Assembly: GCA_018819405.1 (NCBI GenBank)
Contig: JAHJQF010000001.1
Location: 98,097 to 162,096, forward strand
Length of the DNA: 64,000 nt
From: Patescibacteria group bacterium
GTDB lineage: Bacteria; Patescibacteriota; Patescibacteriia; UBA1558; GWA2-36-10
Direction: 5' to 3'
How positions within the stretch are numbered: the first letter of the stretch is position 1; each line of letters starts with the position of its first letter. The notes below the pieces were generated by a model that had not been told where the DNA came from, did not search any database, and saw nothing but the letters and a program-made list of their open reading frames with translations. This document shows, in pieces, positions 1 to 64,000 of the stretch. Position numbers and translations under genes: made by a program.

Positions 1-762
1 AGCATCTGAAAAAACACGTGGCCATAGATAAATACCTATCATACCGACTACTATCATCCCAAAAAATTTAACTATCATGCCAAAAATTCCAGCTTTATCC
101 AAAAACCTATCCTTTTCTTTTACTATTTTATTAAAAGAAATATCACCTACTACAAAATCTTTATTTATATTTAATTTGCTCAAAGACTGATAATAAAGAT
201 TTCCTCCTACATTGGCTCCTTCACTCAGTTGCAAAGGATTGTTGGCTGGCGTACCAGAAAGATATACATCTACATCATTTATAACCTTGCCGCTGATAGA
301 AGCTTTTTCCATAGCACCTTCTAGTCTACCAATTTCTCCGACAATAGAAACCATCTGACCAAAAAATGTAACATGGCCCAATACTTTACCATTACTATCA
401 ACCCTAAAATTTTGTCCCAGAGCCATGGCATTGCCACTAACTTCACCCGACACATCTACTCTTTGTCCGACTGCTCTGATAGATCCATTTATCTTGCCTT
501 TTATGGATATATTGTTTCCAGCTACAAAAATATCACCATTTATATTTTCTGAATCAATAGTGATTGTGTCACCAGCTACAAAAATGTCACCATTTACAGT
601 ACCATAAATTTCTATGGAATTACCGGCAGCATAGTAGTTTGTGTTTATGACCTTATCTTTGGCCAGAGTGACTACTTCACCACTTTGCCCGGCAAAAGCT
701 AAGGCTGACAAAGGCAAAGCCAAAAGCAGTGAAAAAATGACTAATTTTACGTGTTTAAACAT
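1..762 (-). CDS. Secreted or membrane-anchored beta-helix repeat protein, bactofilin-like (polymer-forming cytoskeletal family). The C-terminus runs off the window edge.
   Basis: ATG at 760-762 on the minus strand. Manual translation begins MFKHVKLVIFSLLLALPLSALA, which reads as a signal peptide. Repeated G-x-I/V-x-V/I-x-G units (GDIFVAGDTITI, GDIFVAGNNISIKG, GSIRAVGQRVDVSG) are typical of bactofilin (DUF583) beta-helices. The ORF track misses it because the ORF is open at the window edge. Confidence 0.5.
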   Translation of the reverse strand, partial: MFKHVKLVIFSLLLALPLSALAFAGQSGEVVTLAKDKVINTNYYAAGNSIEIYGTVNGDIFVAGDTITIDSENINGDIFVAGNNISIKGKINGSIRAVGQRVDVSGEVSGNAMALGQNFRVDSNGKVLGHVTFFGQMVSIVGEIGRLEGAMEKASISGKVINDVDVYLSGTPANNPLQLSEGANVGGNLYYQSLSKLNINKDFVVGDISFNKIVKEKDRFLDKAGIFGMIVKFFGMIVVGMIGIYLWPRVFSDA

Positions 763-838
763 AGTTGTTTTATTACTAATTATGTCCCTACATTTTAGCA
801 AATAGCCCCTAAAAATACAATTTTTTAGTTTTTAAAAA

Positions 839-872
839 AGTCCTACACCGTCACGGTGTAGGACTGCCTTTT
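839..872 (-). terminator. Rho-independent terminator for the minus-strand methyltransferase gene
   Basis: AGTCCTACACCG-TCA-CGGTGTAGGACT, a 12-bp perfect stem. A T6 run follows on the minus strand. Confidence 0.75.
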
Positions 873-1545
873 ACTTTGTCTTCTGAACAAAAGCATTTAT
901 ATTATATTTGGTCTTATAGACTCCCTCTGGCTGAAGATCAAAATGAGTCACTTTTAAAAGATAAACCAACTCACCGGTAGTAAAACTGTGATAGTATCGC
1001 CACTGTATATTATTTTTATCAGAGCGCCAAGGAATAAAAAAATCATTCCAGGAATGCTTGGACCAAAATTTTTCTAAAGAATATTTGAGATATTTTTTTT
1101 GCCATAGATTCCAATTGGTCATAAAAAGATAGCCCCCCGGCTTGAGCCAACGATTTATTTTAAAAAGTAGCTCCAAGCGCTCTCTTCTACTAGGGATGTG
1201 ATGAAAAGAGGCTATCATAAAAATCATATCAAAAGTGCCGGGCTCAAAATTCAAATCCACCATATCAGCTACTATAAATCTAGTGTCGGGGTGTTGTTTT
1301 CTGGCTTCCGCAACCAAATTTTCGCTAAAATCAACCCCTAGATAATTAAATTTTATATTGGCTGGTTGTATAGATTTTAAAAGTCGTCCATTACCGCAAC
1401 CCAGGTCTAAAATCTTGAAGTTATCTTTTATATATGGTATAAAGACTTGTAACTCTTGCCAAGGATAAACTCTAGTATGATTAAAATCACGGGCTACTTC
1501 GTTATATACGTTTTTAAGATGACTTTTTACTTTTTCACTTTTCAT
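871..1545 (-). CDS. Class I SAM-dependent methyltransferase
   Basis: LDLGCGNG motif (SAM-binding motif I) and a Rossmann-like layout. The track ORF is open back to 1596. The proposed start MKSEKV at 1545 shares a CATG with the divergent elp3 start. Confidence 0.75.
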   Translation of the reverse strand: MKSEKVKSHLKNVYNEVARDFNHTRVYPWQELQVFIPYIKDNFKILDLGCGNGRLLKSIQPANIKFNYLGVDFSENLVAEARKQHPDTRFIVADMVDLNFEPGTFDMIFMIASFHHIPSRRERLELLFKINRWLKPGGYLFMTNWNLWQKKYLKYSLEKFWSKHSWNDFFIPWRSDKNNIQWRYYHSFTTGELVYLLKVTHFDLQPEGVYKTKYNINAFVQKTK

Positions 1546-3184
1546 GCCAAAAAATATAAATAAAATATTAAAAGACGTTGTGCTGGAATTAAACAAGAAA
1601 AACTATTCCCATAATCTTGATTTTGTCCGAGACCTGAGAACTGTTTTTTCCAAACACTCTATTGCCCCAGAAGCAAAATCTAAACTTATTGTAACATATA
1701 AAGATTTGATTAAAAAGGGTATTATAAAAGAAAATAAAAAACTTGAACAACTACTGACCAAGAGGGCTGTCCGCACACTATCTGGTGTATCAGTCATTAC
1801 CGTCCTTACCAGGCCATACCATTGCCCAGGCAGATGCATCTATTGCCCACTTGAGCCTGGTATGCCCAAAAGCTATTTGTCCAATGAACCAGCGGCTCAA
1901 CGTGCCAAACGTAATTTTTTTGATCCTATCAGACAGGTGAACATGAGAATCCAAGCTTTGCAAAACAACGGCCACCAAGTAGATAAAATTGAAATAATAG
2001 TCTTGGGAGAAACCTGGTCAGCTTATCCAAAAAAATATCAAACTTCATTTATCCGTGACCTTTTTTATGCGGCCAATGTTTTCCGTTCGGCAAGCTCAGG
2101 ACAGGTTAACAAAAAAAATAAAAGGAAAGCTCGCTCACTCAAAGCTGAACAAAAAATAAATGAAAAGGCTCGTTACAAAATAATCGGCCTGACACTGGAA
2201 ACCAGACCAGACCACATCACTACTCAAGAAATAAAAAGACTACGCATGCTCGGAGCTACTCGTATGCAAATTGGTGTCCAGCACACTGATAATAAAATAC
2301 TTGATCTCATACAACGCGACCATCCAATAGAGCAAAGCATAAAGGCTACTCGTATGCTCAAAGAGGCCGGCTTCAAGGTAGACCATCACTATATGCCCGA
2401 CTTACCTGGTTCTACTCCAGCCAAAGATCTGAAAATGTTTGAGTATGTCTATAACTCTCCTGACCTACAACCTGACCAAATCAAAATATATCCTTGTGTA
2501 GTAAATGAGTATGCCCCCCTATACCAATGGTACAAAAAAGGCAAATACAAACCTTACAGCCCAAAAGAATTACTTGATCTTCTTTTGAAAATAAAAAAAA
2601 TAACACCTCCTTGGATAAGAATTAATCGCCTAATAAGAGACATACCTGAAGAAAGTATTATTGCCGGCAACAAAATCACCAACCTGCGTCAATATCTACA
2701 GGCGGAACTAAAAAAGCGAGGTCAATCTTGTCAGTGTTTGCGTTGCCGTGAAGTACGCGGTGATACCAAAGATGTAGACAAAGCTGTTTTGGTAAAAAGA
2801 GAATTTGCCGCTTCCCAAGGACAAGAAATATTTTTGAGTTTTGAAAGTAAAGACCATAAAAAAGTCTATGCTTTCCTGCGTCTAAGGTTTAATAAAAATC
2901 CAGAAAAAAATATATTTGCCGAATTAAAAAATGCCAGTCTAGTCAGGGAGCTACATGTCTATGGACAAATGATACCAACTTATGATGAAAAATCTGACGA
3001 AGAAATATCTCAAACCCAACACCTGGGACTGGGCAAACGCTTGATGGCCGAAGCAGAAAAAATCACCCACTCCCACGGCCTCAATAAAGTAGCGGTCATA
3101 TCAGGAATAGGAGTAAGAAATTATTACCGCAAATTAGGCTATCGTCTGGAGGGCACCTATATGACCAAGACTTTGACAAAATAA
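1544..3184 (+). CDS. elp3: Elp3-like radical SAM enzyme with a C-terminal GNAT domain (tRNA carboxymethyluridine synthase homolog)
   Basis: CPGRCIYCP is a radical-SAM CX3CX2C cluster motif (close variant of the canonical CX3CX2C; Elp3 proteins carry this spacing). The segment VDKIEIIVLGETWSAYPKKYQTSFIRDLFYA and the C-terminal KVAVISGIGVRNYYRKLGYRLEGTYMTK match my memory of the Elp3 central and HAT regions. Length 546 aa. Confidence 0.8.
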   Translation: MPKNINKILKDVVLELNKKNYSHNLDFVRDLRTVFSKHSIAPEAKSKLIVTYKDLIKKGIIKENKKLEQLLTKRAVRTLSGVSVITVLTRPYHCPGRCIYCPLEPGMPKSYLSNEPAAQRAKRNFFDPIRQVNMRIQALQNNGHQVDKIEIIVLGETWSAYPKKYQTSFIRDLFYAANVFRSASSGQVNKKNKRKARSLKAEQKINEKARYKIIGLTLETRPDHITTQEIKRLRMLGATRMQIGVQHTDNKILDLIQRDHPIEQSIKATRMLKEAGFKVDHHYMPDLPGSTPAKDLKMFEYVYNSPDLQPDQIKIYPCVVNEYAPLYQWYKKGKYKPYSPKELLDLLLKIKKITPPWIRINRLIRDIPEESIIAGNKITNLRQYLQAELKKRGQSCQCLRCREVRGDTKDVDKAVLVKREFAASQGQEIFLSFESKDHKKVYAFLRLRFNKNPEKNIFAELKNASLVRELHVYGQMIPTYDEKSDEEISQTQHLGLGKRLMAEAEKITHSHGLNKVAVISGIGVRNYYRKLGYRLEGTYMTKTLTK

Positions 3185-3252
3185 ACTAAATATAATTAAA
3201 TACAATAAAAGATCTTTAAACAACTGTCTTTCTCACAACAAGGAGGCTAAAA

Positions 3253-3540
3253 TTGAACACTTCCAGACACTCTATCAGCCTGCACAGGTCTGATGGAAAA
3301 CTAGGGGTGGACTTTGACTCTCCTGAAACACTAGCCAAATTCTTGGCTATACTAATAGAGGAAGGAAAGCCCGAAAACAGCTACTTGATCCCGGTCTTAG
3401 AAAATAATGGTGTAGTACCCAGAGACAACCCAGACTTTCGAGCCTTGCTCGATAGATTAGGTGTCACCGACTACACTATTCCCAATGTTCTGCGCGCTCG
3501 CTTTTTAGAAAAACTCCCCAAACTAGAAAAGGAGTCATGA
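3253..3540 (+). CDS. Hypothetical protein, first gene of GC-rich island 1
   Basis: TTG start at 3253 with AAGGAGG 6 nt upstream. About 55% GC against a ~35% background. No recognisable domain. Confidence 0.5.
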   Translation: MNTSRHSISLHRSDGKLGVDFDSPETLAKFLAILIEEGKPENSYLIPVLENNGVVPRDNPDFRALLDRLGVTDYTIPNVLRARFLEKLPKLEKES

Positions 3541-3541
3541 C

Positions 3542-3991
3542 ATGGAATATGAACTCAACCTAGGTTGGTTCGAAAAACTCCCGCTTGACCAAAAGGACGG
3601 ACTGATCAAGAACATCGAGGTGCGTGCCTCCAGAGACCTGTTTTCGGACAGGGAAGTACGCCTGGCCGCTGATGTCTGCCTGCCCATCCTCCGGGCTATC
3701 CGCCAGGGTCATGGCATCACTGCTGAGAGTCTGGACCTGGTCCAGCTGGCTGAAAGCCGAGGATTTCGTCGCTCGGAGATTGAGCCTATCATCAGGAAAG
3801 CCTGGCATCTGTTTCAAACGCCAATTCCCACCAAGCGAGCCGCTCGCTACATCGGCAAATCGCCACGACAGGCCAGACGTTTAGTAGCTCGGATGGCTCG
3901 CCGTAACGATGATGTGATCAAGACCGCCAAAGGCTGGCTGGTTCCTCTGGCCGCTCTCGATTCCTACCTGACTGGCGAGTGGCGGCCATAA
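3542..3991 (+). CDS. Putative HTH DNA-binding protein (excisionase/AlpA-like C-terminus), GC-rich island 1
   Basis: Arg-rich C-terminal segment AARYIGKSPRQARRLVARMARR...GWLVPL looks like a helix-turn-helix. Its start overlaps the upstream gene's stop (ATGA coupling). Followed by the GC-rich hairpin at 4008-4051. Confidence 0.5.
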   Translation: MEYELNLGWFEKLPLDQKDGLIKNIEVRASRDLFSDREVRLAADVCLPILRAIRQGHGITAESLDLVQLAESRGFRRSEIEPIIRKAWHLFQTPIPTKRAARYIGKSPRQARRLVARMARRNDDVIKTAKGWLVPLAALDSYLTGEWRP

Positions 3992-4007
3992 GCAGCCACA
4001 AGCAAAT

Positions 4008-4051
4008 AGCCGGTCGCCTCGCTCTGCAAATGCAGAAGCGGGCGACCGGCT
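4008..4051 (+). terminator. GC-rich hairpin terminator of island 1
   Basis: AGCCGGTCGCC...GGCGACCGGCT is a perfect 11-bp stem with an inner CTGCAAATGCAG sub-hairpin, placed right after the stop. Confidence 0.5.
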
Positions 4052-4097
4052 CTATTAAACTTTATAAAAAAATATTGCCTATCGTTTATAATGTACT

Positions 4098-4208
4098 TTA
4101 CCCCGTTAAATAAACTCAAAGAATTTGAGTTTAATTTTAAGTGTTGCTTAAAATTATTTAACGGGGTAAACTAAACCCAGCACCTTTTTTAAAAAAGGTG
4201 CTGGGTGA
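4098..4208. repeat. CCCCGTTAAATAAA inverted-repeat pair, copy a, followed by a second hairpin
   Basis: TTTACCCCGTTAAATAA (4098-4114) and TTATTTAACGGGGTAAA (4154-4170) form a perfect 17-bp inverted repeat with a palindromic ACTCAAAGAATTTGAGT centre. Then CCCAGCACCTTTTTT/AAAAAAGGTGCTGGG (4175-4208). Confidence 0.75.
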
Positions 4209-4232
4209 ATAACGTAATTAATACCCAATAAA

Positions 4233-5495
4233 ATGACAAATATAGAAAAAAACGATCCACAAATTGCCAAAATACTTCAACAAGAATTGAGACGCCAAAG
4301 ACAGGGTGCTGAGATGATTGCCTCGGAAAATTTTGTCTCGCCTGCTGTACTAGAAGCCGCTGGTTCAGTCCTGACCAACAAATACTCTGAAGGTTATCCG
4401 AATAAAAGATACTATGGTGGCAATGAATTTATAGATCAATCTGAACAACTAGCCATTGATAGAGCCAAAAAATTATTTGGAGCCGAGCACGCCAATGTCC
4501 AGCCTCATGCTGGAAGTCCAGCCAATCTAGCAGCTTATTTTGCCTTGACTGATTTGGGTGATACTATTTTAGGATTTTCACTGGCTCACGGCGGACATTT
4601 GACCCATGGGCATCCGGTCAATTTTTCCGGCAAATTTTACAATTTTGTCCATTACGGAGTAGACAAAAAAACCGAGTTAATAGATTTTGACGAGGTTACT
4701 AAATTGGCCAGAGAACATAAACCAAAAATAATCTTGGCTGGAGCTTCAGCTTATTCTAGAAAAATTGATTTTGACAAATTCAAAAACATTGCTGATGAGG
4801 TTGGCGCCTACCTAATGGTAGACATGGCTCATATTGCCGGACTGGTAGCTGTTGGATTACATCCCGATCCAATTCCTTATGCCGATGTAGTGACTACCAC
4901 CACTCACAAAACATTGCGCGGTCCCAGAGGCGCGATGATACTTTCCAAAATTGAAGACCGACTGCACCCTGATGACAAAAAGAATCTGGCCCAAAAAATT
5001 GACTCGGCAGTTTTCCCTGGTATGCAAGGTGGACCCTTGGAACATATCATTGCTGCCAAAGCTGTGGCCTTCAAAGAAGCCTTAGAACCATCTTTTAAAG
5101 ACTACCAAAGTCAAATACTAAAAAATTGTAAAGTCCTAGAAAATAAATTCCGTGAAGCTGATATCCGCATGGTCTCAGGTGGCACTGACAATCATCTTTT
5201 GATGATTGATGTCACCACAGTCGGTCTCAGCGGCAAAGAAGCTGAAACACTTCTTGATAAAATCCATATTTTTACCAACAAAAATATGATACCTTACGAC
5301 CCGCGGACACCTTTTGATCCGTCAGGCATCAGACTAGGAACCGCTGCTCTTACTACCCGTGGATTAAAAGAAAAAGATATAGAGATAATCTCTGATATTA
5401 TTATTGACACTCTAAAATCTAAACAAGCCAGAGAGGAAAATAAAACAAAGGTCACGGAATTGATGAAAAAATTTGAGCTTTACCCAGAATTGTAA
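4233..5495 (+). CDS. glyA: Serine hydroxymethyltransferase
   Basis: Segments GGHLTHGH and [13 protein letters not shown] (PLP-lysine region). 420 aa. Confidence 0.95.
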
Positions 5496-5501
5496 ACCAA
5501 T

Positions 5502-5581
5502 TGTCATTACGAACGTAGTGAAGTAATCCAAACTTTTAGATTGCTTCGTCGTTCGCTACGCTCTCTCCTCGCAATGACAAA
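5502..5581 (+). repeat. ~80-bp hairpin-forming intergenic repeat, copy 1 (TTGTCATTACGA...TCGCAATGACAA)
   Basis: Homologous to the reverse complement of 8909-8992. Has terminal inverted repeats and an internal imperfect long stem. Ends 11 nt before the folD ATG. Confidence 0.7.
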
Positions 5582-5592
5582 TACGAAAAACT

Positions 5593-6426
5593 ATGGACAA
5601 AATAATTGACGGCCAAAAACTGGCAGAAAAAATTAGGCAGGAAATTAAACAAGAAATATGCGCCAAAAAATTGAAGCCCAGTTTGGCAGTGATTTTAGTT
5701 GGTTCTGATCCAGCTAGTCAGCTTTATGTATCCAAAAAGAAAAAAGCCTCGCAAGATGTTGGTATTGATTTTCATGAATACCTTTTGGAAGCTGACAGTA
5801 GCCAAGAAAAAGTCTTGGAAGTAATAGATTTTTTAAACAAAGACACTAGTGTAGATGCCATACTTGTCCAACTGCCCTTACCAAAACATTTGGATACCGA
5901 CACAATTATCAAAGCTATTGATCCCAAAAAAGATGTAGATGGTTTTCATCCAGACAATATCAAAGACTTTTTAAATGACAAGGCTTTAATCACGCCTGGA
6001 TTGCCCTTGGGAGTTTTGAGAATATTGGAGCACACTAATCAAAATCTAGAAAACAAAACAGCTGTCATAGTTTCCAAAAGTACTGTCTTTGCCGGGCCAA
6101 TGATAAAAATCTTGGAAGATAGAAAAATAAAAGTCCAACAAATAATGCCTGATGACAAAAACCTAGGTGCCAAAACCAGTCAGGCTGATATTCTGATAGT
6201 TTCTTGTGGCAAAGCTTTTTTTATAAAAGAAGATATGGTAAAAAATGATTCCATAGTCATAGATATCGGTACAAATAAAATCGACAACAATTATGTTGTC
6301 GGTGATGTCGATTATAGTGCGGTGTTTGATAAAGTAAAATTTATCACTCCGGTACCAGGTGGCGTCGGACCAATGACCGTGGCTATGCTACTTTATAATA
6401 CTGTCAAACTAGCTGAAGCTGGATAA
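5593..6426 (+). CDS. folD: Bifunctional methylenetetrahydrofolate dehydrogenase/cyclohydrolase
   Basis: N-terminus IIDGQKLAEKIRQEIKQEI and C-terminal PVPGGVGPMTVAMLL motif. 277 aa. Confidence 0.9.
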   Translation: MDKIIDGQKLAEKIRQEIKQEICAKKLKPSLAVILVGSDPASQLYVSKKKKASQDVGIDFHEYLLEADSSQEKVLEVIDFLNKDTSVDAILVQLPLPKHLDTDTIIKAIDPKKDVDGFHPDNIKDFLNDKALITPGLPLGVLRILEHTNQNLENKTAVIVSKSTVFAGPMIKILEDRKIKVQQIMPDDKNLGAKTSQADILIVSCGKAFFIKEDMVKNDSIVIDIGTNKIDNNYVVGDVDYSAVFDKVKFITPVPGGVGPMTVAMLLYNTVKLAEAG

Positions 6427-6489
6427 AAAAAGCCCCAACCAGTCTTTACTAAGACTGCTGGGGCTATAGAAGAAGCCTGATGACAAGTA

Positions 6490-7116
6490 TCACCGATGAC
6501 AAACAAACACTATTTGTCTGTCGCCAGCAAAAAACTCATCATTCTTGGAGCCAATATGCTTGCCCACAAGGAAATTGGTGGATGCAGCATCAGGGTGGAT
6601 GCAAAAAATGACCAGATCGCCACTAACTCTGAGTTTGACAGGTTCCATAGCCAAGTAAAGCCATTCGTTCCAATGTCCATAATGTTGCAAACGCAATTGG
6701 GGACCAAGCTCAAACGGACATAGACCGTAACCCAACTCCAGACCGCGTTGGCAGATGTCGGGGTAGCGCGCGCCATCCTTGAAGCCGAGTTCTGCCACAG
6801 TCGGAGCAACAACATTGACCTCCATGGGCTGATCAAGAATCTCAATGTCAGTCTGGTCCAACATAGCACCGCCTACACGATCAACCTTCATGCCTTTTTC
6901 AGCAAAGGCTTGATAGAAATCACGACTTGTCTTAAGACCCGTGCCGAGCTTTACTCGACACAATACTGGGGAAAACCCAAAGGCTTTGCGCAAAATAGCA
7001 CGGAGTTTTTCTGGTTTACTGACGTAGACCTCCATCTCTTGACTGGACATCGTGGGTAAGTTTTCCACGACCACAGCAACAAAAGTCAACACTAGGTTAA
7101 AAAGTGACTTCGGCAT
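6490..7116 (-). CDS. Hypothetical protein on a GC-rich segment (island 2)
   Basis: 208-aa ORF of about 50% GC inside a low-GC genome. I recognise no domain. Confidence 0.45.
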   Translation of the reverse strand: MPKSLFNLVLTFVAVVVENLPTMSSQEMEVYVSKPEKLRAILRKAFGFSPVLCRVKLGTGLKTSRDFYQAFAEKGMKVDRVGGAMLDQTDIEILDQPMEVNVVAPTVAELGFKDGARYPDICQRGLELGYGLCPFELGPQLRLQHYGHWNEWLYLAMEPVKLRVSGDLVIFCIHPDAASTNFLVGKHIGSKNDEFFAGDRQIVFVCHR

Positions 7117-7173
7117 GGCTGTTCTCCTTTATGAGGCTGGTGTTGGTTTAAGGGACACTAACTATCTAATATA

Positions 7174-7202
7174 TTGACAATTTATAAATTTGTCTATACT
7201 AT
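7174..7202 (+). promoter_or_regulatory. Sigma70-like promoter upstream of the TrmB-family regulator gene
   Basis: TTGACA at 7174-7179. TATACT or TACTAT follows after a 15-17 nt spacer, about 100 nt upstream of the ATG at 7300. Confidence 0.4.
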
Positions 7203-7299
7203 AAAACATAATTGTCATAAAAATACAAAAATTATATAATTTATCAAAATATTATCTAATATTAGTCAATAAAATATCTACATAAAATAATAATATTGT

Positions 7300-8055
7300 A
7301 TGAATATAGCTACAACTTTAAAAAATATTGGTTTTGATGATAATAAAGCCAGAGTATATCAGGCTTTATTATCCCTTGGTACTGCACCAGCTGGCGCCAT
7401 CGCCGCCAAATCTGGCATAGTAAGATCTACTGTCTATAAAATCTTGGAAGAGTTGATTAGTGATGGTTTAGCAGAAAATGTTGAGGGCAAGGTCAAAAAA
7501 TTTATTGCTCTACATCCAAGCGCCTTAATAAGAATGCTGGAAAATAAAAAAACAGCCACAGAAAATATTCTGCCAGAATTATTAGGAATATTTACCTCTC
7601 CAAAATTTAAACCTCGCCTGAAATTTTATGAGGGTCTAGATGGCAAGAAAAAAGTTTTTGCAGATATCTTAACTTTACAAAATGACATTGTCTATACTTT
7701 TTCCCCCATCCAAGAAATCCTAACTGTTTTTGGGAAAACCTACAGCAAACATTTTACAGAAAAAAGAGTAAAGAATAAAATTTGGCGCTATGCTTTGCGT
7801 TCAATTGAAACAACAGCCGACAAAACCAAAGAGTGGGAATTTTACGGCTCTGATGAAAAACTGATGCGACAAATCCGCTTTTTGCCGCCAAAAATAAAAT
7901 GCGATACTTTAATTCAAATATACGCTGATAAAATATCAGTCGTTGCCTCACATAATGAAAATTATGCTTTTATTATTGAGAGTAAAGAATTATCAGGCCT
8001 TATGAAACAATTATTTTTGTGGCTTTGGAATACAGCTGATAAACCATCACAATAA
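7300..8055 (+). CDS. TrmB-family winged-HTH transcriptional regulator
   Basis: N-terminal ARVYQALLSLGTAPAGAIAAKSGIVRSTVYKILEELISDGL matches the TrmB HTH pattern. 251 aa. Confidence 0.65.
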   Translation: MNIATTLKNIGFDDNKARVYQALLSLGTAPAGAIAAKSGIVRSTVYKILEELISDGLAENVEGKVKKFIALHPSALIRMLENKKTATENILPELLGIFTSPKFKPRLKFYEGLDGKKKVFADILTLQNDIVYTFSPIQEILTVFGKTYSKHFTEKRVKNKIWRYALRSIETTADKTKEWEFYGSDEKLMRQIRFLPPKIKCDTLIQIYADKISVVASHNENYAFIIESKELSGLMKQLFLWLWNTADKPSQ

Positions 8056-8104
8056 ACTCTTCTGCCAACCACTTATGAGTGCGACCGCCCTATTGGCGAT
8101 ATTT

Positions 8105-8896
8105 CTACAATAATGTATTTTGCCAAGAACCCATCTTGCCGGCCACTTTGGCAGTTTTTATTTTATCCACATCAAATATTCTGACCGCGTCTCTTAGATG
8201 ACAGTGCGCTTTTATCTTATTGCCATCAATTCTTTGAATATCAATTTTTCTGATAGTAGTTTTACCTTTGTCATCCATATATTCAATTTCTAATTGATCA
8301 CCATTTTTCAAGGCAGCTACTATCTTGTCAGGGACTGTCTTACCATTGCCATTGGACCAGCGAGCTACTATTTTTTCTTTGCGCCCAGCATTGGTGTACC
8401 AAATATAGCCATGCTCCTTGCCATAATCATAAACTTCTTTGGTTACCTTCACATCATCCAAACAATATTTTATAAGGCTGTCCCAATCACCTTGCCTATA
8501 ATAAAATATAGCATCCAATCCTGCGCCTGACTTACCATAACCCAAAGTACTCTGAGCAACTGTTTCCAGCTTGAGACGATGCCCAAGAGCAAAGACTACC
8601 TCTTCTAAAATGTCCAGGTGCCCGATAGTGCTCAAATTAAAATCCTTGAAATATGGCTGAAGCACTGTAAAATCAAAACTCTTACTATTAAAACCAATAA
8701 CTAACTCGGTATTTTTGAGTAATTCCAAAAGCTCACCAAATTCCTCTTCTTTGAAAGCCCTGTATCCGTTGCGATTATAAGAATAGACGCCCACCACTGA
8801 TACGCCCAAAAGATGACGATTGTGCTGACCACCCACTTCATCAAAAGTTTTTTTGGTTTCAAGGTCTAATACGATTTTGTCTTTATTTTCTGACAT
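8105..8896 (-). CDS. DEDD-type 3'-5' exonuclease domain protein with a C-terminal extension
   Basis: N-terminal LDLETKK (Exo I D-x-E motif) and ribonuclease H-like spacing. About 90 aa of uncharacterised C-terminal domain. Confidence 0.5.
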   Translation of the reverse strand: MSENKDKIVLDLETKKTFDEVGGQHNRHLLGVSVVGVYSYNRNGYRAFKEEEFGELLELLKNTELVIGFNSKSFDFTVLQPYFKDFNLSTIGHLDILEEVVFALGHRLKLETVAQSTLGYGKSGAGLDAIFYYRQGDWDSLIKYCLDDVKVTKEVYDYGKEHGYIWYTNAGRKEKIVARWSNGNGKTVPDKIVAALKNGDQLEIEYMDDKGKTTIRKIDIQRIDGNKIKAHCHLRDAVRIFDVDKIKTAKVAGKMGSWQNTLL

Positions 8897-8908
8897 AATG
8901 TTTTATTA

Positions 8909-8992
8909 TTGTCATTGCGAGGAGCGAATAAAATGAGCGACGCGGCAATCTAAAAACTTCTAGATTACTTCGCTGCCGCTCGTAATGACGTG
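8909..8992 (-). repeat. ~84-bp hairpin-forming intergenic repeat, copy 2 (transcribed orientation on the minus strand)
   Basis: Reverse complement aligns with 5502-5581 over most of its length. Ends 12 nt before the start of the minus-strand gene 8105..8896. Confidence 0.7.
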
Positions 8993-9019
8993 TTAACATT
9001 ATAACAAATCCTCATATTT

Positions 9020-11044
9020 TTACCAATCATCTACACTAGGCAAAAAACTACCTTCTTCTGGTGTATATTCTACTCCGTCTTCAGCCGCAAAGGTCACGCT
9101 TCTGGCCAAATCATTGTACTGCAAAAGACGACTATCAATATCTACTACAAAAGGGGATGGCTTCATTTGTTTTAATCCGTCATATCTAATCATCGCCAGA
9201 GGATAGGTCAAAAACAAATATTTTTCTGCCCTAGTGACAGCTACATAAAATAGACGACGCTCCTCTTCTCTCTCTTCTTCACTGACTGATAAGGGATGAG
9301 GAAAAGACTGGTCAGTCATAGACATCACAAATACGGCCGGCCATTCCAGGCCTTTGGCCTGATGGACAGTAGATAGTACTACAGCATTTTGATTTTGTTC
9401 TCTATTTTGTTTGGCCGAATAGCTTTCTTGCAGACTTATTTCATTCAAAAATAGTTCCAAAGAATCATACTCAGTGGCAAAAAGAGCCAGCTGCTCCAAA
9501 TCATCCTGACGATATTTATAATCTGTATATTTACTCATCAAATAAAAACTATACTGATTAATAATAATAGCCAACAGCTTACTGAGATTTTCATCTTTGT
9601 GCTGCAATAAGGCCTCAAGAGTGACTATTAATTCGCTCCAGCTCTTAGCAGCTTTACTGGCTATCTCAATTTTAAAATCCAAAATATCTTCCAATTTATC
9701 AAGAGCCGATATTTTTTGATAAATAAGTTGGGCTGTCACCGCACCAATACCTTCGTACATATGAAGCACTCTCATCCAGGACACTTCATCACGAAAATTA
9801 CCCAGCACTTTAAGATATGCCAAGACATCTTTGACGTGAGCTCTTTCAAAAAAACGAAGACCACCTCTCATCTCATAATTTATGCCTCGACGATTGAGCT
9901 CCATTTCTAGAGCCCGACTGTGTGACGAGGCACGAAATAAAACAGCTATATCAGATTCTCTCATACCCCTTTCAATCAACTCCTCTATCTTGTCAGCAAT
10001 ATAACTAGCTTCTTGATTGTGACTCATCAAAGCTACTAGTTCTGGCCGGACATGAGCTTCTTTGACCGCTTTTAGATTTTTGGCAAATTGATAATTATTG
10101 GCCTTTATAATATCGTTGGCCAGATCCAATATCTCCGGTGTAGATCGATAATTTGTTTCTAGTTTATATATTTTGGTATTACTAAATCTATCCGGAAACT
10201 CCAAAATATTTCTGATATCAGCTGCTCGAAAAGAATATATACTCTGAGCATCATCACCGACTGCCAAAATATTTTTGTGTGTTTGAGCCAGATTAAAAAT
10301 AATTTCAGCCTGAATAGTATTGGTATCCTGATACTCATCTACTAATATATAATCCCACTTGTCTTGAAGTTTTTTTGATACTTCTGGATGTTCGGTCATT
10401 GCTTTCCAAAAAATAAGCAAATCATCAAAATCCAAAACATTGGATTCTTTTTTTCGGCGCTGATACTCACCAGCTATTTTTTCAAAAATTTCCAAAAGCG
10501 GCATCCACTCGGGAAATTTGGTTTCCAGGGCTTCTTCAATACTGAGTTTACTGTTGGTGGCAAAGCTGATTGTTTCTTTAAATAGACTAGCTGATGGCTT
10601 ATTTTTTTCTGACATATTAACTAGCATTTCTTTGGATATCATTTTTATCAAACTTTCACTGTCATCACTATCCATTATAGTAAAATTTGGTTCAACTCCT
10701 ATTGCTTTGCCATATATTCTCAAAAGCCTGTTTGCTACACTGTGGAATGTCCCGCCCCAAAGAGGAAATTTAGCATCTTTTCTTATGCCCAAAAGATGCC
10801 TGACTCTAGCTATCATCTCACTGGCTGCTTTATTGGTAAAAGTAAGGAGTAATATCCGAGCCGGATCTACTCCACTATCTACCAGCCAAGCGGCCCGATA
10901 GGTCAGGGTTCTAGTTTTGCCACTACCAGCGCCAGCCAAAACTAAATGAGGCCCTTTACCTGAAGTAACGACCTCGTATTGTTCTTTGTTTAGTTCATTT
11001 TTGAAATCCAATTGACTCATAGTAGAAGTATTATAACTAATCAT
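9020..11044 (-). CDS. uvrD: UvrD/PcrA-family ATP-dependent DNA helicase
   Basis: Walker A GAGSGKTRT. Helicase motif order characteristic of the SF1 UvrD family. 674 aa. Confidence 0.85.
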   Translation of the reverse strand: MISYNTSTMSQLDFKNELNKEQYEVVTSGKGPHLVLAGAGSGKTRTLTYRAAWLVDSGVDPARILLLTFTNKAASEMIARVRHLLGIRKDAKFPLWGGTFHSVANRLLRIYGKAIGVEPNFTIMDSDDSESLIKMISKEMLVNMSEKNKPSASLFKETISFATNSKLSIEEALETKFPEWMPLLEIFEKIAGEYQRRKKESNVLDFDDLLIFWKAMTEHPEVSKKLQDKWDYILVDEYQDTNTIQAEIIFNLAQTHKNILAVGDDAQSIYSFRAADIRNILEFPDRFSNTKIYKLETNYRSTPEILDLANDIIKANNYQFAKNLKAVKEAHVRPELVALMSHNQEASYIADKIEELIERGMRESDIAVLFRASSHSRALEMELNRRGINYEMRGGLRFFERAHVKDVLAYLKVLGNFRDEVSWMRVLHMYEGIGAVTAQLIYQKISALDKLEDILDFKIEIASKAAKSWSELIVTLEALLQHKDENLSKLLAIIINQYSFYLMSKYTDYKYRQDDLEQLALFATEYDSLELFLNEISLQESYSAKQNREQNQNAVVLSTVHQAKGLEWPAVFVMSMTDQSFPHPLSVSEEEREEERRLFYVAVTRAEKYLFLTYPLAMIRYDGLKQMKPSPFVVDIDSRLLQYNDLARSVTFAAEDGVEYTPEEGSFLPSVDDW

Positions 11045-11095
11045 TGATTTTTATACAAATCTATGATTTAATGCCCTAGTTATTAAACAAAATTT

Positions 11096-12157
11096 ATGTC
11101 TTTTTCCCTAGGAATTGTCGGCCTACCAAATGTCGGCAAATCAACACTATTTCAAGCATTAACCAGAAACAAGGTAGAAGCCAGTAACTACCCTTTTTGT
11201 ACTATTGATCCCAATGTCGGCGTGGTGGCAGTGCCAGACGAACGACTGGAAAAATTGGCTTTGATGTCAAAATCCGCCAAAATAATTCCCACCACCATTG
11301 AATTTGTGGACATTGCCGGACTAGTCAAGGGCGCGTCAGAAGGAGAAGGATTAGGTAACAAGTTTTTGGCTCACATTAGAGAGGTGGACGCCATAGTGCA
11401 AGTGGTCCGACGCTTTGAAGACAAAAATGTCACTCATGTCCATGGCAATATTGATCCGGAATATGACAAACAAATAATTAACCTAGAGCTTATTCTAGCC
11501 GACCTTGATACAGTGACTAAGACTTATGACAAAGTGGTCTCCAAAATAAAAGGCCCTCATGACAAGCAACTTGACGCAGAAAAAATAGTTTTGGAACGTG
11601 TCAAAGAAGTATTAGAAAACAATCAATTGGCTAATACTCTAGAATTTAAACCTGAAGAAAAAAAATTACTACGTGGCTACAATCTTTTGACTACCAAGCC
11701 AATTATATACCTATACAATATAGACGAAGTTGATTTGTCCGCCGACTTGGGACTGCCGGAAAACACTATTCCTATTTGCGCCAAAATAGAAGCTGAGCTA
11801 GCTGATTTGGAAGCAAACGAAGCCAAAGAGTATCTCAAAGAATTGGGTATTGCCAAAAGCGGCTTGGACAATCTGATTACTGCTAGTTACAAATTACTTA
11901 ATCTCATTACCTTTATTACCACCGGCCCGGAAGAAACCAGAGCCTGGACAGTGGAAGATGGCGCCAAAGCCCCACAAGCGGCTGGAGTGATTCATACCGA
12001 CTTTGCCAAAGGCTTTATCAGAGCCGAAGTCATAAATTGGCAGACCCTACTAGATGATGGCGGCTGGAATCAGGCCAAAGAAAAAGGACATATGCGTATG
12101 GAAGGCAAAGAATATATTATCAAAGATGGTGATACTGTCCATTTTCATTTTAACTAA
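11096..12157 (+). CDS. ychF: Ribosome-binding ATPase YchF
   Basis: [15 protein letters not shown]-loop and a C-terminal TGS-like region. 353 aa. Confidence 0.9.
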
Positions 12158-12159
12158 AT

Positions 12160-13872
12160 TTAATTACTAGCAATTTCCCACAAAGCCTGGCTGTTGTTTT
12201 GATCAACGGCTATTTGTTTTGCCTTCAATTCTTCGGCTTGTGGCCAGCAGAGACTAGCTATCACGTATTTTTGATTTGGCAATTCATTATTAGAGCTATC
12301 AAAGGGAATTAACCGAGATTTTAAAAGCAAAAATTGCCAACGATCAAAATTTCTGGAATAAGTATACGAATCCATAGTAGTAAATATTTTATCCCCTACA
12401 CAGGTACGCCTTGTCATATCATAGTTTAAGCTGTCTATTTTTTCATTAATCACCAGAAACGCTAAATTATTATACTGCTCAAACAAGTTTGTTCTTACGG
12501 CTATATTGTATGAATAATACATGTAATTCATTAATAAATAAAAAAACATCAGCATCAATAAACCATATATAAATCTATTACTAAAAAATCTCCAAAGAAT
12601 AATTATTACTAGTATTGATAGAGAAGTGATCTTAATAATTTTTACACCACCAAAAGTAATTATCCAGGCAAATAATCCTGGTATATTAAATAAAAGCGAA
12701 TGACCACGTAAAAAATCGGCGGCTAGAAAATGCAAAATTATAGCTATACTAGCCAACATGACCAAAACAAAAATATAGTTTCTTAACCTAAAAAACTCTT
12801 TATAGATAGCCCATAAACCAAACAAAATCCACAACAATAAAAATGGATCATTATGTCTACCATAAATCACTATATCTGCTCTACCGCTACTTGCTGAAAA
12901 AAATAAAACTGAAACACCAAAAATTGTTAAAGATAAAAATAAAAACAATGAGAAAAATATATAAAAATTATTAGTCAAAAACTTTTTTTTATCTTTTTTG
13001 AATCCTCTCAAAATATTTTTTACCACATAAAAAAAGGCCAGGGGGAATATTCCAAAACTAGCTATACATAAATATAATACCTGACCAAAAAACTTAGAAA
13101 ATATATATCTTATTTCTGACCAAGAAAAAATCCTAACCAACACATCCAAAATACTATACACATTAGGATCTGTCCAAGCCTTGGCTAAAATATATCCATT
13201 ATAAATATAGGACATGGTAAATAAACCTAAAATAATCAATAGACTGAATATAGTTTTAGGCCAAGCAAATCTTTTTAAAATTGCCAATATAATCAAGATC
13301 ACAACTACAACAAATACCAATGGTAAAGCCCTGAGATGAATAGCATAAAGAGAACCAAAAAATATACTAAAAAATATAAAATTGATATAAGATTCGTTTT
13401 TTAAAACTCGCCAAAATAATACAAAAGATAGGGTCATTATAAATGCAAACAGTGACTCTGAAGTAGCGGTACTAGCATACATAAATAATGATGGATAAAG
13501 GCAAGCCGCAAAAGAAATAAGAGCCGCTATTTTTTTATCAGCTGAAAATATATTCCTCAATAAATAATAAAACAAAAATACCAAAGCGCTAGCTAAAATG
13601 GCATTAAACAACAAGGCTATTTTATAAATCAATATAGCATTAGAAAAAATCAAAAATAATGGGCTGAGTAAAAGCCCATAACCAAAAGTACCGAAAGAAT
13701 GCTCTATAAAATAAAAATTAATGCCCGTGGCAAAATAACGAGCATGAGCCAAAACTATCACTTCGTCAGGAATAACATTTGGAGTATAAAAAGATCTATT
13801 ATAAAAAATATGCAACAAAAGCAAAATTAAAAAAAGGATAAATACTAATCTTTTTTTGAAAAATCCTGACAT
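12160..13872 (-). CDS. GT-C fold integral-membrane glycosyltransferase (family 39/83, ArnT/PMT-like), paralog A
   Basis: More than 10 TM helices. IPDEVI motif in the first extracytoplasmic loop. C-terminal soluble domain ending CWPQAEELKAKQIAVDQNN. Confidence 0.65.
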   Translation of the reverse strand: MSGFFKKRLVFILFLILLLLHIFYNRSFYTPNVIPDEVIVLAHARYFATGINFYFIEHSFGTFGYGLLLSPLFLIFSNAILIYKIALLFNAILASALVFLFYYLLRNIFSADKKIAALISFAACLYPSLFMYASTATSESLFAFIMTLSFVLFWRVLKNESYINFIFFSIFFGSLYAIHLRALPLVFVVVVILIILAILKRFAWPKTIFSLLIILGLFTMSYIYNGYILAKAWTDPNVYSILDVLVRIFSWSEIRYIFSKFFGQVLYLCIASFGIFPLAFFYVVKNILRGFKKDKKKFLTNNFYIFFSLFLFLSLTIFGVSVLFFSASSGRADIVIYGRHNDPFLLLWILFGLWAIYKEFFRLRNYIFVLVMLASIAIILHFLAADFLRGHSLLFNIPGLFAWIITFGGVKIIKITSLSILVIIILWRFFSNRFIYGLLMLMFFYLLMNYMYYSYNIAVRTNLFEQYNNLAFLVINEKIDSLNYDMTRRTCVGDKIFTTMDSYTYSRNFDRWQFLLLKSRLIPFDSSNNELPNQKYVIASLCWPQAEELKAKQIAVDQNNSQALWEIASN

Positions 13873-13896
13873 TTTTTTATTATAAAAAATTAATTA

Positions 13897-15618
13897 TTAC
13901 TCTACAGTCCACAAAGCCTGGCCATTTTTTTGATCAACGGCTATTTGTTTTGCTGCCAATTCTTCGGCTTGCGGCCAACAAACACTAGAAACTACAAATT
14001 CATTTATTGGTTTTTCATTTTTTTGACTAGAAAAAGGATCAAATCTTGTACCCAACAATAAAAATTGCCAACGATCAAAATTACGAGGATAATCATGCAT
14101 ACCTCTCAAAGCTACAGACACTTTAGCATCACAAACATAATTTGTCATATCATAAGATAAATTTTTAATGCCTTTTTCATCTATTATATAAGCCAAATCA
14201 TTAAAATTACTAAGAGCCACCCTCATAGCCTTCATATAAGAATGATTAATGCTGTTCATTAAGACAAAAATTATAACAATAGCAACCAGGCCATTGTAAA
14301 AACTTTTTTTAAAATAAAAAATAAGCAAAGTAAATAGCGCTATACTAATCAATGAAATAATAAACAATTTTAGGCCTTGTAAAATAATAGCCAGAGGAAA
14401 GACGCCTGAAGTATTAAACATCAATATAGTGTCTTGGGAATAATCTCCTCTATTTATGGATATAATAAACCCTAAAACCAATAGACTAAATAAAGAAAAA
14501 ATTATATTTTTTCTACTAACCTTATTTTTATAAAAAGCTACTATACCTATAGCCAAAAACAATATAAAAAATATCTCATTATGCCGGCCATATATGACTG
14601 CATCCAATCTCTCAGAAAAAACCATAAAAAGACTAGAGCTAAAAAACATTGCTCCCGACAATAAAAATAAAAATATAAGCACGAGCGCTTTATTATCTGC
14701 TAAAATACTCTTGCCTTTGGATTTTATTGAAGTATACAAATAGTTGACCAAATAAAATATTGCCACAAAAAATAGACCAAAACTAGAAATGCCTAGATAT
14801 AAAAATTGCCCCAAGAGATTATAAAAAAATATTTCCAAACCGCGCCAAGTCAAGAGCTTGCTAAAAGTATAGCTAAGAGAATATGGCACCAAGTCCTGCC
14901 AACCCAATAATAATAAATGACTATTTATTTGTCGAGTCACAAAAAACAATGCTAGACAAATAATAATAGACCAAATAACTTTTTTGAGCTCTATTACTCT
15001 TAAAATAGCCAATATAATTAACACCAAAAAAGCGGCTGCTATAAAAGCCAGCGACCTTACATGGACTGTATAAAGGAAGCCGAGATTTAGCCCAAAAAAT
15101 ATAAAATATTTGAGCTCTTTGCGCTCTAAAATTTTCCAAAACAACAAAATTAATAAAACAAATAAAACAAAAGATATAGTCTCTGTAATAACTAAAGAGG
15201 CTTGAGTAAAAATAGCTGGATATAAAGAAGTAACAAAAGCTATTGCCATTGCCTTTTCTTTGGCAATATTAAACAAATCTTTTATAAATAAATATATCAG
15301 CCAAAACAACAAAACACACAATAAACTATTTAAAATCAAGGCCGCTTTGTATACCAAAAATGGATTGGAAAAAAACAATAGTATTGGCGTAATAAATAAA
15401 GGAAAACCAAAACTACCAAAAGCAGCGTTGACATAAGAAAAAGAGTGCCCGCTAAAAAAATAATAAGCATGGCCAAGATATATTGTCTCATCCGGTACTA
15501 CGATTGGCTCGCTAAAACCCCAATTGTAGCCAATATGAAATAAAAATACCAAGATAATATAAATAAATATATTATTTGGTATAACACTTATAGTGTTTTC
15601 TAAACTAAAATTTTTCAC
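13897..15618 (-). CDS. GT-C fold integral-membrane glycosyltransferase, paralog B (tandem duplicate)
   Basis: Same architecture as paralog A. VPDETI motif. C-terminal about 25 aa and about 70 nt of DNA nearly identical to paralog A. Confidence 0.65.
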   Translation of the reverse strand: MKNFSLENTISVIPNNIFIYIILVFLFHIGYNWGFSEPIVVPDETIYLGHAYYFFSGHSFSYVNAAFGSFGFPLFITPILLFFSNPFLVYKAALILNSLLCVLLFWLIYLFIKDLFNIAKEKAMAIAFVTSLYPAIFTQASLVITETISFVLFVLLILLFWKILERKELKYFIFFGLNLGFLYTVHVRSLAFIAAAFLVLIILAILRVIELKKVIWSIIICLALFFVTRQINSHLLLLGWQDLVPYSLSYTFSKLLTWRGLEIFFYNLLGQFLYLGISSFGLFFVAIFYLVNYLYTSIKSKGKSILADNKALVLIFLFLLSGAMFFSSSLFMVFSERLDAVIYGRHNEIFFILFLAIGIVAFYKNKVSRKNIIFSLFSLLVLGFIISINRGDYSQDTILMFNTSGVFPLAIILQGLKLFIISLISIALFTLLIFYFKKSFYNGLVAIVIIFVLMNSINHSYMKAMRVALSNFNDLAYIIDEKGIKNLSYDMTNYVCDAKVSVALRGMHDYPRNFDRWQFLLLGTRFDPFSSQKNEKPINEFVVSSVCWPQAEELAAKQIAVDQKNGQALWTVE

Positions 15619-15730
15619 AAATTATATTTTTTTATAAATGTAACTATATAGTAACATATATCTACGATAAATTAAACGCAGCCTTGATTTAATTTTTGAT
15701 TACTGGTTTAATTGCTATATAATAAAAAAT

Positions 15731-16711
15731 ATGAAATTAATCATCCAAATTCCAGCTTATAATGAAGAAAAAACCATCGCCGATATTATCAAAAATATAC
15801 CAAAAAATATTGATAATATAGATAAAATAGAAATATTGGTGATGGACGACGGTTCAAGTGACCAAACAGCTAATTTGTCACGGCAGGCGGGAGCCAATTA
15901 TGTATTTAGCCGCAAAAAAAACATTGGGCTAGGTAATAATTTTAAATCTGGTATTGATGCCACCCTAAAATTGGGTGCCGATATAATAGTAAATATAGAT
16001 GGTGATGGACAATTTGACCCTCAAGATATACCTAAATTAGTAAAACCTATAGTCGAAAAAGAAGCCCAAATGGTAACTGGCTCAAGATTTTTGGATAAAA
16101 ATACTAGCAAAAATGTGCCCTGGCTGAAAAGAATGGGCAATAAATATTTTAGCAAGCTGATTTCTCAAATCACCGGCCAAAAATTCAGCGATACTCAATG
16201 CGGTTTCAGGGCCTATTCCAAAGAAGCAGCTCTGCAACTCAATTTGTTTGGAAAATTTACCTACACACAAGAAGCTTTTATTGACCTGGCCGAAAAAGGC
16301 ATTAAAATAGTTGAAGTGCCAATAGCTGTAAAATACTTCAAAGAAAGAAAATCAAAAATATCCGGTAACCTAATATTTTATGGTTTTAGAAGTCTAGGTA
16401 TAATTGCCAATACTACTCGAGATACTCAACCACTATCCTTTTTTGGTGTTCCGGGATTATTACTTTTTGTGTTTGGTTTTGCTGGTGGACTGTTTTCTTT
16501 TGTTTACTGGATAATATATCTAGTTACCACTCCCATAAAAACTCTATTTATAGTATCGGTATTTTTTATGACTTTTGGCACCCTACTTATTATCTTCGGG
16601 CTATTAGCCGATATGATAAAAAGAGTCAAAAAAACACAGGAAAAAATCCTATATCACCTGAGAAAGAAAGAATTTGACAAATTTAGAGAAAATTCTGAAT
16701 CAAAAAATTAG
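15731..16711 (+). CDS. GT2 polyprenyl-phosphate glycosyltransferase (DPM1/ArnC-like) with C-terminal TM helices
   Basis: IPAYNEE, DDGSSD and DGDGQ motifs of the GT-A fold. Two C-terminal TM segments. Confidence 0.8.
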   Translation: MKLIIQIPAYNEEKTIADIIKNIPKNIDNIDKIEILVMDDGSSDQTANLSRQAGANYVFSRKKNIGLGNNFKSGIDATLKLGADIIVNIDGDGQFDPQDIPKLVKPIVEKEAQMVTGSRFLDKNTSKNVPWLKRMGNKYFSKLISQITGQKFSDTQCGFRAYSKEAALQLNLFGKFTYTQEAFIDLAEKGIKIVEVPIAVKYFKERKSKISGNLIFYGFRSLGIIANTTRDTQPLSFFGVPGLLLFVFGFAGGLFSFVYWIIYLVTTPIKTLFIVSVFFMTFGTLLIIFGLLADMIKRVKKTQEKILYHLRKKEFDKFRENSESKN

Positions 16712-17765
16712 CCACAATTCTGGAAGGATTAATTGCCTCGTCTTTCGGGTATAATTTATAGCTGTAGTAATTACTTACAAAATCTTCTACAGTTTTTTTA
16801 TTATAGCCAGAAAGCACAGCATTTTGTCCCAAGCCTTCTTGCCTCTCAGTTTTTTGTCTCAATATCAAACAAGGCTTACCTAGATAAAAACTCTCCTCTT
16901 GATTGCTCCCACCATCAGTAATAATAAATTCGGCCTTATCCATTAATTTTATAAAATCAAAATAATCATACCGTGGCCTGAGTTCTATATTTTTATTATT
17001 TTTTAACCTGTTATAAAAATCAAATTTTCTTAATTTATCCTTAGTAGGCGGGTGTAATATAAACAAAAGCTTTATACTATCAGCTGTATCCTCTATCAGC
17101 TCAATCAAAGACAAAAATCTATTTTTTTTGAAAACATTTTCAAAACGATGCAATGATACAATGGCAAATTTTTCCTGAGGGATATCCAGATTTTGTTTAG
17201 TATCGCTATCTATAGCTAATTTGACTGAATCATAAAGAGTATTATAAATTGTATCTATTTTTTTACCTTTATATTTTTCTAAATTGCCCATCGCCCAAGC
17301 TCCTGGACAAAAATAATAATCAGTTAAGTGAAAAGTAAGATACCTAAATATTTCTTCTGGAAAAGGGTGAAAAAAATTAAAAGATCTAAGACCTGATTCT
17401 AAATGGCTATTTTTTAATCCAGCCAGCTTGGCCAATATTGACCCCAAGAGAGTAGTAAAAGTATCACCATGATTGATGACAATTCCATTTTTATCATCTT
17501 TAAATATTTCTTTTTTGTTTTTCAAAAATTTAAAAATAATTTTGCCGCCCCATGCAATCATCTGACTGACTTTGACAATGTCTGGACCTGAATATAAAAC
17601 AATGTCTGGTTTTTTGACTCCAAAATTTTCCATCAGATCATCCATAGTCTCTTTATGCTGACCACTGATAATAAAATTGTAATCAACGCCCCTGTCTTGA
17701 AGTTCTTTCATCAAGGGAGCCACTTTGATAAGCTGGGCTTTTGTGCCTATTATGATATGAATCAT
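16683..17765 (-). CDS. UDP-N-acetylglucosamine 2-epimerase-like (WecB family)
   Basis: IHIIIGTKAQLIKVAPLMKEL and ITDGGSNQEES resemble the WecB N- and C-terminal motifs. Convergent 29-nt overlap with the GT2 gene. Confidence 0.65.
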   Translation of the reverse strand: MIHIIIGTKAQLIKVAPLMKELQDRGVDYNFIISGQHKETMDDLMENFGVKKPDIVLYSGPDIVKVSQMIAWGGKIIFKFLKNKKEIFKDDKNGIVINHGDTFTTLLGSILAKLAGLKNSHLESGLRSFNFFHPFPEEIFRYLTFHLTDYYFCPGAWAMGNLEKYKGKKIDTIYNTLYDSVKLAIDSDTKQNLDIPQEKFAIVSLHRFENVFKKNRFLSLIELIEDTADSIKLLFILHPPTKDKLRKFDFYNRLKNNKNIELRPRYDYFDFIKLMDKAEFIITDGGSNQEESFYLGKPCLILRQKTERQEGLGQNAVLSGYNKKTVEDFVSNYYSYKLYPKDEAINPSRIVANFLIQNFL

Positions 17766-17827
17766 GATATTACTTTATCATATAGTAAAATATCTGCAAA
17801 TATCTTTTTAATCCTGAACCAATATGT

Positions 17828-17836
17828 GCTATAATG
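17828..17836 (+). promoter_or_regulatory. Extended -10 promoter element (TGCTATAAT) for the candidate sRNA
   Basis: A TGnTATAAT match sits about 6 nt upstream of the inverted-repeat region that begins at 17842. Confidence 0.35.
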
Positions 17837-17837
17837 T

Positions 17838-18040
17838 ATTTGTAGTAGTTCATTGTTTTACTTCTTTAGCAAATAGTAGCTACACTAAAATCGCACAAAT
17901 GCACAAAGTGCTAGAAATAAAAACAAAACAATCTTAGTGAACTACTACCTTGCTCTGAAGACAATTAACAACTGAATATGGAAAACGTGGAAGTTTTCTA
18001 AAACTCCGTCGACATTGGGGCCGACGGAGTTTATTTTTGC
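17838..18040 (+). ncRNA. Candidate small structured RNA (promoter to terminator, about 200 nt, no ORF)
   Basis: 5' GTAGTAGTTCA (17842-17852) pairs with TGAACTACTAC (17938-17948). Ends at the hairpin AACTCCGTCG...CGACGGAGTT followed by TATTTTT (18001-18038). No plausible ORF lies on this strand. Confidence 0.35.
18001..18038 (+). terminator. Rho-independent terminator
   Basis: 10-bp stem AACTCCGTCG/CGACGGAGTT with a GC-rich loop, followed by TTATTTTT. Confidence 0.6.
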
Positions 18041-18194
18041 CAATTTTGCCTATGAACGAAGTGAGTAGTTACAAAATTGAGCACCTCGCGCAAACGGGGT
18101 AAAGCCAAGTAGCTTAAATATATATTCTTGACATACAATGAAAATAATGATAAAAATTGTTTATAAGACAATAAAATTAGTTTGATAGACAAAT

Positions 18195-18330
18195 TCACCC
18201 CGTTAAATAAATTCAATTTAATGGGTGATAATAGAAACCATATAGTATATTTTTAAAAAACATACAATAAACTAGCTAATTAATTGAATTTAAAATTTAA
18301 GAAACTTAAATTTTATTTAACGGGGTAAAT
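18195..18330. repeat. CCCCGTTAAATAAA inverted-repeat pair, copy b
   Basis: Left arm TTCACCCCGTTAAATAAA (18195-18212). Right arm TTTTATTTAACGGGGTAAAT (18311-18330) ends 1 nt before the ATG at 18331. Confidence 0.7.
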
Positions 18331-20208
18331 ATGAAAAATCTATTTAAATCACAAACTTCTTATGAAATCCTTGATTTATTTACCAAAAACCCAGATAAAA
18401 GTTGGTATATGGCTCAACTATCCAAAGAGCTTAGCAAAGATCCAGCCAATATCACCCGCGAGCTGGACAAGCTAACAAAAAACAATCTTGTCCTAGCCAA
18501 AAATCAAGCTAATAAAAAATACTACTCTCTCAACCATGACTATCGCTCTTTCAAAGAGTTGATAGACCTCTTTGAAAAAAACCGCAGCGCTGATTTCAAA
18601 GATAAATTCAATAGCCCCTGGCTTTTGGCTGAAGATATCCCAAATATGTGCCCGTTTTTTTCTCAAATATGGATGAATTGTTTTGTTGATGAATTTGCCA
18701 ACCCCAGCGGCCGCGCCTATCAAAAAGTAGTGGCTATTTTTAAGGATTATCACCTTTGGTTTTATTATGATAAAAAGGACGCCTATCAAGTAGGGCAAAA
18801 TATAGTAGACAAATTCCAAAAAGACCCCCGGTTTATGCAAGAGGTCAATCAAAATATTATAAAACTGTCTGATAAATTAACAGCTTATTGTCAAAAACTG
18901 CCCCAGGATAATCTGGAAAAATTATCAAACAAAAAACTGTGGGATTATTACAAAAAACATGAAGATGTCCATACTGACTACTATCGCTATGGGTGGCTCC
19001 CAGTAGCAGCTGATATGTTTGGCAATAATCTGACCGAAACCGGCAAAGAAATTTTAAGAAATATGGGCGTCAGCGATGATAATATGGCCGAATATCTTAT
19101 TTTACTTACCGAGCCAGCCAAGCCGTCACTCATCAAAATAGAAGAAGATGAAATAAAACAAATGGCCGCTGATATACAAGCTGACCTCAGACAATTTAAA
19201 TTATTTAAAGAGCTTTTCAAAAAATTCAAAGAGGAAGATGTAAAGCTCTTTGGCTTATATACTCACTCTCCTGAATATGAGGCCAAATTTGAAGAAAGAG
19301 TCAGAGAGCTTATCAAAAAAATTGATCCTAAGATTTCTAAAAAACTAGAAGATCACTACCAAAAATATTTTTATACAAAATTTTTATTTACTGAAGAGCA
19401 AGGTGTATATAATTTTGAACACTACCTAAAAAAACTTGTCCGACTGGTCAATAATGAGACAAACATCGGCAAAACCCTAAAAGATGAAGTCACGGCTACA
19501 AAAATAGAGCTAAAAAAAAGAGACAGCTTGATAAAAAAACTAAAACTATCATCTCAGCATAAAATATTTTTTGACCAGTGGGGTGAATTTATGATTACGA
19601 AAATATACCGTCGCTATGCCCAGCTTTTTGCCATCTATCGAATGGTGCCTATTATAGAACAAATAGGCAAAAGACTTGGTCTCAGCATCAAAGAAACAAA
19701 ATTCATGACAAGCGAAGAACTATACAACGCTTTATTTAAAAATAAATTAAACAAAGAAGAAATAAAAAAAAGAATACCTTTTTCCGTATATTATACCGAC
19801 AAAAATGAACACGCCTTTTATACTGGGCGCATGGCCAAACAAGCGACTGAAATAATCCAGACTGAAAATATAGAAGAAGTCTCTGAAATCAAAGGCCAGT
19901 GCGGAGCCCGTGGTCATGCCAAAGGACCGGTCAAAATAATAAATGTAATAGCTGACATGCAAAAAATGCAAGCCGGCGACATCCTCGTTTCTATCTCCAC
20001 CCAACCCGACCTTTTACCGGCCATGAAAAAAGCCGCCGCTTTCGTAACAGAACAAGGTGGGGTCACCTCTCACGCTGCCATAGTTGCCCGTGAATTAAAA
20101 ACGCCTTGTGTGATTGCTACCAAAATCGCTACCAAAGTATTAAAAGACGGCGACTTGGTAGAAGTAGATGCTGATAAGGGTATTGTAAAGATTTTGAATA
20201 AGAAATAA
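18331..20208 (+). CDS. Winged-HTH / PEP-utilizing-enzyme mobile (swivel) domain fusion protein
   Basis: The N-terminus SYEILDLFTKNPDKSWYMAQLSKELSKDPANITRELDKL reads as a wHTH. The C-terminus GGVTSHAAIVARELKTPCVIATK carries the phosphohistidine-domain motif of PEP synthase / PPDK / rifampin phosphotransferase. 625 aa. Confidence 0.6.
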   Translation: MKNLFKSQTSYEILDLFTKNPDKSWYMAQLSKELSKDPANITRELDKLTKNNLVLAKNQANKKYYSLNHDYRSFKELIDLFEKNRSADFKDKFNSPWLLAEDIPNMCPFFSQIWMNCFVDEFANPSGRAYQKVVAIFKDYHLWFYYDKKDAYQVGQNIVDKFQKDPRFMQEVNQNIIKLSDKLTAYCQKLPQDNLEKLSNKKLWDYYKKHEDVHTDYYRYGWLPVAADMFGNNLTETGKEILRNMGVSDDNMAEYLILLTEPAKPSLIKIEEDEIKQMAADIQADLRQFKLFKELFKKFKEEDVKLFGLYTHSPEYEAKFEERVRELIKKIDPKISKKLEDHYQKYFYTKFLFTEEQGVYNFEHYLKKLVRLVNNETNIGKTLKDEVTATKIELKKRDSLIKKLKLSSQHKIFFDQWGEFMITKIYRRYAQLFAIYRMVPIIEQIGKRLGLSIKETKFMTSEELYNALFKNKLNKEEIKKRIPFSVYYTDKNEHAFYTGRMAKQATEIIQTENIEEVSEIKGQCGARGHAKGPVKIINVIADMQKMQAGDILVSISTQPDLLPAMKKAAAFVTEQGGVTSHAAIVARELKTPCVIATKIATKVLKDGDLVEVDADKGIVKILNKK

Positions 20209-20310
20209 CCAGATCCCGCTATACAGCGGGATGCTCGATTTTGCATCTAGTCGCTTCGCTCTAGACAAAATCGGCAGAAGTAGATGCTGATAAGGGTATT
20301 GTAAAGATTT
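20159..20310 (+). repeat. 36-bp direct repeat (AGAAGTAGATGCTGATAAGGGTATTGTAAAGATTTT) flanking an ~80-bp hairpin-rich insert
   Basis: Copy 1 at 20159-20194 encodes the C-terminus of the 18331..20208 gene. An identical copy lies at 20275-20310. The insert contains the ATCCCGCT-ATAC-AGCGGGAT hairpin (20213-20232) and CGATTTTG...CAAAATCG. Confidence 0.8.
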
Positions 20311-20318
20311 TAAAAAAA

Positions 20319-21356
20319 TCATAGCCTATTTTTAGTAATTATCATGGCGTCACCAAAAGAAAAAAATCTATATTTTTTGGCAACAGCTTTTTGATAAGTT
20401 TTGATTATTAGTTCACGACTAGCCAAAGCTGAGACCATAAATAGTAACGAGCTCTTGGGCAAATGAAAATTAGTAATCAAATCATCTGCAAACTTATATT
20501 TGTAACCAGGATAAATATAAATATCTACCCATTTAACCCCAGGGGTTAAATCACCTGTTTTGTCTGAAAAAGCCTCTAGCGTCCGGGCGCTGGTGGTGCC
20601 AACTGCTATTATATTTTTGCCTGTTTTTTTTAGTTTGTTTAATGCTTCAGCTGTCTTTTTATCAATCCTGGCCCACTCATGGTGTATTTTGTGTTTTTCT
20701 ATCTCCTCTGCTTCCACTGGAGCAAAGGTGCCAAGTCCAACATGCAAAGTAACTTTAAAAATCTTAATGCCTTTTTTTGACAGTTGTTTTAAAACACGAT
20801 CGGTAAAATGCAATCCAGCAGTCGGAGCCGCTGCCGAGCCAATACTACGAGCATAAATAGTCTGATAATCTTTTTTAATTTTTTGACTGTCTTTGGTCTT
20901 GATATAAGGCGGCAGCGGCGTATGACCAATATTATCAATTATCTTGTCCAATTCTTTACCTGATTTATTAAATTTGACTTGTTTAGTCTTGCCATCTATA
21001 TCTTTAATAATTTTGGCTTCTAATTTTTTATCAAAATAAATAGCATCTCCTACTTTTAGATTACGGCCACCAATCATGGCTAGCCAACCCGACGGGTTGA
21101 CCCGATCTATAAGTAATATTTCTACTTTACCACCGGTACTTTTATGCCCATAAAGACGGGCTGGAAATACCTTTGTTTCATTGACCACCAAAACATCATT
21201 GCTAGTCAAAATGTCTGGCAAATCATAAAAATGCTTGTGGGCAATTTTTTGTTTAGCGCTATCTAAAATCAAAAGGCGCGAATGATCGCGTGGTTTTATT
21301 TGTTTTTGAGCTATTAGCTCATGAGGTAAATTGTAGTCAAATAATTTTATATTCAT
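20319..21356 (-). CDS. queA: S-adenosylmethionine:tRNA ribosyltransferase-isomerase
   Basis: The N-terminus MNIKLFDYNLPHELIAQ is a QueA signature. The track ORF extends spuriously upstream, so the start is placed at the ATG at 21356. Confidence 0.85.
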   Translation of the reverse strand: MNIKLFDYNLPHELIAQKQIKPRDHSRLLILDSAKQKIAHKHFYDLPDILTSNDVLVVNETKVFPARLYGHKSTGGKVEILLIDRVNPSGWLAMIGGRNLKVGDAIYFDKKLEAKIIKDIDGKTKQVKFNKSGKELDKIIDNIGHTPLPPYIKTKDSQKIKKDYQTIYARSIGSAAAPTAGLHFTDRVLKQLSKKGIKIFKVTLHVGLGTFAPVEAEEIEKHKIHHEWARIDKKTAEALNKLKKTGKNIIAVGTTSARTLEAFSDKTGDLTPGVKWVDIYIYPGYKYKFADDLITNFHLPKSSLLFMVSALASRELIIKTYQKAVAKKYRFFSFGDAMIITKNRL

Positions 21357-21376
21357 AAATATTATAAAATAGAGTG

Positions 21377-21404
21377 GCCGGCTTCGCCTTCGGCGAAGCC
21401 GGCA
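21377..21404 (-). terminator. Perfect GC-rich hairpin (GCCGGCTTCGCC-TTCG-GGCGAAGCCGGC) after the small island ORF
   Basis: 12-bp perfect stem with a tetraloop immediately 3' of the minus-strand ORF 21409..21672. The U-tract is weak. Confidence 0.5.
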
Positions 21405-21408
21405 AGAA

Positions 21409-21672
21409 CTATTTGATCCTATGCTCGTTGAGACGAAAATAGTGTGGTTTCTGTACTGAGTAGCTACCATTGAAAAACAACAATGGTAGCCAAAAAAATA
21501 CTACAAAAAGAAACACTCCAATGCTAGAGCCAATAATACAAAAAGCATCACTTGGCGGCCCATGTTGATGCCTAGCACGATTGAGCAGAGACACGATGTC
21601 ACTGCTGTAAAGCATTCCGTAACAACAGCCAATGGTGGCGTACACAAGGGTTACCCAGAAGTACCAACTCAT
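21409..21672 (-). CDS. Small hydrophobic membrane protein on a GC-rich segment (island 3)
   Basis: 87 aa with two predicted TM segments and about 48% GC. A perfect AAGGAGG sits 5 nt upstream of the ATG. Confidence 0.45.
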   Translation of the reverse strand: MSWYFWVTLVYATIGCCYGMLYSSDIVSLLNRARHQHGPPSDAFCIIGSSIGVFLFVVFFWLPLLFFNGSYSVQKPHYFRLNEHRIK

Positions 21673-21758
21673 GACCTTCCTCCTTTTTCGAGCCTAGTTC
21701 AAACCAAGGTGTCAGAGAACATAATCAAATAAAGATTATCTTAATAACAATATATTTG

Positions 21759-22295
21759 TCAATTTCTTTTTGAATAAACACAGCCACAATAATCCTGACG
21801 GTAAAATCCTTCTTCTTTGGACATTTTGCTTGATATCTTAAAACCGTCTTTCTTTTTCCAATCTCGGTCCAAAAATTCTATGCCCAGTTGATTGGCTAGA
21901 GACTGCCCAATCATACTAATTTTGGCGTAGTCCTTGTGAGGAGAAATAGATAAGACTGTAGCAAAAGTATCATAGCCTTCGGCTTTAGCTTTGGTCGCTG
22001 TTTTAGATAATCTGAGATCAAAACATGCATCACAACGTCTGCCGCGCTCCGGTTCGTTTTCTAACCCTTTGGTTTTTTTGAACCATTCTGAGCTATTATA
22101 TTCGCCTTCTTCAAATTTTAGACCAATTTTTTTGGCATAATTTTTCATTTCATCACGACGCAAATTGTATTCTTTGCGGGGATGAATATTTGGGTCATAA
22201 AAAAATATAGTTAGATCATACTCATGAGCTAACTGATCCAAAACATATATTGAACATGACGCACAACAAGTGTGCAGAAGTAATTTCGGTCTCAT
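21759..22295 (-). CDS. queH: Epoxyqueuosine reductase QueH (DUF208)
   Basis: LLLHTCCASCS N-terminal cysteine motif and C-terminal CGC, typical of DUF208/QueH. Adjacent to queA. Confidence 0.75.
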   Translation of the reverse strand: MRPKLLLHTCCASCSIYVLDQLAHEYDLTIFFYDPNIHPRKEYNLRRDEMKNYAKKIGLKFEEGEYNSSEWFKKTKGLENEPERGRRCDACFDLRLSKTATKAKAEGYDTFATVLSISPHKDYAKISMIGQSLANQLGIEFLDRDWKKKDGFKISSKMSKEEGFYRQDYCGCVYSKRN

Positions 22296-22296
22296 A

Positions 22297-23313
22297 CTAA
22301 AACATTTTTTTCTGACTGTCTTTTTTTTCTTTGCCTAAATACTCATAGGTCTTATCTGTAGCAATCCTGCCTTGCGAAGTACGAGAAAGTAAACCCAATT
22401 GCATCAAATAAGGCTCAAATATTTCTTCTATTGTCCCGGCTTCTTCCTGAAGAGACGCGGCCAATGTACCCAAACCTACTGGTCCACCAGAAAAATTTTC
22501 TACCAATACTGTAAGTAACCTTCTATCCAAATCGTCTAGACCATACTCATCAATGGCCATCATGTCCAAAGCTCTTCTGGTCAAATCACGAGATATTTTA
22601 CCGTCTGCTTTGACCTGAGCATAATCCCTGACACGTTTGAGTACTCTATTGGCAATACGAGGCGTGGCTCGACTACGCTTGGCTATTTCTAGTCTAGCCT
22701 GATCTTCAATTGGCACAGCCAAAATATCAGCTGCCCGACTGACAATATCGGCTATTTCATCCTCATTATAAAAATTGAGCCTAAAAGTCGCCCCAAATCT
22801 ATCTCTAAGTGGTGAAGAAATAAGATTATATCTAGTAGTGGCTCCAATTAAAGTAAAACGCGGCAAATCCAGCCTGAGCATCTGAGCTGAAGGACCCTTG
22901 CCCAATACAATATCTAATGCAAAATCTTCCATAGCTGGATAGAGTATCTCTTCGATGGTCTTGTTGAGACGGTGTATCTCATCAATAAATAAAATATCGC
23001 CATCTTGCAGATTGGTAATAATAGCTGCCAAATCTCCGGCTTTAGAAATGGCCGGTCCGGAAGTAACCTTGATACCTGTGCCCATTTCTTTGGCAATAAT
23101 ATGAGCGAGTGTAGTTTTACCTAAGCCCGGTGGTCCAAAAAGAAGCACATGGTCAATGGCTTCTTTCCTTTTTTTGGCAGCGCTAAGTAATACATCTAGA
23201 TTTTCTTTGACCTGACGCTGACCCACATACTCTCTCAGAGTCTGCGGACGAAGCGTCAAATCCCAAGTACGGTCTTCATTTTGTTCTTTGGCTGATGTAA
23301 TTCGCTCTTCCAT
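22297..23313 (-). CDS. ruvB: Holliday junction branch migration helicase RuvB
   Basis: [12 protein letters not shown]...[17 protein letters not shown]+ motifs. 338 aa. Confidence 0.95.
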
Positions 23314-23322
23314 TTCAAAATT

Positions 23323-25848
23323 TTAAATAAAAGTCACAGACGATACTTTATCATCACCGTCTTTAAATCTCATAAGTCTCACTCCCTGAGTAGCTCGTCC
23401 CAAAATACTAACAGATTTGATAGCTAGCCTTATTACCTGTCCTTTACGAGATATAATAATCATATCTTCATCCTCCATATTTTTGGAAACAATCTTAGCA
23501 CTGGCAACCTCACCTGTCTTGGCTGTCACCTGAGCAGTCTTGATGCCACTACCACCACGTCCTTGCACCTTGTAAGCGCCCAAAGCCGTACGCTTGCCAA
23601 AACCATGTACAGTAACTACCAAAAGCTGTTCGTCTTTACTGGCTTTACCATCAGCAATAATATCGGCACCAATCATAGCATCATCCTTCTTGATTTTGAT
23701 GCCTCTTACTCCAGAAGCACTACGACCCATAGACCGGACTGATTTCTCTTTAAATCTTATAGACTGCCCTCTGGCCGTAACCAACATAATATCATCATTA
23801 CCAGATGACGGTTTGACCCAATCAAGCACATCATCTTTTTTCAAGGTAATAGCAATCAGACCACTTCTTCTGACATGTGTAAATTGTTCTACCTCTGTAC
23901 GCTTGATCACGCCGTTACGAGTGACCATGACAAAATATTTGAAAGCCTTGAAGTCCTCGCTCTGTAAAATACTTGAGACTTTTTCCTCTGGAGACAATTG
24001 TAAAAAGTTGACAATGTTTTGACCTTTGGAAGTCCTAGATTGTTGCGGTACTTCATAAGCCTTGAGTTGAAAGACGCGTCCTCGAGTGGTAAAAAACATC
24101 AAATCAGAGTGAGTAGAAGTAGTAAAAAATTCTTCTACTTCATCTTGCTCTTTGGTAGTAAGACCCATCACGCCTTTGCCGCCACGACTCTGCGTGCGGA
24201 ATGTCTCCGGAGCTAGTCTCTTTATATAACCATCTTTGGTCATCATAATTACAGTGGACTCATTGGGTATAAGGTCCTTGGTAGTCATTTTGCCAATAGC
24301 TGATTTTATTACTTTTGTCTTTCTAGGATCAGCATATTTAGCTTTGATTTCGGCCAACTCATCTTTGATAATACTCAAAACTTTGGACTTACTCTTAAGT
24401 ATTGCTTCCAAATCTTTGATAATCTTCAATTTTTCTTTTAGTTCGTCTAATATTTTTTGACGCTCTAGATTGGCTAAACTCTGAAGCTTCATTTCTAGGA
24501 TAGCTACTGATTGTCTCTCAGTCAGTTTGAATTTTTTCATCAAATTAACCTTGGCAATTTCTTTATCTTTAGAGGCGCGGATAGTTTTGATAACCGCATC
24601 AATTTTATCCAAAGCTTTTTTAAGTCCTTCCAAGATATGGGCTCTGTCTTTGGCTTTATCCAAATCAAACTGAGTACGCCTGACAACCACTTCTTGACGA
24701 TGTTTTATATACTCTTCCAAAATTGACTGTAGAGTCAAAACTCTAGGCTGTATACCATCCACCAAAGCCAGCATATTTACATGAAACTTTTCCTGCAATT
24801 GAGTATGCTTATAAAGATTGTTCAAAATCTTGTTTGGATAAGAATCTTTTTTGAGTTCAATGACAATCCTGACTCCGTCTTTATCTGATTCGTCACGCAA
24901 ATCTTTGACACCATCTATTTTTTTATCTTTAACTAACTGAGCTATCTTTTCCAACAAAGTGGCTTTATTGACCTGAAAAGGAATAGAGGAAATAATGATT
25001 CTGTATTGTCCTACTTTGTCTTCCACAATCTCTGCTTCTCCACGCGTTACAATACCACCACGGCCAGTAGCATAAGCTGTCTTGATGTCATCTATATCAT
25101 AGATTACACCGCCCGTTGGAAAATCAGGGCCTTTTACAATTTCAATCAGCTCATCAATAGTAACATTTGGTTTATCAATAATGAGATTTATAGCCTCAAT
25201 CAATTCCCCTAGATTGTGTGGCGGGATATTGGTAGCCATACCAACCGCAATACCAGTTGTACCATTTAAAAGAAGATTTGGTAATTTAGCTGGCAAGACT
25301 CTTGGCTCTTTCTGAGAACCATCATAGTTTGGTATGAAGTCCACTGTGTTTTTATCTATATCAAAAAGCAATTCTTCAGCTAGACCCTGCAATTTAGCCT
25401 CGGTATAACGCATAGCAGCTGCTCCGTCACCATCCATTGAGCCGAAGTTTCCTTGGCCATTGACCAATGTATAACGCATAGAAAAATCCTGAGCCATTCT
25501 GACCATAGAATCATAAACCGCTGCATCACCATGCGGATGATATTTACCTAGTACTTCACCGACTACGGTAGCTGATTTTCTGAATTTGGCAGTATGACGG
25601 AGCCCTAAGGTCCACATAGCATAAAGTATACGTCGATGTACTGGTTTTAGACCATCTCGGACATCTGGCAAAGCGCGAGAAACAATAACACTCATAGCAT
25701 AGTCAATATATGAGCTTTGCATCTCTTCTACAATAGACAAGGGCTCTACTCGACCACGATTGTTTATCAGTATATCCTGACTAGCTTTTGTTTCTTTGCT
25801 GTCTTGAGCTTTATTAGTTGATTTTTTAATTAATTTCTTTTTTGCCAT
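23323..25848 (-). CDS. gyrA: DNA gyrase subunit A
   Basis: [27 protein letters not shown], with the active-site Tyr region. A GyrA-box-like QSRGGKG lies in the C-terminal beta-pinwheel. 841 aa. Confidence 0.9.
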
Positions 25849-25872
25849 AATATTTCAAATTTCTTGATATAT

Positions 25873-26577
25873 TTAATCTGTAAATTTAAATGTATTTATC
25901 ATCGCATCAATAGTATTGTTATCTATATTTCTAAAGGTAAATAATAATATTCTATCCGCCATCGCTGTGAAGATAGTGTTTCCATTTTCTGGGAAATCAT
26001 TATTTTTATACAAAACAACATTATTAATATTTATAATTTGATAACCATATTCCTCTGCTCTTTGTGCCAAAATATTTTCCAATGTATCGGTATTATCATA
26101 AAGCACTTCGCTTTCTGTATCCATACTAATTGATTTATCACTATAGACCAAATAAAAAGCGCTCAGGTCTGGACTCAATGGTATATCAAAATCTTCATAT
26201 ACAGCTCTATTTTTATATCCGGGAGGAATAGCTATTGAAAAATTATATTTATCATTTTTATATATTTCCCACTCATTAACATCAACTTTATTTTCCAAAT
26301 ATTTTTTGGCTTCGTCAATCAATTGGGAACGCTGCTCTTCTTTTTGAACTTCGTCAGCAAAATTCTTGGCATTACTAATACCCAAAACAGTGCTATCCTG
26401 AATTTTATCAACTGTCTGGTCGCCGGCTTCAAAAATATTTTGCCAAAATACATTACTACTTCTGTCTATACTACCAAAAGGCTCTCTTTTTACCCATTCA
26501 GAAAAAATAAAACCCGTTACTCCAAGTGCCACTATAACTATCAAAAATATTTTTTTATTTGACCCAAAAAAAATCAT
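25873..26577 (-). CDS. Hypothetical membrane-anchored protein
   Basis: N-terminal TM helix, then a soluble domain with no recognised motif. Confidence 0.4.
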   Translation of the reverse strand: MIFFGSNKKIFLIVIVALGVTGFIFSEWVKREPFGSIDRSSNVFWQNIFEAGDQTVDKIQDSTVLGISNAKNFADEVQKEEQRSQLIDEAKKYLENKVDVNEWEIYKNDKYNFSIAIPPGYKNRAVYEDFDIPLSPDLSAFYLVYSDKSISMDTESEVLYDNTDTLENILAQRAEEYGYQIININNVVLYKNNDFPENGNTIFTAMADRILLFTFRNIDNNTIDAMINTFKFTD

Positions 26578-27179
26578 TTTTGCAAATTAAGTATTATTAG
26601 TTTCATATCATCCTGAGGCAAATCTTTTTTCTTTATTTTGAATTTGTCCTCTATCTCTGGTTTAGTACTTATTTCTTTGATAAAGTCCAATACATCATCA
26701 GCCTTTAATTTAAAGCTGCCGGCTTTATGACAGCTTGGTATAACAATTCGGGGCTCTACTTGACGAATGATTTTGGCCGCTTCTTTGGCTGTGGTCAAAT
26801 CACCACCGCCAACCGGTACTATTAAAATATCGGCACCTTCCACCAACTCCAGATAACTATTGGCCAACTCTTCATGGCCAAACTCTCCCAAAAAAGCAAT
26901 TTTTATATCTTCAAAAATAATATAATAAATAATATTGCCGTTTAAAGCTTTGCCATATACAAAAACATCTTTTACTTCGTACTCTCCCTGGCTATCAATC
27001 ACAAAAGAATCGCTATCCATTTTTATCTTAGCAACTTGACTAGAATCAGAAAATAAAATTACATCCCCTTTTGCTTTGGAGAATTTTGTGGCTTTGTCCA
27101 GAGCATAAGGATTTATAACCAAAGTATGTTCACCATTTTTAAGCCTAAAATAGTTAAAACCATGCCATGAAATTGTCAT
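26574..27179 (-). CDS. MBL-fold metal-dependent hydrolase (UPF0173-like)
   Basis: MTISWHGFNYFRLKNGEHTLVINPY resembles the N-terminus of the UPF0173 MBL family. The track ORF extends upstream to 27302, so the alternative start is uncertain. Confidence 0.5.
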   Translation of the reverse strand: MTISWHGFNYFRLKNGEHTLVINPYALDKATKFSKAKGDVILFSDSSQVAKIKMDSDSFVIDSQGEYEVKDVFVYGKALNGNIIYYIIFEDIKIAFLGEFGHEELANSYLELVEGADILIVPVGGGDLTTAKEAAKIIRQVEPRIVIPSCHKAGSFKLKADDVLDFIKEISTKPEIEDKFKIKKKDLPQDDMKLIILNLQK

Positions 27180-27554
27180 ATTTTTTACTGCTTTTTTATA
27201 CCTATTAACGTCTCTAATTTTATCATAAATAATATTGGAAGTAAACCCCGTTAGAGAATCATATTTGCCTATAAAATAAGGCCGAAATTGGATTTTTACC
27301 AAGCTAATTTAAGTTTAAAAATAAAGTTATAAAATTAAGTTCACTCTCTATCGGCATAAAGATAAGAATGCCCAAAAAAATAAGCTAAAAAAGGTCTTTT
27401 TTCAATCTTTGATTGCTCCTAGTACAGGGGCTTGATTTTTTTCTTAGTTTGTGTTAATCTAAGGCGGCTATTTAAAACTAATTTAACAAGCTCTCAAGGC
27501 CTGAACCCTTGAGAACTCGACCCGCTTGCGGGGAGGGATAATCATTAATAATTA

Positions 27555-28844
27555 ATGTCAGAAGAAAAAACACAAGTTCTAAGTCCAATGGATGAGCTGC
27601 TTAAAGATGAAAAGGCAGTAAAGATTCCTCAAGTTGGAGACTTAGTAACTGGGACTGTAATTAGCGTCTCAAAAAATGAAATTTATCTGGATATAGACGG
27701 TATCACTACCGGTATTATTCGTGGTCGTGAAATCTATGATGAGTCAGATGAATCCTCAAATCTAAAAATTGACAACCAAGCTACCGCCACTGTTATTGGC
27801 CTAGACAATGAAAATGGTTACATGGAGTTGTCCTTACGTGAAGCTGGACATAAAAAAGCTTGGGATAAATTGGAAGACCTACTAAAAGTAGGAACTATTG
27901 TTGACTCAAAAGTAATTGACGCCAACAAAGGTGGTCTAATGATAAAAATAGGCAATGTTGTCGGATTTTTGCCAGTATCACAACTTACTATCGAGCATTA
28001 TCCTCGTATTGAGGGCGGAGACAAAAACAAAATATTGTCTCACTTAAAATCTTTTGTAAATCAGAATTTAAAAACCAAGGTTATTGATGTTGATGAAAAA
28101 GACGACAAGCTTATTGTCTCTGAAAAAGCTGCTTGGGATGATAAACAAAAGAAAGTAATCTCCAAATTTAAAGTCGGCGATATTGTAGAAGGAAAAGTAA
28201 CGGGTGTAGTTGATTTTGGTGCTTTTGTAGAGTTTGGCGATGGTCTAGAAGGATTGGTTCATATTTCCGAGTTAGCTTGGCAAAGAATTGATAACCCTCG
28301 CGACATCATCAAAGTCGGCGACAAAGTAAAAGCCGAAATTATTGACATCGAAGAAACTAAAATTTCACTATCTATTAAAAAACTACAAAAAGACCCTTGG
28401 GTGGAAGTAAGCAAAAAATATACAATTGACCAAAAGGTCAAAGGTAAAGTTTTGAAAGTTAATCCATTTGGAGCTTTTGTGGAATTGGACGATGATATTC
28501 ATGGACTGGTACATATCTCCGAACTTAGCAATAAAAAAGTAAGTAAACCGGAAGATATAATCAAAGTAGACAATGAATATGAATTTGTCATATTGACCAT
28601 TGATCCAAAAAATCATCGCTTAGGTCTTTCCTTAAAAGTTGACCCAAAAAACTCTGAAGATGAATCTGAAGATAAAAAAGAAGCTTCTGAAAAAAAACCT
28701 GAAACTACAGAGGAAAAACAGTCTGAAAAAAAGACTGACAACAAAAAAGAGGAAAAAGCTAAAACTGGCGAAACTAAAGAAGAGTCCAAGACCAGCGAAA
28801 AAATCACTCCAACAGAAACTAAAGAGGAAAAAGACGCTAAATAA
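27555..28844 (+). CDS. rpsA: 30S ribosomal protein S1
   Basis: Four S1 domains (GDLVTGTV..., GDIVEGKVTGVVDFGAFVEF, VKGKVLKVNPFGAFVEL) and a K/E-rich tail. Confidence 0.85.
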   Translation: MSEEKTQVLSPMDELLKDEKAVKIPQVGDLVTGTVISVSKNEIYLDIDGITTGIIRGREIYDESDESSNLKIDNQATATVIGLDNENGYMELSLREAGHKKAWDKLEDLLKVGTIVDSKVIDANKGGLMIKIGNVVGFLPVSQLTIEHYPRIEGGDKNKILSHLKSFVNQNLKTKVIDVDEKDDKLIVSEKAAWDDKQKKVISKFKVGDIVEGKVTGVVDFGAFVEFGDGLEGLVHISELAWQRIDNPRDIIKVGDKVKAEIIDIEETKISLSIKKLQKDPWVEVSKKYTIDQKVKGKVLKVNPFGAFVELDDDIHGLVHISELSNKKVSKPEDIIKVDNEYEFVILTIDPKNHRLGLSLKVDPKNSEDESEDKKEASEKKPETTEEKQSEKKTDNKKEEKAKTGETKEESKTSEKITPTETKEEKDAK

Positions 28845-28896
28845 GCTTTCTATTTTCTGCTTTTTGTGTTTAAATAAAAAACAAAGGTAAAATTAT

Positions 28897-30705
28897 ATGA
28901 AAAATATTTTAAAAAATTTTCTCATCTTCTTTTTGATATTTGTAGCTATCGCCAGTGTCTTTACTTTTTTTGATAATAAATCAAAGCAAGTAGAAGAAGT
29001 GAGCATTGCCACCCTGGTGCAAGAAATAAACCAAGAACAGGTCAAAAGCATTACTGTCAAAGGCACTCAGCTTGATATAATATTAAAAGATGAGACACAA
29101 CAAAGCAGTAAAAAAGAAATAAATGAGTCTCTATCCGAGCTCCTAAAAAACTACGATGTCAGCACTGAAAAAATGTCAGCCGTGGACATAAAAGTAGCTG
29201 AAGATAGCAACTCCGGATTTTTTCTAACCACTATACTACCCTTTATAATCCCAGCTTTATTTATCATCGGCCTTCTCTGGTTTATGATGAGACAAGTCCA
29301 AGGAGTAAACTCCCGAGCTATGACCTTTGGCCAATCAGGCGCTAAACTGGCTGACCAACAAAAACAAAAAATAACCTTTAAGGATGTAGCTGGAGCTAAA
29401 GAAGCTAAAGAAGATTTAACTGAAATTGTAGATTTTTTGAAACACCCACAAAAATTTATTGCCATAGGCGCCAAAATTCCAAAAGGCGTACTGCTATTAG
29501 GCTCCCCTGGAACTGGTAAAACTCTGATGGCCAGAGCAGTATCTGGTGAAGCTAGAGTACCATTTTTCCATATTTCCGGTTCTGAGTTTGTAGAAATGTT
29601 TGTCGGAGTCGGTGCTAGCCGTGTTCGTGATCTATTCAAAAAAGCTAAAAAGGCTTCTCCTTGTATAGTTTTTATTGATGAGATAGATGCTGTCGGACGC
29701 CAACGTGGTGCTGGTCTAGGCGGAAGCCATGATGAAAGGGAACAGACTCTCAATCAAATCCTGGTAGAGATGGATGGTTTTGACAATCAGACCAATGTAA
29801 TAGTGCTAGCAGCCACCAACCGACCTGATGTACTTGACCCAGCATTGCTGCGTCCAGGACGTTTTGACAGACAAGTAGTAATTGACTTACCTGATATAAA
29901 AGACCGAGAGGCAATACTTAAAATACATGCCCAGAAAAAACCATTTGATAAAGATGTAGACTTACGACTTGTTGCCCAAAGGACTCCTGGATTTTCCGGA
30001 GCTGATTTAGCCAATGTGTTAAATGAAGCTGCTATTGCTGCTGCCCGCAACAACCAAAAAACAATAGACGGTAAGACAGTGCTTGATTCTATTGAAAGAG
30101 TGATGTTGGGTCGAGAAAGAAAAAGTCATATCTTATCTGATAAAGAAAAGAAGATCACCGCCTATCATGAGGCTGGCCACGCCCTAGCCGGACATCTATT
30201 GCCACATGCCGACGGAGTACATAAAGTATCTATCATATCCAGAGGAAGAGCCGCTGGCTATACTCTCAATCTGCCAAAAGAAGACCGTATGCTAAAAAGC
30301 TATTCTGAATTTATAGACAATATGGCTGTACTCCTAGGAGGCTATGCCGCTGAAAAAATATTTTTTGGCGAATTGACCACTGGGGCTTCCAATGATTTGA
30401 AAAAAGTTACTGAAGTGGCTCAACGAATGGTTACTGAATTTGGTATGAATGAAAAGATGGGTCCTCGTACTTTTGGAGAAAGAGAAGAATTAGTATTTCT
30501 AGGAAAAGAAATACATGAAAGAAGAGACTATAGTGAGAGAACAGCTGAGATGATAGATGAAGAGGTTTCCAAATATGTTGGACAAGCTCTAAAGACTGTC
30601 ACTGATCTGATAAAAACTAATAAAGATAAAATGGAAAAAATAGTTAAAGAACTTATAGAAAAAGAAACCATAGAAAAGCATACCTTTGAAGAGCTAATGG
30701 CTTAA
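28897..30705 (+). CDS. ftsH: ATP-dependent zinc metalloprotease FtsH
   Basis: [13 protein letters not shown] Walker A, the AAA second region of homology, and the HEAGHA zinc site. Confidence 0.95.
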
Positions 30706-30715
30706 ATAAAATTTT

Positions 30716-30747
30716 AGCCTCCCGCCTAACGGGAGGCTTTTATTTTC
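30716..30747 (+). terminator. Rho-independent terminator after ftsH
   Basis: AGCCTCCCG-CCTAA-CGGGAGGCT followed by TTTTATTTT. Confidence 0.7.
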
Positions 30748-30811
30748 TGCTAAAATATTGTATAATAAAATCGTCAAATAAAAATATAAAAACAAATTAA
30801 AATAAAAAAAT

Positions 30812-31771
30812 ATGTTCTATCGAAAAGTCTACAAAAATGCCTGGCAAGCAATACACAATAATATGTCCGTAATATTCTTCGGGATATTTGCATCTCTGTT
30901 AGGCTTTCATGAAGTAAAAATTTTATTTAATCTGACCGGCACTACTCCCGATTTCTTGGGTACCAGTATAGAATCCTGGCTCAAAATACTTTTGACTTTT
31001 GCCACCGCCAAAGTTGGTCTTAGTGACCTACCCAACCTGATGACTCTGGTTGGATTTTTTGTTGTGTTTGCTATTGCCACTATACTGGCCATTTCCTCAC
31101 AAGGAGCCTTAATTAAAGCTGCTGGGGAAAAGAAAAAAACTAGCTCAATGATAGAAAGATTAAGAGTTGGCGTAGAAAAATTCTGGCCCCTCTTAGGATT
31201 GAACGTAATAAATACCCTGCTAGGCTACTTCTTTATAGCTCTAGTGATTGAGCCACTTATTTACTTCTTATCAAACAGCCAAGATTGGTCTATTTATATT
31301 ATATTGGGAATTGTCACTTTCTTTGTACTGATACCTATGATTATCATTCTTTCTTTTGTGACTAGATATGGAGCGGCCTATGTTGTCTTAAAAAATCAAA
31401 ATTTTTCTGAAGCCTTTCTAAACAGCTGGGTTTTATTTAAGGCCAATTGGGTAATCACTATTGAAAATGCCCTTCTATTACTATTTATCACTGTGCTTTT
31501 CTTTGTATTAATGTTTACAGCTTTGGTATTTGTATTTGTGCCATTTATGATACTAGCCATGTTTATGTCATTTAGTGTATTAGCCTTCTGGATTATAATG
31601 GTAATTGGAGTATTTTTGGCAATATTTGTCTTTATATTTGGCACGGCCTATTATGGAGCCTTATATAATATGGTCTGGACTTATATTTTTTTGGAGCTAG
31701 TCTCCCCCGGCAAAAGTCAGAGTAAAGTACATAGACTAGCCCATAAACACCTACCTAGGTTAGCAAAATAA
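30812..31771 (+). CDS. Polytopic membrane protein of unknown function
   Basis: At least 7 hydrophobic helices. No motif recognised. Confidence 0.45.
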   Translation: MFYRKVYKNAWQAIHNNMSVIFFGIFASLLGFHEVKILFNLTGTTPDFLGTSIESWLKILLTFATAKVGLSDLPNLMTLVGFFVVFAIATILAISSQGALIKAAGEKKKTSSMIERLRVGVEKFWPLLGLNVINTLLGYFFIALVIEPLIYFLSNSQDWSIYIILGIVTFFVLIPMIIILSFVTRYGAAYVVLKNQNFSEAFLNSWVLFKANWVITIENALLLLFITVLFFVLMFTALVFVFVPFMILAMFMSFSVLAFWIIMVIGVFLAIFVFIFGTAYYGALYNMVWTYIFLELVSPGKSQSKVHRLAHKHLPRLAK

Positions 31772-31792
31772 AAATATTTTAAAACACTAAAA

Positions 31793-31827
31793 AACCATTC
31801 CCAACAAAAACTTAGAATGGTTTTTTG
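31793..31827 (+). terminator. Rho-independent terminator
   Basis: AACCATTC...GAATGGTT followed by TTTTGTT. Confidence 0.55.
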
Positions 31828-31841
31828 TTAGCTAAAACAAA

Positions 31842-31871
31842 TTGACTTATATTCTTTTAATAAAGTATAAT
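31842..31871 (+). promoter_or_regulatory. Sigma70 promoter for the pilB-like gene
   Basis: TTGACT (31842-31847), an 18-nt spacer, then TATAAT (31866-31871), about 30 nt upstream of the ATG. Confidence 0.55.
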
Positions 31872-31901
31872 ATCTATACATAACTAAGATCTAAAATTTA
31901 T

Positions 31902-33635
31902 ATGGCAGACCAATCTGGCCTCGCAGCTATATCTGGTGATGAGAAAACAAGAAAGCTGCAAAGCAAACTATCAGAGCTAGAATTAAGAGAAAAAGAAAAG
32001 CGTATCCAGGAACAAGCTGATAAAATCGGCGTGTCTTATATTAATTTGGACAAATTCCCTATTTCACAAGAAGCTATCAAAATAATCTCAAGAGAACAAT
32101 CTGAGTCTTTGGAAACTGTCTGTTTTTTATACACTGGTAATGAAATGAGACTGGGCTCTCTCAATCCCACTAATCCTCAAGTGGCCAATTTAAAAAAAGA
32201 ATTATCAGAGATATACCACACCCAAATAAAGGTATATCTAATATCAGAAAATAGTTTTCAAAAAGCCACTCAAATATATAACAAAATCCCCCAGATAATC
32301 CAAATGGAAGGGGTTACTATTACTTCCGAGGACTTGGAAAAATACCAAAAACAGCTCACCAATTTTGAAGATCTCAATAAACTAATCCAAGAAACCCAGC
32401 TGACTGAAACTCTAAATATCGTCATATCAGCCGGCCTTACTTTTGGCGCATCTGATATCCATATTGAAGCCGAAGAAAAAGATGTAAAAATCCGATTGCG
32501 TATGGATGGCGTACTTCATGACGTGGCTTCCCTACCCCGTGATACCTGGGACAAAATAAACTCTCGTATAAAATTATTGTCTGGATTAAAATTAAACTTG
32601 AACAATAAACCACAAGACGGACGTTTTACTATACATTCGGACAAAGAAAAAATAGACGTCAGGGTATCCTCTATTCCAACGGCTTATGGTGAAAGTATTG
32701 TCATGAGGCTACTCAAAGCTTCCGTCGTTGGCTTACAATTTGATAGCCTTGGTCTACGTGGCAAATCATATAACGATCTAAAAAATGAAATGGGTAAGCC
32801 AAACGGCATGATCATTTCTACTGGTCCTACTGGTAGCGGTAAAACCACTACTTTATATGCCATTCTCAATCAACTAAACAACCCACAAACAAAAATAATT
32901 ACTCTAGAAGATCCAATAGAATATAAGTTGCCTGGTATTGTCCAAAGTCAGGTTGAAAATATTGATTCAAGTCAAGAAGAATTAGACGAAGGAACCACCA
33001 GAAGAAATATCCATTACACTTTTGCCCGTGGTTTGAGAGCTATACTTAGACAAGACCCAGATATAGTAATGGTTGGTGAAATTAGAGATTTAGAAACCGC
33101 TGACACGGCTATCAATGCCGCTCTTACCGGACATTTGATGCTTTCTACACTACACACCAACTCAGCGGCTGGCACTATACCACGTCTACTGGCTATGGGC
33201 GTAAAGCCATTTCTATTGGCTCCAGCTTTGAACGCCATAATTGGTCAAAGATTGGTTCGCAAGTTGTGCCAATACTGTAAAGAGGAGGACCAAGAAATCG
33301 ACAATGCAACTATGACTGTTATTTTAAACGCCTTAAATGAAATCAGCCCTGAGTCAGGTCACAAACCAAGCGATTTAAATAACCTGAAATTTTATACTTC
33401 CAAAGGCTGTGAAAAATGTCAGAATATCGGCTATAAAGGCCGAATCGGAATTTATGAGGTATTTTTGATGTCCCCTGAAATAGAAAAAATAATTTTATCG
33501 GACAATACTTCAGAATATGAGCTAGAAAAAATAGCCATCAATAATGGAATGATAAGTATGCTCCAAGATGGCCTGCTCAAAGCTTTAGAAGGCATAACTT
33601 CAATCTCTGAAATATTTGATAAAGTAAAAGACTAA
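31902..33635 (+). CDS. pilB: Type II/IV secretion system ATPase (PilB/GspE family)
   Basis: GPTGSGKTTTLYA Walker A, the GEIRD motif, and a C-terminal tetracysteine (CQYC...CEKC). 577 aa. Confidence 0.85.
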   Translation: MADQSGLAAISGDEKTRKLQSKLSELELREKEKRIQEQADKIGVSYINLDKFPISQEAIKIISREQSESLETVCFLYTGNEMRLGSLNPTNPQVANLKKELSEIYHTQIKVYLISENSFQKATQIYNKIPQIIQMEGVTITSEDLEKYQKQLTNFEDLNKLIQETQLTETLNIVISAGLTFGASDIHIEAEEKDVKIRLRMDGVLHDVASLPRDTWDKINSRIKLLSGLKLNLNNKPQDGRFTIHSDKEKIDVRVSSIPTAYGESIVMRLLKASVVGLQFDSLGLRGKSYNDLKNEMGKPNGMIISTGPTGSGKTTTLYAILNQLNNPQTKIITLEDPIEYKLPGIVQSQVENIDSSQEELDEGTTRRNIHYTFARGLRAILRQDPDIVMVGEIRDLETADTAINAALTGHLMLSTLHTNSAAGTIPRLLAMGVKPFLLAPALNAIIGQRLVRKLCQYCKEEDQEIDNATMTVILNALNEISPESGHKPSDLNNLKFYTSKGCEKCQNIGYKGRIGIYEVFLMSPEIEKIILSDNTSEYELEKIAINNGMISMLQDGLLKALEGITSISEIFDKVKD

Positions 33636-33638
33636 AAA

Positions 33639-33676
33639 ATCCCGCCCCTCGACTTTGCTCGGGGCGGGATTTTAAA
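33639..33676. terminator. Bidirectional terminator between the pilB-like gene and valS
   Basis: ATCCCGCCCC...GGGGCGGGAT 10-bp stem flanked by an A-run and a T-run. Confidence 0.7.
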
Positions 33677-33677
33677 A

Positions 33678-36530
33678 CTATTTTAATTTGTTTTTGGCTT
33701 CTTGAAGCCGTTTTTTTGTTTCCTCAATCACATCAACTGGAGCATTTTTTACAAAACTTTCATTTTGAAGTTTTGCTTCCATCCCACCAATATACTTTTG
33801 TAAATCTTTTCTTTCTTTATCGGTCATTTCTTTGGATAGGTCAATATATACTATACTGCTGTTTATATACTTTGCCTCCACATCCAATCTATGATCTGAC
33901 AATGTAACTCGAGCCATCTGAGAGGCCAAAATTAAATAATCATCGTCTAAAATTTTGCTCTCAATATAACAATCTGGAAAATCAGTCGGTGCTATTTTGT
34001 TTTCGGCCTTCAAATTCCTAATGGCTACTACCAGCTCCTGAAGCTCAGCAAAATCCGATATAATATTATCATCAAATTTTACTGTCTCTGGCCATTTTTT
34101 AATCATCAGTAGCTCAGCCTGACCAAATTCCTGCCAAATTTTTTCTGTTACAAATGGCGTAAAAGGATGAGATAAAATAAGAAGTTTTTCTAAAATATAA
34201 AGTAAAATATCATCTTTCTCTTTTTCTATTTTGGATATCTCCAAATACCAGTCAGCTAATTTGTTCCAAGAAAAATCATAAATTTTTTCACCAGCTGCCG
34301 ATATTCTAAAATTGTCCATATCATCACTTACTTGACCGATTAGCTTATTTAACTCCGCTAAGATCCAACGGTCGGCCAATGTCTTGACTGGTGGTTGTTT
34401 GACAACCGGTCTTATATCTTCTACAAAATTAAATATAAATCTGGATATATTCCAAAGTTTGTTTACAAAATTTCTGTAGCCGGCAATTTTTTCTTCATAA
34501 ATACGCAAATCAGCTCCCGGAGAAGAGCCGATTATCAAAGATAGACGCAAAGCATCTGTGCCAAACTTCTCTATCATTTCCAAAGGATCAATACCATTAC
34601 CTAGTGACTTGGACATTTTTTGACCCTCTTTATCTCTGATAAGGCCGTGGAGATAAACTGTATCAAATGGTTTATCTTTTAAAATATACTGACTCATCAA
34701 TATCATCCTGGCCACCCAAAAAAATATAATATCATAACCCGTTTCCAGGACAGAAGTAGGATGAAATAAATCTAAGTCTGCTTTTTGACTATATATAAAT
34801 TCATAGCACCATAAGTCTGTATCGTCGGTGATATCTTTATCAGGATAATACTTTTTGAACACGTCTTTAAAATCATCGGTATTATTATATTTTTCATGAC
34901 CCGCCTGCTTTAAATCCAAATCTTTAAATTTTATAATCTTTACATCAATAATCCTAGCATAACCAAAATTTTCTTTGCTCTGAGAATTTTCCAAAATTAC
35001 TGTCTCGCCTTTGGAAAAACCTTTATCAGACAATCTATAAGTTTTTTTCTTTTCTCCGCTTTTTATAATAGCTATTAAGTCTTTATCAAAAGACAATTTT
35101 TTATCTAATGGCCAGCCTAGGGTTGAAAAAGTCCAGAGCGATGAAGAAAACCAAGTATCCAAAGTAGCTTCATCTTGAATTATTTTTTTTCCTTTGGCTT
35201 TGACTTTAGCTTCTGCTTCATTGTGGGCTACTATGATATCGCCTTCTTCGTCATACCAAACAGGTATTCTGTGACCCCACCATATTTGACGTGAGATGCA
35301 CCAGTCGTGCAAATTTTCCATCCAATGAAAATATATTTTAGAAAAACGCTCCGGTAATATTTTTATTTCGCCACTTGATACTGCTTCTGTAGCCAACTCT
35401 TTTAGACTTTTGCCTCTACCAGGTATTTTTTTATCAACTGCCACAAACCACTGCTCTGATGTAAGCGGTTCAATTGGAGTGTCACAACGGTAACATATAG
35501 ATAAATTATTTTTAAAATCTTCTATCTTATCAATTTGACCGGCCTTCTCTAAATCTTTGACAAAAGCTTGTCTGGCCGCTAGGACTGTCAGGCCTTTATA
35601 CTTGCCGCCGCTTTCCAATATCTTACCCTGTTCATCAATCAGCTTGATAATTTCCAAACTATGGCTTTTGGCAAAATCATAATCAATAGCACTGTGAGCC
35701 GGAGTAACACCAATTACACCAGAACCAAAATCTTTATCAACTGTCAAATCAGCAAAAACTTTTACTTTTATTTTGTGTCCTGCCAAATCTACTTCTAAAG
35801 TCTGGCCAGTATATTCTTTATACCTTTTGTCATCAGGATGAACAGCTACTCCGGTATCAGCCAGCTTGGTCTCTGGTCTAGTAGTGGCTACTATAAAAGG
35901 GCCATATTTTATATAATACAATTTAGCCATCTGCTCTTTGTATTCTACTTCATCATCAGCCAAAGTAGAGGCACATCTTGGGCACCAATTTACAATCCTA
36001 TGGCCACGGTATATCAAAGAGTCTTCATACATTCTAATAAAAGCTTCGCTGACAGCGTAGGATAAACCATCATCGTATGTATATCTTTCTCTTGACCAAT
36101 CACAACTAGAGCCCATCTTCCTAGTCTGATGTCTGATAGTGCCTTGTGAATTCGCTACATAATCTTTTACTCTTTGCAAAAAAACTTCCCGACCCAAGGT
36201 CTGTCTATCTGCGCCCTCTTTAGCCAATATTTTTTCTACTTTAGTCTGGGTTGCAATAGCTGCGTGATCCGTACCAGGTAACCATAGAACTTTTTTACCT
36301 TTTAACCTGTTGTACCTAACCATCAAATCTTCATAAGCCAAAGCAGAGGCGTGCCCTAGGTGCAACACACCAGTAGCATTTGGTGGTGGCATAGCAATAC
36401 TAAAATATTCTTTGCTTTCTTTTAAATTGTCAGGATTAAAAAAACCCGATTCTTCCCAAATTTTATAAATATCATCCTCATATAAACCAGGCTCATATGC
36501 CTTAGCTAATTCTTCTAATTTTTTGGCCAT
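33678..36530 (-). CDS. valS: Valyl-tRNA synthetase
   Basis: PPPNATGVLHLGHA (HIGH) and KMSKSLGN (KMSKS), with ValRS-like spacing. 950 aa. Confidence 0.85.
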   Translation of the reverse strand: MAKKLEELAKAYEPGLYEDDIYKIWEESGFFNPDNLKESKEYFSIAMPPPNATGVLHLGHASALAYEDLMVRYNRLKGKKVLWLPGTDHAAIATQTKVEKILAKEGADRQTLGREVFLQRVKDYVANSQGTIRHQTRKMGSSCDWSRERYTYDDGLSYAVSEAFIRMYEDSLIYRGHRIVNWCPRCASTLADDEVEYKEQMAKLYYIKYGPFIVATTRPETKLADTGVAVHPDDKRYKEYTGQTLEVDLAGHKIKVKVFADLTVDKDFGSGVIGVTPAHSAIDYDFAKSHSLEIIKLIDEQGKILESGGKYKGLTVLAARQAFVKDLEKAGQIDKIEDFKNNLSICYRCDTPIEPLTSEQWFVAVDKKIPGRGKSLKELATEAVSSGEIKILPERFSKIYFHWMENLHDWCISRQIWWGHRIPVWYDEEGDIIVAHNEAEAKVKAKGKKIIQDEATLDTWFSSSLWTFSTLGWPLDKKLSFDKDLIAIIKSGEKKKTYRLSDKGFSKGETVILENSQSKENFGYARIIDVKIIKFKDLDLKQAGHEKYNNTDDFKDVFKKYYPDKDITDDTDLWCYEFIYSQKADLDLFHPTSVLETGYDIIFFWVARMILMSQYILKDKPFDTVYLHGLIRDKEGQKMSKSLGNGIDPLEMIEKFGTDALRLSLIIGSSPGADLRIYEEKIAGYRNFVNKLWNISRFIFNFVEDIRPVVKQPPVKTLADRWILAELNKLIGQVSDDMDNFRISAAGEKIYDFSWNKLADWYLEISKIEKEKDDILLYILEKLLILSHPFTPFVTEKIWQEFGQAELLMIKKWPETVKFDDNIISDFAELQELVVAIRNLKAENKIAPTDFPDCYIESKILDDDYLILASQMARVTLSDHRLDVEAKYINSSIVYIDLSKEMTDKERKDLQKYIGGMEAKLQNESFVKNAPVDVIEETKKRLQEAKNKLK

Positions 36531-37006
36531 AATATTGTTATCTTTCTTTTGTCACCTTCTAATAATTTTATATCTACTCTTATAGTTCTTTCTGGTAAAT
36601 TTACAATTTTGTCCGCCCATTCAATAGCTACTATTATATTATCATAGTTTAGATAATCGCCTAAACCTATATCATAAAGATCATCTTGACCTCGCAAACG
36701 ATAGCAATCAACATGAACAAACTTATCAGCTTTTTTATGCTTTACCCCGTTAAATTGCGGCTCAGCTGCACCTCGCATGTGCGAGGATTTAACGGAGTGA
36801 ATATCATAAACTTTCATCAAAACAAAAGTCGGACTGGTAATCTGCTCTTTTATCTTGAGCGCTTTGGCTAGTGCTTTTACAAATACCGTCTTACCGGCTC
36901 CCAGATTACCGCTCAAAGCTATCAGCTCCCCGCCTTCTAATCTATCGGCCAAATCATTAGCTATTTGAGCCGTTTCTTTTTGGTTATTTGATATGTATTC
37001 TTTCAC
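36515..37006 (-). CDS. tsaE: tRNA threonylcarbamoyladenosine biosynthesis protein TsaE, with an internal insertion
   Basis: GNLGAGKTVFVK P-loop and the ...CYRL motif. GTG start. About 20 extra aa (SVKSSHMRGAAEPQFNGVKHKKADK) coincide with an intragenic copy of the CCCCGTTAAAT repeat. Confidence 0.75.
   Translation of the reverse strand: MKEYISNNQKETAQIANDLADRLEGGELIALSGNLGAGKTVFVKALAKALKIKEQITSPTFVLMKVYDIHSVKSSHMRGAAEPQFNGVKHKKADKFVHVDCYRLRGQDDLYDIGLGDYLNYDNIIVAIEWADKIVNLPERTIRVDIKLLEGDKRKITILWPKN
36745..36798. repeat. CCCCGTTAAAT inverted-repeat pair, copy c (inside tsaE), with an inner CCTCGCATGTGCGAGG palindrome
   Basis: CCCCGTTAAAT (36745-36755) and ATTTAACGGAG (36788-36798). About 60% GC inside a low-GC gene. 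Confidence 0.6.
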
Positions 37007-37078
37007 CCCGTTAGAAATTAATGATTAAATTTTATTTTCCCCGTTCATATATAAGCCTTATAATTTTTAACGGGGTTT
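37004..37078. repeat. CCCCGTT(A)AAAT repeat cluster, copy d (tsaE/tsaD intergenic)
   Basis: CACCCCGTTAGAAAT, TTCCCCGTTCAT and, on the opposite strand, TTTTTAACGGGGTTTAT. Confidence 0.55.
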
Positions 37079-37088
37079 ATTTTATTTA

Positions 37089-38141
37089 TTATATTTTATT
37101 TTTGGTAAGTTGCCAATTAGACTGGGGACCAAGACTAAATACCTTTTTAGCTGGCAAGATATCCTTTTTCTTGTCTTTTATATTATAATAAGCGGCAACG
37201 GCTATCATAGCGGCATTATCTCCAGTAAACTTCAGCTCTGGATAAAAAAACGGTAAGTCTATTTCTTTGGCTCTACTGGCCAAAGATGCTTTTAAAAAAC
37301 TATTAGCTGACACCCCTCCCGCTAGTAGTAAAGATTTGACTTTATATTTTTTTACAGCCTTAAAAGTCTTGGTAGTTAAAACATCGGTAACCGCTGTTTG
37401 AAACGAAGCACAAACATCTTTGACATCCTGCTGGTTCAATTTTTTCTTTTTTTCCAAAGCATATAATACTGCCGTCTTGAGACCAGCAAAAGAAAAATCA
37501 AAATTTTTCTTGTCCATCATTGGTCTGGGAAAATCATATTTTTGACCGTCTCCTGACTCAGCCAATCGACTGACAATCGGCCCACCCGGATATCCCAGAT
37601 TCAAAAGCTTGGCGACTTTATCGTAAGCTTCACCAACTGCGTCATCTAAAGTTTGACCAAGTAAAAAATACTGCCCATGCCCTTTCATCAACACCAGCTC
37701 AGTATGTCCACCCGATACTATAAGTACGAGAGCTGGGAAATATTTCTTTGGATTTTTTACTAACTCACTATTGGAAAGCCAATTGGAATAAATATGGCCT
37801 TCCATATGATTGATTGGCATGAGCGGTTTATTATTAGCATAAGCTAATGTTTTAGCCGCGCTAATTCCTAAAATTAAAGAAGTAATAAGACCCGGTCCAG
37901 CAGTAACAGCTAGATAATCTATACCCGCTAATTTGTTTTTACCGGTTATTTCTTCTAGCAAAGGTATAATGGTCTCGGCATGTTTTCTAGCAGCTACTTC
38001 CGGCACCACCCCACCATATTTTGTGTGTATATCAACTTGAGAATAAACAATATTTTTTTCTAAAACCAAAAAAGATCCGCTGCCTTTTATCACGGCTACA
38101 GCTGTCTCATCGCAAGATGTTTCAATTGCTAAAATTTTCAT
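37089..38141 (-). CDS. tsaD: tRNA N6-adenosine threonylcarbamoyltransferase TsaD
   Basis: MKILAIETSCDETAVAV N-terminus of the Kae1/YgjD family. 350 aa. Confidence 0.9.
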   Translation of the reverse strand: MKILAIETSCDETAVAVIKGSGSFLVLEKNIVYSQVDIHTKYGGVVPEVAARKHAETIIPLLEEITGKNKLAGIDYLAVTAGPGLITSLILGISAAKTLAYANNKPLMPINHMEGHIYSNWLSNSELVKNPKKYFPALVLIVSGGHTELVLMKGHGQYFLLGQTLDDAVGEAYDKVAKLLNLGYPGGPIVSRLAESGDGQKYDFPRPMMDKKNFDFSFAGLKTAVLYALEKKKKLNQQDVKDVCASFQTAVTDVLTTKTFKAVKKYKVKSLLLAGGVSANSFLKASLASRAKEIDLPFFYPELKFTGDNAAMIAVAAYYNIKDKKKDILPAKKVFSLGPQSNWQLTKNKI

Positions 38142-38254
38142 CCACTTGGAAATTTAAGCTAATTAATAATAATAAAATTATCTTAATATCTATTATATTA
38201 TACATTATAGCAGACTTGACCTTTACTATAAACTAATTAGATATCAAGCTAATT

Positions 38255-38266
38255 TAAGATAAAAAA
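38255..38266. promoter_or_regulatory. Perfect 12-bp palindrome GTCAATATTGAC upstream of the island 4 operon (candidate operator)
   Basis: Lies in the AT-rich leader about 160 nt upstream of the 452-aa gene. TTGACA-like hexamers are nearby. Confidence 0.3.
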
Positions 38267-38425
38267 TGCTTTGTGTCAATATTGACCAATAAAAATAAAA
38301 ATGTAAAAATAAAGCTAATGAGCTGTGTACATTGACAAGCTCAAGATATAATTCTAGCGAGGGGTAAAACTCCTCTTTTGTTTATTTGAAAAAGCCAAAA
38401 AACCCTTTCACGAAGGAGGACTACA

Positions 38426-39784
38426 ATGCCTAGTAATCAAAACGGAATCAAAATTTCCGGCGACAAAAAAGACTGTCTGCGTCTAGCCTCATGGCTGACT
38501 AGTACGGTCGCCAAAAATGTGGCTGGTATCAGAGAAATCAAACTATCAGGAACATCAGGACTGTGTGACAGAGCTATAGCCCTAAAAGAGAATCAAATGT
38601 GCCTTATGGTGCAAGGAGACCAAGTGCTTTGGCACTTTTGCCAAACAAAGAGCTGTGCGTCACAAATCTTTGTGCTCAAGCCTCAGAACAATGTCGAGGC
38701 AGATATTTTGCTAAAAACTTTAGCTGACTATCTGACCAAGATCTGTGGCAAGACTAGCATCAACTTGGTCAAAGCACTGGAATGCGGTCCACAACAACTC
38801 GTCAACAAATATTCACGCCCCGCCATCAGCCAACCAGAAGACCCAAGCCATATCCTCTACTCTAGACGCTTTCCTCAACCAATCAAACTGCCAGAAAAAA
38901 CCGAAGAGGTCTATCTGGCTCTACTGCTTCTTTTACCCACTTACGGACAGGCACTTCTGGACGTAAGCGGAGTTTTTCTCCTGCCCAATCCCGTCCGTCT
39001 TCTTGATGAATTTGCCCACAACTTGGGAAAACAAAAACTCTGGTGGCAAACCGGCTGGAGTCAACTCCTAAAAATCACTCCCAAGATAATCGAACGTGCC
39101 CGTAACGGCAAAGGGATGCTTGTCCATCGCATTAGATTGGAATCAAATGGAGTATTGGCCACAAACTTGCAGACCAAAAAGGAGGCTGAGACAATGCCGG
39201 AAAAAACCTTTAGACTCAATGCTAGACAACACATGGTCTACCACTCCCTTTTGAGATTGGCCGGAGATGATCTTGCTAATGTCGTGGAAATCAGTCGCTA
39301 CGCCACCAGATTGCTCAAGCTTTCCAGCTTTGACATTCCCAGAGGCAGTATTAGCAACTACATCAAACAGCTAACCAGACTAGGCTTGGTCGAAAATGGC
39401 TCTCAGCGCGGTAACATCAAGGTTTACCGCCAGCCCACCTCTATTATTGACGGTCATCAAGCCACCGATCCGCCAAAGAAAGTCGAAAAAAAAGTTGCCA
39501 AAAAGGGAAACGGCGATGACAATACGACAACAGACAATCCTGATACTCCTACCTCTTCCAAGACACCACAAAAACCTGGTAATGGTAGCAATAGCTTGCT
39601 TGCCATACTGACTGGCGGAAACGGAACAGGAGACTCTGTCGACCAACTGGTCGAACAGGCCACCAGACAATTTCACGGCATCGGCGGTGTGTTGGAGTTG
39701 GCTCGACGTTTACAAGAAGCCGGCTTCCAGACCCACGACAACAACGACGGCACACACACTATTTCTTTCACCACCAGCAAGTGA
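38426..39784 (+). CDS. Hypothetical 452-aa protein with a predicted winged-HTH and a low-complexity linker (GC-rich island 4)
   Basis: About 52% GC. AAGGAGG lies 6 nt upstream. A wHTH-like segment (ARQHMVYHSLLRLAGDDLANVVEISRYATRLLKL...GNIKVY). A K/T/D/N-rich linker. Own terminator at 39812-39842. Confidence 0.55.
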   Translation: MPSNQNGIKISGDKKDCLRLASWLTSTVAKNVAGIREIKLSGTSGLCDRAIALKENQMCLMVQGDQVLWHFCQTKSCASQIFVLKPQNNVEADILLKTLADYLTKICGKTSINLVKALECGPQQLVNKYSRPAISQPEDPSHILYSRRFPQPIKLPEKTEEVYLALLLLLPTYGQALLDVSGVFLLPNPVRLLDEFAHNLGKQKLWWQTGWSQLLKITPKIIERARNGKGMLVHRIRLESNGVLATNLQTKKEAETMPEKTFRLNARQHMVYHSLLRLAGDDLANVVEISRYATRLLKLSSFDIPRGSISNYIKQLTRLGLVENGSQRGNIKVYRQPTSIIDGHQATDPPKKVEKKVAKKGNGDDNTTTDNPDTPTSSKTPQKPGNGSNSLLAILTGGNGTGDSVDQLVEQATRQFHGIGGVLELARRLQEAGFQTHDNNDGTHTISFTTSK

Positions 39785-39811
39785 GCATCATCTTGAGCAC
39801 AGAAACATGAG

Positions 39812-39842
39812 GGCACGCGAAACAGAACGCGTGCCTTTTTTT
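39812..39842 (+). terminator. Canonical rho-independent terminator (GGCACGCG-AAACAGAA-CGCGTGCC-TTTTTTT)
   Basis: Perfect 8-bp GC stem followed by a T7 run. Confidence 0.8.
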
Positions 39843-39845
39843 GTA

Positions 39846-39874
39846 TTGACAAAATCCCAATATATTACTAATAT
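39846..39874 (+). promoter_or_regulatory. Sigma70 promoter for the cupin gene
   Basis: TTGACA, a 17-nt spacer, then TAATAT. Confidence 0.5.
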
Positions 39875-39920
39875 ATGCAATTACGCTCCCCTCACAGAAA
39901 CCCAAACCCAGGAGGAAAAC

Positions 39921-40427
39921 ATGCTCATTATCAGACAGGGTCTCCAAGGCATTGCTGTGCTTGACCACAGCAAAGAGCTCGGCCAGCCTGGCCAGTACAG
40001 CTCCTACAAAGGAGACGAACTGGAAGATCTGGCCAGCATCGTAGCGGCAGCCAAAACCAATGGCTTTGAAATCCGCTACTACTACAAGGATCTGCATACC
40101 TCGGCGAGCGAGATCATTCCGACCAAAATAATCATCACCGACATTCCGCCGATGACTGTCCAGAAGTTCCACAGCCATCAGGCCGTACACGAGCTTTCGG
40201 TGGTCACCGACGGCGAAATCGTAGTCATCGATTCCGACGTCCTGAACGAAGCTGATGTCGAGGCCATTCGAAGCCAGGGCGTCGCTCTCCGTGTCAACGA
40301 CATGGTGATCGAAGATCCGGGAGTACGCCACAGCGTAGCCAACCTCACAGACAGCTACGCTACCTTCACCACGGTCCAGACTGCCCGAATTCCCTTTGAA
40401 AGATTTGAGGCCGACTGGGTGCGCTAA
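39921..40427 (+). CDS. Cupin-domain metalloprotein (GC-rich island 4)
   Basis: Cupin motif 1 HSHQAVHELSVVTDG (HxH(x)4E(x)6G) and motif 2 PGVRHSVAN (PG(x)2H(x)3N). AGGAGG lies 8 nt upstream of the ATG at 39921. The track ORF upstream extension (from 39687) is rejected. Confidence 0.65.
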   Translation: MLIIRQGLQGIAVLDHSKELGQPGQYSSYKGDELEDLASIVAAAKTNGFEIRYYYKDLHTSASEIIPTKIIITDIPPMTVQKFHSHQAVHELSVVTDGEIVVIDSDVLNEADVEAIRSQGVALRVNDMVIEDPGVRHSVANLTDSYATFTTVQTARIPFERFEADWVR

Positions 40428-40462
40428 ACAAGCTCACCAAGGCCTGCGCACAGGCCCAAAAA

Positions 40463-40496
40463 GGACTTCCCCGCGAGGAAGTCCTTTTTATTTTTA
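40463..40496. terminator. Bidirectional terminator at the island 4 boundary
   Basis: GGACTTCC-CCGCGAG-GGAAGTCC followed by TTTTTATTTTT. Confidence 0.75.
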
Positions 40497-40775
40497 ATAT
40501 ACTTTGATATCTTTTTCAAAATCCGGAAAATAGTCTTTGACTTGCCGGACATCAAAATCACTTATTATTTTTTCCTTTGATTCATGAGAAAGCAAAAACA
40601 TAAAAACATCCTGAATTAGTTGGCCGGCCGGTATTTTTTCATTTGTCAGATAAATATAATAGTCCCTGTCTAAAACCACGCTGTACATCTGCCTATTGCT
40701 ATCGTCGCCTATTTCTACATCAAATTTCCATTTGCCATTTTTACTATAGGTATTTTTTATAGTAATATTGTCCAT
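40494..40775 (-). CDS. Hypothetical small protein (93 aa)
   Basis: Complete ORF with no recognised domain. Confidence 0.4.
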   Translation of the reverse strand: MDNITIKNTYSKNGKWKFDVEIGDDSNRQMYSVVLDRDYYIYLTNEKIPAGQLIQDVFMFLLSHESKEKIISDFDVRQVKDYFPDFEKDIKVY

Positions 40776-40820
40776 AAGATAATAATCTGTTATGTTTTAA
40801 TTAACTTAATATATTCTAAT

Positions 40821-41465
40821 ATGTCCCGGAAAAAAATGCAAAAATTTGCCGAGGCCGAAAATTTCCCCAATCTTATTCAATTACATCAAAAAGATCATAA
40901 GGAAAGGCTTCAAAAAATTCTATCTACAAAAAAAGATATTATCTTGGAGCTGGCTTGCGGCCGTGGAGAATACACTTTGGCACTAGCCCAAAAAGATTCT
41001 AAAAAAAATTTCATTGGTATAGATATCCAGGGCGAACGTTTATGGAATGGCGCCAAATATGCACTAGAAAACAAAATAAGTAATGCCTATTTTTTGAGAA
41101 TCCAAATAGAAGACTTGGAAAAATATTTTAAAAAAAAATCTATCCAAGAAATTTGGATTACTTTCCCTGATCCATACCCAAGAAAAGGCCAAATCAAAAA
41201 AAGACTTACTAGCCCAAAATTTTTACAAATTTATAAAAACATACTAAAAAAAGAATCTCTATTAAACCTTAAAACTGATGACAAAAATCTCTATGATTAT
41301 AGTCAAACTAGTATAAAAGACTTTGGCGGCCAGCTAAAAGAAAAAATAGAAGATATATATAGCCAAGATAATTTACCTGATTATCTAAAAATACAAACCA
41401 ATTTTGAAAAAAAACACTTATTGGCTGGCAAAAAAATTTATTATTTAAGCTTTTCTTTAAAGTAG
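40821..41465 (+). CDS. trmB: tRNA (guanine-N7)-methyltransferase
   Basis: LELACGRGEYTLALAQ (SAM site) and WITFPDPYPRK, a TrmB signature. Confidence 0.85.
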   Translation: MSRKKMQKFAEAENFPNLIQLHQKDHKERLQKILSTKKDIILELACGRGEYTLALAQKDSKKNFIGIDIQGERLWNGAKYALENKISNAYFLRIQIEDLEKYFKKKSIQEIWITFPDPYPRKGQIKKRLTSPKFLQIYKNILKKESLLNLKTDDKNLYDYSQTSIKDFGGQLKEKIEDIYSQDNLPDYLKIQTNFEKKHLLAGKKIYYLSFSLK

Positions 41466-41540
41466 CTAAAAGCCTTAGTTATTGACAATTTTACAAAAAT
41501 ATGGTATATTATCCTATTAACTAAAAAATAAGCTAAAAAT

Positions 41541-42956
41541 ATGAAAAATTGGTTAAAAATCTTATTAATAATCAGTGTTTTAGTGGCCTCTTTTGCCTTT
41601 ACTCCTTCAACTTTGGCTGCTGATTTGATTATTAGTCAGATAAATGTTGGCAATTTTGAAAACAATACCGCCCAACTTAGCTGGCGCACTAATCAAGCCA
41701 CCAGAAGTATAGTTTATTTTGGGGAAAACCCGGACGATTTACAATATAGACTAATTTATAATAATTATGATTATCAACATAAAGTAACTCTGACCGGATT
41801 GGAAAGTAAAACTACTTATTATTATAAAATAAAATCTACAGCCAAAGATGGCATATCTAACCAAACTTTTCTTCTAAATTTTGAAACCGGTAAAATAAAA
41901 GATACCACTGAACCAAAAATATTATCATCTCAATTGATACAAGTAACTAGCGATGCAGCTGCCTTTGCTTGGACTGCCAATGAAGAAGTAAAATCTGTAA
42001 TATATTATGGTATCGGAGAAAATAATTTTAATAAAAGTAAAAAAGTAAACTCATATATAAATGATAATGCTCTTACTATCACTGGCCTCAAAGCCTATAC
42101 TAGATACTCAGCCAAAATAAAAATCACTGATAGGGGTGGCAACTACTATTACAGTAAGGTGTTTACTTTTACAACAGGAGGCGACATAAATAAAAATACT
42201 GCCTTGAGTATTTATAATATTGAGCCTATAAGTTATGGAAGCCCTTTAATATCTAGCCGTCAGGTAACTATAAAATTTAAAACTAATATTGCCACAAAAT
42301 CTTATATTAAAATTGGTACCCAATCAAAAAAATATGGTAAGGATATACCGAGCACCACTTCTCATCGTCAGACTACGCATGAAATTACTTTGAAAGATCT
42401 AAAGCCTAATACTACTTACTATTATGTCATTACTACTAAAAATGATATTTATGGACATAGCAAATCAACTACTGAATATCAATTTATTACCTTGCCCGAA
42501 CAAAGTCCAGAAGTGTTGGGAGAAAAAATAAATTCAACTAAAGTAGACAGTGATAGAGATGGACTGATAGACTCTTATGAAGTGGCTATTGGCACCGATC
42601 CTCTAAACTATGATACTGATGGTGACGGCTACAATGATGGCACAGAGATAAAAAATGGTTATAACCCAAAAGGCCCTGGCCATTGGATAAAACTTATCTA
42701 CGGTAAAGAACGCAGCTCACTTGGTTATGAACAAAACAAAGCTGTAGAATTAAAAAATGTTTTAGAGCAAAGGATAGGTAAATTTTATATCAGCAAGCAA
42801 AACTGGTTCACTATAGTCAATGCCTACGTCTACGGTGGCTATCCAGTAGAAGCAATATCTCAGTCTATAAAATGGAGTGGCAAAACTGTCCACCCTACTA
42901 TCCCCTGGAGTCTCTGGAAAAACAGCCCTGATTATCAAAATTATATAAATAAATAA
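41541..42956 (+). CDS. Secreted surface protein with three Fn3/PAP-N-like repeats and a Ca-binding D-x-D-x-D-G repeat segment
   Basis: Signal peptide MKNWLKILLIISVLVASFAFTPSTLA. Three repeats of about 100 aa each (W-T/R-T...Y-Y-Y). DSDRDGLIDSYEVAIGTDPLNYDTDGDGYNDGTE is thrombospondin-type-3/dockerin-like. Confidence 0.55.
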   Translation: MKNWLKILLIISVLVASFAFTPSTLAADLIISQINVGNFENNTAQLSWRTNQATRSIVYFGENPDDLQYRLIYNNYDYQHKVTLTGLESKTTYYYKIKSTAKDGISNQTFLLNFETGKIKDTTEPKILSSQLIQVTSDAAAFAWTANEEVKSVIYYGIGENNFNKSKKVNSYINDNALTITGLKAYTRYSAKIKITDRGGNYYYSKVFTFTTGGDINKNTALSIYNIEPISYGSPLISSRQVTIKFKTNIATKSYIKIGTQSKKYGKDIPSTTSHRQTTHEITLKDLKPNTTYYYVITTKNDIYGHSKSTTEYQFITLPEQSPEVLGEKINSTKVDSDRDGLIDSYEVAIGTDPLNYDTDGDGYNDGTEIKNGYNPKGPGHWIKLIYGKERSSLGYEQNKAVELKNVLEQRIGKFYISKQNWFTIVNAYVYGGYPVEAISQSIKWSGKTVHPTIPWSLWKNSPDYQNYINK

Positions 42957-42992
42957 CAAAAAATCCCCCGCCTCTGCGAGGGATTTTTATTA

Positions 42993-44192
42993 TTATCCAA
43001 ACATCAAAATATCCGGTTTAAATATCAATAAAATACCAATAATAACCATTATTGTGCCGCCTATCAAGCTTGACCAACGAGAATATTTGGTACTAAGGCC
43101 AGTAAGCTGCAAAGTAGTCATAGCCACAAAAAATACCAACATATCATCTATCATAAAAAAGAATATGTAGACCAAAATATAGCTATAATATTGCCATGTA
43201 CTTAGATCATTTAAAGCTAATATCTGAGTATAAACAGCTGGCAGTCCGGCTGAACAAATAAGCTCTACTAGATTGACTGCAAAAGCTAAAATAATAATAC
43301 CCATCAGTGACAAAACAAAACTTTTTTGGCCGACTATTTCTTTGAGCCTATTAAATATCTTTTTCTTTTTTTCTCCTCCACTTACTTTGCAAGTGCCGGC
43401 TTTGTTGGTATAAAACTCTTTGATATTGTAAATTCCGCCACCTAATGCCAATAGACCAATAAGTATTCTAATAAAAATTACATAAGCCAAAAACAAAATT
43501 AAATTTAGCCAAGCAACCATGAATAAAAAATATACAAAAGCCGAAACAGCAATAAACGTCAGACCAAGAGCCCACATCTTTTTTTTATTTTCCATACCCA
43601 ATAATAAGGTAATCAAAAAAACCAAAGCCCACATAGCACAAGGATTAAACCCATCCAGAAAACCCAAGGCCACACTCATTCCCAAAAGTGACATATTGTC
43701 TAAATTAATTCCTGGTACATCAAACAAGCCATTTTTATTTTCTACAGTTGGCTCTGGTATTTGATCAACAGCCGACATTTCTTCTTTCATTTGTATAGGC
43801 AGCGGTCTTGGCACAACAATCACTGCCCTTGAATTTAACTGACTGATAGCCTGCTCAATCTGAGCACCGGTAGTCTGTTCATTAAAATAGCCTATAAAAT
43901 AATTGTCGCCTACTACTGTGAAAGGCACACCTGACACATCAGCTTGTAATTTTTTTCCAAAATCCATCAAAAGATTAGCATTCTCCTTACTACTAGTAAC
44001 TTCCAGACGATTAATGACAATATTAGGATAACTGGGAGCAATCTTATCTAAAAATAATTCTTCTTTAGCACAGTGAGGACAGCCATTGGCATAAAAAAAA
44101 TAAACCTGATTGGCAGATTGTGTTTTAGAAATATTTGGTAAAAATAGTAGTGACAAAAATATAAAGACGGCAAGCAAATTTATTTTTTTCAT
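42993..44192 (-). CDS. Thioredoxin-fold / CcdA(DsbD)-type thiol:disulfide transporter fusion
   Basis: N-terminal CPHC thioredoxin motif after a signal peptide. TM core with FNPCAMWAL (CcdA-type cysteine motif). Confidence 0.65.
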   Translation of the reverse strand: MKKINLLAVFIFLSLLFLPNISKTQSANQVYFFYANGCPHCAKEELFLDKIAPSYPNIVINRLEVTSSKENANLLMDFGKKLQADVSGVPFTVVGDNYFIGYFNEQTTGAQIEQAISQLNSRAVIVVPRPLPIQMKEEMSAVDQIPEPTVENKNGLFDVPGINLDNMSLLGMSVALGFLDGFNPCAMWALVFLITLLLGMENKKKMWALGLTFIAVSAFVYFLFMVAWLNLILFLAYVIFIRILIGLLALGGGIYNIKEFYTNKAGTCKVSGGEKKKKIFNRLKEIVGQKSFVLSLMGIIILAFAVNLVELICSAGLPAVYTQILALNDLSTWQYYSYILVYIFFFMIDDMLVFFVAMTTLQLTGLSTKYSRWSSLIGGTIMVIIGILLIFKPDILMFG

Positions 44193-44196
44193 ATAA

Positions 44197-44502
44197 TTAC
44201 TCTTTTGTTATCTTTATGGCATAGCCTTCTACAATGGCTTGGCTGATTTTTTTGTAAGCACTAGATAAAATACGCTGAAAAGTACTTTGTGATGTTTTCA
44301 TCGCTTTGGCGCATTGTATTTGATCGAGATTTTTTATATTTTTTAGACGTAAAGCCTCTAATTCTTCTTTGCTTATGTCTATTTCTTTTAATGTAGCTAG
44401 CGGTAAGCCTCGAGGCTTAAAATAGGTAACTATAGGATCAATAGCTATTTTACGTCTGCCTCGAGGCCGACCAGCCCCTCGTCTTTTTCTAATATTTACC
44501 AT
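44197..44502 (-). CDS. DUF134 (UPF0251) family predicted DNA-binding protein
   Basis: ITYFKPRGLPL...LEALRLKNIKNLDQIQCAKAMKTSQSTFQRILSSAYKKISQAIVEG matches the DUF134 pattern. Confidence 0.7.
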   Translation of the reverse strand: MVNIRKRRGAGRPRGRRKIAIDPIVTYFKPRGLPLATLKEIDISKEELEALRLKNIKNLDQIQCAKAMKTSQSTFQRILSSAYKKISQAIVEGYAIKITKE

Positions 44503-44540
44503 ATCTACTATTTTATACTATTTGGGTAATAATTCAATAT

Positions 44541-44705
44541 CTAGCGACCCAGACGAGGCTTTCTCTGCCTCCTATTGAGACCAGCCCCACGACGATTATT
44601 TGGGGCAATTTGCCCTTCTGGAAGGGCACTATTGGCACAGTTTCCCATGCCACGCCCTGTCATTGAGCCCTGACCATTTGGCCCTGTACCGTCTCTATTT
44701 GGCAT
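44541..44705 (-). CDS. DUF5320 family small protein
   Basis: MPNRDGTGPNGQGSMTGRGMGNC is the characteristic DUF5320 N-terminus. The start is taken at the internal Met. Pairs with DUF134. Confidence 0.6.
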   Translation of the reverse strand: MPNRDGTGPNGQGSMTGRGMGNCANSALPEGQIAPNNRRGAGLNRRQRKPRLGR

Positions 44706-44765
44706 ACTATCACCTCCTTTTCTTATCAATGGTTTATATTATGAATATATACCCAAAAATATGTT

Positions 44766-44795
44766 TTGTCAAACTACTGCCGATACTGTTATAAT
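44766..44795 (+). promoter_or_regulatory. Sigma70-like promoter for the nitroreductase gene
   Basis: TTGTCA, a 17-nt spacer, then TTATAAT. Confidence 0.4.
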
Positions 44796-44824
44796 AACAA
44801 GAAAGAAATAAATAAATATCTTAT

Positions 44825-45448
44825 ATGGCTTTTTTAGACAACCTAAATTGGCGCTTTGCCACCAAATCATTTGATACAAAACGTGAAGTAACTAAAGACG
44901 ACTTAGATAAAATATTATCAGCCATCCAATATACCCCCACTTCACGTGGACTTCAACCCTACCATATTTATATTATAAAAAATACAGAATTAAAGAATAG
45001 ATTGAAGCCAATAGCCAATGATCAGGCTCAAATAGATTCTGCATCATATGTTCTCATTTTTTGTTCTATAGTCGGCCGACAAGCGCTACTAGATAGAGTA
45101 TCAAAATATGTTGATATAGCCGCCCAACTACAAAAACAAGACCGCGCCGAATTAATCAATCTAGAAGCTGTAAGCCAAAATACTATAAACAAAAAAACTG
45201 ATAATGAATTAAAAGCTTGGGCTATCCGACAGACTTATATTGCTTTTGGTTTTGCTATAGCTGCCTGTGCCGAGCTAAAAATTGATTCATGCCCTATGGA
45301 AGGATTTAATAGAATAAAAATGAATACTACCTTATCACTACCTGACTCACAAAAATCACAAGCTATACTCACTATTGGGTATAGAGAATCTGACCCCAAA
45401 AGACCAAAGATAAGGTTCCCTGAAGACGATTTGTTTACTTATTTATAA
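44825..45448 (+). CDS. Nitroreductase-family flavoprotein
   Basis: WRFATKSFDTKREV...RGLQPYHIYII matches the nitroreductase fold pattern. 207 aa. Confidence 0.75.
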   Translation: MAFLDNLNWRFATKSFDTKREVTKDDLDKILSAIQYTPTSRGLQPYHIYIIKNTELKNRLKPIANDQAQIDSASYVLIFCSIVGRQALLDRVSKYVDIAAQLQKQDRAELINLEAVSQNTINKKTDNELKAWAIRQTYIAFGFAIAACAELKIDSCPMEGFNRIKMNTTLSLPDSQKSQAILTIGYRESDPKRPKIRFPEDDLFTYL

Positions 45449-45455
45449 ATAATAT

Positions 45456-46508
45456 ATGGAAGGAATAGTCTTAATTATATTTTCATTAATTATATTTTCG
45501 ATCCCCTTGGCTCGTAAAATATATTTTTCTGATATCCAAAATAAAGAAGAAAAAATATCAACTAGCCGAGACTTGTTTTTTGACTGGCTCAAAGGTCTGT
45601 CCATTATAGCAGTTATTATTATACATGTTAGTTATTTCTATTCTTTTTACTTTGGCCAGCCACACCCATTTTTTAATATCATAAACAACTTATCACGTTT
45701 TGCTATATCAATATTTTTTATTTCCTCCGGTATTTTGCTAAAACCACTGGCAAACAAGAAATCAGCCTTGACTAAATTTTATACTAAAAAAATTGTCCGA
45801 ATATTTTTGCCTTATATCATAATTGTCTCAGCTCTAGCTATGTTTACTGGGACAAGTATAAAGCATTTTTTATATTTATTAATATCTGGCCAGGCGGCCG
45901 TGCCTTATTACTTTGTAGTAGTACTTTTACAATTTTACCTTCTATACCCTGCCCTCTCATTACTAAGAAATAGCAAAATTTTTCTATATATCAGTTTCTT
46001 GATTACCCTATCATCATATCTTTATCCTGAAACCTGGAGAATATTTGGCATCCCCTTATTTGGAAAGTACCTATTCTTTTTCCAATATGGCATTTATATG
46101 AGAAATTACTTTATTATTTATCAAAAAAAGTATTTTCAAACTCAAATTTTGTTTTGGCTATCTATTATCATCATATATTGGCTGATTGTCTTCAATTTTG
46201 ATTATCGTTTTTACAATGTCCGATTGTTTTATGGTCTAGCGATATTTAATTTTCTGTTTTTATTAAGAGACAAAATAAATCTAAACAATTGGCTACAAAA
46301 AATACTCATTAAATCTGGCCAACTGAGTCTCTGGATTTTTTTGCTTCATTTTTTCGTAGTAGAGCTGTTTTACAAACTGTTAAATAACTATAGCCACAAT
46401 ATCTATCTGGATTTTTCTATAATCTTATTGTTATCTACTATCGTTAGTTTTGGAGTTGCCTATATTTGCGATATTATATATAAAGGGGTACTAAAATTAT
46501 TTAAATAA
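45456..46508 (+). CDS. Acyltransferase family 3 membrane protein
   Basis: About 10 TM helices. Conserved N-terminal segment W(L)KG(L)S(I)IAVIIIH of acyltransferase-3. Confidence 0.55.
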   Translation: MEGIVLIIFSLIIFSIPLARKIYFSDIQNKEEKISTSRDLFFDWLKGLSIIAVIIIHVSYFYSFYFGQPHPFFNIINNLSRFAISIFFISSGILLKPLANKKSALTKFYTKKIVRIFLPYIIIVSALAMFTGTSIKHFLYLLISGQAAVPYYFVVVLLQFYLLYPALSLLRNSKIFLYISFLITLSSYLYPETWRIFGIPLFGKYLFFFQYGIYMRNYFIIYQKKYFQTQILFWLSIIIIYWLIVFNFDYRFYNVRLFYGLAIFNFLFLLRDKINLNNWLQKILIKSGQLSLWIFLLHFFVVELFYKLLNNYSHNIYLDFSIILLLSTIVSFGVAYICDIIYKGVLKLFK

Positions 46509-46512
46509 AAAT

Positions 46513-48312
46513 ATGTGTGGAATCATCGGCTATATTGGTGACAAAAAAAGCGTCCCTATACTTTTGGAAGGTCTGGAAAAATTGGAATACCGAGGTTATG
46601 ACAGTGCTGGGATATGTGTCCTGTCCAACAAACAACTTACTAGTATCAAGAAAAAAGGTAAAGTCTCAGAATTGGCCAAACAGGAAAAAATAAAAAACCT
46701 GACTGGTATGATTGGCATTGCTCACACTCGTTGGGCAACACATGGCGAACCAAATGAAATAAATGCCCACCCTCATTTGGACTGTCATGGAGATATCGCT
46801 ATCGTCCACAACGGTATCATAGAAAATCACCAAGCCCTAAAACAACTTCTAATAAAACAAGGCCATAAAATAAAATCTGAGACTGATTCAGAAATAGTGG
46901 CTCACCTGATAGAAAAATTTTATCAGGGCAACTTAGAGCAAGCTGCCCGCCAAGCTATAGGGCTAATAGATGGGGCTTTTGGATTGGCTATAATACACAA
47001 AAGTGAAGATAAGATAGTGGTCGCCAGACGAGGCTCACCATTGATATTGGGTGTAGGTAAAGGCGAGATGTTTGTTGCTTCTGATGTGCCGGCCATACTA
47101 AAATATACCAAAAAAGTAATTTACCTCAATGATGATGAGATAGCTATAATATCCAAAAATAAATATATTATCAAAAATATAAGTGGTCAGAAAATAAACA
47201 AAAACACCCATGAAATAAAATGGAGTGTCGACCAAATAGCCAAACAAGGCTACAAGCATTTTATGCTCAAAGAAATATTTGAACAGCCTCAAGCTCTGAC
47301 CAATACTTTACGCGGTCGGATAAATAAAAACCAAATTAAGCTATCTATTAATTTAGATATAAAAAAAATAAAAAGAATAGTCATCACGGCCTGTGGCACC
47401 TCCTGGCACAGCGCTTTGATTGGCAAATATCTATTGGAAGACATTGCTCGTATGCCTACTGAGGTAGATTATGCTTCTGAATTCCGCTATCGAGACCCAA
47501 TAGTATCCAAAGAGGATTTAGTTATTGCTGTTTCCCAATCTGGAGAAACAGCCGATACTTTGGCAGCCCTCAAGGAGGCTAAAAGCAAATCAGCCAAGAC
47601 TCTGGGCATAGTAAATGTAGTAGGCTCTACTATCACCAGAGAGGTTGACTCTGGTATATATTTACACGTCGGTCCAGAAATTGGTGTAGCTTCTACCAAA
47701 GCTTTTACTTCTCAGGTGTTGGCTCTTTTGATGTTGTCTTTATATATTGCTCAGCAAAAAAACATACCTTTTGATAAAAAAATATTATCTGACCTAGCTA
47801 AGGTACCTGAAAAAATTGGCCAAGTTTTGACTCAAGCTGACAAAATAAAAAAAATAGCCAAAGAATTTAAGAACAGCCGCAATTTTTTGTATTTAGGCCG
47901 CGGCCTCAATTTTCCGGTTGCTCTAGAAGGCGCTCTCAAATTAAAAGAAATTTCCTATATCCATGCTGAGGGTTATCCGGCCGCTGAGATAAAACACGGC
48001 CCTATAGCTCTGATTGATCAGGACATGCCGGTAATATTTTTGGCCACCAAAAATAATCTTTCTCAAAAAATAATCAGCAATATGCAAGAAGTCAAAGCTA
48101 GGGGTGGTCAAATCATAGCTATAGTAAATGACCTAGACAAAGAAATAAAAAAATTGGTAGACTATATTATCGAAGTACCAAAAATAAGTAATGAGTTGTC
48201 ACCAGTTGTAAATGTGATACCATTACAGCTCTTGGCTTATTATATAGCTGATATAAAGGGTCTGGACGTGGACAAACCCCGAAACCTGGCCAAAAGTGTC
48301 ACCGTAGAATAA
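46513..48312 (+). CDS. glmS: Glutamine--fructose-6-phosphate aminotransferase
   Basis: MCGIIGYIG N-terminal nucleophile. Two SIS domains. C-terminal ...SVTVE. Confidence 0.95.
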   Translation: MCGIIGYIGDKKSVPILLEGLEKLEYRGYDSAGICVLSNKQLTSIKKKGKVSELAKQEKIKNLTGMIGIAHTRWATHGEPNEINAHPHLDCHGDIAIVHNGIIENHQALKQLLIKQGHKIKSETDSEIVAHLIEKFYQGNLEQAARQAIGLIDGAFGLAIIHKSEDKIVVARRGSPLILGVGKGEMFVASDVPAILKYTKKVIYLNDDEIAIISKNKYIIKNISGQKINKNTHEIKWSVDQIAKQGYKHFMLKEIFEQPQALTNTLRGRINKNQIKLSINLDIKKIKRIVITACGTSWHSALIGKYLLEDIARMPTEVDYASEFRYRDPIVSKEDLVIAVSQSGETADTLAALKEAKSKSAKTLGIVNVVGSTITREVDSGIYLHVGPEIGVASTKAFTSQVLALLMLSLYIAQQKNIPFDKKILSDLAKVPEKIGQVLTQADKIKKIAKEFKNSRNFLYLGRGLNFPVALEGALKLKEISYIHAEGYPAAEIKHGPIALIDQDMPVIFLATKNNLSQKIISNMQEVKARGGQIIAIVNDLDKEIKKLVDYIIEVPKISNELSPVVNVIPLQLLAYYIADIKGLDVDKPRNLAKSVTVE

Positions 48313-48329
48313 TTAACAAAAAAACAGAA

Positions 48330-48731
48330 ATGGAATATTTAAAATTTCCAGATAAAGCCCTCAATCATATATTGTCTATTCCTTTTATTTATGCCCTGTT
48401 GTTCCCCTTGATCCTTTTGGATATTTTTATAGAGCTATATCACCGAGTTTGTTTTCCTCTTTACGACATACCTTTGGTCCCCCGAGAAGCTTATATAAAA
48501 ATAGACCGACAAAAATTAGATTATTTGGAGCCTATTCAAAAAATAAATTGTATGTACTGTGGCTATGCCAACGGACTTTTGAGGTACGCCACTGTCATTG
48601 CCGCCGAGACTGAGGCCTATTGGTGTGGTATCCAGCATCAAAAAAACTCTATATTTATTGTACCAAAACACCAGGAAAAATTTGTTCCTTATGATGACAC
48701 CAAAAAATTTGATAATAAATACAAAAAATAA
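48330..48731 (+). CDS. Hypothetical membrane-associated Cys-rich protein
   Basis: N-terminal hydrophobic helix. CMYCGY...WCG cysteines. 133 aa. Confidence 0.4.
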   Translation: MEYLKFPDKALNHILSIPFIYALLFPLILLDIFIELYHRVCFPLYDIPLVPREAYIKIDRQKLDYLEPIQKINCMYCGYANGLLRYATVIAAETEAYWCGIQHQKNSIFIVPKHQEKFVPYDDTKKFDNKYKK

Positions 48732-48792
48732 CCTTAGACAACCTTGACATTTTGCCGATTTTTCGTTATTATATCGGAGTTATTTTACCCAT

Positions 48793-48867
48793 GGCCCCAT
48801 CGTCTAGTGGTTAGGACACCAGGTTTTCATCCTGGCAAGCGGGGTTCGATTCCCCGTGGGGTCACCA
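48793..48867 (+). tRNA. tRNA-Glu (UUC)
   Basis: Cloverleaf folded by hand. Acceptor GGCCCCA/TGGGGTC, anticodon loop TTTTCAT, T-arm GGGGTTCGATTCCCC, encoded CCA. Confidence 0.85.
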
Positions 48868-49016
48868 TTTGGCCAGCTACATTCGCTTGTGGTCTTTGGC
48901 CAAAAAGAGTATTGTGTCCTCGATTCCAAAGAAAAAGCCTTGGGGCTCGGACTCGAGGAGAGCGAACGCAGTTGAGCCGAAAGACAAGAGACACTTCTTT
49001 AACGAAGTGCTTTTTT
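48868..49016 (+). ncRNA. Candidate structured RNA or 3' trailer between tRNA-Glu and a terminator
   Basis: GC-richer 150-nt stretch with the local stems TTTGGCC.../GGCCAAA and TCCTCGA/TCGAGGA. It ends with the hairpin CACTTC-TTTAAC-GAAGTG followed by a T6 run (48992-49016). The two track ORFs here overlap the tRNA and are rejected. Confidence 0.3.
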
Positions 49017-49037
49017 GTTGAATAAAATAGACCCACA

Positions 49038-49066
49038 TTGACACTTTTACTATTATGTGCTATTAT
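49038..49066 (+). promoter_or_regulatory. Consensus-like sigma70 promoter for the cold-shock gene, with a ~100-nt leader
   Basis: TTGACA, a 17-nt spacer, then TATTAT. A long 5' UTR is typical for csp genes. Confidence 0.55.
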
Positions 49067-49167
49067 ATTGGCGAGTAATAATAATTGCTCAAAAGTATAG
49101 TAAGAGTAGAAATGAAGTCGAGTTTCGAATTTACTATAGTTAATTCGCATTTATTTCTACATTTATC

Positions 49168-49365
49168 ATGCAAGGAATTATCAAAAAACTGACTGACAAA
49201 AACTTCGGTTTTATCAGCCCAGAAGACGGCGGAAAAGATCTATTTTTCCACGCCAACGAACTTAGCGGTGTCTCTTTTGACGAGCTACGTGAAGGCGATA
49301 ACGTCACTTTTGAAGTATCTGATACTCCAAAAGGCCCAGCTGCTACTTCAGTTAGCAAAGCCTAA
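49168..49365 (+). CDS. csp: Cold-shock protein (CspA family)
   Basis: GFGFISP, an RNP1-like motif. 65 aa. Confidence 0.9.
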
Positions 49366-49393
49366 AAGTATTCATACTTTTTAAAAATAAAAA

Positions 49394-49429
49394 CAACCCT
49401 GCACCATAACGGTGCAGGGTTGTTTTTTG
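49394..49429. terminator. Bidirectional terminator (AACCCTGCACC-ATAA-CGGTGCAGGGTT)
   Basis: 11-bp stem flanked by an A-run and a T-run, between convergent genes. Confidence 0.75.
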
Positions 49430-49432
49430 TTG

Positions 49433-50752
49433 TTATAATAAAAATGGTAAGTATAATTCTACAATTTTTTTGGCATTGGTAAGAAACGGCCAAAGATATT
49501 CTATGCCACCTATATCATAAATATAATATGGAGCCCAAACTCTAAAAAGACCTATTATATTTATCAAAAAAGAAATTAAAAATAAATAAATAAATAAATT
49601 TACCAGCTTATGCCCCGGTTTTTCTCTAAAAAGAAAAGTAATAAAAAAATATAAAATAGGTGTCGGTGCCAAAAACCAACGAAAGCCATAGGCAGCGCCG
49701 GCATAGGCTCGGGAGCCAAAAGCATAAAAAATATAAATAGCCAAAAATGTCAGTGCCACCAAAATAGCTTCCCAAAAAAAATCTTTGTTTTTATTTTTTA
49801 ATAATTTATAAAGCCCAAAAAATGATAATAGCAAAATAGGCGAATAGAAAAACAAGCCATGCGTACCAAAAAATATATTGAATGTATAGACAAGCAAAGA
49901 ATGCTTAAATATATTACCCTTTGCTTCTAAATTCCACATCTGTCCGTTGACAGACCACATTTCACTATGCAGTTGGGGTGGTAGTATATCGCCGGTAATC
50001 TGAATATTTAAATAAAGATGTAAAGAAAACAAAAATATCGCTGGTAAAATATAATAAAAAATATTTTTTGCCCCATAACGAAAAAAATAATAAATAAAAA
50101 ATCCACTAAAAAATGCTAAACCAGTTGGTAAGTCTATAACAGCAGCCAAAGCTGCTAAAAGTCCTGACCAAAAAATCCATTTTTTCTTAAAGCCCTGGAT
50201 TTTTAATAAACATAAATAATAAAAAGATATAAATAAAAATGAACCGGCTATTGTATGATTGTTAAAAACTGTAGAGTATGGCAAATACAAAGTTGCTAAC
50301 GCTAAGCCGGCCAAGAGACGATAGCGGTATTTTTTTTCAATATCTATCAAAATCAAAATTTGATAAAAGTAATATAAAAGTAATATAAAACTTCCCCCAA
50401 CCAACAATAAATTGATAACATAAACAGCTGGCAAAGAAAATCCATGGCTCAAAAAAGGCTTGGTCGGCAGCTCCCAGGAAAAGATATGGTAAAGAGGATA
50501 ATATATACCGGCCGCTACTACTGACAAAAATGGCGGCTTGGAAGAATAAAAATTTCCCTCTCTAAAAATCTTGTCATCTGTATTTACATTATTTTCTGTG
50601 ATAATAAAACTACCATTTTTGACTAATGAATTTATAGTCAGATAGCGCGAAGATGAATTGGTGCTAGGTATATCAGAATCAGTAAAAATAAAAAGAAAGG
50701 CCACAATAGCAAGCAAAAAAAAGGCTAATTTGTGCTTTTTAAAAAAACTCAT
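49433..50752 (-). CDS. GT-C-like polytopic membrane glycosyltransferase (ArnT/PMT_2-like)
   Basis: More than 10 TM helices. In an operon with the GT2 and CTP-transferase-like genes. Confidence 0.5.
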   Translation of the reverse strand: MSFFKKHKLAFFLLAIVAFLFIFTDSDIPSTNSSSRYLTINSLVKNGSFIITENNVNTDDKIFREGNFYSSKPPFLSVVAAGIYYPLYHIFSWELPTKPFLSHGFSLPAVYVINLLLVGGSFILLLYYFYQILILIDIEKKYRYRLLAGLALATLYLPYSTVFNNHTIAGSFLFISFYYLCLLKIQGFKKKWIFWSGLLAALAAVIDLPTGLAFFSGFFIYYFFRYGAKNIFYYILPAIFLFSLHLYLNIQITGDILPPQLHSEMWSVNGQMWNLEAKGNIFKHSLLVYTFNIFFGTHGLFFYSPILLLSFFGLYKLLKNKNKDFFWEAILVALTFLAIYIFYAFGSRAYAGAAYGFRWFLAPTPILYFFITFLFREKPGHKLVNLFIYLFLISFLINIIGLFRVWAPYYIYDIGGIEYLWPFLTNAKKIVELYLPFLL

Positions 50753-51693
50753 TTTTTGACTTTTATATAATAGTTTTTATTTTTTTTAAAATTAGCCCTG
50801 ACAATCAACTCCCCCAAAAAACCCATAGACACCAACTGAATACCGACTATTATCAAGAGTATACCCAAAAATAAAAGTGGCCGATTGCCAATCGGACCAT
50901 GGCCGAGAAACCATAAGGCTGATAGATAAATATTAATAACTAAGCCGGACAATATAGCCAATAAGCCCCAACCACCAAAAAAATGAGCTGGCTTGTATTG
51001 ATATTTGGTAATCAAAATAACATTTATCGGATCCAGTATATAATTTCTGATTCTCTTTAGCCCAGAGCGTCCGTATTTTGAATCACCGAATTGACGTTCA
51101 TTATGCTTTACTTTTAACTCACCAACTTTAAATCCCTGCTGATAGGCCAAAGCTGGTAAAAAACGGTGCAAGTCTCCATAAACATCCAAACTTTTTACTA
51201 CTTCGCTTTTATATATTTTGAATCCACAGTTGAAGTCATGTAATTTTAACCCCGTCATTATACTGACCGTAAAGTTAAAAATCTTAGATGAAATTTTTTT
51301 GACCAGAGGATCTTTGCGATCTATCTTCCAACCAGAGACCAAATCATAACCCTTATCAATCTCTGCCAGCAGGCGAGGTATCTCTGTAGGCTCATCCTGA
51401 AGGTCGCCGTCCATAGTAATTACCAAATCACCCAAAACCTCTTCAAACCCTACTGCCAAAGCAGCCGACTTACCAAAATTTCTCTTGAGTTGAATTATTT
51501 TCAATTTATTGTTCTGGCTTTTTATACTTTCCAATACAACTATACTATCATCTCTTGATCCGTCATCTACAAAAATAATTTCGTAGTCCATATTAGCCAA
51601 AACAGCTGACAATTTTTGATACAGTACAAGTATAGACTGCGCTTCATTATATATTGGTATAAGGATTGAAATTTTTCTACTGTGCTTTTCCAT
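50749..51693 (-). CDS. GT2 polyprenyl-phosphate glycosyltransferase (DPM1-like)
   Basis: ISILIPIYNE, DDGSRDDS and MDGDLQDEP motifs. C-terminal TM helices. Confidence 0.8.
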   Translation of the reverse strand: MEKHSRKISILIPIYNEAQSILVLYQKLSAVLANMDYEIIFVDDGSRDDSIVVLESIKSQNNKLKIIQLKRNFGKSAALAVGFEEVLGDLVITMDGDLQDEPTEIPRLLAEIDKGYDLVSGWKIDRKDPLVKKISSKIFNFTVSIMTGLKLHDFNCGFKIYKSEVVKSLDVYGDLHRFLPALAYQQGFKVGELKVKHNERQFGDSKYGRSGLKRIRNYILDPINVILITKYQYKPAHFFGGWGLLAILSGLVINIYLSALWFLGHGPIGNRPLLFLGILLIIVGIQLVSMGFLGELIVRANFKKNKNYYIKVKK

Positions 51694-51698
51694 ATAAT

Positions 51699-52295
51699 TT
51701 AAAATTTATTTTTTTGTAACTTGAGTAAAAAACAAATATAGTTTATAAGCGGATGGATAATAATAGATAAGGCTACAGCCGCAATGGCATTTTGCCAGCT
51801 TATCTGTATATAAAAAGACATAGTGATGATTGCTCCTGCTATCCAATCTATCTGATCATAAGGAAACCAAAGTGTGCCTGGCATTATATTTTTGCGGCGC
51901 TTGATAAAACAACGAAATAAATCTCCCAAAAGAGCCCCCGAAGCAGACAAAATACCCAGAGCCAAAAAATTTAACTTTGTATAATCATAAATATAATAAA
52001 ATTTATCTGGAGTATAGAACCTGACTTGGAGATAGGCCACCAAAACAGCTGCTATCATGCCAAAAAATAAGCCTCGCCAAGTTTTGTGATTACCAAATAT
52101 TCTTTTGTTTTTTAGGCTTTTACCAAAATCAACTGGGCAATCCAAAAAATCAATCCATCTAGAAAGACTGGCCATCATATTGGCCGCTCCAGCTGGCAAA
52201 AATAGCCAGACTAATGAAAAAAAATATTGCCAAAAATCCGCTAGCATAAGCTTTTTATATACTATAATAATACCTTGTTTTCTCCTATTATTCAA
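51699..52295 (-). CDS. CTP-transferase family membrane protein (CdsA/CarS/dolichol-kinase-like)
   Basis: HKTWRGLFFG (KTWxG) and GDLFRCFIKRRKNI resemble the CdsA/CarS conserved blocks. The true start may be an internal Met. Confidence 0.45.
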   Translation of the reverse strand: MNNRRKQGIIIVYKKLMLADFWQYFFSLVWLFLPAGAANMMASLSRWIDFLDCPVDFGKSLKNKRIFGNHKTWRGLFFGMIAAVLVAYLQVRFYTPDKFYYIYDYTKLNFLALGILSASGALLGDLFRCFIKRRKNIMPGTLWFPYDQIDWIAGAIITMSFYIQISWQNAIAAVALSIIIHPLINYICFLLKLQKNKF

Positions 52296-52347
52296 TAAAT
52301 AAGATAAATTTGCTATAATAATAATATAAATAACTAAAATAACTTTT

Positions 52348-53163
52348 ATGGACGCAAAAACACAGGCTAATAATCAAATTTTGACCAGAGATGTTTCTGA
52401 TCCTAATTCCGTTTCTCCAATAGCCAACCAAACATTCAACACTCCAGCGCCAAGCAATCCTATGACCGCCAATCAAATAGCCAATCAGGGTGAAGCCCTA
52501 AATTCATCCAATCCAATCTTAGCTCAAGCTGCTCAGCAAAAAATAAACGACCAAAGTGCAACGCCAGACCAATCTAACACTTCTCCTGGCTATACAGACA
52601 AAAAAAGTCAAACCCAAATATTTGGTAAAAGTGAATTGCTTGATGCCAACAAAATACTGTCTGAAACTTTATATATTACCAATGGAAAGAGAGTGGCCGA
52701 TCTTGGCGCTGGTGGCGGGATGTTTAGTTTGCAGGCAGCTAGACTAGTTGGCGACCAAGGCGTAGTATATGCCGTAGATATCATAAAAAATACTTTATTG
52801 GATATTGAATCAAAAGCCCGTATGTCCAAACTCTATAATATCAAAGCCGTTTGGAGTAATATTGAGATATTAGGCGCCACCAAAATACCAGAATCCAGCC
52901 TAGACTTTGTCCTACTGGTAAATGTCCTATTTCAATCTGACAAACATTATGAAATGATGGCCGAGGGCCATCGCCTACTCAAATCAGAAGGCAAAATGCT
53001 AATTATTGATTGGAGTACCACGGCCCCAGGTTTTACACCACAAAAAAACCGACAAATAAACCAAGCAAATATCAGAGAACATGCCAGTAAACTCAAATTG
53101 GTGTTGGAGCAAGAATTCCAAGCTGGCCAATACCACTTTGGTATGATATTTGTAAAACCATAA
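52348..53163 (+). CDS. SAM-dependent methyltransferase with a Q/N/P/S-rich low-complexity N-terminus
   Basis: VADLGAGGGMFSL (motif I) and DFVLLVNVLFQ. The first ~90 aa are compositionally biased. Confidence 0.6.
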   Translation: MDAKTQANNQILTRDVSDPNSVSPIANQTFNTPAPSNPMTANQIANQGEALNSSNPILAQAAQQKINDQSATPDQSNTSPGYTDKKSQTQIFGKSELLDANKILSETLYITNGKRVADLGAGGGMFSLQAARLVGDQGVVYAVDIIKNTLLDIESKARMSKLYNIKAVWSNIEILGATKIPESSLDFVLLVNVLFQSDKHYEMMAEGHRLLKSEGKMLIIDWSTTAPGFTPQKNRQINQANIREHASKLKLVLEQEFQAGQYHFGMIFVKP

Positions 53164-53175
53164 ACTATACAAAAA

Positions 53176-53228
53176 ACGGGCTTGACCCCGCCCTTCGTGA
53201 AGAGCGGGGTTGACGAGGCCTGTTTTTT
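53176..53228 (+). terminator. Long imperfect hairpin terminator
   Basis: GGGCTTGACCCCGC...GCGGGGTTGACGAGGCC followed by TGTTTTTT. Confidence 0.5.
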
Positions 53229-53261
53229 AATTTAACATATAAATACTTTTTAAAATAACTT

Positions 53262-53669
53262 ATGGATTTATCAAAATTTTTTAACTTATCTTACCTTTTT
53301 AACCGTTTTCCTGAGGCTGGATTTTCTTGGCCGATGAGAATTACTCTATTGATTATTTTTTTGGGAGCCATCGTCCTGGCCATATTTGCCCAATTAAAAT
53401 ACAAAAAATCTGCCGGCTTATTAAAAAATGTCTGGTACAAATTACAAGTTTGGGGATGGACCACCGGAATAATAGGCCTGACTTTTTTCTATTTTAGAGA
53501 AGTCAGAGCTATTTATATCAGTGCCCGCGGTTGGTTGTTATTATTTTTACTAATAGAATTGATCTGGCTGGTATATATTATCAAATACTGGCAGACCAAA
53601 ATTCCACAAAAAGAACAAATCATCCAAAAAGAAAAAGAATTTGATAAATGGCTACCTAAGAAAAAATAA
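53262..53669 (+). CDS. Small membrane protein (3-4 TM)
   Basis: Hydrophobic ORF of 135 aa. Confidence 0.4.
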   Translation: MDLSKFFNLSYLFNRFPEAGFSWPMRITLLIIFLGAIVLAIFAQLKYKKSAGLLKNVWYKLQVWGWTTGIIGLTFFYFREVRAIYISARGWLLLFLLIELIWLVYIIKYWQTKIPQKEQIIQKEKEFDKWLPKKK

Positions 53670-53712
53670 TAAATTATCACAAATAAATAAAAACAGGCCC
53701 TAGTCTGTTTTT

Positions 53713-54057
53713 ATGTTTTATAAAAAACAATTCGGCCAGCGGGGTGAAAAAATTGCCCTAAAATATTATCAGTCAAAAGGCTATAAATATATTGCCCAAA
53801 ATTTTTATACCCGCTATGGAGAGATTGATTTAATTTTACAAAAAAATCAACAAATGTTGATAGTAGAAGTAAAAACCCGCTCCAGCCTGAATTTTGGTTG
53901 GGGTGAAGAAAGTATCAATAATAAAAAAATAAATAATATACAAAAAGCCTATCAAATTTTTTGCCAAAGATATAAAACCGAAGCAAATTACAAAATAGAA
54001 ATTTGTATTGTAGAAATAATAAACGGCCAAAATAAAATAAGAACTTTTGAAATATAG
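53713..54057 (+). CDS. yraN: YraN-family (UPF0102) endonuclease-like protein
   Basis: QRGEKIALKYYQSKGYKYIAQNF...GEIDLIL...IVEVKTR matches the UPF0102 pattern. Confidence 0.75.
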   Translation: MFYKKQFGQRGEKIALKYYQSKGYKYIAQNFYTRYGEIDLILQKNQQMLIVEVKTRSSLNFGWGEESINNKKINNIQKAYQIFCQRYKTEANYKIEICIVEIINGQNKIRTFEI

Positions 54058-54205
54058 TCCTTGACTAATAAAAAAAAATAAGCTATATTTACCTACGATG
54101 AAAGTTAGTTTACTATAGTAGACTAGCTCTTTTTTATAAACGACGTAGGGCGAGGAGTTTATATATAATATAAGCAAATAATTAAATTAATTAAAGAAAA
54201 AAATT

Positions 54206-55447
54206 ATGGCAAACAACAATATTGCCGCTGCCATCAAACTAATTGCTGAAGAAAAAAACCTTTCTATGGAAGCTATTATTGGGGCTATAGAAGCCGCTTT
54301 AGCCGCTGCCTATCGCAAGGAATTTGGCAACAAAAATCAAAACATCAAAGTAGTATTTAACGCTGACAACGGCCAAGCCGCTGTTTTTGATGTTAAAACT
54401 GTGGTTGAAGATGTAGATTTGGAAGAAGAGGAAAAAATGGTAGAAGAGCAAAAAAATAGAAAAGAGGCTGGTGAAGAGATTCCGGAAGAAGAGCTCATAA
54501 AGAGATTTAATCCCCGAAGTGAGATGATGCTTTCTGAGGCTCAAAAAATCAATACTGACTACAAAATCGGTGATATTATTGAAACTAAGCTGGAAGTACC
54601 AGAGGAATACGGACGCATGGCCGCCCAAACCGCCAAACAGGTGATTGTCCAGCGTCTGAGAGAAGCCGAACGTGATCACATATTCAATGAGTATAAAGAT
54701 AAAGAAGGCCAATTAGTCTTGGGCACTATCCAAAGAAAAGAAGGCCGACGCTATATAGTAGACCTAGGACAAGCCAATGCCATCCTAACCCCTGAAGAAC
54801 AGATCAGAACCGAAGGATATAATATTGGCACTCGTCTAAATTTTTATATTGTAGAAGTAAGGATGGGAAATAAAGGACCAGAAATAATTTTGTCCCGTAC
54901 TCACCCCGAAATTGTCCGTGAGCTTTTTGCTACCGAGGTACCAGAAATTGCTGCCGGTACAGTAGAAATTAAAAACATTGCCCGTGAAGCTGGCTCACGC
55001 TCTAAGATAGCTGTAGTAGCTACCGAAGAAAATATAGACCCCGTAGGGTCATGTGTCGGTCAACGTGGCTCAAGAGTCCAGACTGTCATCAATGAACTAG
55101 GTGGAGAAAAAATAGACATTATAGAATGGGAAGAAGACGTAAAATCCTTTATTGCCAACTCTCTATCTCCGGCTGAAATAGAAAGTATAGAAATCAACGA
55201 AGAAGCAAAAACCGCTTCAGTAAAGGTGGCTAATGATCAATTGTCTTTGGCTATAGGCCGCAGTGGACAAAATGCCCGTTTAGCTGCCAAATTGACTGGC
55301 TGGAAAATAGATATTATATCTGCTGAAGACGGAGATAAAATGTCTGCTAAAGGTGATGACAAAAAATCAGAAGAAAAAGCAAAAAAAGAAAAAACTGATG
55401 ATGACAAAAAATCAGAAGAAAAGTCATCTAAAAAATCTAAAAAATAA
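54206..55447 (+). CDS. nusA: Transcription termination/antitermination factor NusA
   Basis: N-terminal domain, S1 and two KH domains ([21 protein letters not shown]). K/E-rich tail. Confidence 0.9.
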
Positions 55448-55464
55448 CTAACAATAAACTCATT

Positions 55465-57516
55465 ATGTCCAACGTAATTTTATTGGCTATTTTAGCTTCA
55501 CTTATCTCCATAGTTTTTGGAATTCTGCTAATAAAGAAAATTTTGAAAAGCCCAAGTGGCGATGAAAAAATGCAAGAAATTGCATCAGCTATACAAGCTG
55601 GTGCTAAAGCATACTTAAATAGGCAATATAAAACCATTGCTTATCTAGCTGTGGTCTTATTTATTGTCCTAGGCTTTGCCATAGACTGGGGAACTGCTCT
55701 AGCCTTTTTGGTAGGCGCTGTCTTATCAGCCGCAGCTGGAATCATTGGTATGAATGTATCAGTCCGCACCAATGTCCGTACTGCCGAAGCTGCTAAAAAA
55801 GGTATCCAACCAGCTATGAGGTTGGCTGTATTAGGTGGTTCAGTGACTGGAATGCTGGTAGTTGGCCTAGCTCTATTGGGAGTAGCCGGCATGCTTGCTC
55901 TACCATTTATCACTGTCAAACATCTAGTTGGCCTAGGTTTTGGTGGCAGTCTTATCTCTGTATTTGCTAGACTTGGTGGTGGTATTTTCACCAAAGCAGC
56001 TGATGTCGGCGCAGATCTCGTAGGAAAAGTTGAGGCTGGTATCCCAGAAGATGACCCGAGAAACCCAGCTGTGATAGCCGATAATGTGGGTGACAACGTT
56101 GGAGATTGTGCTGGTATGGCCGCTGATCTTTTTGAAACTTATGCTGTGACTTTAGTAGCCGCTATGCTCCTAGGATCTTTGACTTTCAAAGATGCCAGTG
56201 GACTGCCTCTAGAAAATCCTATCTTGTATCCTCTAGCTCTGGGAGCAGTAGCAATCTTTACTTCACTAATCGGTTTATTTTTTATTAGACTTTCCAAAAA
56301 CAAGTCCGTTGAAGAGATAGAAAAAAATGACGGCATCATGAAGGCTCTTTACAAAGGCTTGATTGCTGCTGGTGTCCTGACCGTTGTTGCTTTCTTTTTT
56401 GTCACCAAATATATGATGTCTGATTTAATCAGTACTGATTACCTAAATATATACTATGCTAGTTTGGTAGGATTGGTTGTAACTGCATTTATTGTTTGGA
56501 TAACCGAATATTATACATCCACAAAATACAAACCTGTAAAATCAATTGCCAAAGCTTCTGAGACCGGACACGGCACCAATATTATTCAAGGTTTGGCCGT
56601 CAGTATGAAAGCCACCGCCTGGCCAGTACTGGTGATTGTAGCTGGTATTATAGCTGCTTATAGCTTTTCAGGCCTCTACGGCATTGCTGTTGCCGCTATG
56701 AGCATGCTATCACTAGCTGGTATTATAGTTACTATTGATGCTTATGGACCAATCACTGACAATGCCGGAGGTATTGCCGAAATGGCCGAATTACCAGAGG
56801 AAGTAAGGAATGTTACCGATCCTCTAGATGCCGTGGGTAATACTACCAAAGCTGTAACCAAGGGCTATGCCATTGCTTCCGCTGGTTTGGCTGCCTTGGT
56901 TTTGTTTGCTGCTTACACTGAAGATCTGGCTGCTTTAGGCAAAAATATATCATTTAACCTAGATGAGCCTTATGTTCTAGCTGGATTATTTATCGGCGGC
57001 TTGTTGCCTTATATCTTTGGCGCATTATCCATGGAAGCGGTTGGCAAAACTGCTGGCTATGTAGTCCAAGAAGTGCGCAGACAATTCAAAGAAATGCCAG
57101 GCATTATGGACCGAACTCAAAAACCAGACTACACCCGAGCTGTAGATATAGTAACCAAAGGAGCTCTAAAACAAATGATTATCCCAGCTCTTATCCCAGT
57201 GCTATCTCCAATACTTATCATGCTTATCTTTAGAGACAACGGCTGGCAAGTACTAGGTGGCACTCTGGTTGGCTCTATTATCACTGGAATATTTCTTGCT
57301 ATTTCGATGACTTCTGGGGGAGGAGCTTGGGACAATGCCAAAAAATATATTGAAAGCGGTCACCACGGCGGCAAAGGATCTGATGCTCACAAAGCCGCTG
57401 TGACAGGTGATACTGTCGGCGATCCTTATAAAGATACTGCCGGTCCAGCTATTAACCCAATGATTAAAATTTTAAATGTGGTTGCACTTCTTCTCATTGC
57501 TGTGCTTCTCGCCTAA
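55465..57516 (+). CDS. hppA: Membrane-bound proton/sodium-translocating pyrophosphatase
   Basis: [16 protein letters not shown] and DNAGGIAEM signature motifs. 683 aa, 16 TM. Confidence 0.95.
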
Positions 57517-57522
57517 ATAACT

Positions 57523-58803
57523 ATGCAAATTACCAAAAAAGACTTAGAGAAAAACCAAGTCGAGCTTACTATCGAAGTATCAGTTGAAGAAATCAAGCCT
57601 CATCTGGAAAAAGCTGCCCAAAAAATTTCTGCCCAACATAAACTACCAGGCTTTCGTCCCGGTAAAGCACCCCTGGAAATGGTCAAAAATAAATTTGGCG
57701 AAATGATGCTACTTCAAGAGGCCTTAGATTTTGTAATATCTGATTCATACTTTAAAGCTATCACCCGCGAAAAACTAGAAGCTGTCGGACAGCCTCAAAT
57801 CAATGTTGAAAAAATGGCTCCCAACAATCCGATAGTTTACAAAGCTATTGTCTCATTGCTACCAAAAGTAACTCTGGGCGAGTGGCAAAAAGAAGAGGTA
57901 AAAAGACAAGAAGCCAAAGCCACTCAAGAGGATATAGATAAGACCTTGGAGCAATTAGCTACTATGAATGTCAAAGAAACCGTAGCAGACAGAATTTCAA
58001 AAAAAGGTGACAAAGTAGAAGTGGATTTTGAAGTCCTGATAGATAAAGTAGTAATTGAGGGCGGTAAAAATCATAAATACCCAGTAGTCTTGGGGGAAAA
58101 CAAAATGATTCCTGGCTTTGAAGATCACCTTGTTGGTCTAAAAGCCAAAGATAAAAAAGAATTTGAGTTAAAATTCCCAGACAAATATTTTGAAAAAAAT
58201 CTAGCTGGAAAATTAGCTACTTTCAAAGTAGAGGTGGTGGCGGTTTATGAAAGAGAAATGCCAAAACTAGACGACACTTTTGCTAAAACTATTGGTTTTG
58301 AAAGCTTGACTAAGCTCAAGGAGCAACTTGAACAAAATATTACTCAAGACAAGGAACTCAAAGAACGCCAACGCTTAGAAGGCGAATTAATATCTGCCTT
58401 GGTAAAATCAGCGACTATTGGTGATGTACCTGAAAATCTGATTGAAAATGAAATCCATAAAATGTCTCATGAATTGGAGCACAATATCCGCAGCCAAGGT
58501 ATGGATATGGCTGGATACTTAAAATCTATCAACAAAACTCAAGAGGATCTAAAAAAAGATTTTAAACCACAAGCTCTGGAAAGAATAAAAGCTGCTTTAG
58601 TTCTACGCCAACTATCAATAGAAGAAAAACTAAAAGTGGAAGAAAAAGAAATTGACCAAGAAATTGCCAAGCAAAAAGAAACATACAAAGGCAATCAGGA
58701 AGCTACCAAAAACATAGAAGCCACAAACTACCGTCAATACTTGGCCAATATGATGACCAACCAAAAAGTAATAGACTTTATTACTGACAAAATAGTTAAA
58801 TAA
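57523..58803 (+). CDS. tig: Trigger factor
   Basis: N-terminal ribosome-binding domain, PPIase-like middle domain and C-terminal arm. 426 aa. Confidence 0.8.
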   Translation: MQITKKDLEKNQVELTIEVSVEEIKPHLEKAAQKISAQHKLPGFRPGKAPLEMVKNKFGEMMLLQEALDFVISDSYFKAITREKLEAVGQPQINVEKMAPNNPIVYKAIVSLLPKVTLGEWQKEEVKRQEAKATQEDIDKTLEQLATMNVKETVADRISKKGDKVEVDFEVLIDKVVIEGGKNHKYPVVLGENKMIPGFEDHLVGLKAKDKKEFELKFPDKYFEKNLAGKLATFKVEVVAVYEREMPKLDDTFAKTIGFESLTKLKEQLEQNITQDKELKERQRLEGELISALVKSATIGDVPENLIENEIHKMSHELEHNIRSQGMDMAGYLKSINKTQEDLKKDFKPQALERIKAALVLRQLSIEEKLKVEEKEIDQEIAKQKETYKGNQEATKNIEATNYRQYLANMMTNQKVIDFITDKIVK

Positions 58804-58812
58804 ATAAAAAAA

Positions 58813-58848
58813 CAGCCCTGCATCGTAACGGTGCAGGGATGTTTTTTT
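58813..58848 (+). terminator. Rho-independent terminator (CCCTGCATCG-TAA-CGGTGCAGGG) after tig
   Basis: Same hairpin family as 49394-49429. Followed by a T7 run. Confidence 0.75.
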
Positions 58849-58887
58849 ATTTGATTAAAAATGCTATAATTTATATATAAATAAAAT

Positions 58888-59673
58888 ATGTATAAAAAAG
58901 AATTAAAAATTGCCAAGCAAGCAGCGAAGTCTGCCGGAAAATTTCTTAAAAAAGAATTTTTTAATTTTGACCAAAAAATAGATTATAAAACCGGCAATGA
59001 AAGAGTCACTCGCTACGACAAAGAGGCCAATAAAATAATTTTGAACAAGCTCCGTAAAAATTTCCCAGACTATGGAGTGTTGTCCGAAGAAAGCGGTCAG
59101 ACTGATAAAGATAGCCCCTATACCTGGATAATAGATCCACTTGATGGCACTACCAATTTTACCATTCATCACACCCTGTTTGCTGTAACTATTGCCCTTC
59201 TTTATAAAAATAAGGTTGTCATGGGCGTGATATATAATCCAATACTTGATGAAATGTACTGGGCTACTGAAAATAATGGGTCTTATAAAAATGGCCAAAA
59301 GCTAAAAGTTTCCGCCAAAACAGACTTGAAAAAATCTATTATCACCTATTGCCACGGCTCAGGAAAAACAAACACAGAAAAAGCTTATCGTCTATATAGA
59401 CACTTCCATGATATATCCCATCACTGCCGACATTTTGGCTGTACAAGTTTGGAGCTAGCTATGTTGGCAGCGGGTGACACTCAAGCACATATGATTAGTG
59501 GGGCTAAAATTTGGGATATATCCGCCGGGACAATTATTATCAAAGAGGCTGGTGGCAAAGTCACTGATTGGAAAAATAAAACTTGGAATAAAGAATCCAA
59601 AACAATCCTAGCCGCTAATAAAAAAATACACCCCTTGTGCCTAAAAGAGCTAAAGAAAGTAAGGCTTGCCTAA
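58888..59673 (+). CDS. suhB: Inositol monophosphatase family protein (SuhB-like)
   Basis: WIIDPLDGTTNF and WDISAG motifs. Confidence 0.8.
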   Translation: MYKKELKIAKQAAKSAGKFLKKEFFNFDQKIDYKTGNERVTRYDKEANKIILNKLRKNFPDYGVLSEESGQTDKDSPYTWIIDPLDGTTNFTIHHTLFAVTIALLYKNKVVMGVIYNPILDEMYWATENNGSYKNGQKLKVSAKTDLKKSIITYCHGSGKTNTEKAYRLYRHFHDISHHCRHFGCTSLELAMLAAGDTQAHMISGAKIWDISAGTIIIKEAGGKVTDWKNKTWNKESKTILAANKKIHPLCLKELKKVRLA

Positions 59674-59704
59674 AATATAATTTTTTGCTAAATTAGACAT
59701 CCGT

Positions 59705-59779
<75 letters not shown>

Positions 59780-59867
59780 CTCGACTCGCTACGCTCGCTC
59801 GTGGTCTCCGACCATGATTTAAAAGTTGAGTGTCCAAAGCTTGCCGAGAGACAAATGTGAGATAATT

Positions 59868-59889
59868 TATCTCATTTTTTGTTTACAAA
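59868..59889 (+). terminator. Terminator after tRNA-Cys
   Basis: GAGATAA-TT-TATCTC followed by ATTTTTT. Confidence 0.55.
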
Positions 59890-59894
59890 AAAGC

Positions 59895-59927
59895 AGCTTA
59901 CAAAAGCTGTTTTTTTAATCCTATGGT
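59895..59927. terminator. Bidirectional terminator between the convergent tRNA transcripts
   Basis: AGCAGCTT-ACAA-AAGCTGTT flanked by an A6 run and a T7 run. Confidence 0.6.
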
Positions 59928-59943
59928 ACCGGCGATCGGACTC

Positions 59944-60029
59944 GAACCGATACGCCCAATGGGCACAGGATTTTAAGTCCTGCGTGTCTACCAATTCCAC
60001 CACGCCGGCCTGTAATATTAAAGTCTGGA
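59944..60029 (-). tRNA. tRNA-Leu (UAA) with a long variable arm
   Basis: Reverse complement GCCGGCGTGGTGGAATTGGTAGACACGCAGGACTTAAAATCCTG...GGTTCGAGTCCGATCGCCGGTACCA. Anticodon loop CTTAAAA. Confidence 0.8.
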
Positions 60030-60045
60030 GCGGGCGACCGGGCTC

Positions 60046-60122
60046 GAACCGGCGACCTTTTCCTTGGCAAGGAAATGTTCTAGCCAACTGAACTACGCCC
60101 GCTTAAAACACAAGTATTATAC
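60046..60122 (-). tRNA. tRNA-Gly (GCC)
   Basis: Reverse complement GCGGGCGTAGTTCAGTTGG...CCTTGCCAAGG...GGTTCGAGCCCGGTCGCCCGCTCCA. Closely resembles E. coli tRNA-Gly(GCC). Confidence 0.85.
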
Positions 60123-60208
60123 AATAAATAAGGAGAAAGTCAACCTTTAAAAAGCTTGGTTTTAGACCTTAAAAATGCTATCATTAAGAAAAGCAAAATC
60201 ACTACAAA

Positions 60209-62938
60209 ATGAGCAAAAAACAAGAAAAACTAGTGGTCATAGATAGCAACGCCCTTTTACATCGGGCCTGGCATGCTATACCCCCTCTAGAGACCAAGGA
60301 GGGTCTGGTAGTTAATGCTGTTTTTGGTTATACCTCACTTTTGTTAAAAATAATACAGGATCTCAAGCCCGATTACATCATAGCTTCTTTTGACTTGGCT
60401 GGTAAAACTTTTCGCCACGAACAATACAAAGAATATAAAGCTAAAAGAATAAAACAAGCCGATGAATTTTATAATCAATTTCCTCTAGCCAAAGAAGTCC
60501 TGTCAGCTTTTAATATCCCTATACTAGCCAAAGAAGGCTATGAGGCCGATGATGTCATTGGTACTATTAGCCAAGAAGTATATAAAAAATATCCCGACAT
60601 CCAGACAACTATCGTGACCGGAGACCTAGATGCTCTGCAATTGGTCAATGACAGGGTCAAGGTATTTACTCTCAAGCGCGGTCTGAGTGATACTATTACC
60701 TATGATAAGCTGGCTGTCAAAGAAAGGTATGGCCTGGCGCCAGAACAAATCATAGATCTCAAGGCACTACAAGGAGATAGTTCTGATAATATACCAGGCG
60801 TCAAAGGAATTGGTACTAAAGGAGCTTCTGATCTTATCCAAAAATTTGGAACGCTGGAAAATCTATACAAAAATTTTGAAATATCGGATATTAAAGACCG
60901 CACTAAAAAGTTATTAAGGGAACAAAAGGATCAAGCCTATGAGAGTAAGGGATTGGTTACTATTGTTACTGATGTGCCCCTTGATTGGAAACTTGAACAA
61001 GCTAGGTTCTCAGATTTTGATCCAGAAAAAGTTTATAAAATTTTCCAAAAGTTGGAATTTAGATCACTCTTAAATAAAATCCCTCATCAAAAATCTGACA
61101 TCAATGGCGACTCTGTCAAAAATAAAAAACAAGGCAGTGTCTATCACCTGATAGATAATGAAGAAAAATTTGAAAAATTTTATTCTCAGATAAAAAAACA
61201 AAAAATCTTTGCTTTTGATACCGAAACCACTGGCTTGGATGTGCTAAATGAAAAAGCCCTGGGCTTTTCTTTTGCTTGGCAAGCCCAAGAGGCATATTAT
61301 ATATCTTTTATCAGTAAAAAATTTACTGACTTTGTAATAAAAAAAATAAGCCCAATTTTGGAAAATGAAGAGATCAAAAAAATTGGACACAACATAAAAT
61401 TTGATCACAAAGTTTTAAAAATTCTTGGTATAGACCTCAAAGGTCTTAGTTTTGATACTTTGATTGCTGCTTATCTTATCAACCCTAATAGAGGTTTACG
61501 TTTGGAAGAGCTATCTTTTAGCTATTTGGGGTACAAAAAACTCAAATTGGCCAACCTTTTGGATGTCGCTCCAAAAGGCAAAACCCAAATAAATATGGCC
61601 GAAATTGACCCTCAAAAACTAGCCTGGTATGCTGCTGAAGATGCTGATATCACCTACCGTCTTTACCAAAAACTTTTACCAATTATAAAAACCAACGAAA
61701 ACTATGATCTGTTGATAAAGATGGAGTTGCCTTTAGTGCCAGTTTTAGCTGACATGGAGCTAACTGGTATCAGTCTAGATAGTCCATTTTTAAATAAAAT
61801 GGCCAAAGAGTTTGATACTGAAATAAAAAAAATAAGCCAAAAAATATATAAGCTGGCTGGGACTGAATTTAACATATCCTCTCCTTTGCAGTTAAAAGAA
61901 ATCCTATTTGAAAAATTAAAAATAAGCCAACAAGGCATCAAAAAAACTAAGACCGGATTATCTACTGCCGCTGCGGAGCTAGACAAAATGAAAAGTGCCC
62001 ATCCTGTGATACCTCTTATTATAGACTACCGTGAGCTAACCAAACTCCAGTCAACTTATATCAAAGCCTTACCTGAACTGGTCAACAAAAGAACCAATAG
62101 AATCCATACCAGCTTCAATCAGACTGTAACTGCTACTGGTAGACTATCATCATCTGACCCAAATCTACAAAACATACCTATCCGTACTGAACTTGGCAAA
62201 AAAATAAGACAGGCTTTTGTAGCTCCCAAAAATTATAATCTTTTGTCAGCTGATTATTCTCAGATTGAACTCCGTTTGGTGGCTGCCTTTTCCAAAGATC
62301 CCAAAATGATGACCTCCTTTAAAAAAGGTGAAGACATTCATGCTCGTACAGCCGCCGAAATACACAAAATATCTCTGGAAAAAGTAAGTAAAGAAATAAG
62401 ACGCACTGCCAAAGAAGTAAATTTTGGTATACTATACGGATTAGGCTCACGCGGACTGGCTCAAAGAACTGATCTCAACCAAACAGAAGCCAAAGAATTT
62501 ATTGAACGTTATTTTTCCGTTTACAAAAATATAAAAACCTACATTGAAAAAACCAAAAATTTTGCCCATCAAAATGGCTATAGCCAAACTATCTTTGGAC
62601 GCCGCCGCTATTTGCCTGATATAAAATCAAATATGCCAATGCTCATTGCCCAGGCTGAGCGTATGGCTATCAATATGCCTGTCCAAGGCACGGCGGCTGA
62701 TCTGATAAAACTAGCGATGATAAATATGCATCAGGGCTTGCCAAAAATCAGTCCAAGCTCTAAAATAGTCCTACAAGTACACGATGAACTGGTCCTTGAA
62801 GTCCCCAAAAATGACTTAAAAAAGGTAGCCAAATACGTCAAAAATACCATGGAAAATGTATACAAATTACCTATACCGCTCACAGTTGACATAGAAGTAG
62901 GTCAAAACTGGGGCAAACTTGAAAATTACAAAATATAA
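60209..62938 (+). CDS. polA: DNA polymerase I
   Basis: 5'-3' exonuclease N-terminus, 3'-5' exo block (FDTETTGL), and polymerase motifs A (LSADYSQIELR) and C (QVHDELVLE). 909 aa. Confidence 0.95.
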   Translation: MSKKQEKLVVIDSNALLHRAWHAIPPLETKEGLVVNAVFGYTSLLLKIIQDLKPDYIIASFDLAGKTFRHEQYKEYKAKRIKQADEFYNQFPLAKEVLSAFNIPILAKEGYEADDVIGTISQEVYKKYPDIQTTIVTGDLDALQLVNDRVKVFTLKRGLSDTITYDKLAVKERYGLAPEQIIDLKALQGDSSDNIPGVKGIGTKGASDLIQKFGTLENLYKNFEISDIKDRTKKLLREQKDQAYESKGLVTIVTDVPLDWKLEQARFSDFDPEKVYKIFQKLEFRSLLNKIPHQKSDINGDSVKNKKQGSVYHLIDNEEKFEKFYSQIKKQKIFAFDTETTGLDVLNEKALGFSFAWQAQEAYYISFISKKFTDFVIKKISPILENEEIKKIGHNIKFDHKVLKILGIDLKGLSFDTLIAAYLINPNRGLRLEELSFSYLGYKKLKLANLLDVAPKGKTQINMAEIDPQKLAWYAAEDADITYRLYQKLLPIIKTNENYDLLIKMELPLVPVLADMELTGISLDSPFLNKMAKEFDTEIKKISQKIYKLAGTEFNISSPLQLKEILFEKLKISQQGIKKTKTGLSTAAAELDKMKSAHPVIPLIIDYRELTKLQSTYIKALPELVNKRTNRIHTSFNQTVTATGRLSSSDPNLQNIPIRTELGKKIRQAFVAPKNYNLLSADYSQIELRLVAAFSKDPKMMTSFKKGEDIHARTAAEIHKISLEKVSKEIRRTAKEVNFGILYGLGSRGLAQRTDLNQTEAKEFIERYFSVYKNIKTYIEKTKNFAHQNGYSQTIFGRRRYLPDIKSNMPMLIAQAERMAINMPVQGTAADLIKLAMINMHQGLPKISPSSKIVLQVHDELVLEVPKNDLKKVAKYVKNTMENVYKLPIPLTVDIEVGQNWGKLENYKI

Positions 62939-63889
62939 ATGCTTTTTTTCTACTACGGAAACAATTCATACCTGGCCAACCAGAAAATACAGGCTATTGT
63001 CGAAAAGTTCAAAAAACAAATAGACACAATCGGCCAAAATGTAGAATACCTTGATGGTGAAAATATGACCAACGAGGATTTTTTTCGCTCTGTCTCTATC
63101 ATGGGTTTTTTGGCGGATAAAAAACTGATTATCATAAAAAATATTTTTGACAACAAAAAACTATCCGGCTGGCAAGATGCTTTGATAGATTATATAAAAA
63201 AACAAAAAAACACTCCCGATGAAAATTATATTATTTTTTTTCAAAGTGGTCAGCCTGATGCTAGGACCAAACTATATAAGACATTATCAAAAATAAAATT
63301 TTGTGAGGATTTCAAAGAATTAAATAATCGTCAGTTGATTATTTGGGTTAAAAATCAAGCCAAAAAATTTGATAAAGAAATATCTGATAAAGCTACCGAC
63401 TTACTAATAAACTATGTAGGCAACGATCCTTGGCAATTGTCCAATGAAATAGCCAAGCTAGCCAACTACAGTCAGGGACAAATAAATGACCAGGCTGTCT
63501 CGGAAATTGTCCAGGCCAAAACTGACGAGAGTATTTTTTCTCTGATTGACGCCTTGGGACAAAAAGATAAGGCTCAGGCTCTCAAATTAATCGAAGAAAA
63601 AATAAATAAGGGTGTAAATCACCAATATATTCTAACTATGATTGTCCGCCAATTTAGGATACTTATTAAAACAAAATCTCTAGAAGATAAAATAATATCT
63701 CCTGGACATCTATCCAGTACCCTAAAAATTCACCCACTAGTAGCTAATAAGACCTTAGCCCAAAGCAAGCTATATGATATGGCTCAACTAAAGCTAATAT
63801 ATCAAAAACTTTTATATCTGGATGAAAAATTCAAAAGTAGCCAAAATCAAGAAAAAATACTTTTTGCCAAAATGATAAATGAACTATAA
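62939..63889 (+). CDS. holA: DNA polymerase III delta subunit
   Basis: N-terminus LFFYYGNNSYLANQKI and a clamp-loader delta-like three-domain layout. The ATG abuts the polA stop. Confidence 0.65.
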   Translation: MLFFYYGNNSYLANQKIQAIVEKFKKQIDTIGQNVEYLDGENMTNEDFFRSVSIMGFLADKKLIIIKNIFDNKKLSGWQDALIDYIKKQKNTPDENYIIFFQSGQPDARTKLYKTLSKIKFCEDFKELNNRQLIIWVKNQAKKFDKEISDKATDLLINYVGNDPWQLSNEIAKLANYSQGQINDQAVSEIVQAKTDESIFSLIDALGQKDKAQALKLIEEKINKGVNHQYILTMIVRQFRILIKTKSLEDKIISPGHLSSTLKIHPLVANKTLAQSKLYDMAQLKLIYQKLLYLDEKFKSSQNQEKILFAKMINEL

Positions 63890-63890
63890 A

Positions 63891-63917
63891 ATCTAGCCAA
63901 TAGGCTGGATTTTTTTA
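63891..63917 (+). terminator. Rho-independent terminator after holA
   Basis: ATCTAGCC-AATA-GGCTGGAT followed by a T7 run. Confidence 0.6.
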
Positions 63918-64000
63918 TTATATTTTGCTAAGCTAAAAATACCTAGGACTGGCTGCTGGCCAAACTAGTCCACGTGCTCAAGCGCACATAGGTCAGGCCG

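Follow-up and report, generated by a model that had tools for sequence, protein, structure and literature searches.

A GC-rich segment lying between elp3 and glyA in a genome of a Patescibacteria group bacterium is, with a probability of about 0.6, an inherited gene restricted to one clade, which encodes a DNA-binding protein of three domains, has been split into two cistrons in this organism and has had its GC-richness maintained. The analysis covered the stretch of 64,000 nucleotides that contains the segment (hereafter the window, whose numbering is used throughout). An initial annotation, made from the sequence alone, had proposed a foreign module, either a mobile-element remnant or a small toxin/regulator pair. 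The features on which our reading rests are the following:

3173-3201, plus strand: conserved promoter-like block, TTGACA (3173-3178) followed by TATAATTAAAT, with a putative promoter function.
3208-3217, no strand assigned: perfect palindrome AAAGATCTTT, a candidate operator about the expected transcription start.
3240-3246, plus strand: Shine-Dalgarno AAGGAGG of ORF1, 6 nt upstream of the TTG at 3253.
3253-3540, plus strand: ORF1, TTG start, 95 aa, the cistron of the N-terminal domain (beta-hairpin and five helices).
3529-3534, plus strand: internal Shine-Dalgarno AAGGAG of ORF2, within the end of ORF1 and 7 nt before the ATG at 3542.
3542-3991, plus strand: ORF2, ATG start, 149 aa, with a helical middle domain and a C-terminal winged helix.
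3839-3973, plus strand: HTH_17 (excisionase-family, MerR-like) winged-helix DNA-binding domain, residues 100-144 of ORF2.
4008-4051, plus strand: GC-rich hairpin after the ORF2 stop codon, a likely intrinsic terminator.

Both ORFs announced by the initial annotation, of 95 and 149 aa, are real, as is the TTG start of the first with its strong Shine-Dalgarno. They do not overlap, however: the TGA stop of ORF1 occupies 3538-3540 and, one base further, the ATG of ORF2 opens the +1 frame at 3542. The coupling proposed through an ATGA stands insofar as the two cistrons are tightly coupled, but the ATG of this motif (3537-3539) is not the ORF2 start and belongs to a third frame, which ends 8 codons later. 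The ORF2 protein has the same sequence as 'hypothetical protein KKH39_00510 [Patescibacteria group bacterium]', and another assembly from the window organism (Logan SRR6514730) shows no difference across 2163 nt, including the ORF1/ORF2 junction. The placement between elp3 and glyA is borne out by profile matches to Elp3 upstream (TIGR01211, E 5.7e-160) and to SHMT/glyA downstream (PF00464, E 2.3e-171), and the wider neighbourhood encodes an MTase, Elp3, SHMT, FolD, a TrmB-type regulator, RNase H/WYL and UvrD.

The same gene is found beside or downstream of elp3 in 12 other loci of related Patescibacteria, in a search that included alignment of the N-domain, and it precedes glyA-folD wherever a locus covers the downstream flank. 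The order MTase (minus strand), Elp3, family gene, SHMT and FolD is seen in L001, L008, L012, L013, L015 and L019, Elp3 is the next-door gene in the partial loci L004, L005, L006, L011 and L017, and P0007 lies in the order Elp3-CorA-family gene-SHMT-FolD. The comparative check of the elp3-glyA interval recommended with the initial annotation hence finds the gene in place in the relatives, and the idea of a foreign module fails on this point. The annotation had named the same genes at the same locus, with native composition, as the finding that would tell against it; the first half is what we observe in the 12 related loci, but the composition is GC-rich and not native. Flanking proteins in the related loci are 70-89% identical. 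Among genomes with Elp3 proteins as close as 70-86% identity, shared synteny tells little of whether the gene is functionally tied to elp3 or glyA.

At least nine of these loci (L001, L005, L006, L011, L012, L013, L015, L017 and L019) carry a single ORF of 232-263 aa that corresponds to ORF1 plus ORF2. The split form occurs in the window and in L004, the C-terminal part stands alone in L008-L010, and genes reduced to the N-terminal part are represented by P0017, P0019, P0022, L014 and L020. A 4-nt indel in the linker separates fused L011 (A8 run) from split L004 (A4 run), and the split of L004, whose junction differs, is independent of that of the window. A locus shared with relatives, together with fusion in at least nine of them, points to an inherited gene and not to an insert or a toxin-antitoxin pair. 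To judge from these comparisons, the gene is vertically inherited and occurs only within one restricted group of Patescibacteria, with genomes of the Parcubacteria type. It is single-copy at a fixed chromosomal position, and the family amounts to 22 representatives among 1.84 billion proteins and to 5 of 185,579 species genomes. A search beyond the clade for relatives that would show the origin of the family found none, and a profile search returned only family members, none of them named. The organisms carrying the gene are uncultured.

ORF1 is 41-82% identical to the N-terminal parts of its orthologs, and ORF2 24-57% identical to its own. Within its clade the ORF2 of the window is the most divergent (44% identity to L001 and likewise to L011, a pair that shares 58%), and this could reflect decay after the split and not function. 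The ORF1 of the window is 80% identical to its L011 counterpart with the same codon at a fraction of 0.66, compared with 74% and 0.51 for the flanking Elp3, and this closeness in excess of that of Elp3 hints at lateral exchange.

The excisionase-like helix-turn-helix that the initial annotation saw in the second protein is recovered at the level of the family. Matches to PF12728 (HTH_17) occur in 16 of 24 members at E <= 0.1 (best E 6.6e-8); the fused ortholog P0002 reaches 25.2 bits (E 2e-5), and the ORF2 of the window 13.2 bits (E 0.11) against a curated threshold of 27 bits, so that the family taken together supports the assignment convincingly, the window protein alone falling below threshold. 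In the AlphaFold2 model of P0002 (pLDDT 91.1), residues 189-238 are arranged H-H-beta-beta-H, that is, a helix-turn-helix followed by a beta-hairpin wing, as expected of a winged-helix fold. The Foldseek search that had been recommended matches this C-terminus to phage Excise proteins (prob 0.99, TM 0.6-0.7) and to Pukovnik Xis 4j2n (prob 0.82, rmsd 3.1 Å), as well as to RacA 5i44. The N-terminal and middle domains match nothing known. Indeed, ORF1, although confidently modelled (pLDDT 90.8, pTM 0.81), has no match in Pfam, NCBIfam or PADLOC and no fold match in the PDB by Foldseek (best E 1.6), the full model finds no relative of the N-terminal or middle domain in the PDB (best E 0.46), and a PDB sequence search with the family profile gives nothing significant, its best match being RacA (E 0.31) over the winged helix.

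The Shine-Dalgarno and TTG of the first start are conserved in 9 of 9 loci having the N-terminal part. Ahead of the domain-boundary ATG, each of 11 loci, 9 of them fused and 2 split, has a Shine-Dalgarno-like motif, compared with 1 of 48 other internal Met codons and a background density of 6.3%; the codons and reading frames that carry the boundary motif differ among loci. Such conservation of both starts in every ortholog suggests two nested products. The gene also appears to carry a promoter-like block and a terminator of its own. The block, which can be read as TTGACA-17 nt-TTAAAT or as TTGACA-12 nt-TATAAT, keeps a fixed spacing in the window, L004, L011, L012, L013 and L015, and occurs once in the window, with 0 copies expected. 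It is kept whether TTGACA falls inside or outside the Elp3 coding sequence. The core of the palindrome, GATCTTT, occupies the same position in 8 of 9 loci with a two-part gene; L005 has the variant GACCTTT and L006 lacks the motif. As AAAGATCTTT is a 10-mer, its single copy in the 64-kb window is to be read against a chance expectation of 0.33. Through this GATCTTT/AAAGATCTTT box, a candidate operator at the putative transcription start, the gene may regulate itself.

Past the stop codon, the perfect 11-bp GC stem of the initial annotation is found with outer arms AGCCGGTCGCC (4008-4018) and GGCGACCGGCT (4041-4051), extendable to 21-nt arms, and the hairpin folds at -38.6 kcal/mol (z = -6.7 vs shuffles). 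Its role as a terminator is upheld in part: every ortholog locus with downstream sequence has a hairpin in the corresponding position, usually with a T-run, but in the window the T-tail is poor (CTATTAAACTTTAT) and the terminator scan, for this reason, did not call it. An Rfam scan of 3100-4400 gave nothing near any gathering score, and no known riboswitch or RNA thus explains the GC content or the hairpins.

Regarding base composition, the 55-57% GC first reported holds only for ORF2 with the hairpin (56.6%); the whole segment (3240-4060) has 52.4%, and ORF1 45%. Codon usage, which the initial annotation had proposed to check, is indeed atypical for a genome with a typical GC3 of 0.31-0.34: the 53 long ORFs of the window average 0.33 (sd 0.077), compared with 0.61 for ORF2 and 0.47 for ORF1, and only the three GC-rich islands of the window hold ORFs above 0.42. 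The excess is present in every locus (GC3 of 0.38-0.77 in the gene vs 0.24-0.44 in the flanks), with the highest value, 0.77, in L005. It is general, involving all C- and G-ending codons without being confined to particular codon boxes, and extends to all three codon positions and to amino-acid usage (Arg 8.2% vs 4.5%, Lys 6.5% vs 10.6%). Four-fold-site distances amount to at least 1.06-1.42 in the flanks and range from 1.0 to saturated in the gene, where same-codon retention is no higher than in the flanks. Since GC-richness persists in every locus despite this synonymous turnover, it looks like an old property under maintenance and not like the trace of a recent transfer.

Several causes of the GC-richness were considered and rejected. 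The ORF2 mRNA folds no better than shuffles (z = -1.29), so its structure does not explain the composition. Against an overlapping antisense gene, the longest antisense stretch without a stop ranges between 40 and 159 codons depending on the locus, and synonymous sites are not conserved. A codon enrichment linked to the Elp3 modification of wobble uridine U34 disagrees with a shift of all C-/G-ending codons in which GAG barely takes part, and for high-expression codon bias, no ordinary window gene exceeds a GC3 of 0.40. The leading candidate is GC-biased gene conversion at a recombining, fast-evolving locus, which one modest phylogenetic incongruence would suggest; recombining bacterial genes tend toward higher GC (Lassalle et al. 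2015, PMC4450053). Majority-rule polarising of AT-to-GC vs GC-to-AT changes drew on only 40 sites, by a biased method.

How the gene came to its locus and its composition can be explained otherwise. It is very improbable that a recent foreign island or mobile-element remnant was inserted between elp3 and glyA, even though the GC3 of both ORFs lies far beyond that of ordinary window genes, the C-terminal domain comes from the excisionase family and inverted repeats are found nearby. The turnover of synonymous sites between orthologs means that the acquisition cannot be recent, and what defines a genomic island besides atypical composition and codon usage, namely absence from the orthologous site of relatives together with mobility genes or scars, is not seen in this case. 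Indeed, there are no tRNA genes in 1-12000, no flanking direct repeats of the segment, and no integrase, other mobility genes or insertion scars among the neighbours, which are housekeeping genes. The inverted pair CCCCGTTAAATAA is located past the segment, as the initial annotation had it, with arms at 4101-4113 and 4154-4166; but both arms fall on one side, inside a glyA promoter and leader common to L003 and L013, and the repeats recur in relatives and at 18198-18325, and for these reasons they do not bound the segment. We rejected a phage- or plasmid-like origin, PHROG matches being weak (E 0.0047 and 0.17) and searches of IMG/VR and of the GenBank phage collection having returned no viral or phage homolog, and likewise a defence system, for which PADLOC gave no match. 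An alternative in which the ancestor of the clade received the gene once, long ago, from a donor very rich in GC, with slow passive drift towards the host composition and no active force thereafter, is a better candidate but still an unlikely one. It would account for the shift at all codon positions and in amino-acid usage, as expected of foreign DNA, for the spread of GC3 from 0.38 to 0.77 among lineages, which resembles unequal drift, and for a family that has no relatives outside the clade to reveal its origin. However, orthologs are separated by at least 1.0-1.4 substitutions per four-fold site, and a two-state AT/GC model, as a rough estimate, has more than half of the excess decayed in each lineage, which would require an ancestor with a GC3 of about 1.0, and L005 still stands at 0.77.

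Other explanations concern the split itself. A frameshift pseudogene, with ORF1 and ORF2 as debris of the fused ancestral gene, would fit with fusion as the majority state and with the unusual divergence of ORF2. We hold it to be improbable, as both halves are open over their full length, ORF2 starts exactly at the conserved Shine-Dalgarno and ATG, conserved residues are kept in the alignment, L004 has been split independently at another junction, and genes with only the C-terminal or only the N-terminal part exist naturally. Little credence can be given to a toxin-antitoxin or small toxin/regulator pair, which was suggested by two small coupled cistrons, one with a helix-turn-helix, and to which a weak AbiEi_4 antitoxin-type match in three family members (E 0.0064) would add. 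Type II systems comprise two separate products with a recognisable toxin, and here the two parts form one protein in most relatives, being covalently fused in at least nine orthologous loci, which argues against such a pair, no toxin domain appears in Pfam, NCBIfam or PADLOC, and the gene is single-copy at a fixed position. A programmed +1 frameshift at AAGGAG-UCA-UGA-C, rejoining the two ORFs as a 245-aa protein in the manner of prfB, is the most doubtful of these possibilities. A shift at the UGA would restore the ortholog architecture exactly, and the stop is a UGA with a C after it and a Shine-Dalgarno-like motif shortly before it. Yet in prfB the Shine-Dalgarno lies 3 nt from the P-site codon, compared with 0 nt here, tRNA-Ser on UCA cannot re-pair at the +1 codon CAU, the same Shine-Dalgarno is ideally spaced from the ATG at 3542 and conserved in fused genes that need no shift, and L004 would require a different shift, of -1.

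According to the inherited-gene explanation that we favour, the form found in most relatives is a single ORF of 232-263 aa, coding for the N-domain, the helical middle domain and the C-terminal HTH_17 winged helix. A frameshift in the variable linker would have produced the two translationally coupled cistrons of the window, ORF1 for the N-domain and ORF2 for the rest, and this split is probably tolerated because every ortholog conserves a ribosome-binding site and an ATG that belong to the C-terminal part. Given this conserved start, the gene seems built for two products, a long or N-terminal one that would be initiated at the weak TTG and a short DNA-binding one from the strong Shine-Dalgarno and ATG. 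The winged helix would bind DNA and the N-domain would act as a tethered or free modulator, the protein being most likely a stand-alone, perhaps self-regulating, transcription factor, with autoregulation through the candidate GATCTTT/AAAGATCTTT box. A more far-reaching version, which we advance tentatively and regard as less probable than its contrary, is that of a two-output locus in which one transcript would yield both the TTG-initiated product and the short DNA-binding one, and linker frameshifts would toggle between fused and split tethering of a protein with two domains devoid of solved relatives. The GC-richness would be actively maintained, in an AT-rich and streamlined genome, through GC-biased gene conversion at a hot spot of recombination or else through selection acting on the DNA as such. 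Should this version be true, the locus would serve as a natural marker for an evolutionary force that is locus-specific in Patescibacteria.

While no major picture is altered by these findings, they imply that a compositional 'island' in a Patescibacteria genome cannot be taken as a sign of recent transfer. The gene is moreover a compact test case for the local upkeep of GC in bacteria, whether by biased gene conversion or by selection, and it defines a small uncharacterised DNA-binding family, with two domains lacking detectable relatives and a conserved internal start site, which may belong to the few regulators that are lineage-specific in very reduced genomes.

Among known systems, excisionases of the HTH_17 type (PF12728, TIGR01764; Pukovnik Xis, PDB 4j2n) share the winged-helix sequence pattern and predicted fold with the C-terminal ~50 residues of the family. 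They are, however, single-domain proteins of about 55-80 aa encoded beside an integrase in a mobile element, with att repeats and often a tRNA gene, and in this family the domain forms the end of a 244-aa protein (149 aa when split) with two extra domains, fused forms reaching 232-263 aa, at a fixed chromosomal site where neither an integrase nor att repeats are found. RacA, with its MerR-like winged helix (PDB 5i41/5i44), gives the family profile its best sequence match in the PDB and is also retrieved by Foldseek, but the sequence match is non-significant and restricted to the DNA-binding domain; unlike RacA, the family protein has no long coiled coil, and nothing indicates chromosome anchoring. 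AlpA-type phage regulators, which are likewise small, Arg-rich and built on a helix-turn-helix, belong to the same broad superfamily; none of the 24 members matched Phage_AlpA in Pfam at E <= 0.1, and the locus has no prophage context. Nested products arising by internal initiation are familiar from the Tn5 transposase and its inhibitor, from the long and short forms of CheA and from ClpB. The gene has in common with them an in-frame internal Shine-Dalgarno and ATG, conserved across orthologs at the nucleotide level; it differs in that its second product is predicted from these signals and in that its two parts also occur separately, each of them also alone.

Island 1, the GC-rich segment at 3240-4060, is an ordinary chromosomal gene in split form, neither the remnant of a mobile element nor a toxin-antitoxin pair, and we hold this structural and evolutionary account with high confidence. 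The window derives from a Patescibacteria metagenome-assembled genome, and the ORF2 protein matches at 100% 'hypothetical protein KKH39_00510 [Patescibacteria group bacterium]', encoded on a 1,035,872-bp contig. The locus comprises:

1544-3184, plus strand: Elp3 (TIGR01211, E 5.7e-160), 5' neighbour of ORF1
3208-3217: palindrome AAAGATCTTT, just downstream of a promoter-like block; single copy in the window, a status statistically weak for only a 10-mer
3253-3540, plus strand: ORF1, 95 aa, TTG start, preceded by AAGGAGG at 3240-3246
3542-3991, plus strand: ORF2, 149 aa, ATG start, with AAGGAG at 3529-3534, 7 nt before the ATG
4008-4051: GC hairpin after ORF2, with perfect 11-bp outer arms (-38.6 kcal/mol, z = -6.7)
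4233-5495: SHMT/glyA (PF00464, E 2.3e-171), 3' neighbour of ORF2

The TTG start with its strong Shine-Dalgarno, the perfect 11-bp GC stem at the segment end and the position between elp3 and glyA, all proposed in the initial annotation, are thus borne out. The ATGA overlap it assigned to the two genes was wrong in detail: ORF1 stops at TGA 3538-3540, ORF2 starts one base on in the +1 frame, and the ATG at 3537 sits in the third frame. A second assembly of the same organism is identical through this junction. A 14-nt direct repeat (TTAGAAAAACTCCC / TTCGAAAAACTCCC, 3505-3518 and 3569-3582), translated as LEKLP where ORF1 ends and as FEKLP where ORF2 begins, flanks the junction; it is perhaps a relic of whatever made the split, or perhaps chance.

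As revealed by synteny, the gene occupies the same locus in related genomes, which is one half of what the initial annotation named as refuting its reading. Indeed, the gene adjoins or lies downstream of Elp3 in every locus with flanks available, and upstream of SHMT-FolD in every locus with the downstream side available. Synteny is full in L001, L008, L012/L016, L013, L015/L018 and L019, and covers the upstream Elp3 side only in L004, L005, L006, L011 and L017; at the place of the family protein P0007, the order is Elp3-CorA-gene-SHMT-FolD. Flank proteins are 70-89% identical to those of the window, ORF1 41-82% and ORF2 24-57%, so that the gene is fast-evolving. Regarding Elp3, a class-I SAM methyltransferase (871-1596, minus strand) is divergently paired with it (1544-3184), as in every locus (L001, L008, L011-L013, L015 and L019); by analogy with the eukaryotic Elp3/Trm9 pathway, this partner could methylate the Elp3 product.

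Comparison of these sequences shows an inherited gene that is usually one ORF. ORF1 and ORF2 equivalents (N-part and C-part) are fused into a single ORF of 232-263 aa in L001, L005, L006, L011, L012, L013, L015, L017 and L019, and the reading frame is open across the junction in L003, a 678-bp fragment. A split is also present in L004, elsewhere than in the window; a 4-nt indel in a poly-A run (A4 vs A8) separates L004 from its close relative L011. The C-part occurs alone in L008-L010, and N-only genes exist elsewhere (P0017, P0019, P0022, L014 and L020). Those of L014 (4830-5309) and L020 (3947-4357), on Patescibacteria contigs, end in ...SG(L/P)EQ, with no Elp3 or SHMT detected beside them in the flanking sequence available; the N-domain is thus also a free-standing gene elsewhere.

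A strong Shine-Dalgarno motif (AAGGAGG, GGAGG, GGGAGG or AAGGAG, among others) lies 4-16 nt before the C-part ATG in all 11 loci with both parts. In the nine fused genes it is embedded in coding sequence, where the encoded amino acids differ by locus; such a motif precedes just one of the 48 other internal Met codons, its background density being 6.3%, and 9/9 loci have TTG as their first start codon. We infer independent translation of the C-part throughout and two nested products from the fused genes, a model which, like the regulator function, we hold with moderate confidence. Separate translation would explain why linker frameshifts are tolerated in the window and L004. ORF1 and ORF2 could also be rejoined by a prfB-like +1 frameshift at AAGGAG-UCA-UGA-C; judged by what the prfB shift requires, we consider this unlikely, since tRNA-Ser could not re-pair on the +1 codon and the spacing does not fit.

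Six loci share an upstream block TTGACA...TATAATTAAAT of constant spacing, regardless of any overlap with the Elp3 coding sequence. The GATCTTT core of the palindrome AAAGATCTTT, a candidate self-regulation site, is kept in 8/9 loci with the two-part gene (it reads GACCTTT in L005 and is missing from L006), and a hairpin directly follows the stop in every ortholog locus with downstream sequence available. With these three signals, the gene looks like an autonomous unit.

The inverted repeat reported right after the segment does exist, but does not bound it: the pair CCCCGTTAAATAA/TTATTTAACGGGG lies entirely downstream of the gene, within the glyA promoter and leader (4094-4173), and a second pair recurs at 18198-18325, ahead of another gene. 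The window holds four such sites against 0.1 expected. Both times the right arm is just upstream of a gene, namely a 625-aa winged-HTH/PEP-utiliser protein at 18331, and glyA, where it overlaps the spacer of the conserved TTGCTT-17-TAAACT promoter (4145-4173); this region has a folding energy of -55.5 kcal/mol (z = -10.9). The element is also found 3' of the ortholog in L003 (623-678), and its right arm alone in L013. Possible readings of the pair are a shared operator and a small repeated element. In the glyA leader, a perfect 32-nt palindrome (ACCCAGCACCTTTTTT/AAAAAAGGTGCTGGGT, 4175-4206, single copy in the window) breaks the motif TAAACTAAATAnCGTAATTAAT, unbroken in L001, L008, L012, L013 and L015; the palindrome may have arisen as a small insertion, or else act as a bidirectional terminator or attenuator.

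The initial annotation suggested that the segment looks foreign and could be a mobile-element remnant or a small toxin/regulator pair. The former is contradicted by the locus common to relatives, and we found no tRNA gene in 1-12000, no direct repeat flanking island 1, no integrase among the neighbours (every one that could be assigned to a family is a housekeeping or regulatory gene) and no homolog in either IMG/VR or the phage collection of GenBank. As for the latter, the same gene at the same locus, with its parts fused in most relatives, argues against a toxin-antitoxin pair; PADLOC matched no defence system. Unlike island 1, the stretch 6427-8104, between FolD and an RNase H/WYL gene, is a genuine lineage-specific insertion, FolD and RNase H/WYL being directly adjacent in L001, L012, L013 and L016. 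A third GC-rich island (38426-40427) has tsaD-like and trmB-like genes, normal in composition, on either side. These two islands hold:

6490-7116, minus strand: second GC-rich gene, 208 aa, GC3 0.49; no match in Pfam, PHROG, NCBIfam or PADLOC
7300-8055: AT-rich TrmB-type regulator
within 38426-40427: 452-aa protein, GC3 0.50, no Pfam match
within 38426-40427: 246-aa ORF, GC3 0.60, borderline Cupin_2 (26.8 bits vs a 27.2 cut-off)

The GC anomaly itself is real, although GC over 3240-4060 is 52.4% (ORF1 45%, ORF2 56%) and not 55-57% as first stated. GC3 reaches 0.47 in ORF1 and 0.61 in ORF2 vs a mean of 0.33 among 53 window ORFs, of which only those in the three GC-rich islands exceed 0.42; in every locus the gene (0.38-0.77) is above its flanks (0.24-0.44). 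The shift affects all three codon positions and the amino acids (Arg up, Lys down, Trp usage 1.9% vs 0.2%). A link to codons read by Elp3-modified tRNAs was rejected, all C- and G-ending codons being shifted, as were mRNA structure, which is not unusual (z = -1.29), and an antisense ORF, none being consistent between loci. At four-fold sites, orthologs are at least 1.06-1.42 substitutions per site apart for the flanks and 1.0 to saturation for the gene, and codons at identical residues are no better retained in the gene than in the flanks. Synonymous sites have hence turned over with the composition still GC-rich, which excludes a recent transfer, and passive decay after a single ancient transfer is hard to sustain, as it needs an ancestor with GC3 near 1 by a rough two-state calculation. 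The similarity of the window to L011 is higher in ORF1 than in the adjacent Elp3, at both protein level and synonymous sites, a hint of lateral exchange. Recombining bacterial genes tend to higher GC (Lassalle et al., 2015, PMC4450053); the leading explanation, held with low confidence, would therefore be GC-biased gene conversion at a locus that recombines and evolves fast. The gene is mildly interesting for two features, its conserved internal start and its inherited and maintained GC-richness.

Finally, the family is a very small one of uncharacterised, predicted DNA-binding proteins. Exhaustive searching of 1.84 billion representative proteins with phmmer gave 23 hits, among them one spurious repeat protein (P0025); from 5.8 billion clusters, a profile search added unnamed family members only. 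Carriers amount to 5 of 185,579 species genomes, all Patescibacteria or Parcubacteria, and a metagenome scan gave 5 further loci. Modelled with AlphaFold2, the fused ortholog P0002 (pLDDT 91.1, pTM 0.74) has no whole-protein fold match (best Foldseek PDB E 0.46), nor has the N-domain modelled alone (pLDDT 90.8) in the PDB (best E 1.6). The excisionase-like HTH noted initially stands as a domain: the C-terminal ~50 residues form an HTH_17 (excisionase-family, MerR-like) winged helix, matched by 16 of 24 family members (best E 6.6e-8; window protein alone, E 0.11), and at domain level the C-terminus of the P0002 model resembles Pukovnik Xis, RacA and many phage 'Excise' proteins. The excisionase context did not survive testing: an excisionase is a small single-domain protein that goes with an integrase and att sites, and the window gene differs from it on each of these counts.

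Follow-up and report, generated by a model that had tools for sequence, protein, structure and literature searches.

A probable selfish palindromic element lodged between and within the genes of a Patescibacteria genome

Results

The window that we analysed, a 64,000-nt stretch of a Patescibacteria genome, holds five to six loci with elements of 55-136 nt. A full Y-shaped copy lies on the minus strand in the leader of glyA, at 4097-4170, with its left arm at 4097-4111, two hairpins at 4112-4132 and 4133-4155, and its right arm at 4156-4170. The original prediction had seen perfect 17-nt arms here, which is correct (4097-4113 and 4154-4170), except that its left arm was off by one nucleotide and that the spacer measures 40 nt. 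This copy folds at -31.5 kcal/mol (z = -7.4). Beside it, at 4175-4208 on the plus strand, stands a simple hairpin insert, CCCAGCACC..GGTGCTGGG followed by TGAA. Its ends share the CCC...GGG-TGAA style and it may be a related minimal member of the family; its covariance model score of 8.8 bits is a weak match to a generic-hairpin model.

A long copy (136 nt, 18194-18329, minus strand) occupies the 5' leader of a gene for a wHTH/PEP-domain protein and ends 1 nt before its ATG. It consists of a left arm (18194-18208), a degenerate internal right arm (18216-18228) and a right arm (18315-18329); the longer arms proposed originally are to be read as 18194-18211 and 18312-18329, and the right one does stop 1 nt short of the ATG at 18331. 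Further upstream, between a terminator hairpin and a TTGACA promoter, an insert of about 90 nt specific to the window (18037-18127, plus strand) carries a solo right arm, AAACGGGGTAAAG, and GCACCTCGC, and is probably a decayed copy. The solo arm had been noticed before as AAACGGGGTAAA, about 9 nt from where we find it (18092-18103), and GCACCTCGC at 18081 beside it indeed recurs at 36768, in a copy within tsaE.

The tsaE gene runs on the minus strand (36515-37006) and contains, antisense to it, a copy on the plus strand at 36741-36801 that adopts the Y fold. The predicted location inside tsaE is right; its arms belong at 36741-36755 and 36787-36801, the second with 2 mismatches. A degenerate composite copy on the minus strand (37002-37079) fills the tsaD-tsaE spacer, where the three arms reported earlier are all present (37065-37079, 37035-37045 and 37002-37016) and the GTG start of tsaE (37006-37004) falls within the last of them. 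In general the arms lay where the original prediction had placed them, give or take 1-10 nt.

The motif family itself is real. ACCCCGTT has 9 exact matches in the window where 0.65 are expected, about 14-fold over shuffles, and TTTACCCCGTT with at most one mismatch gives 8 matches against 1.2 expected, a number that 0 of 100 shuffles reached; a chance origin of the arm repeats is thus ruled out by the shuffles. A tenth CCCCGTT, at 27246, is intragenic, has no partner and is probably due to chance. A covariance model built from foreign copies and run over the window recovers 4095-4172 (58.6 bits on the minus strand, 56.3 on the plus), 36739-36803 (44.6 bits), 37000-37081 (23.3 bits) and 18192-18231 (22 bits), and beyond these four copies it gives no match below E = 0.09.

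All arm pairs in the window fold as a Y, in which a conserved 15-bp basal stem, TTYACCCCGTTAAAT / ATTTAACGGGGTRAA, bears two inner hairpins with no unpaired base at the junction. The unit reads 5'-[TTYA] CCCCGTTAAAT, hairpin 1, hairpin 2, ATTTAACGGGG TRAA-3', and as a single strand it forms a three-way junction whose inner hairpins usually close on 3-nt loops: 36 of the 41 clean copies have no junction base, and triloops make up 66 of the 82 loops. Constant arms around variable spacers had been predicted. The arms are constant, kept as identical 11-mers across phyla, but the spacers are not arbitrary, being two hairpins whose sequences are wholly different from copy to copy while their pairing is kept by compensatory change. 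In fact, the share of paired cells is 94.2%, compared with 76% in shuffles and 34-53% with the partners slid; double-sided changes number 689 against 188 in shuffles; and all four Watson-Crick types are found at each of 14 inner pairs. Basal-stem pairs are also maintained by compensatory change, and the third one is frequently a U-G wobble in one orientation. Identical 11-mers in both arms are unusual for a miniature inverted-repeat element (MITE) and hint at a constraint beyond transposase recognition.

To see what these sites look like when empty, we compared them with a sister genome (sample ERZ23510489, loci L001, L127 and L130; 77-89% protein identity, with TsaE at 86%, SHMT at 89% and the PEP protein at 77%). 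The element is missing there from all four orthologous sites: the glyA leader, tsaE codons 70-88, the tsaD-tsaE spacer and the PEP-gene leader. In the glyA leader, L127 reads GTGC directly followed by TAAACTAAA, where the window reads GTAC, 70 nt and then TAAACTAAA, so that the inserted DNA is 4097-4166 and the TAAA at 4167-4170 belongs to the host; comparison of the empty and filled sites reveals no direct repeat. The hairpin at 4175-4208 is likewise absent from L127, in which CTAAA runs straight into TAGCGTAATTAAT. The sister tsaD-tsaE spacer (L001 9932-10000) is unrelated sequence without CCCCGTT. In L130, L131 and L129 the PEP-gene leader runs from a conserved TTGACA promoter to the ATG without the element, and in L130 and L131 the promoter directly follows the terminator, without the insert seen at 18037-18127.

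No arm-type match (CCCGTTAA or CCGTTAAA) occurs in about 43 kb of syntenic sister DNA (L001, L127, L130), and a covariance model search of L001 and L127 gave no match. One lone CCCCGTT heptamer, without a partner, sits at L001 7483. When closer relatives of the PEP gene were sought in metagenomes, one 60%-identical locus came up; it too lacks the element, and it has diverged too far to give boundaries to the base. By this comparison of sequences, the window copies are lineage-specific insertions. The glyA and PEP-gene leaders are the clean empty sites, and the base-level boundary would be set by one of them (glyA), together with compatible but ambiguous cases.

The copy within tsaE is an exact 57-nt block of 19 codons in a surface loop, at a place where the Thermotoga maritima protein has 4 residues. 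The insert spans 36745-36801 if the preferred boundary is taken, with a junction that is ambiguous by 1-4 nt, and it encodes HSVKSSHMRGAAEPQFNGV between VYDI and KHK. These 19 extra in-frame residues are absent from about 115 of the 120 orthologues listed, among them the closest one (P0002) and the 140-aa orthologues, and both Pfam and PDB alignments of TsaE are broken at residues 68-96. A homologous copy at L005 shows compensatory changes in its arms (GTC AAA / TTT GAC), and two other loci (L004, L006) carry decayed copies. Distant lineages, unlike closer ones, have the element at the same codon, for which either several gains at a hot spot or several precise losses are needed.

TsaE is not alone in this. 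In-frame copies are found in PolA (twice), EF-G, UvrB, RecG, ATP synthase gamma and an amidotransferase. The core length of copies within ORFs is 2 mod 3 in all but one, the exception lying in a doubtful 93-aa ORF, and the inserted unit must therefore be the core plus 4 nt. Copies whose inserted length is a multiple of three lie in frame, and translation runs on through them to give an additional loop of 17-20 residues (...PVK...FNGV...). Integration proceeds without target-site duplication. Four bases beyond the CCCC...GGGG core arrive with the element, and the flanks, TTTA...TGAA, are inverted rather than direct. A fixed-tetranucleotide site is seen in one clean case, with the insert immediately 5' of a host TAAA, and the tsaE junction is compatible with it, clean sites being few. 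The core-plus-4 rule and a tandem at zero spacing (L071) also fit fixed-tetranucleotide insertion, again with few clean empty sites to go by.

The original prediction had called for a search in related genomes. While the sister genome lacks copies at the orthologous sites, the motif is present across many phyla. An exact-arm scan of 185,579 GTDB species genomes, in which about 1 match is expected by chance, found at least 120 loci that yielded at least 126 elements. The matches listed come from CPR (candidate phyla radiation), Omnitrophota, WOR-3, Stahlbacteria, Cloacimonadota, Bacteroidota and others, and judged by its arms the element is common to many unrelated, mostly uncultivated bacterial phyla. 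Other genomes hold hundreds of copies, and the model adds copies with variant arms, which in an Omnitrophota MAG reach a density of one per 2-2.5 kb. Copies sit in spacers, 5' leaders and gene ends as well as in frame within genes; in L071 they stand back to back, with 0 nt between them, and in WOR-3 and Stahlbacteria a related class lies directly upstream of an AT-tract and a TTGACA promoter.

The genes around the copies have little in common. All-against-all clustering of the neighbour ORFs of the 120 loci listed gave no family present in more than 6 loci, the largest clusters being type IV pilus ATPases, aminoacyl-tRNA synthetases and similar proteins. A phage as vector of the element found no support either, with 0 arm matches in 2.9 million viral contigs. 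Rfam found only four tRNAs in the window at gathering score, none of them at the element, and no element match at E <= 1 in ten element-bearing loci. Literature searches with the arm sequences (in DNA and RNA spelling) and those of a second family, and for MITEs in Patescibacteria and REPs in CPR, returned nothing relevant.

What could move such an element? None of the 50 ORFs of the window is a transposase or recombinase by Pfam, and none of the 126 loci examined has an arm pair flanking an ORF; because of this the element has no known autonomous partner, and its mobility is deduced from comparison only. Arm pairs 0.5-3 kb apart were also considered as autonomous elements and yielded no plausible transposase; the single candidate, at L107 7221-7785, holds other hairpin repeats only. 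The element does have a polarity: in 9 cases against 2, TTTA...TGAA flanks go with the short hairpin in first place. Its model scores on the two strands can be as much as 45 bits apart, and the two criteria of orientation agree in just 26 of 37 cases. A crude test for association of orientation with local GC skew or gene direction found none, so a lagging-strand bias of the IS200/IS605 type is unsupported.

Discussion

We propose that the TTTACCCCGTTAAAT / ATTTAACGGGGTAAA pairs are, in all likelihood, copies of a hairpin-forming selfish element that arrived recently, both between genes and in frame within them. The sequence evidence makes it highly probable that this is a small, non-autonomous, palindromic mobile DNA that behaves like the Rickettsia palindromic elements or REPs.

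Could the arms instead serve the host? They had been proposed as binding sites of a dimeric regulator, in which case they would be operator half-sites (for a TrmB-like or DUF134 protein, for example) and the pairs would control adjacent genes. Their inverted symmetry would suit such a role, as would the several copies in promoter or leader regions and the WOR-3/Stahlbacteria class just 5' of its promoter. However, the half-sites are spaced anywhere from 25 to about 110 nt apart and the spacer itself is selected for pairing; copies lie in frame within PolA, EF-G, UvrB, TsaE and other coding sequences of housekeeping genes; the loci have no neighbouring gene family in common; the orthologous promoters of the sister genome work without the element; and the element occurs in phyla with unrelated regulators. 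We thus consider an operator very unlikely. Even less credible are DNA-uptake-type signals like the DUS pairs of Neisseria, read by a type IV pilus/competence machinery and spread by recombination. Such signals are short, conserved and often in inverted pairs, the DUS bears a superficial resemblance to ...TGAA, and CPR genomes contain genes for type IV pilus ATPases, of which the window has one (31902-33635). Uptake signals are lineage-specific, though, whereas the same sequence is found here in many phyla and is missing from 43 kb of the sister genome, and the copies are discrete 55-136-nt insertions with structured interiors rather than motifs gained by point mutation.

A functional structured RNA deserves somewhat more attention, and we still regard it as improbable. 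It could act in cis-regulation or processing, as an RNase III site or stabiliser, or as a translational hairpin or Shine-Dalgarno surrogate, and it would explain the strong covariation and the U-G wobble favoured in one orientation, the two right arms abutting start codons, and the position of the 18194-18329 copy, in a 5' UTR with a conserved promoter upstream. Yet copies point either way with respect to host genes, sense and antisense within ORFs, without a shared gene context and without an Rfam match at gathering or E-value thresholds. Most loops are triloops closed by C-G pairs, whereas selected RNA helices typically carry GNRA/UNCG tetraloops. The suggestion that a G-rich right arm might replace a ribosome-binding site fares no better: about 45 of 52 window genes have A/T-rich leaders without any Shine-Dalgarno-like motif, and a surrogate is unneeded in a genome that mostly lacks such motifs. 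Orthologues of both start-abutting genes begin normally without the element, and any insertion into such very short spacers would leave an arm against the start codon. Nor is the element a terminator, because no T-tract follows it; the terminator scan reports none at elements, the right flank is TRAA, and convergent genes flank just 6 of the 77 intergenic copies.

This leaves mobile DNA, and the question of which kind. The MITE-like reading of the original prediction captured much of what we see, namely dispersed lineage-specific insertions with inverted arms of about 15-17 nt that form a large family; the target-site duplication that it proposed to look for is missing. In fact, the copies show classical MITE traits (they are non-coding, shorter than 300 bp, numerous and dispersed, with terminal inverted repeats), and a deletion derivative that shares the terminal inverted repeats of its parent insertion sequence, mobilized by a DDE transposase with a fixed target duplication such as TA, would be consistent with the 15-17-bp repeats, with nested and tandem copies and with the TA dinucleotide found beside both core ends in many copies. 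Such a derivative has, in our view, a low probability. The clean empty site lacks a duplication and the flanks are inverted rather than direct; a TA duplication predicts core plus 2, and this fits neither the 57-nt tsaE insert nor the rule, observed in all but one of the copies within ORFs, that core plus 4 is 0 mod 3. Models with a TA or 4-bp duplication are thus ruled out by the empty site and the length rule. Besides, no long element with these arms was seen, and selection on the inner hairpins would go unexplained.

How, then, would the selfish element that we favour move? It would insert beside a host TAAA, or TTTA as read on the opposite strand, and this tetranucleotide would then lengthen the basal stem. 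Movement would probably involve single-stranded DNA in folded form, on which a putative sequence- and structure-specific enzyme would act. The nearest parallel may be found in the HUH enzymes of IS200/IS605, REP-RAYT or IS91; these work next to a fixed tetranucleotide and leave no duplication. HUH elements do not typically have long perfect terminal inverted repeats. Effects on neighbour genes, such as a strong hairpin near two start codons or extra protein loops, would be by-products and not the reason for the element. Much more tentatively, and with doubts of our own, we can imagine a cross-phylum class of strand-polar three-way-junction elements in which selection acts only on the fold and the 15-bp stem, and which integrate without duplication by pairing of their ends with TAAA/TTTA. 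In CPR, Omnitrophota, WOR-3, Stahlbacteria and others they might be moved by an enzyme new to transposition or by a host DNA-processing activity common to these groups, and they would routinely give essential proteins additional loops of 17-20 residues.

The genomes of the candidate phyla radiation are generally portrayed as small, streamlined and poor in mobile DNA. The present one, of roughly 1 Mb, would have gained at least 6-8 small palindromic insertions in 64 kb since its split from the sister lineage, one of them within an essential tRNA-modification gene. Many of the small spurious ORFs and "lineage-specific insertions" of MAG proteins may be due to the element, which can break homology-based domain calls, as seen for TsaE. 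It would also be a ready source of new surface loops and leader hairpins. A fold that is kept over sequence, with no duplication, points to a recombinase or nuclease that acts on structured DNA, and the arms could be used as a marker of horizontal exchange among these organisms.

Several known systems resemble the element in part. Rickettsia palindromic elements (Ogata et al. 2000, 2002) are described, in the summary given by PMC10969869, as palindromic sequences of non-coding origin that lie in frame in unrelated housekeeping genes, where they are translated, and also between genes, and that have no known transposase. Like the present element, they are in-frame intragenic and intergenic palindromes tolerated by proteins. 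They measure about 100-150 bp, however, and are confined to Rickettsia with family-specific sequences, whereas the compact form of the present element takes 51-60 nt, is found in many phyla, and combines an invariant 15-bp basal stem with two freely varying inner hairpins. We thus see it as their analogue and not as a member, set apart by size and host range as these are described.

REP/REPIN-RAYT systems (Y1 HUH) share short high-copy hairpins, a conserved tetranucleotide by the palindrome, tandem and inverted clusters, the lack of target duplication and a presumed single-stranded DNA biology. REPs, in contrast, are extragenic single imperfect hairpins of species-specific sequence with a GTAG-type motif, while the present element is also intragenic, folds as a three-way junction and has arms common to several phyla. 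The IS200/IS605-derived PATEs and IS91-type elements insert at a fixed tetranucleotide without duplication, as the present element may do, and have strand polarity and two hairpins near their ends; their target reuse leads to head-to-tail tandems like that of L071; they differ in lacking long terminal inverted repeats, in conserving the sequence of their hairpins and in a replication-strand bias, of which we detected none. Neisseria Correia elements, ERIC and other bacterial MITEs are likewise small, bear terminal inverted repeats and land in leaders, where they can carry promoter-like hexamers and form RNase III-type stems, but they make TA or other duplications, keep their internal sequence and do not extend beyond a genus or family. 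Integron attC sites were considered too: the GTTAAAT / ATTTAAC of the arms fits their core consensus GTTRRRY / RYYYAAC, and attC also acts as a folded single strand, sometimes with a branched top. We rejected attC since the order is reversed in every copy (GTT... 5', ...AAC 3'), copies are isolated and intragenic, and there are neither cassette arrays nor an integrase in the window; with its arm order inverted, the duplex of the present element stands upside down relative to attC.

The motif and its fold in the window

Within the window, the motif TTTACCCCGTT occurs eight times with at most one mismatch (1.2 expected) and the exact octamer ACCCCGTT nine times (0.65 expected), a count that no shuffle reached, so that the motif is enriched at this scale. 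The predicted inverted repeats are also present, although small slips in their exact coordinates had to be corrected. We place the arms at 4097-4113 and 4154-4170 (glyA leader, perfect 17-mers), 18194-18211 and 18312-18329 (leader of the wHTH/PEP-domain gene, hereafter PEP gene), 36741-36755 and 36787-36801 (inside tsaE) and 37002-37016, 37035-37045 and 37065-37079 (tsaD-tsaE spacer), with a solo arm at 18092-18103. A tenth CCCCGTT at 27246, within a coding region and lacking a partner arm, is probably a chance occurrence.

All window pairs share one predicted fold, in which the arms form a long basal stem and two inner hairpins abut both the stem and each other, giving a Y. Predicted fold energies are -31.5 kcal/mol (z = -7.4) for the glyA copy and -26 to -30 kcal/mol for the tsaE copy. 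Inner stems are 9-10 bp long in two AT-rich copies but short and G+C-rich in the tsaE copy; thus, the fold is kept and the sequence is not.

Insertions relative to a sister genome

Over three stretches, roughly 43 kb in all, the window is syntenic with a sister genome recovered from sample ERZ23510489: tsaD-tsaE-valS (L001; TsaE identity 86% over aligned columns), radical-SAM to glyA-folD (L127; SHMT identity 89%) and PEP gene-queA (L130; marker protein identity 77%). An arm-type match (CCCGTTAA or CCGTTAAA) is absent from these stretches, their sole CCCCGTT heptamer is an unpaired one in L001, and a covariance model of the element found no match in L001 or L127. Judged by this comparison, the window copies are insertions.

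The glyA leader offers a clean empty site. Where the sister joins ...ATAATGTGC directly to TAAACTAAATAGCGTAATTAAT, the window reads ...ATAATGTAC, the element (TTTACCCC...AACGGGG), TAAACTAAA, a further 34-nt hairpin insertion (CCCAGCACC...GGTGCTGGGTGAA) and TAACGTAATTAAT. The element is a 70-nt insertion directly 5' of the host TAAA, with no target duplication. Of the MITE-like reading in the original prediction, the lineage-specific insertion is borne out by the empty sister sites; the target-site duplication for which it proposed a test is absent. The PEP leader in L130 and in another relative, L131, runs from a conserved terminator through a conserved TTGACA-17-TAAATA promoter to the ATG; relative to both, the window has an extra insert of ~90 nt, which holds the solo arm and separates terminator from promoter, and a 136-nt copy 1-5 nt ahead of the ATG (18331). 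The element is also absent from this leader in a more distant orthologue (L129). In the tsaD-tsaE spacer, the sister sequence is unrelated to that of the window.

Other differences lie nearby. At 20157-20326, a 62-nt hairpin-rich insert (20211-20272) is flanked by two direct 54-nt copies of the PEP-gene 3' end, 87% identical; in L130, the two genes (PEP gene and queA) overlap at their 3' ends, and duplication seems to have preserved both C-termini upon insertion. The valyl-tRNA synthetase (33678-36530, minus strand) carries an inserted ASCH domain at residues 479-578 and has 950 aa versus 844 in the sister; a free-standing ASCH gene occurs near the glyA region of a related genome.

A copy inside tsaE

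The window TsaE (NCBI protein MBU1202542.1, on a 1.04-Mb contig) has 163 aa, and about 115 of the 120 homologues listed have 136-145. Its Pfam and PDB alignments are interrupted between residues 68 and 96, where T. maritima TsaE has just four residues. The alignment places 19 extra residues, HSVKSSHMRGAAEPQFNGV, after VYDI and before KHK; this block is missing in the closest orthologue and is exactly the element (57 nt), antisense to the element's preferred orientation. Joining GATA, ahead of the copy (TTCACTCC...GGGG), to TAAAGCAT behind it restores GAT ATA AAG CAT (DIKH), compatible with insertion next to TAAA. A distant orthologue (L005, 61% identity) carries a 54-nt copy at the identical codon, with both arms altered in a compensatory manner (CCCCGTCAAAT / ATTTGACGGGG) and different inner hairpins, and decayed versions are found in tsaE of L004 and L006. 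Closer orthologues lack the element, and therefore the site was either hit repeatedly or cleared by several precise losses.

The family in other genomes

We scanned GTDB, one genome per species, with the pattern CCCCGTTAAAT-N25-55-ATTTAACGGGG, for which we estimate about one match by chance (6x10^11 positions x 31 spacings / 4^22). At least 120 loci match, and those listed hold 126 elements. By record titles, the matches listed include the CPR lineages Moranbacteria, Parcubacteria, Saccharibacteria, Gracilibacteria, Doudnabacteria, Portnoybacteria, Taylorbacteria and Levyibacteriota, and outside CPR Omnitrophota, WOR-3, Stahlbacteria, Cloacimonadota, Zixibacteria, Gemmatimonadota, Calditrichaceae, Desulfobacterales, Bacteroidota MAGs and several MAGs titled Gammaproteobacteria. 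Chance may account for the few single matches in Williamsia, Mucilaginibacter and SAR202, whose interiors are atypical. A scan of 2.9 million viral contigs for the arm pair gave no match.

Among the 126 elements listed, 45 are clean Ys, and their inner hairpins have no sequence in common. An unpaired junction base is absent from 36 of 41 stringently selected elements, whose loops are mainly triloops (66 of 82, mostly GAA/TTC and AAA/TTT) with C-G closing pairs in 57 of 82. The covariance model, seeded with ten copies, gave 199 strand-matches across 100 sources, many with variant arms, and the density reaches one per 2-2.5 kb in Omnitrophota AUK068. In its alignment, which is fitted to the model and so biases these figures toward structure, 94.2% of cells pair (76% in shuffles, 34-53% with slid partners), double-sided changes number 689 cells versus 188 in shuffles, all four Watson-Crick types occur at 14 of 14 inner pairs, and several basal-stem pairs covary too; ungapped seed alignments give the same pattern. 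Weak model matches in the window are generic hairpins (49382-49442, 58801-58861 and 17998-18035) that seem to be ordinary bidirectional terminators; the first two are 80% identical (AACCCTGCACC..GGTGCAGGGTT) and bordered by runs of A and T.

In WOR-3, Stahlbacteria, Cloacimonadota and Zixibacteria, CCCCGTTAAAT arms surround a conserved interior of ~40 nt with no hairpin pair. These second-class elements sit within arrays of a 10-nt repeat, TCTGCGTNNN, directly upstream of AT-tract and TTGACA promoters (L016, L017, L033, L053, L121 and other WOR-3/Stahlbacteria loci); the array could be a promoter-proximal iteron, an activator site or a preferred target. At Stahlbacteria and WOR-3 loci (L061, L079, L111, L114), a GTCATTGC[GT]AG arm, which belongs to another palindromic family, forms one flank of some CCCCGTTAAAT elements, and thus elements nest in or beside each other, like selfish repeats.

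The window also holds two copies of this second palindromic insertion family, each of ~80 nt, at 5500-5580 (plus) and 8910-8990 (minus), with arms TGTCATTACGA... / ...CTCGCAATGACA and an inner hairpin GAAGTAATC..GATTGCTTC. Its copies end ~12 nt ahead of a start codon (folD, 5593; an RNase_H_2/WYL gene, 8896), and the first is missing in L127, where glyA and folD overlap. At L107 (7200-7800), simple hairpins related to the arms, each with one stem, CTCGCCCCGTTAGAT-loop-ATCTAACAGGGCGAG and CGCCGTTAGAA-loop-TTCTAACGGGGCG, suggest a wider superfamily of CCCCGTTA-type hairpins beyond the Y-shaped form.

Genomic context and alternative functions

Between 16 and 18 of the 126 elements listed lie within long ORFs, to which Pfam assigns DNA polymerase I (twice), EF-G, UvrB, RecG, ATP synthase gamma, glutamine amidotransferase and polysaccharide deacetylase. 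Each arm has stops in two of three frames, and the sole open frame (...PVK...FNGV...) needs a core, the CCCC...GGGG stretch, of length 2 mod 3. All in-ORF copies obey (47, 50, 53 or 56 nt) except one of 51 nt, which lies in a 93-aa ORF of L087 that is itself doubtful; thus, the inserted unit is the core plus 4 nt. Many other copies overlap a gene's final 8 or 12 nt, the arm providing the stop codon, or touch a start codon, as expected when insertions enter very short spacers.

Could the arms instead serve the host? The original prediction offered binding sites of a dimeric regulator, an idea contradicted by copies within genes, by spacers that have a structure and by the absence of any regulon: no ORF family is common to more than 6 of the 120 loci listed, the top clusters being housekeeping genes. 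A functional RNA may arise as a side effect, given that the 136-nt copy must place a 15-17-bp stem beside the PEP-gene start codon and that the glyA copy holds a promoter-like pair, TTGAGT-18-TAAAAT. As the family's reason, it is contradicted by orientation-independent copies, unshared gene context and the lack of any matching Rfam family. Intergenic copies show no enrichment between convergent genes (6 of 77), and no T-tracts follow them. The G-rich arms had also been proposed as ribosome-binding surrogates, an idea that does not hold, since Shine-Dalgarno sequences are hardly used in this genome: such motifs are almost lacking at start codons of the window, where the leaders of about 45 of 52 genes are A/T-rich. 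The arms match the core consensus of attC sites to the letter, in the wrong order. We consider it likely that the element is a palindromic insertion element of a mobile or selfish kind.

AAGGAG(G) is most evident in the leaders ahead of 3253, 3542, 6490 and 38426, of which at least the gene at 6490 belongs to a two-gene block (6490-8055) with a TrmB-like regulator that is not in the sister genome. At 3253-3991 (plus), two ORFs of 95 and 149 aa meet at a TGAcATG junction, with 69% and 46% identity to a single 244-aa HTH_17-type protein of the sister; this split could reflect a pseudogene, translational coupling or recoding.

Polarity and possible mechanism of movement

How might such an insertion element move? 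It is polar: with the shorter hairpin placed first, its flanks read TTTA...TGAA in 9 cases versus 2 in reverse, and covariance-model scores differ between strands by up to 45 bits. One flanking tetranucleotide would be the host target, pairing with the TRAA end of the element; at L071, two units stand at zero spacing behind one TTTA, the product expected if an unaltered target is re-used. The substrate may be a folded single strand. C-GAA-G triloops are a hallmark of stable DNA mini-hairpins, and tetraloops are favoured in selected RNA helices. By analogy, the mobilising enzyme may be akin to HUH transposases such as those of IS200/IS605, REP-RAYT or IS91. However, the long perfect terminal repeats are atypical of these systems, orientation is associated neither with local GC skew nor with gene direction, the two polarity criteria coincide in only 70% of cases, and no transposase of any kind was found among 50 ORFs of the window or between the arm pairs at other loci. 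We thus regard movement by an HUH or single-stranded DNA mechanism as rather unlikely.

Relation to known elements

No Rfam model matches the element, and we found no paper with the arm sequences or with MITE/REP-type repeats in CPR, in a literature coverage that is incomplete and leaves room for an earlier description. Functionally, the nearest known things are the Rickettsia palindromic elements, whose copies enter housekeeping genes in frame (PMC10969869), and REP/REPIN repeats. On the features compared, however, the element belongs to neither. It is a palindromic mini-insertion of unusual architecture, a three-way junction conserved in fold and not in sequence, which is also set apart by the absent duplication and by its unusually wide phyletic spread.

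Follow-up and report, generated by a model that had tools for sequence, protein, structure and literature searches.

The gene for a 625 amino acid PEP-utilizer (phosphohistidine swivel) protein, KKH39_00570, was found to end in the first of two copies of a perfect 36 bp direct repeat, and the 80 bp between the copies contain a 63 nucleotide structured element, which we have designated E. The gene occupies 18331 bp–20208 bp of the plus strand in a 64,000 bp stretch of Patescibacteria DNA, referred to here as the window. In the best reading, to which we give a probability of about one half, an element-bearing module displaced the 3′-end of the gene through homology-guided recombination, with E as the exchange junction.

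The duplicated gene end

The repeat (AGAAGTAGATGCTGATAAGGGTATTGTAAAGATTTT) was present in exactly two copies in the window, between 20160 bp and 20195 bp (copy 1) and between 20276 bp and 20311 bp (copy 2). The next-longest short-range direct repeat within the window was 24 bp, and direct repeats did not exceed 16 bp in 20 locally shuffled windows. The duplication claimed in an earlier note on this DNA is therefore real, with coordinates that had been one base too low. Copy 1 is coding and ends the 625 amino acid open reading frame, which reads ...EVDADKGIVKIL-NKK-stop, where EVDADKGIVKIL corresponds to the swivel domain's last strand(s). It is followed on the plus strand by a new tail of 17 nucleotides (GAATAAGAAATAACCAG, 20196 bp–20212 bp) that finishes the Leu codon and supplies NKK, the stop codon and four further nucleotides; copy 1 and this tail fall within the last 15 codons of the gene. 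In its own frame copy 2 reads ...EVDADKGIVKIL-KKS-stop, with the TAG at 20322 bp–20324 bp, and its tail (AAAAAAATCATAG, 20312 bp–20324 bp, plus strand) overlaps the stop codon of the convergent queA. Both C-terminal readings are as the earlier note gave them.

Weak similarity continued past the 36 bp core, giving 54 nucleotides at 87%, with the stop codons of both copies in the same register (P about 0.05); the new tail and the tail of copy 2 matched at 9 of 15 positions (P about 0.02). The copies are offset by 116 nucleotides and so lie in different frames, and the frame of copy 2 is closed upstream by a TAG four codons ahead of the repeat. Read-through or bypass linking the two copies was rejected, as they are out of frame and a fusion would double a strand. 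Template switching or tandem duplication as a local source of the insert was also rejected: its 12-mers were absent elsewhere in the 64 kb window and its 10- and 11-mers occurred at chance level. Diversity-generating retroelement, CRISPR-like and tRNA-derived readings found no supporting features.

An independent Logan assembly (run SRR6514730) showed 100% identity to the window between 20282 bp and 24356 bp, its contig stopping exactly 30 nucleotides (k-1, where k = 31) inside copy 2. As a 31-mer graph must branch if the reads give the repeat two right-hand contexts, this break backs the repeat, although the tandem order is not proved by the break alone. The contig was reached through the queA product, a search for contigs encoding the host protein having given no match. 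The genome is metagenome-derived, and a 36 bp repeat is longer than the Logan k and coincides with the end of the contig, so that two strain variants might have been joined in series during assembly or curation. We regard such an artefact as extremely improbable, since the break falls exactly where a real repeat predicts it, the order gene end, E, second gene end recurred in dozens of contigs that had been assembled independently from further samples, and the insert-to-repeat junction must be present in the reads for assemblers with k > 36.

The ancestral gene end

The host protein was a 100% match to P0001, which is encoded on a 1,035,872 bp Patescibacteria contig. Pfam PF00391 covered residues 547–617, and the swivel domain aligned to PEP synthase chains up to residue 619–622; relatives carry the source name 'swiveling domain / ArsR family regulator'. 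The convergent queA (20319 bp–21356 bp, minus strand; PF02547, E-value 6.6e-127) has its stop codon at 20319 bp–20321 bp, such that the frame of copy 2 would overlap queA by 6 nucleotides; copy 2 thus lies at the queA stop, as the earlier note had stated. In the related loci L001 and L003/L004 the orthologous PEP-utilizer gene overlaps the convergent queA by the same 6 bp, and its end, ...AAA TCA TAA, aligned with the ...AAA TCA TAG of copy 2. The shared overlap shows that the position of copy 2 is that of the ancestral gene end, which confirms the earlier placement of the ancestral C-terminus in the downstream copy. Copy 2 is a displaced, non-coding relic, homologous in position to the gene ends of L001 and L003, and its overlap with the queA stop codon is probably the reason why the relic tail cannot be lost.

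The expectation of a single copy in relatives held for the closest orthologues (75–78% identical), which lack the duplication, and failed for distant family members, which have an analogous arrangement around the same element. The divergence of the window gene from its orthologues was uniform along its length, and no foreign coding tract was seen at its 3′-end upstream of the repeat, which fits a crossover at the repeat's right edge. Upstream of the gene, the gene order differed from that of the relatives. The only hairpins between the window's two convergent genes, which overlap in relatives, are those of E; two overlapping convergent genes have become separated by 116 bp carrying stable hairpins.

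Structure and conservation of E

E extends from 20213 bp to 20275 bp on the plus strand and scored 66–73 bits with covariance models (E-value about 1e-12). Hairpin 1 (20213 bp–20232 bp, ATCCCGCT-ATAC-AGCGGGAT) is a perfect 8 bp stem with a 4-nt loop. Hairpin 2 (20234 bp–20275 bp) has an outer stem of 2+8 bp, an inner stem of 4 bp and an apical stem of 2 bp, with internal loops, and contains a second, imperfect palindrome (20236 bp–20273 bp); both palindromes had been recognised in the earlier note. The predicted RNA fold of the window copy was -27.4 kcal/mol (z = -5.1), and folding z-scores across the family were -4 to -6. An alignment of nine copies (seven distinct 3′-end sequences and two upstream copies), which was fitted to the model, had 97.8% of cells paired, a level reached in 0 of 500 shuffles and compared with 32–47% in slid controls. 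Double compensatory changes were found in 9 of the 25 pairs, the deep ones coming from few independent lineages: the copy in the window, both upstream copies and a single group of close relatives. The G-U changes were mixed as to strand, two favouring the sense and one the antisense.

The 66-nt copies of E shared 91–95% identity (60–63 of 66 nucleotides) whereas their host proteins were only 33% identical; the window host protein was 29% identical to that of L038. No relevant match was found in Rfam 15 for the window between 19900 bp and 20600 bp (E-value up to 10), for L062, L108 and L110 (E-value up to 1) or for the whole window at the gathering threshold, and our literature search found no paper on the element. 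E is a conserved structured element family, previously undescribed and tied to PEP-utilizer gene ends in Patescibacteria.

A simple terminator scan scored hairpin 1 on both strands of the window; across the family, however, the sense strand of E is followed by an A-run and not by the U-run of an intrinsic terminator. Hairpin 1 was rejected as a marker of a widespread element. Its exact 20-mer matched 20 times in species-representative genomes, mostly in Bacteroidota terminators or local tandem repeats and once in a Patescibacteria tRNA-like context (L016); these convergent simple hairpins scored at most 22 bits with the covariance model of E, and L016 gave no match. A 20-mer from the inner part of hairpin 2 had no match in the metagenome contigs, source included, and the window variant of E is unique in that collection. 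A small ORF running through E into copy 2 (MLDFAANR...KDGD...RKI-stop) served only as a search handle for contexts of E and was rejected as a protein, the window version being out of frame and indels in E shifting the frame.

E in other loci

Homologues of E were identified at the 3′-ends of PEP-utilizer family genes in L038, L062, L108 (two copies) and L110–L124, all from Patescibacteria metagenomes, and every copy lay within about 300 nucleotides of a gene of this family. In all of these 3′-end contexts except L038, E was followed by a second copy of the terminal coding segment; E thus recurs together with a second gene end. In L108, E and the second gene end stand behind each of two tandem paralogues (gene-E-copy 2-gene-E-copy 2), near-identical to each other. 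L107 has a different insert followed by the relic VDANKGIVKKL-stop. The length of the duplicated segment varied with context, from about 0 (L038 and the upstream sites described below) to 36 nucleotides in the window and 54–57 nucleotides in L062 and L108. In the latter two the copies were identical at 42–43 of 56 positions (75%), which would fit donor and recipient versions of a gene end, not a fresh target duplication. Across loci, second copies of the gene end differed mostly at synonymous sites.

The left junction of every 3′-end copy lies at the homologous Leu codon, with E following directly in the 66-nt versions, which have no counterpart of the 17-nt tail of the window. At the right junction E always ends in ...GGC followed by an A-run (in the window ...CAAAATCGGC then AGAAGTAGATGC), whereas the coding sequence is re-entered at different points: EVD in the window, KDGD in L062, L108 and L110, and only a few nucleotides in L038. 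Over all copies the ...GGC terminus was invariant before AAAAR or AGAAG, with 0, 17, 27 or 45 extra nucleotides on the 5′ side; the 5′ flanks (..GTT, ..TTTT, ..CTTT, ..GTTG and ..CCAG) were T-rich with no fixed motif.

Such junctions could also be produced if E were a non-autonomous mobile element placed at T-run|A-run sites by a trans-acting enzyme, either a HUH/Y1-type transposase or target-primed reverse transcription. This is a live rival, though we judge it unlikely. The 3′-end of E would then be joined precisely and the 5′-end variably, and the long, variable 'target duplication' would be explained by widely staggered nicks or by upstream RNA that was copied along. At the repeat's right edge the ancestral window sequence, GATTTT|AAAAAAA, offers the same T-run|A-run context, L038 resembles a simple insertion between ...AAGTT and AAAAAATTAA, and the conserved hairpin structure recalls elements recognised by hairpin-binding transposases. 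The host gene of L062 adjoins a group II intron with a reverse transcriptase and the L110-type host adjoins a DDE transposase, but neither a group II intron nor a relative of the enzymes near these carriers (L062, L114) was found in the window, which represents 6% of the genome. Against transposition, E lacks terminal inverted repeats and a fixed-length target duplication, and the 25% difference between the gene-end copies of L062 and L108 is not that of a fresh duplication. Nor does its distribution resemble that of a dispersing transposon: all copies lie beside one gene family, no further copy was found in the approximately 1.17 Mb searched (the window and the loci), and searches of viral contigs with an exact 38-mer and an exact 19-mer gave no match. 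Five degenerate-pattern matches in viral contigs were tested and were not E elements.

An inverted copy upstream of the host gene

A covariance model search for further copies of the insert revealed an inverted copy, E′ (18039 bp–18100 bp, minus strand), in the 5′ intergenic region of the host gene. Model R1, from whose construction E′ was left out, gave it 44.5 bits, and model R2 gave it 64.7 bits. Hairpin 1 of E′ is degenerate; hairpin 2 is intact with compensatory changes. The 64 kb window thus holds two copies of E, both beside one gene. The T-run of an upstream terminator lies directly on one side of the insertion and the TTGACA promoter box of the host gene directly on the other. An orthologous copy was present in L005 and the site was empty in L001, L002 and L003, so that some orthologues have E and others lack it. 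E′ is preceded on its 5′ side (its own strand) by 27 extra nucleotides (18101 bp–18127 bp, minus strand) that the empty sites lack; their counterpart in L005 is 45 nucleotides which form a second, hairpin-2-like arm, the L005 copy being a head-to-head doublet that shares the central hairpin.

The terminator that defines this insertion site (18001 bp–18032 bp plus T-run) belongs to a promoter-to-terminator unit (17828 bp–18038 bp, plus strand), a candidate small RNA that is conserved in all five orthologous loci and has compensatory changes in 14 of 39 predicted pairs; Rfam 15 gave no relevant match between 17700 bp and 18340 bp (E-value up to 1). The clean filled and empty sites at a location without homology, right where a terminator T-run ends, speak for transposition. 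The upstream copies, at 18039 bp–18100 bp and in L005, occupy a site without homology to the gene 3′-end and without a long duplication, so that homology-guided copying alone is insufficient to explain them.

Population breakpoints and possible exchange of whole genes

Contigs from one set of related groundwater metagenomes were identical downstream of E and carried different genes upstream, with the breakpoint inside E. Between L110-type and L121/L122-type contigs the identity was 100% for at least 1300 nucleotides downstream, 92% within E and about 70–76% upstream, and a third haplotype (L120) came from the same sample as L118. Breakpoints in these populations therefore fall at E.

As these haplotypes differ by a whole upstream gene with E as the boundary, it is conceivable that the gene, with its own tail and with E as its natural 3′ flank, arrived or was duplicated as a module, perhaps as a 2.2 kb unit between the inverted E′ and E, and that the body of the resident gene was deleted, leaving its last 49 nucleotides. 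The window gene is indeed bracketed by E′ (minus) and E (plus), tandem paralogues are common in the family, as in the array of L108, the mostly synonymous differences of the second copies are those of a former coding end, and the upstream gene order is unlike that of relatives. Such an origin is nevertheless improbable: relatives without E′ have orthologues of both the promoter stretch that separates E′ from the start codon and the conserved unit further upstream, L005 carries E′ without a downstream E, and the gene diverges evenly from its orthologues. Identity over 36 bp would also be unexpected of separately evolved copies unless they had been homogenised.

Proposed origin of the arrangement

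Homology-guided displacement would have added a 116 bp block, with E as its core, at the extreme 3′-end of the PEP-utilizer gene. The block was most likely copied from another E-bearing gene end by gene conversion, gap repair or homology-facilitated illegitimate recombination. Homology on the left would have been provided by the conserved codons of the last swivel strand (...EVDADKGIVKIL), and the right end would have been joined at an A-rich run within the resident gene end. The gene would thereby have kept an intact C-terminal strand (copy 1) and gained a three-residue tail, the resident end (copy 2 with KKS-stop) being shifted 116 bp downstream. E would be maintained as a hairpin pair in a single strand, either RNA or single-stranded DNA, and would act as a junction where genes of the PEP-utilizer family are exchanged. 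How the recombination took place, which donor was involved, in which strand and molecule the structure acts and any function are inferred. Paralogues of the family often carry identical 3′-end patches, which indicates that recombination at these gene ends is common.

Further points weigh against the displacement reading. The 3′ boundary of E is base-exact in every context and always abuts the A-run, which has the look of an enzyme's work more than of illegitimate joining. A donor with the window version of E was not found. The perfect 36 bp identity in the window, compared with 75% in L062 and L108, needs a very recent event or homogenisation of the two copies.

The earlier note had offered two origins, a small structured element inserted with its target duplicated and an att-site footprint. 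The first is supported in essence, as the insert has at its core a member of a conserved structured family with the behaviour of an insertion. The second, in which the repeats are the attL and attR of an integrative element that targeted the gene 3′-end and was later almost entirely deleted, is very improbable and already largely refuted. In Escherichia coli, phage 21 and e14 integrate at the 3′-end of icd and supply a substitute gene end. The window resembles these cases in its perfect core repeat with diverging flanks, its upstream copy that completes the gene with a stop in the same register, and its downstream relic. However, there is no integrase or element body, and what lies between the copies is not a random remnant but a complete element of 63–66 nucleotides that recurs, at about 65 nucleotides, in independent contexts, with a duplicated segment of varying length. 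In 83 related family loci there was no integrase and no larger insert flanked by duplicated gene ends, second copies there being the ends of tandem paralogues. L002 and L005 do have inserted genes between the PEP-utilizer gene and queA; relic copies were sought there next to queA and none was found.

Comparison with known systems

The closest precedents for displacement are the T6SS effector loci, for which it is proposed that 3′-ends are displaced by homology-facilitated illegitimate recombination (Kirchberger et al. 2017, PMC5361080), and the C-terminal displacement of rhs (Jackson et al. 2009, PMC2935791, as cited in PMC5361080). As in the Rhs/CDI and T6SS systems, a conserved coding stretch anchors the incoming DNA, the old 3′-end is replaced and pushed downstream as an orphan, arrays can build up and arrangements differ by strain. 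A constant 5′ part with a new 3′-end ahead of an orphan that shares the stretch was seen in the window, L062, L108 and L107. Unlike those systems, the displaced piece is only 12–19 codons and encodes essentially the same peptide (NKK as opposed to KKS), with no functional diversity gained and no immunity gene or linked small gene, and the incoming module always contains a conserved structured element with base-exact ends.

E also shares features with integron attC sites, being an imperfect hairpin of about 60–70 nucleotides at gene 3′-ends in an array, more conserved in structure than in sequence, which marks junctions between exchangeable genes (L108; the L110, L120 and L122 haplotypes). It differs in that inspection of the junctions (AAGTT|ATCCCGC on the left and CAAAATCGGC|AAAA on the right) showed no RYYYAAC/GTTRRRY core sites, the cassettes are all of one gene family, and each E is followed by a copy of the terminal coding segment, which is never so for attC sites. 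No integrase Pfam families were found among the called genes of L108 and L110–L124, which are short contigs.

Like REP/REPIN and IS200/IS605-derived palindromes, E is a small non-coding hairpin element at gene ends without a short fixed target duplication. Unlike them it has a very low copy number in the sequence searched and is tied to one gene family; no conserved tetranucleotide of the REP/REPIN (GTAG) type is visible in its flanks, and no RAYT or TnpA was encountered. IS200/IS605 palindromes insert 3′ of a fixed tetra- or pentanucleotide without duplication; the 5′ flanks of E are T-rich and its 3′-end sites carry duplications. The ends of E (ATCCCGC... and ...AAAATCGGC) are not inverted repeats, as those of a MITE would be. 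The repeat is short (36 nucleotides) and identical, and no reverse transcriptase relative or intron RNA was found in the window, which is not the pattern of a diversity-generating retroelement, whose repeats span about 100 nucleotides or more and differ at adenines.

Implications

The genomes of Patescibacteria (CPR) are tiny and are regarded as poor in mobile or repetitive elements. In this case a small element of conserved structure is linked to one expanded swivel-domain gene family, often in tandem arrays, and sits where co-existing strains differ by whole genes. For curation it yields a new candidate motif, a structured RNA or DNA, together with a covariance model that works, and it offers an explanation for short 'orphan' gene-end fragments that are annotated as spurious 34 amino acid ORFs (at least 35 contigs here). 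A bolder and improbable extension is that E and the trailing gene-end copy serve as recombination site for a system of cassette exchange or RNA-templated insertion, so far unrecognised, which shuffles, replaces and amplifies swivel-domain genes in Patescibacteria. If true, this would be a counterpart of integron attC specific to one gene family, or SINE-like retro-insertion in bacteria at T-run|A-run sites, in which the duplicated gene end would be a built-in homology arm that lets E spread to any member of the family. The arrangement offers a concrete, testable route for the exchange of paralogues in reduced genomes.

The duplicated end of the host gene

The 36-mer AGAAGTAGATGCTGATAAGGGTATTGTAAAGATTTT was found exactly twice in the window, at 20160-20195 (copy 1, or c1) and 20276-20311 (copy 2, or c2), which bears out the perfect 36-bp duplication described in an earlier note, one base further to the right. 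It was by far the longest short-range repeat of the window; the runner-up was 24 bp and locally shuffled windows gave at most 16 bp. Copy 1 closed a 625-aa ORF (18331-20208, +; locus tag KKH39_00570) on a 1.04-Mb Patescibacteria contig. The encoded protein carried PF00391 (PEP-utilizer 'mobile', phosphohistidine swivel) at its C-terminus, residues 547-617; the repeat encoded the last strand(s) of this domain, and solved PEP synthase chains aligned up to residue 619-622. Copy 2 was followed by AAAAAAATCATAG, encoding KKS-stop and overlapping the stop of the convergent queA (20319-21356; PF02547). Both hairpins reported between the copies lay at the positions originally assigned to them.

A Logan assembly of SRR6514730 showed 100% identity to 20282-24356 of the window and broke off precisely 30 nt (k-1) into copy 2, a point at which branching of a 31-mer graph is unavoidable if the reads contain two right-hand contexts of the repeat. 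That the duplicated arrangement is an artefact of assembly is scarcely credible, because the Logan contig stops where such a graph would branch at a real two-context repeat and, a weightier point, because the architecture of gene end, insert and gene end was present on many independently assembled contigs.

The nearest relatives of the host protein shared 75-78% protein identity with it. In L001 and L003/L004, which are orthologous loci, the gene and queA were convergent with a 6-bp overlap. These genes ended in ...AAA TCA TAA, which aligned with the ...AAA TCA TAG of copy 2 as well as the adjoining downstream flank, placing copy 2 at the ancestral position with 116 bp added. The proposal that the downstream copy represents the ancestral C-terminus is upheld by this alignment and by the queA overlap. 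No relic gene end was found in L002 and L005, where another gene lies between the host orthologue and queA.

A structured element behind PEP-utilizer genes

No part of the 80-bp insert recurred in the rest of the window, and an Rfam search of the insert region matched no family. Exact matches to hairpin 1 alone numbered 20 across species-representative genomes. Apart from a tRNA-like context on one Patescibacteria contig, they were terminators and local repeats, for the most part of Bacteroidota, and covariance models ruled all of them out as relatives. The decisive lead came from 80 loci encoding relatives of the host protein, which were fetched and compared with the insert. An exact 19-mer across the junction of the two hairpins was present in L038 and L062. 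In each of them a gene of the PEP-utilizer family had a 66-nt version of the element, designated E, right at its 3′-end. Using the protein tails ...KLSRR and ...KLFRH and a spurious 34-aa ORF running through E (clusters recorded on 6 and 29 contigs) as search handles, we obtained L108, with two E, one behind each of two tandem paralogues, and L110-L124.

E was 63-66 nt long (20213-20275 in the window). The stem of hairpin 1 measured 8 bp, and the TAG stop of the host gene fell within the hairpin 1 loop in the 66-nt versions. A 3-nt linker region followed, the first two bases of which paired with the terminal GC and closed hairpin 2 (stems of 2+9, 4 and 2 bp with small internal loops between). 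Folding energies were 4-6 standard deviations below those of shuffles on either strand. A covariance model built from seven distinct 3′-end copies recovered two copies on which it had not been trained, at 18039-18100 (-) of the window (44.5 bits) and 2323-2386 (-) of the orthologous locus L005 (54.2 bits). In the nine-copy alignment, which was fitted to the model and whose changes stem from few lineages, 97.8% of cells paired and compensatory double changes occurred in 9 of 25 pairs; none of 500 shuffles reached these values, and slid partners paired at only 32-47%.

E was 91-95% identical (60-63 of 66 nt) among L038, L062, L108 and the L110 and L122 groups. The host proteins of the L038, L062, L108 and L110/L122 carriers were 33% identical, and those of the window and L038 29%. 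Conservation of the structure across such divergent hosts implies that it is under selection, whether for the benefit of the host or for its own propagation. A search of the window and loci (about 1.17 Mb) revealed no further copies, viral contigs yielded none, and E had no match in Rfam. A canonical intrinsic terminator was rejected because E is followed by an A-run on the sense strand. In the window, a simple terminator scan did score hairpin 1 as terminator-like, on either strand. No stable hairpins other than those of E separate the two convergent genes there, which in relatives overlap; G-U pair evidence on the strandedness of E was mixed.

Anatomy of the 3′-ends

The gene sequence upstream of E stopped at the homologous Leu codon (...K-I/K-L) in all 3′ copies. 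E followed directly in the 66-nt versions, with 17 nt (NKK-stop-CCAG) intervening in the window. Its 3′-end was constant, ...AAAATCGGC, and was always followed by an A-rich run that opened a second copy (c2), in the same sense, of the gene's terminal coding segment. In the window c2 began at EVD... and was identical to c1 over 36 nt; in L062, L108 and L110-L124 it began at KDGD..., spanned 54-57 nt and was identical to c1 at 42-43 of 56 positions. L038 had only AAAAAATTAA, the full copy being present in its orthologue, L108-E2. The c2 copies differed mostly synonymously (5 versus 1-2).

The closest relative of the L038 host, L107 (2184-2275), carried a different structured insert of ~55 nt after its stop, and behind it a relic gene end, VDANKGIVKKL-stop, overlapping the ATG of the next gene (Sua5/YrdC). 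This is a second kind of 3′-end displacement and, with its different insert and its own relic, indicates that such displacement is recurrent in the PEP-utilizer family. Homogenisation of 3′-ends between tandem paralogues is also recurrent in the family. Tandem paralogues in L050, L051, L060, L065, L068 and L082 shared long identical 3′-end DNA patches (72/74 nt in L068, about 60 nt in L060), which implies frequent gene conversion; L065 had four PEP-utilizer gene ends within 14 kb. A paralogue in L096 (1684-2687) was frameshifted at an A-run into a 273-aa ORF and a 70-aa ORF with the swivel domain, and is either a pseudogene or an assembly error.

A second site upstream of the host gene

A promoter-to-terminator unit of about 200 nt preceded the gene in all five orthologous loci. 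In the window it occupied 17828-18038 (+), beginning with the GCTATAAT promoter box and closing with a strong terminator at 18001-18032 and the T-run behind it. With compensatory changes in 14 of 39 pairs (RNAalifold) and no match in Rfam, it is a candidate new small RNA. In L001, L002 and L003 the T-run directly abutted the TTGACA box of the gene; in the window and L005 an inverted E with 27 or 45 extra nt lay exactly between the two, and these insertions came without a long duplication. The orthologues were roughly equidistant from one another, and the upstream E may represent either one gain or an ancestral state with losses. Additionally, 4097-4114 of the window had an 18-nt inverted match at 18312-18329, just upstream of the host gene start codon.

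Coexisting strains

Two related groundwater metagenome series yielded the L110-type and L121/L122-type contigs, which were 100% identical over at least 1300 nt downstream of E and 92% within it, but only about 70-76% upstream, where they carried different PEP-utilizer genes. A third arrangement, L120, retained 26 nt of c1, E, c2 and the downstream genes, with unrelated sequence farther upstream; its source sample also yielded L118, a contig of the L110 type. These haplotypes, constant downstream and differing upstream, place E where a variable segment meets a constant one in coexisting strains. In the L110-type haplotype a DDE transposase gene (DDE_Tnp_1 and related families; 1-904, -, in L114, L116 and L118) lay immediately upstream of the 471-aa host gene. 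L062 carried a complete group II intron (7213-9119; Rfam D1-D4 135 bits, D5-D6 46.6 bits; 444-aa ORF) that ended no more than a few bases from the start codon (9116) of the E-bearing gene.

Other repeats and hairpins

A 155-bp identical direct repeat (12197-12351 and 13928-14082) lay in the C-terminal coding regions of tandem paralogous membrane-protein genes (12160-13872 and 13897-15618, both -; 570 and 573 aa) and resembles the outcome of homogenisation between these paralogues. An exact 24-bp direct repeat occurred at 55354-55377 and 55399-55422, 45 nt apart. The queH-queA intergenic region contained a perfect 12-bp GC-rich hairpin, GCCGGCTTCGCC-TTC-GGCGAAGCCGGC (21377-21403; the genome is 36% GC), inside an artificially long queA ORF call whose true start is near 21356.

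In L016 (7330-7020, -; Patescibacteria JAKJDW010000004.1), tRNA-Arg(tct) was followed 28 nt on by a degenerate copy of itself that lacked the 5′ acceptor strand, had its anticodon arm replaced exactly by ATCCCGCTATACAGCGGGAT and carried a 24-nt hairpin insert in the T-loop. Two further 'GGCTAG-TCCCGC...GCGGGAT' units lay nearby among tRNA genes; a covariance model ruled these sequences out as relatives of E. The same 20-nt hairpin sequence recurred in tandem ~100-nt units in the Flavobacteriia loci L008 (about 6250-6460) and L021 (5600-5860). Such units ('...ATCCCGCTATACAGCGGGAT TAGTTCAACTTACA...') occur in several Bacteroidota genomes and are a local repeat family unrelated to E.

Mechanism

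We favour homology-guided displacement, at a probability of about one half. An E-bearing gene end would use the conserved coding stretch at its terminus to recombine with a resident gene, whose own end would remain downstream as c2, kept in the window because it overlaps the queA stop. This is suggested by the seamless in-frame left junction, the divergence of c1 from c2 in L062 and L108, the near-identical E and c2 units behind both L108 paralogues, the population breakpoints at E and the window gene, in which no foreign tract was seen. Precedents are displacement by homology-facilitated illegitimate recombination (PMC5361080) and, as cited there, rhs C-terminal displacement (PMC2935791).

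Homology-guided displacement leaves unaccounted for the upstream E insertions and the base-exact 3′-end of E, always abutting an A-run. Both speak for enzyme-driven insertion, by a hairpin-recognising transposase or by target-primed reverse transcription, as does the T-run/A-run context of the ancestral window site (GATTTT/AAAAAAA); we regard this as a possible but distinctly less likely route. The window junction GGC/AGAAG could have arisen from the common GGC/AAAAGA... through loss of 18 nt between TCGGCA and TTGGTA. Replacement of the whole gene, or a paralogue since deleted, is improbable, and a scar left at an att site very much more so; both rank, with artefact, below displacement and enzyme-driven insertion. 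The interpretation in the earlier note was right in part: as to the ancestral gene end and, in essence, the insertion of a small structured element with a duplicated target, but not as to an att-site footprint.

Our literature search turned up no publication that links Patescibacteria to PEP-utilizing enzymes. The feature proves to be a single case of an undescribed, gene-family-specific structured element tied to 3′-end duplication and gene exchange in Patescibacteria, and it extends two known kinds, small hairpin elements and 3′-end displacement.
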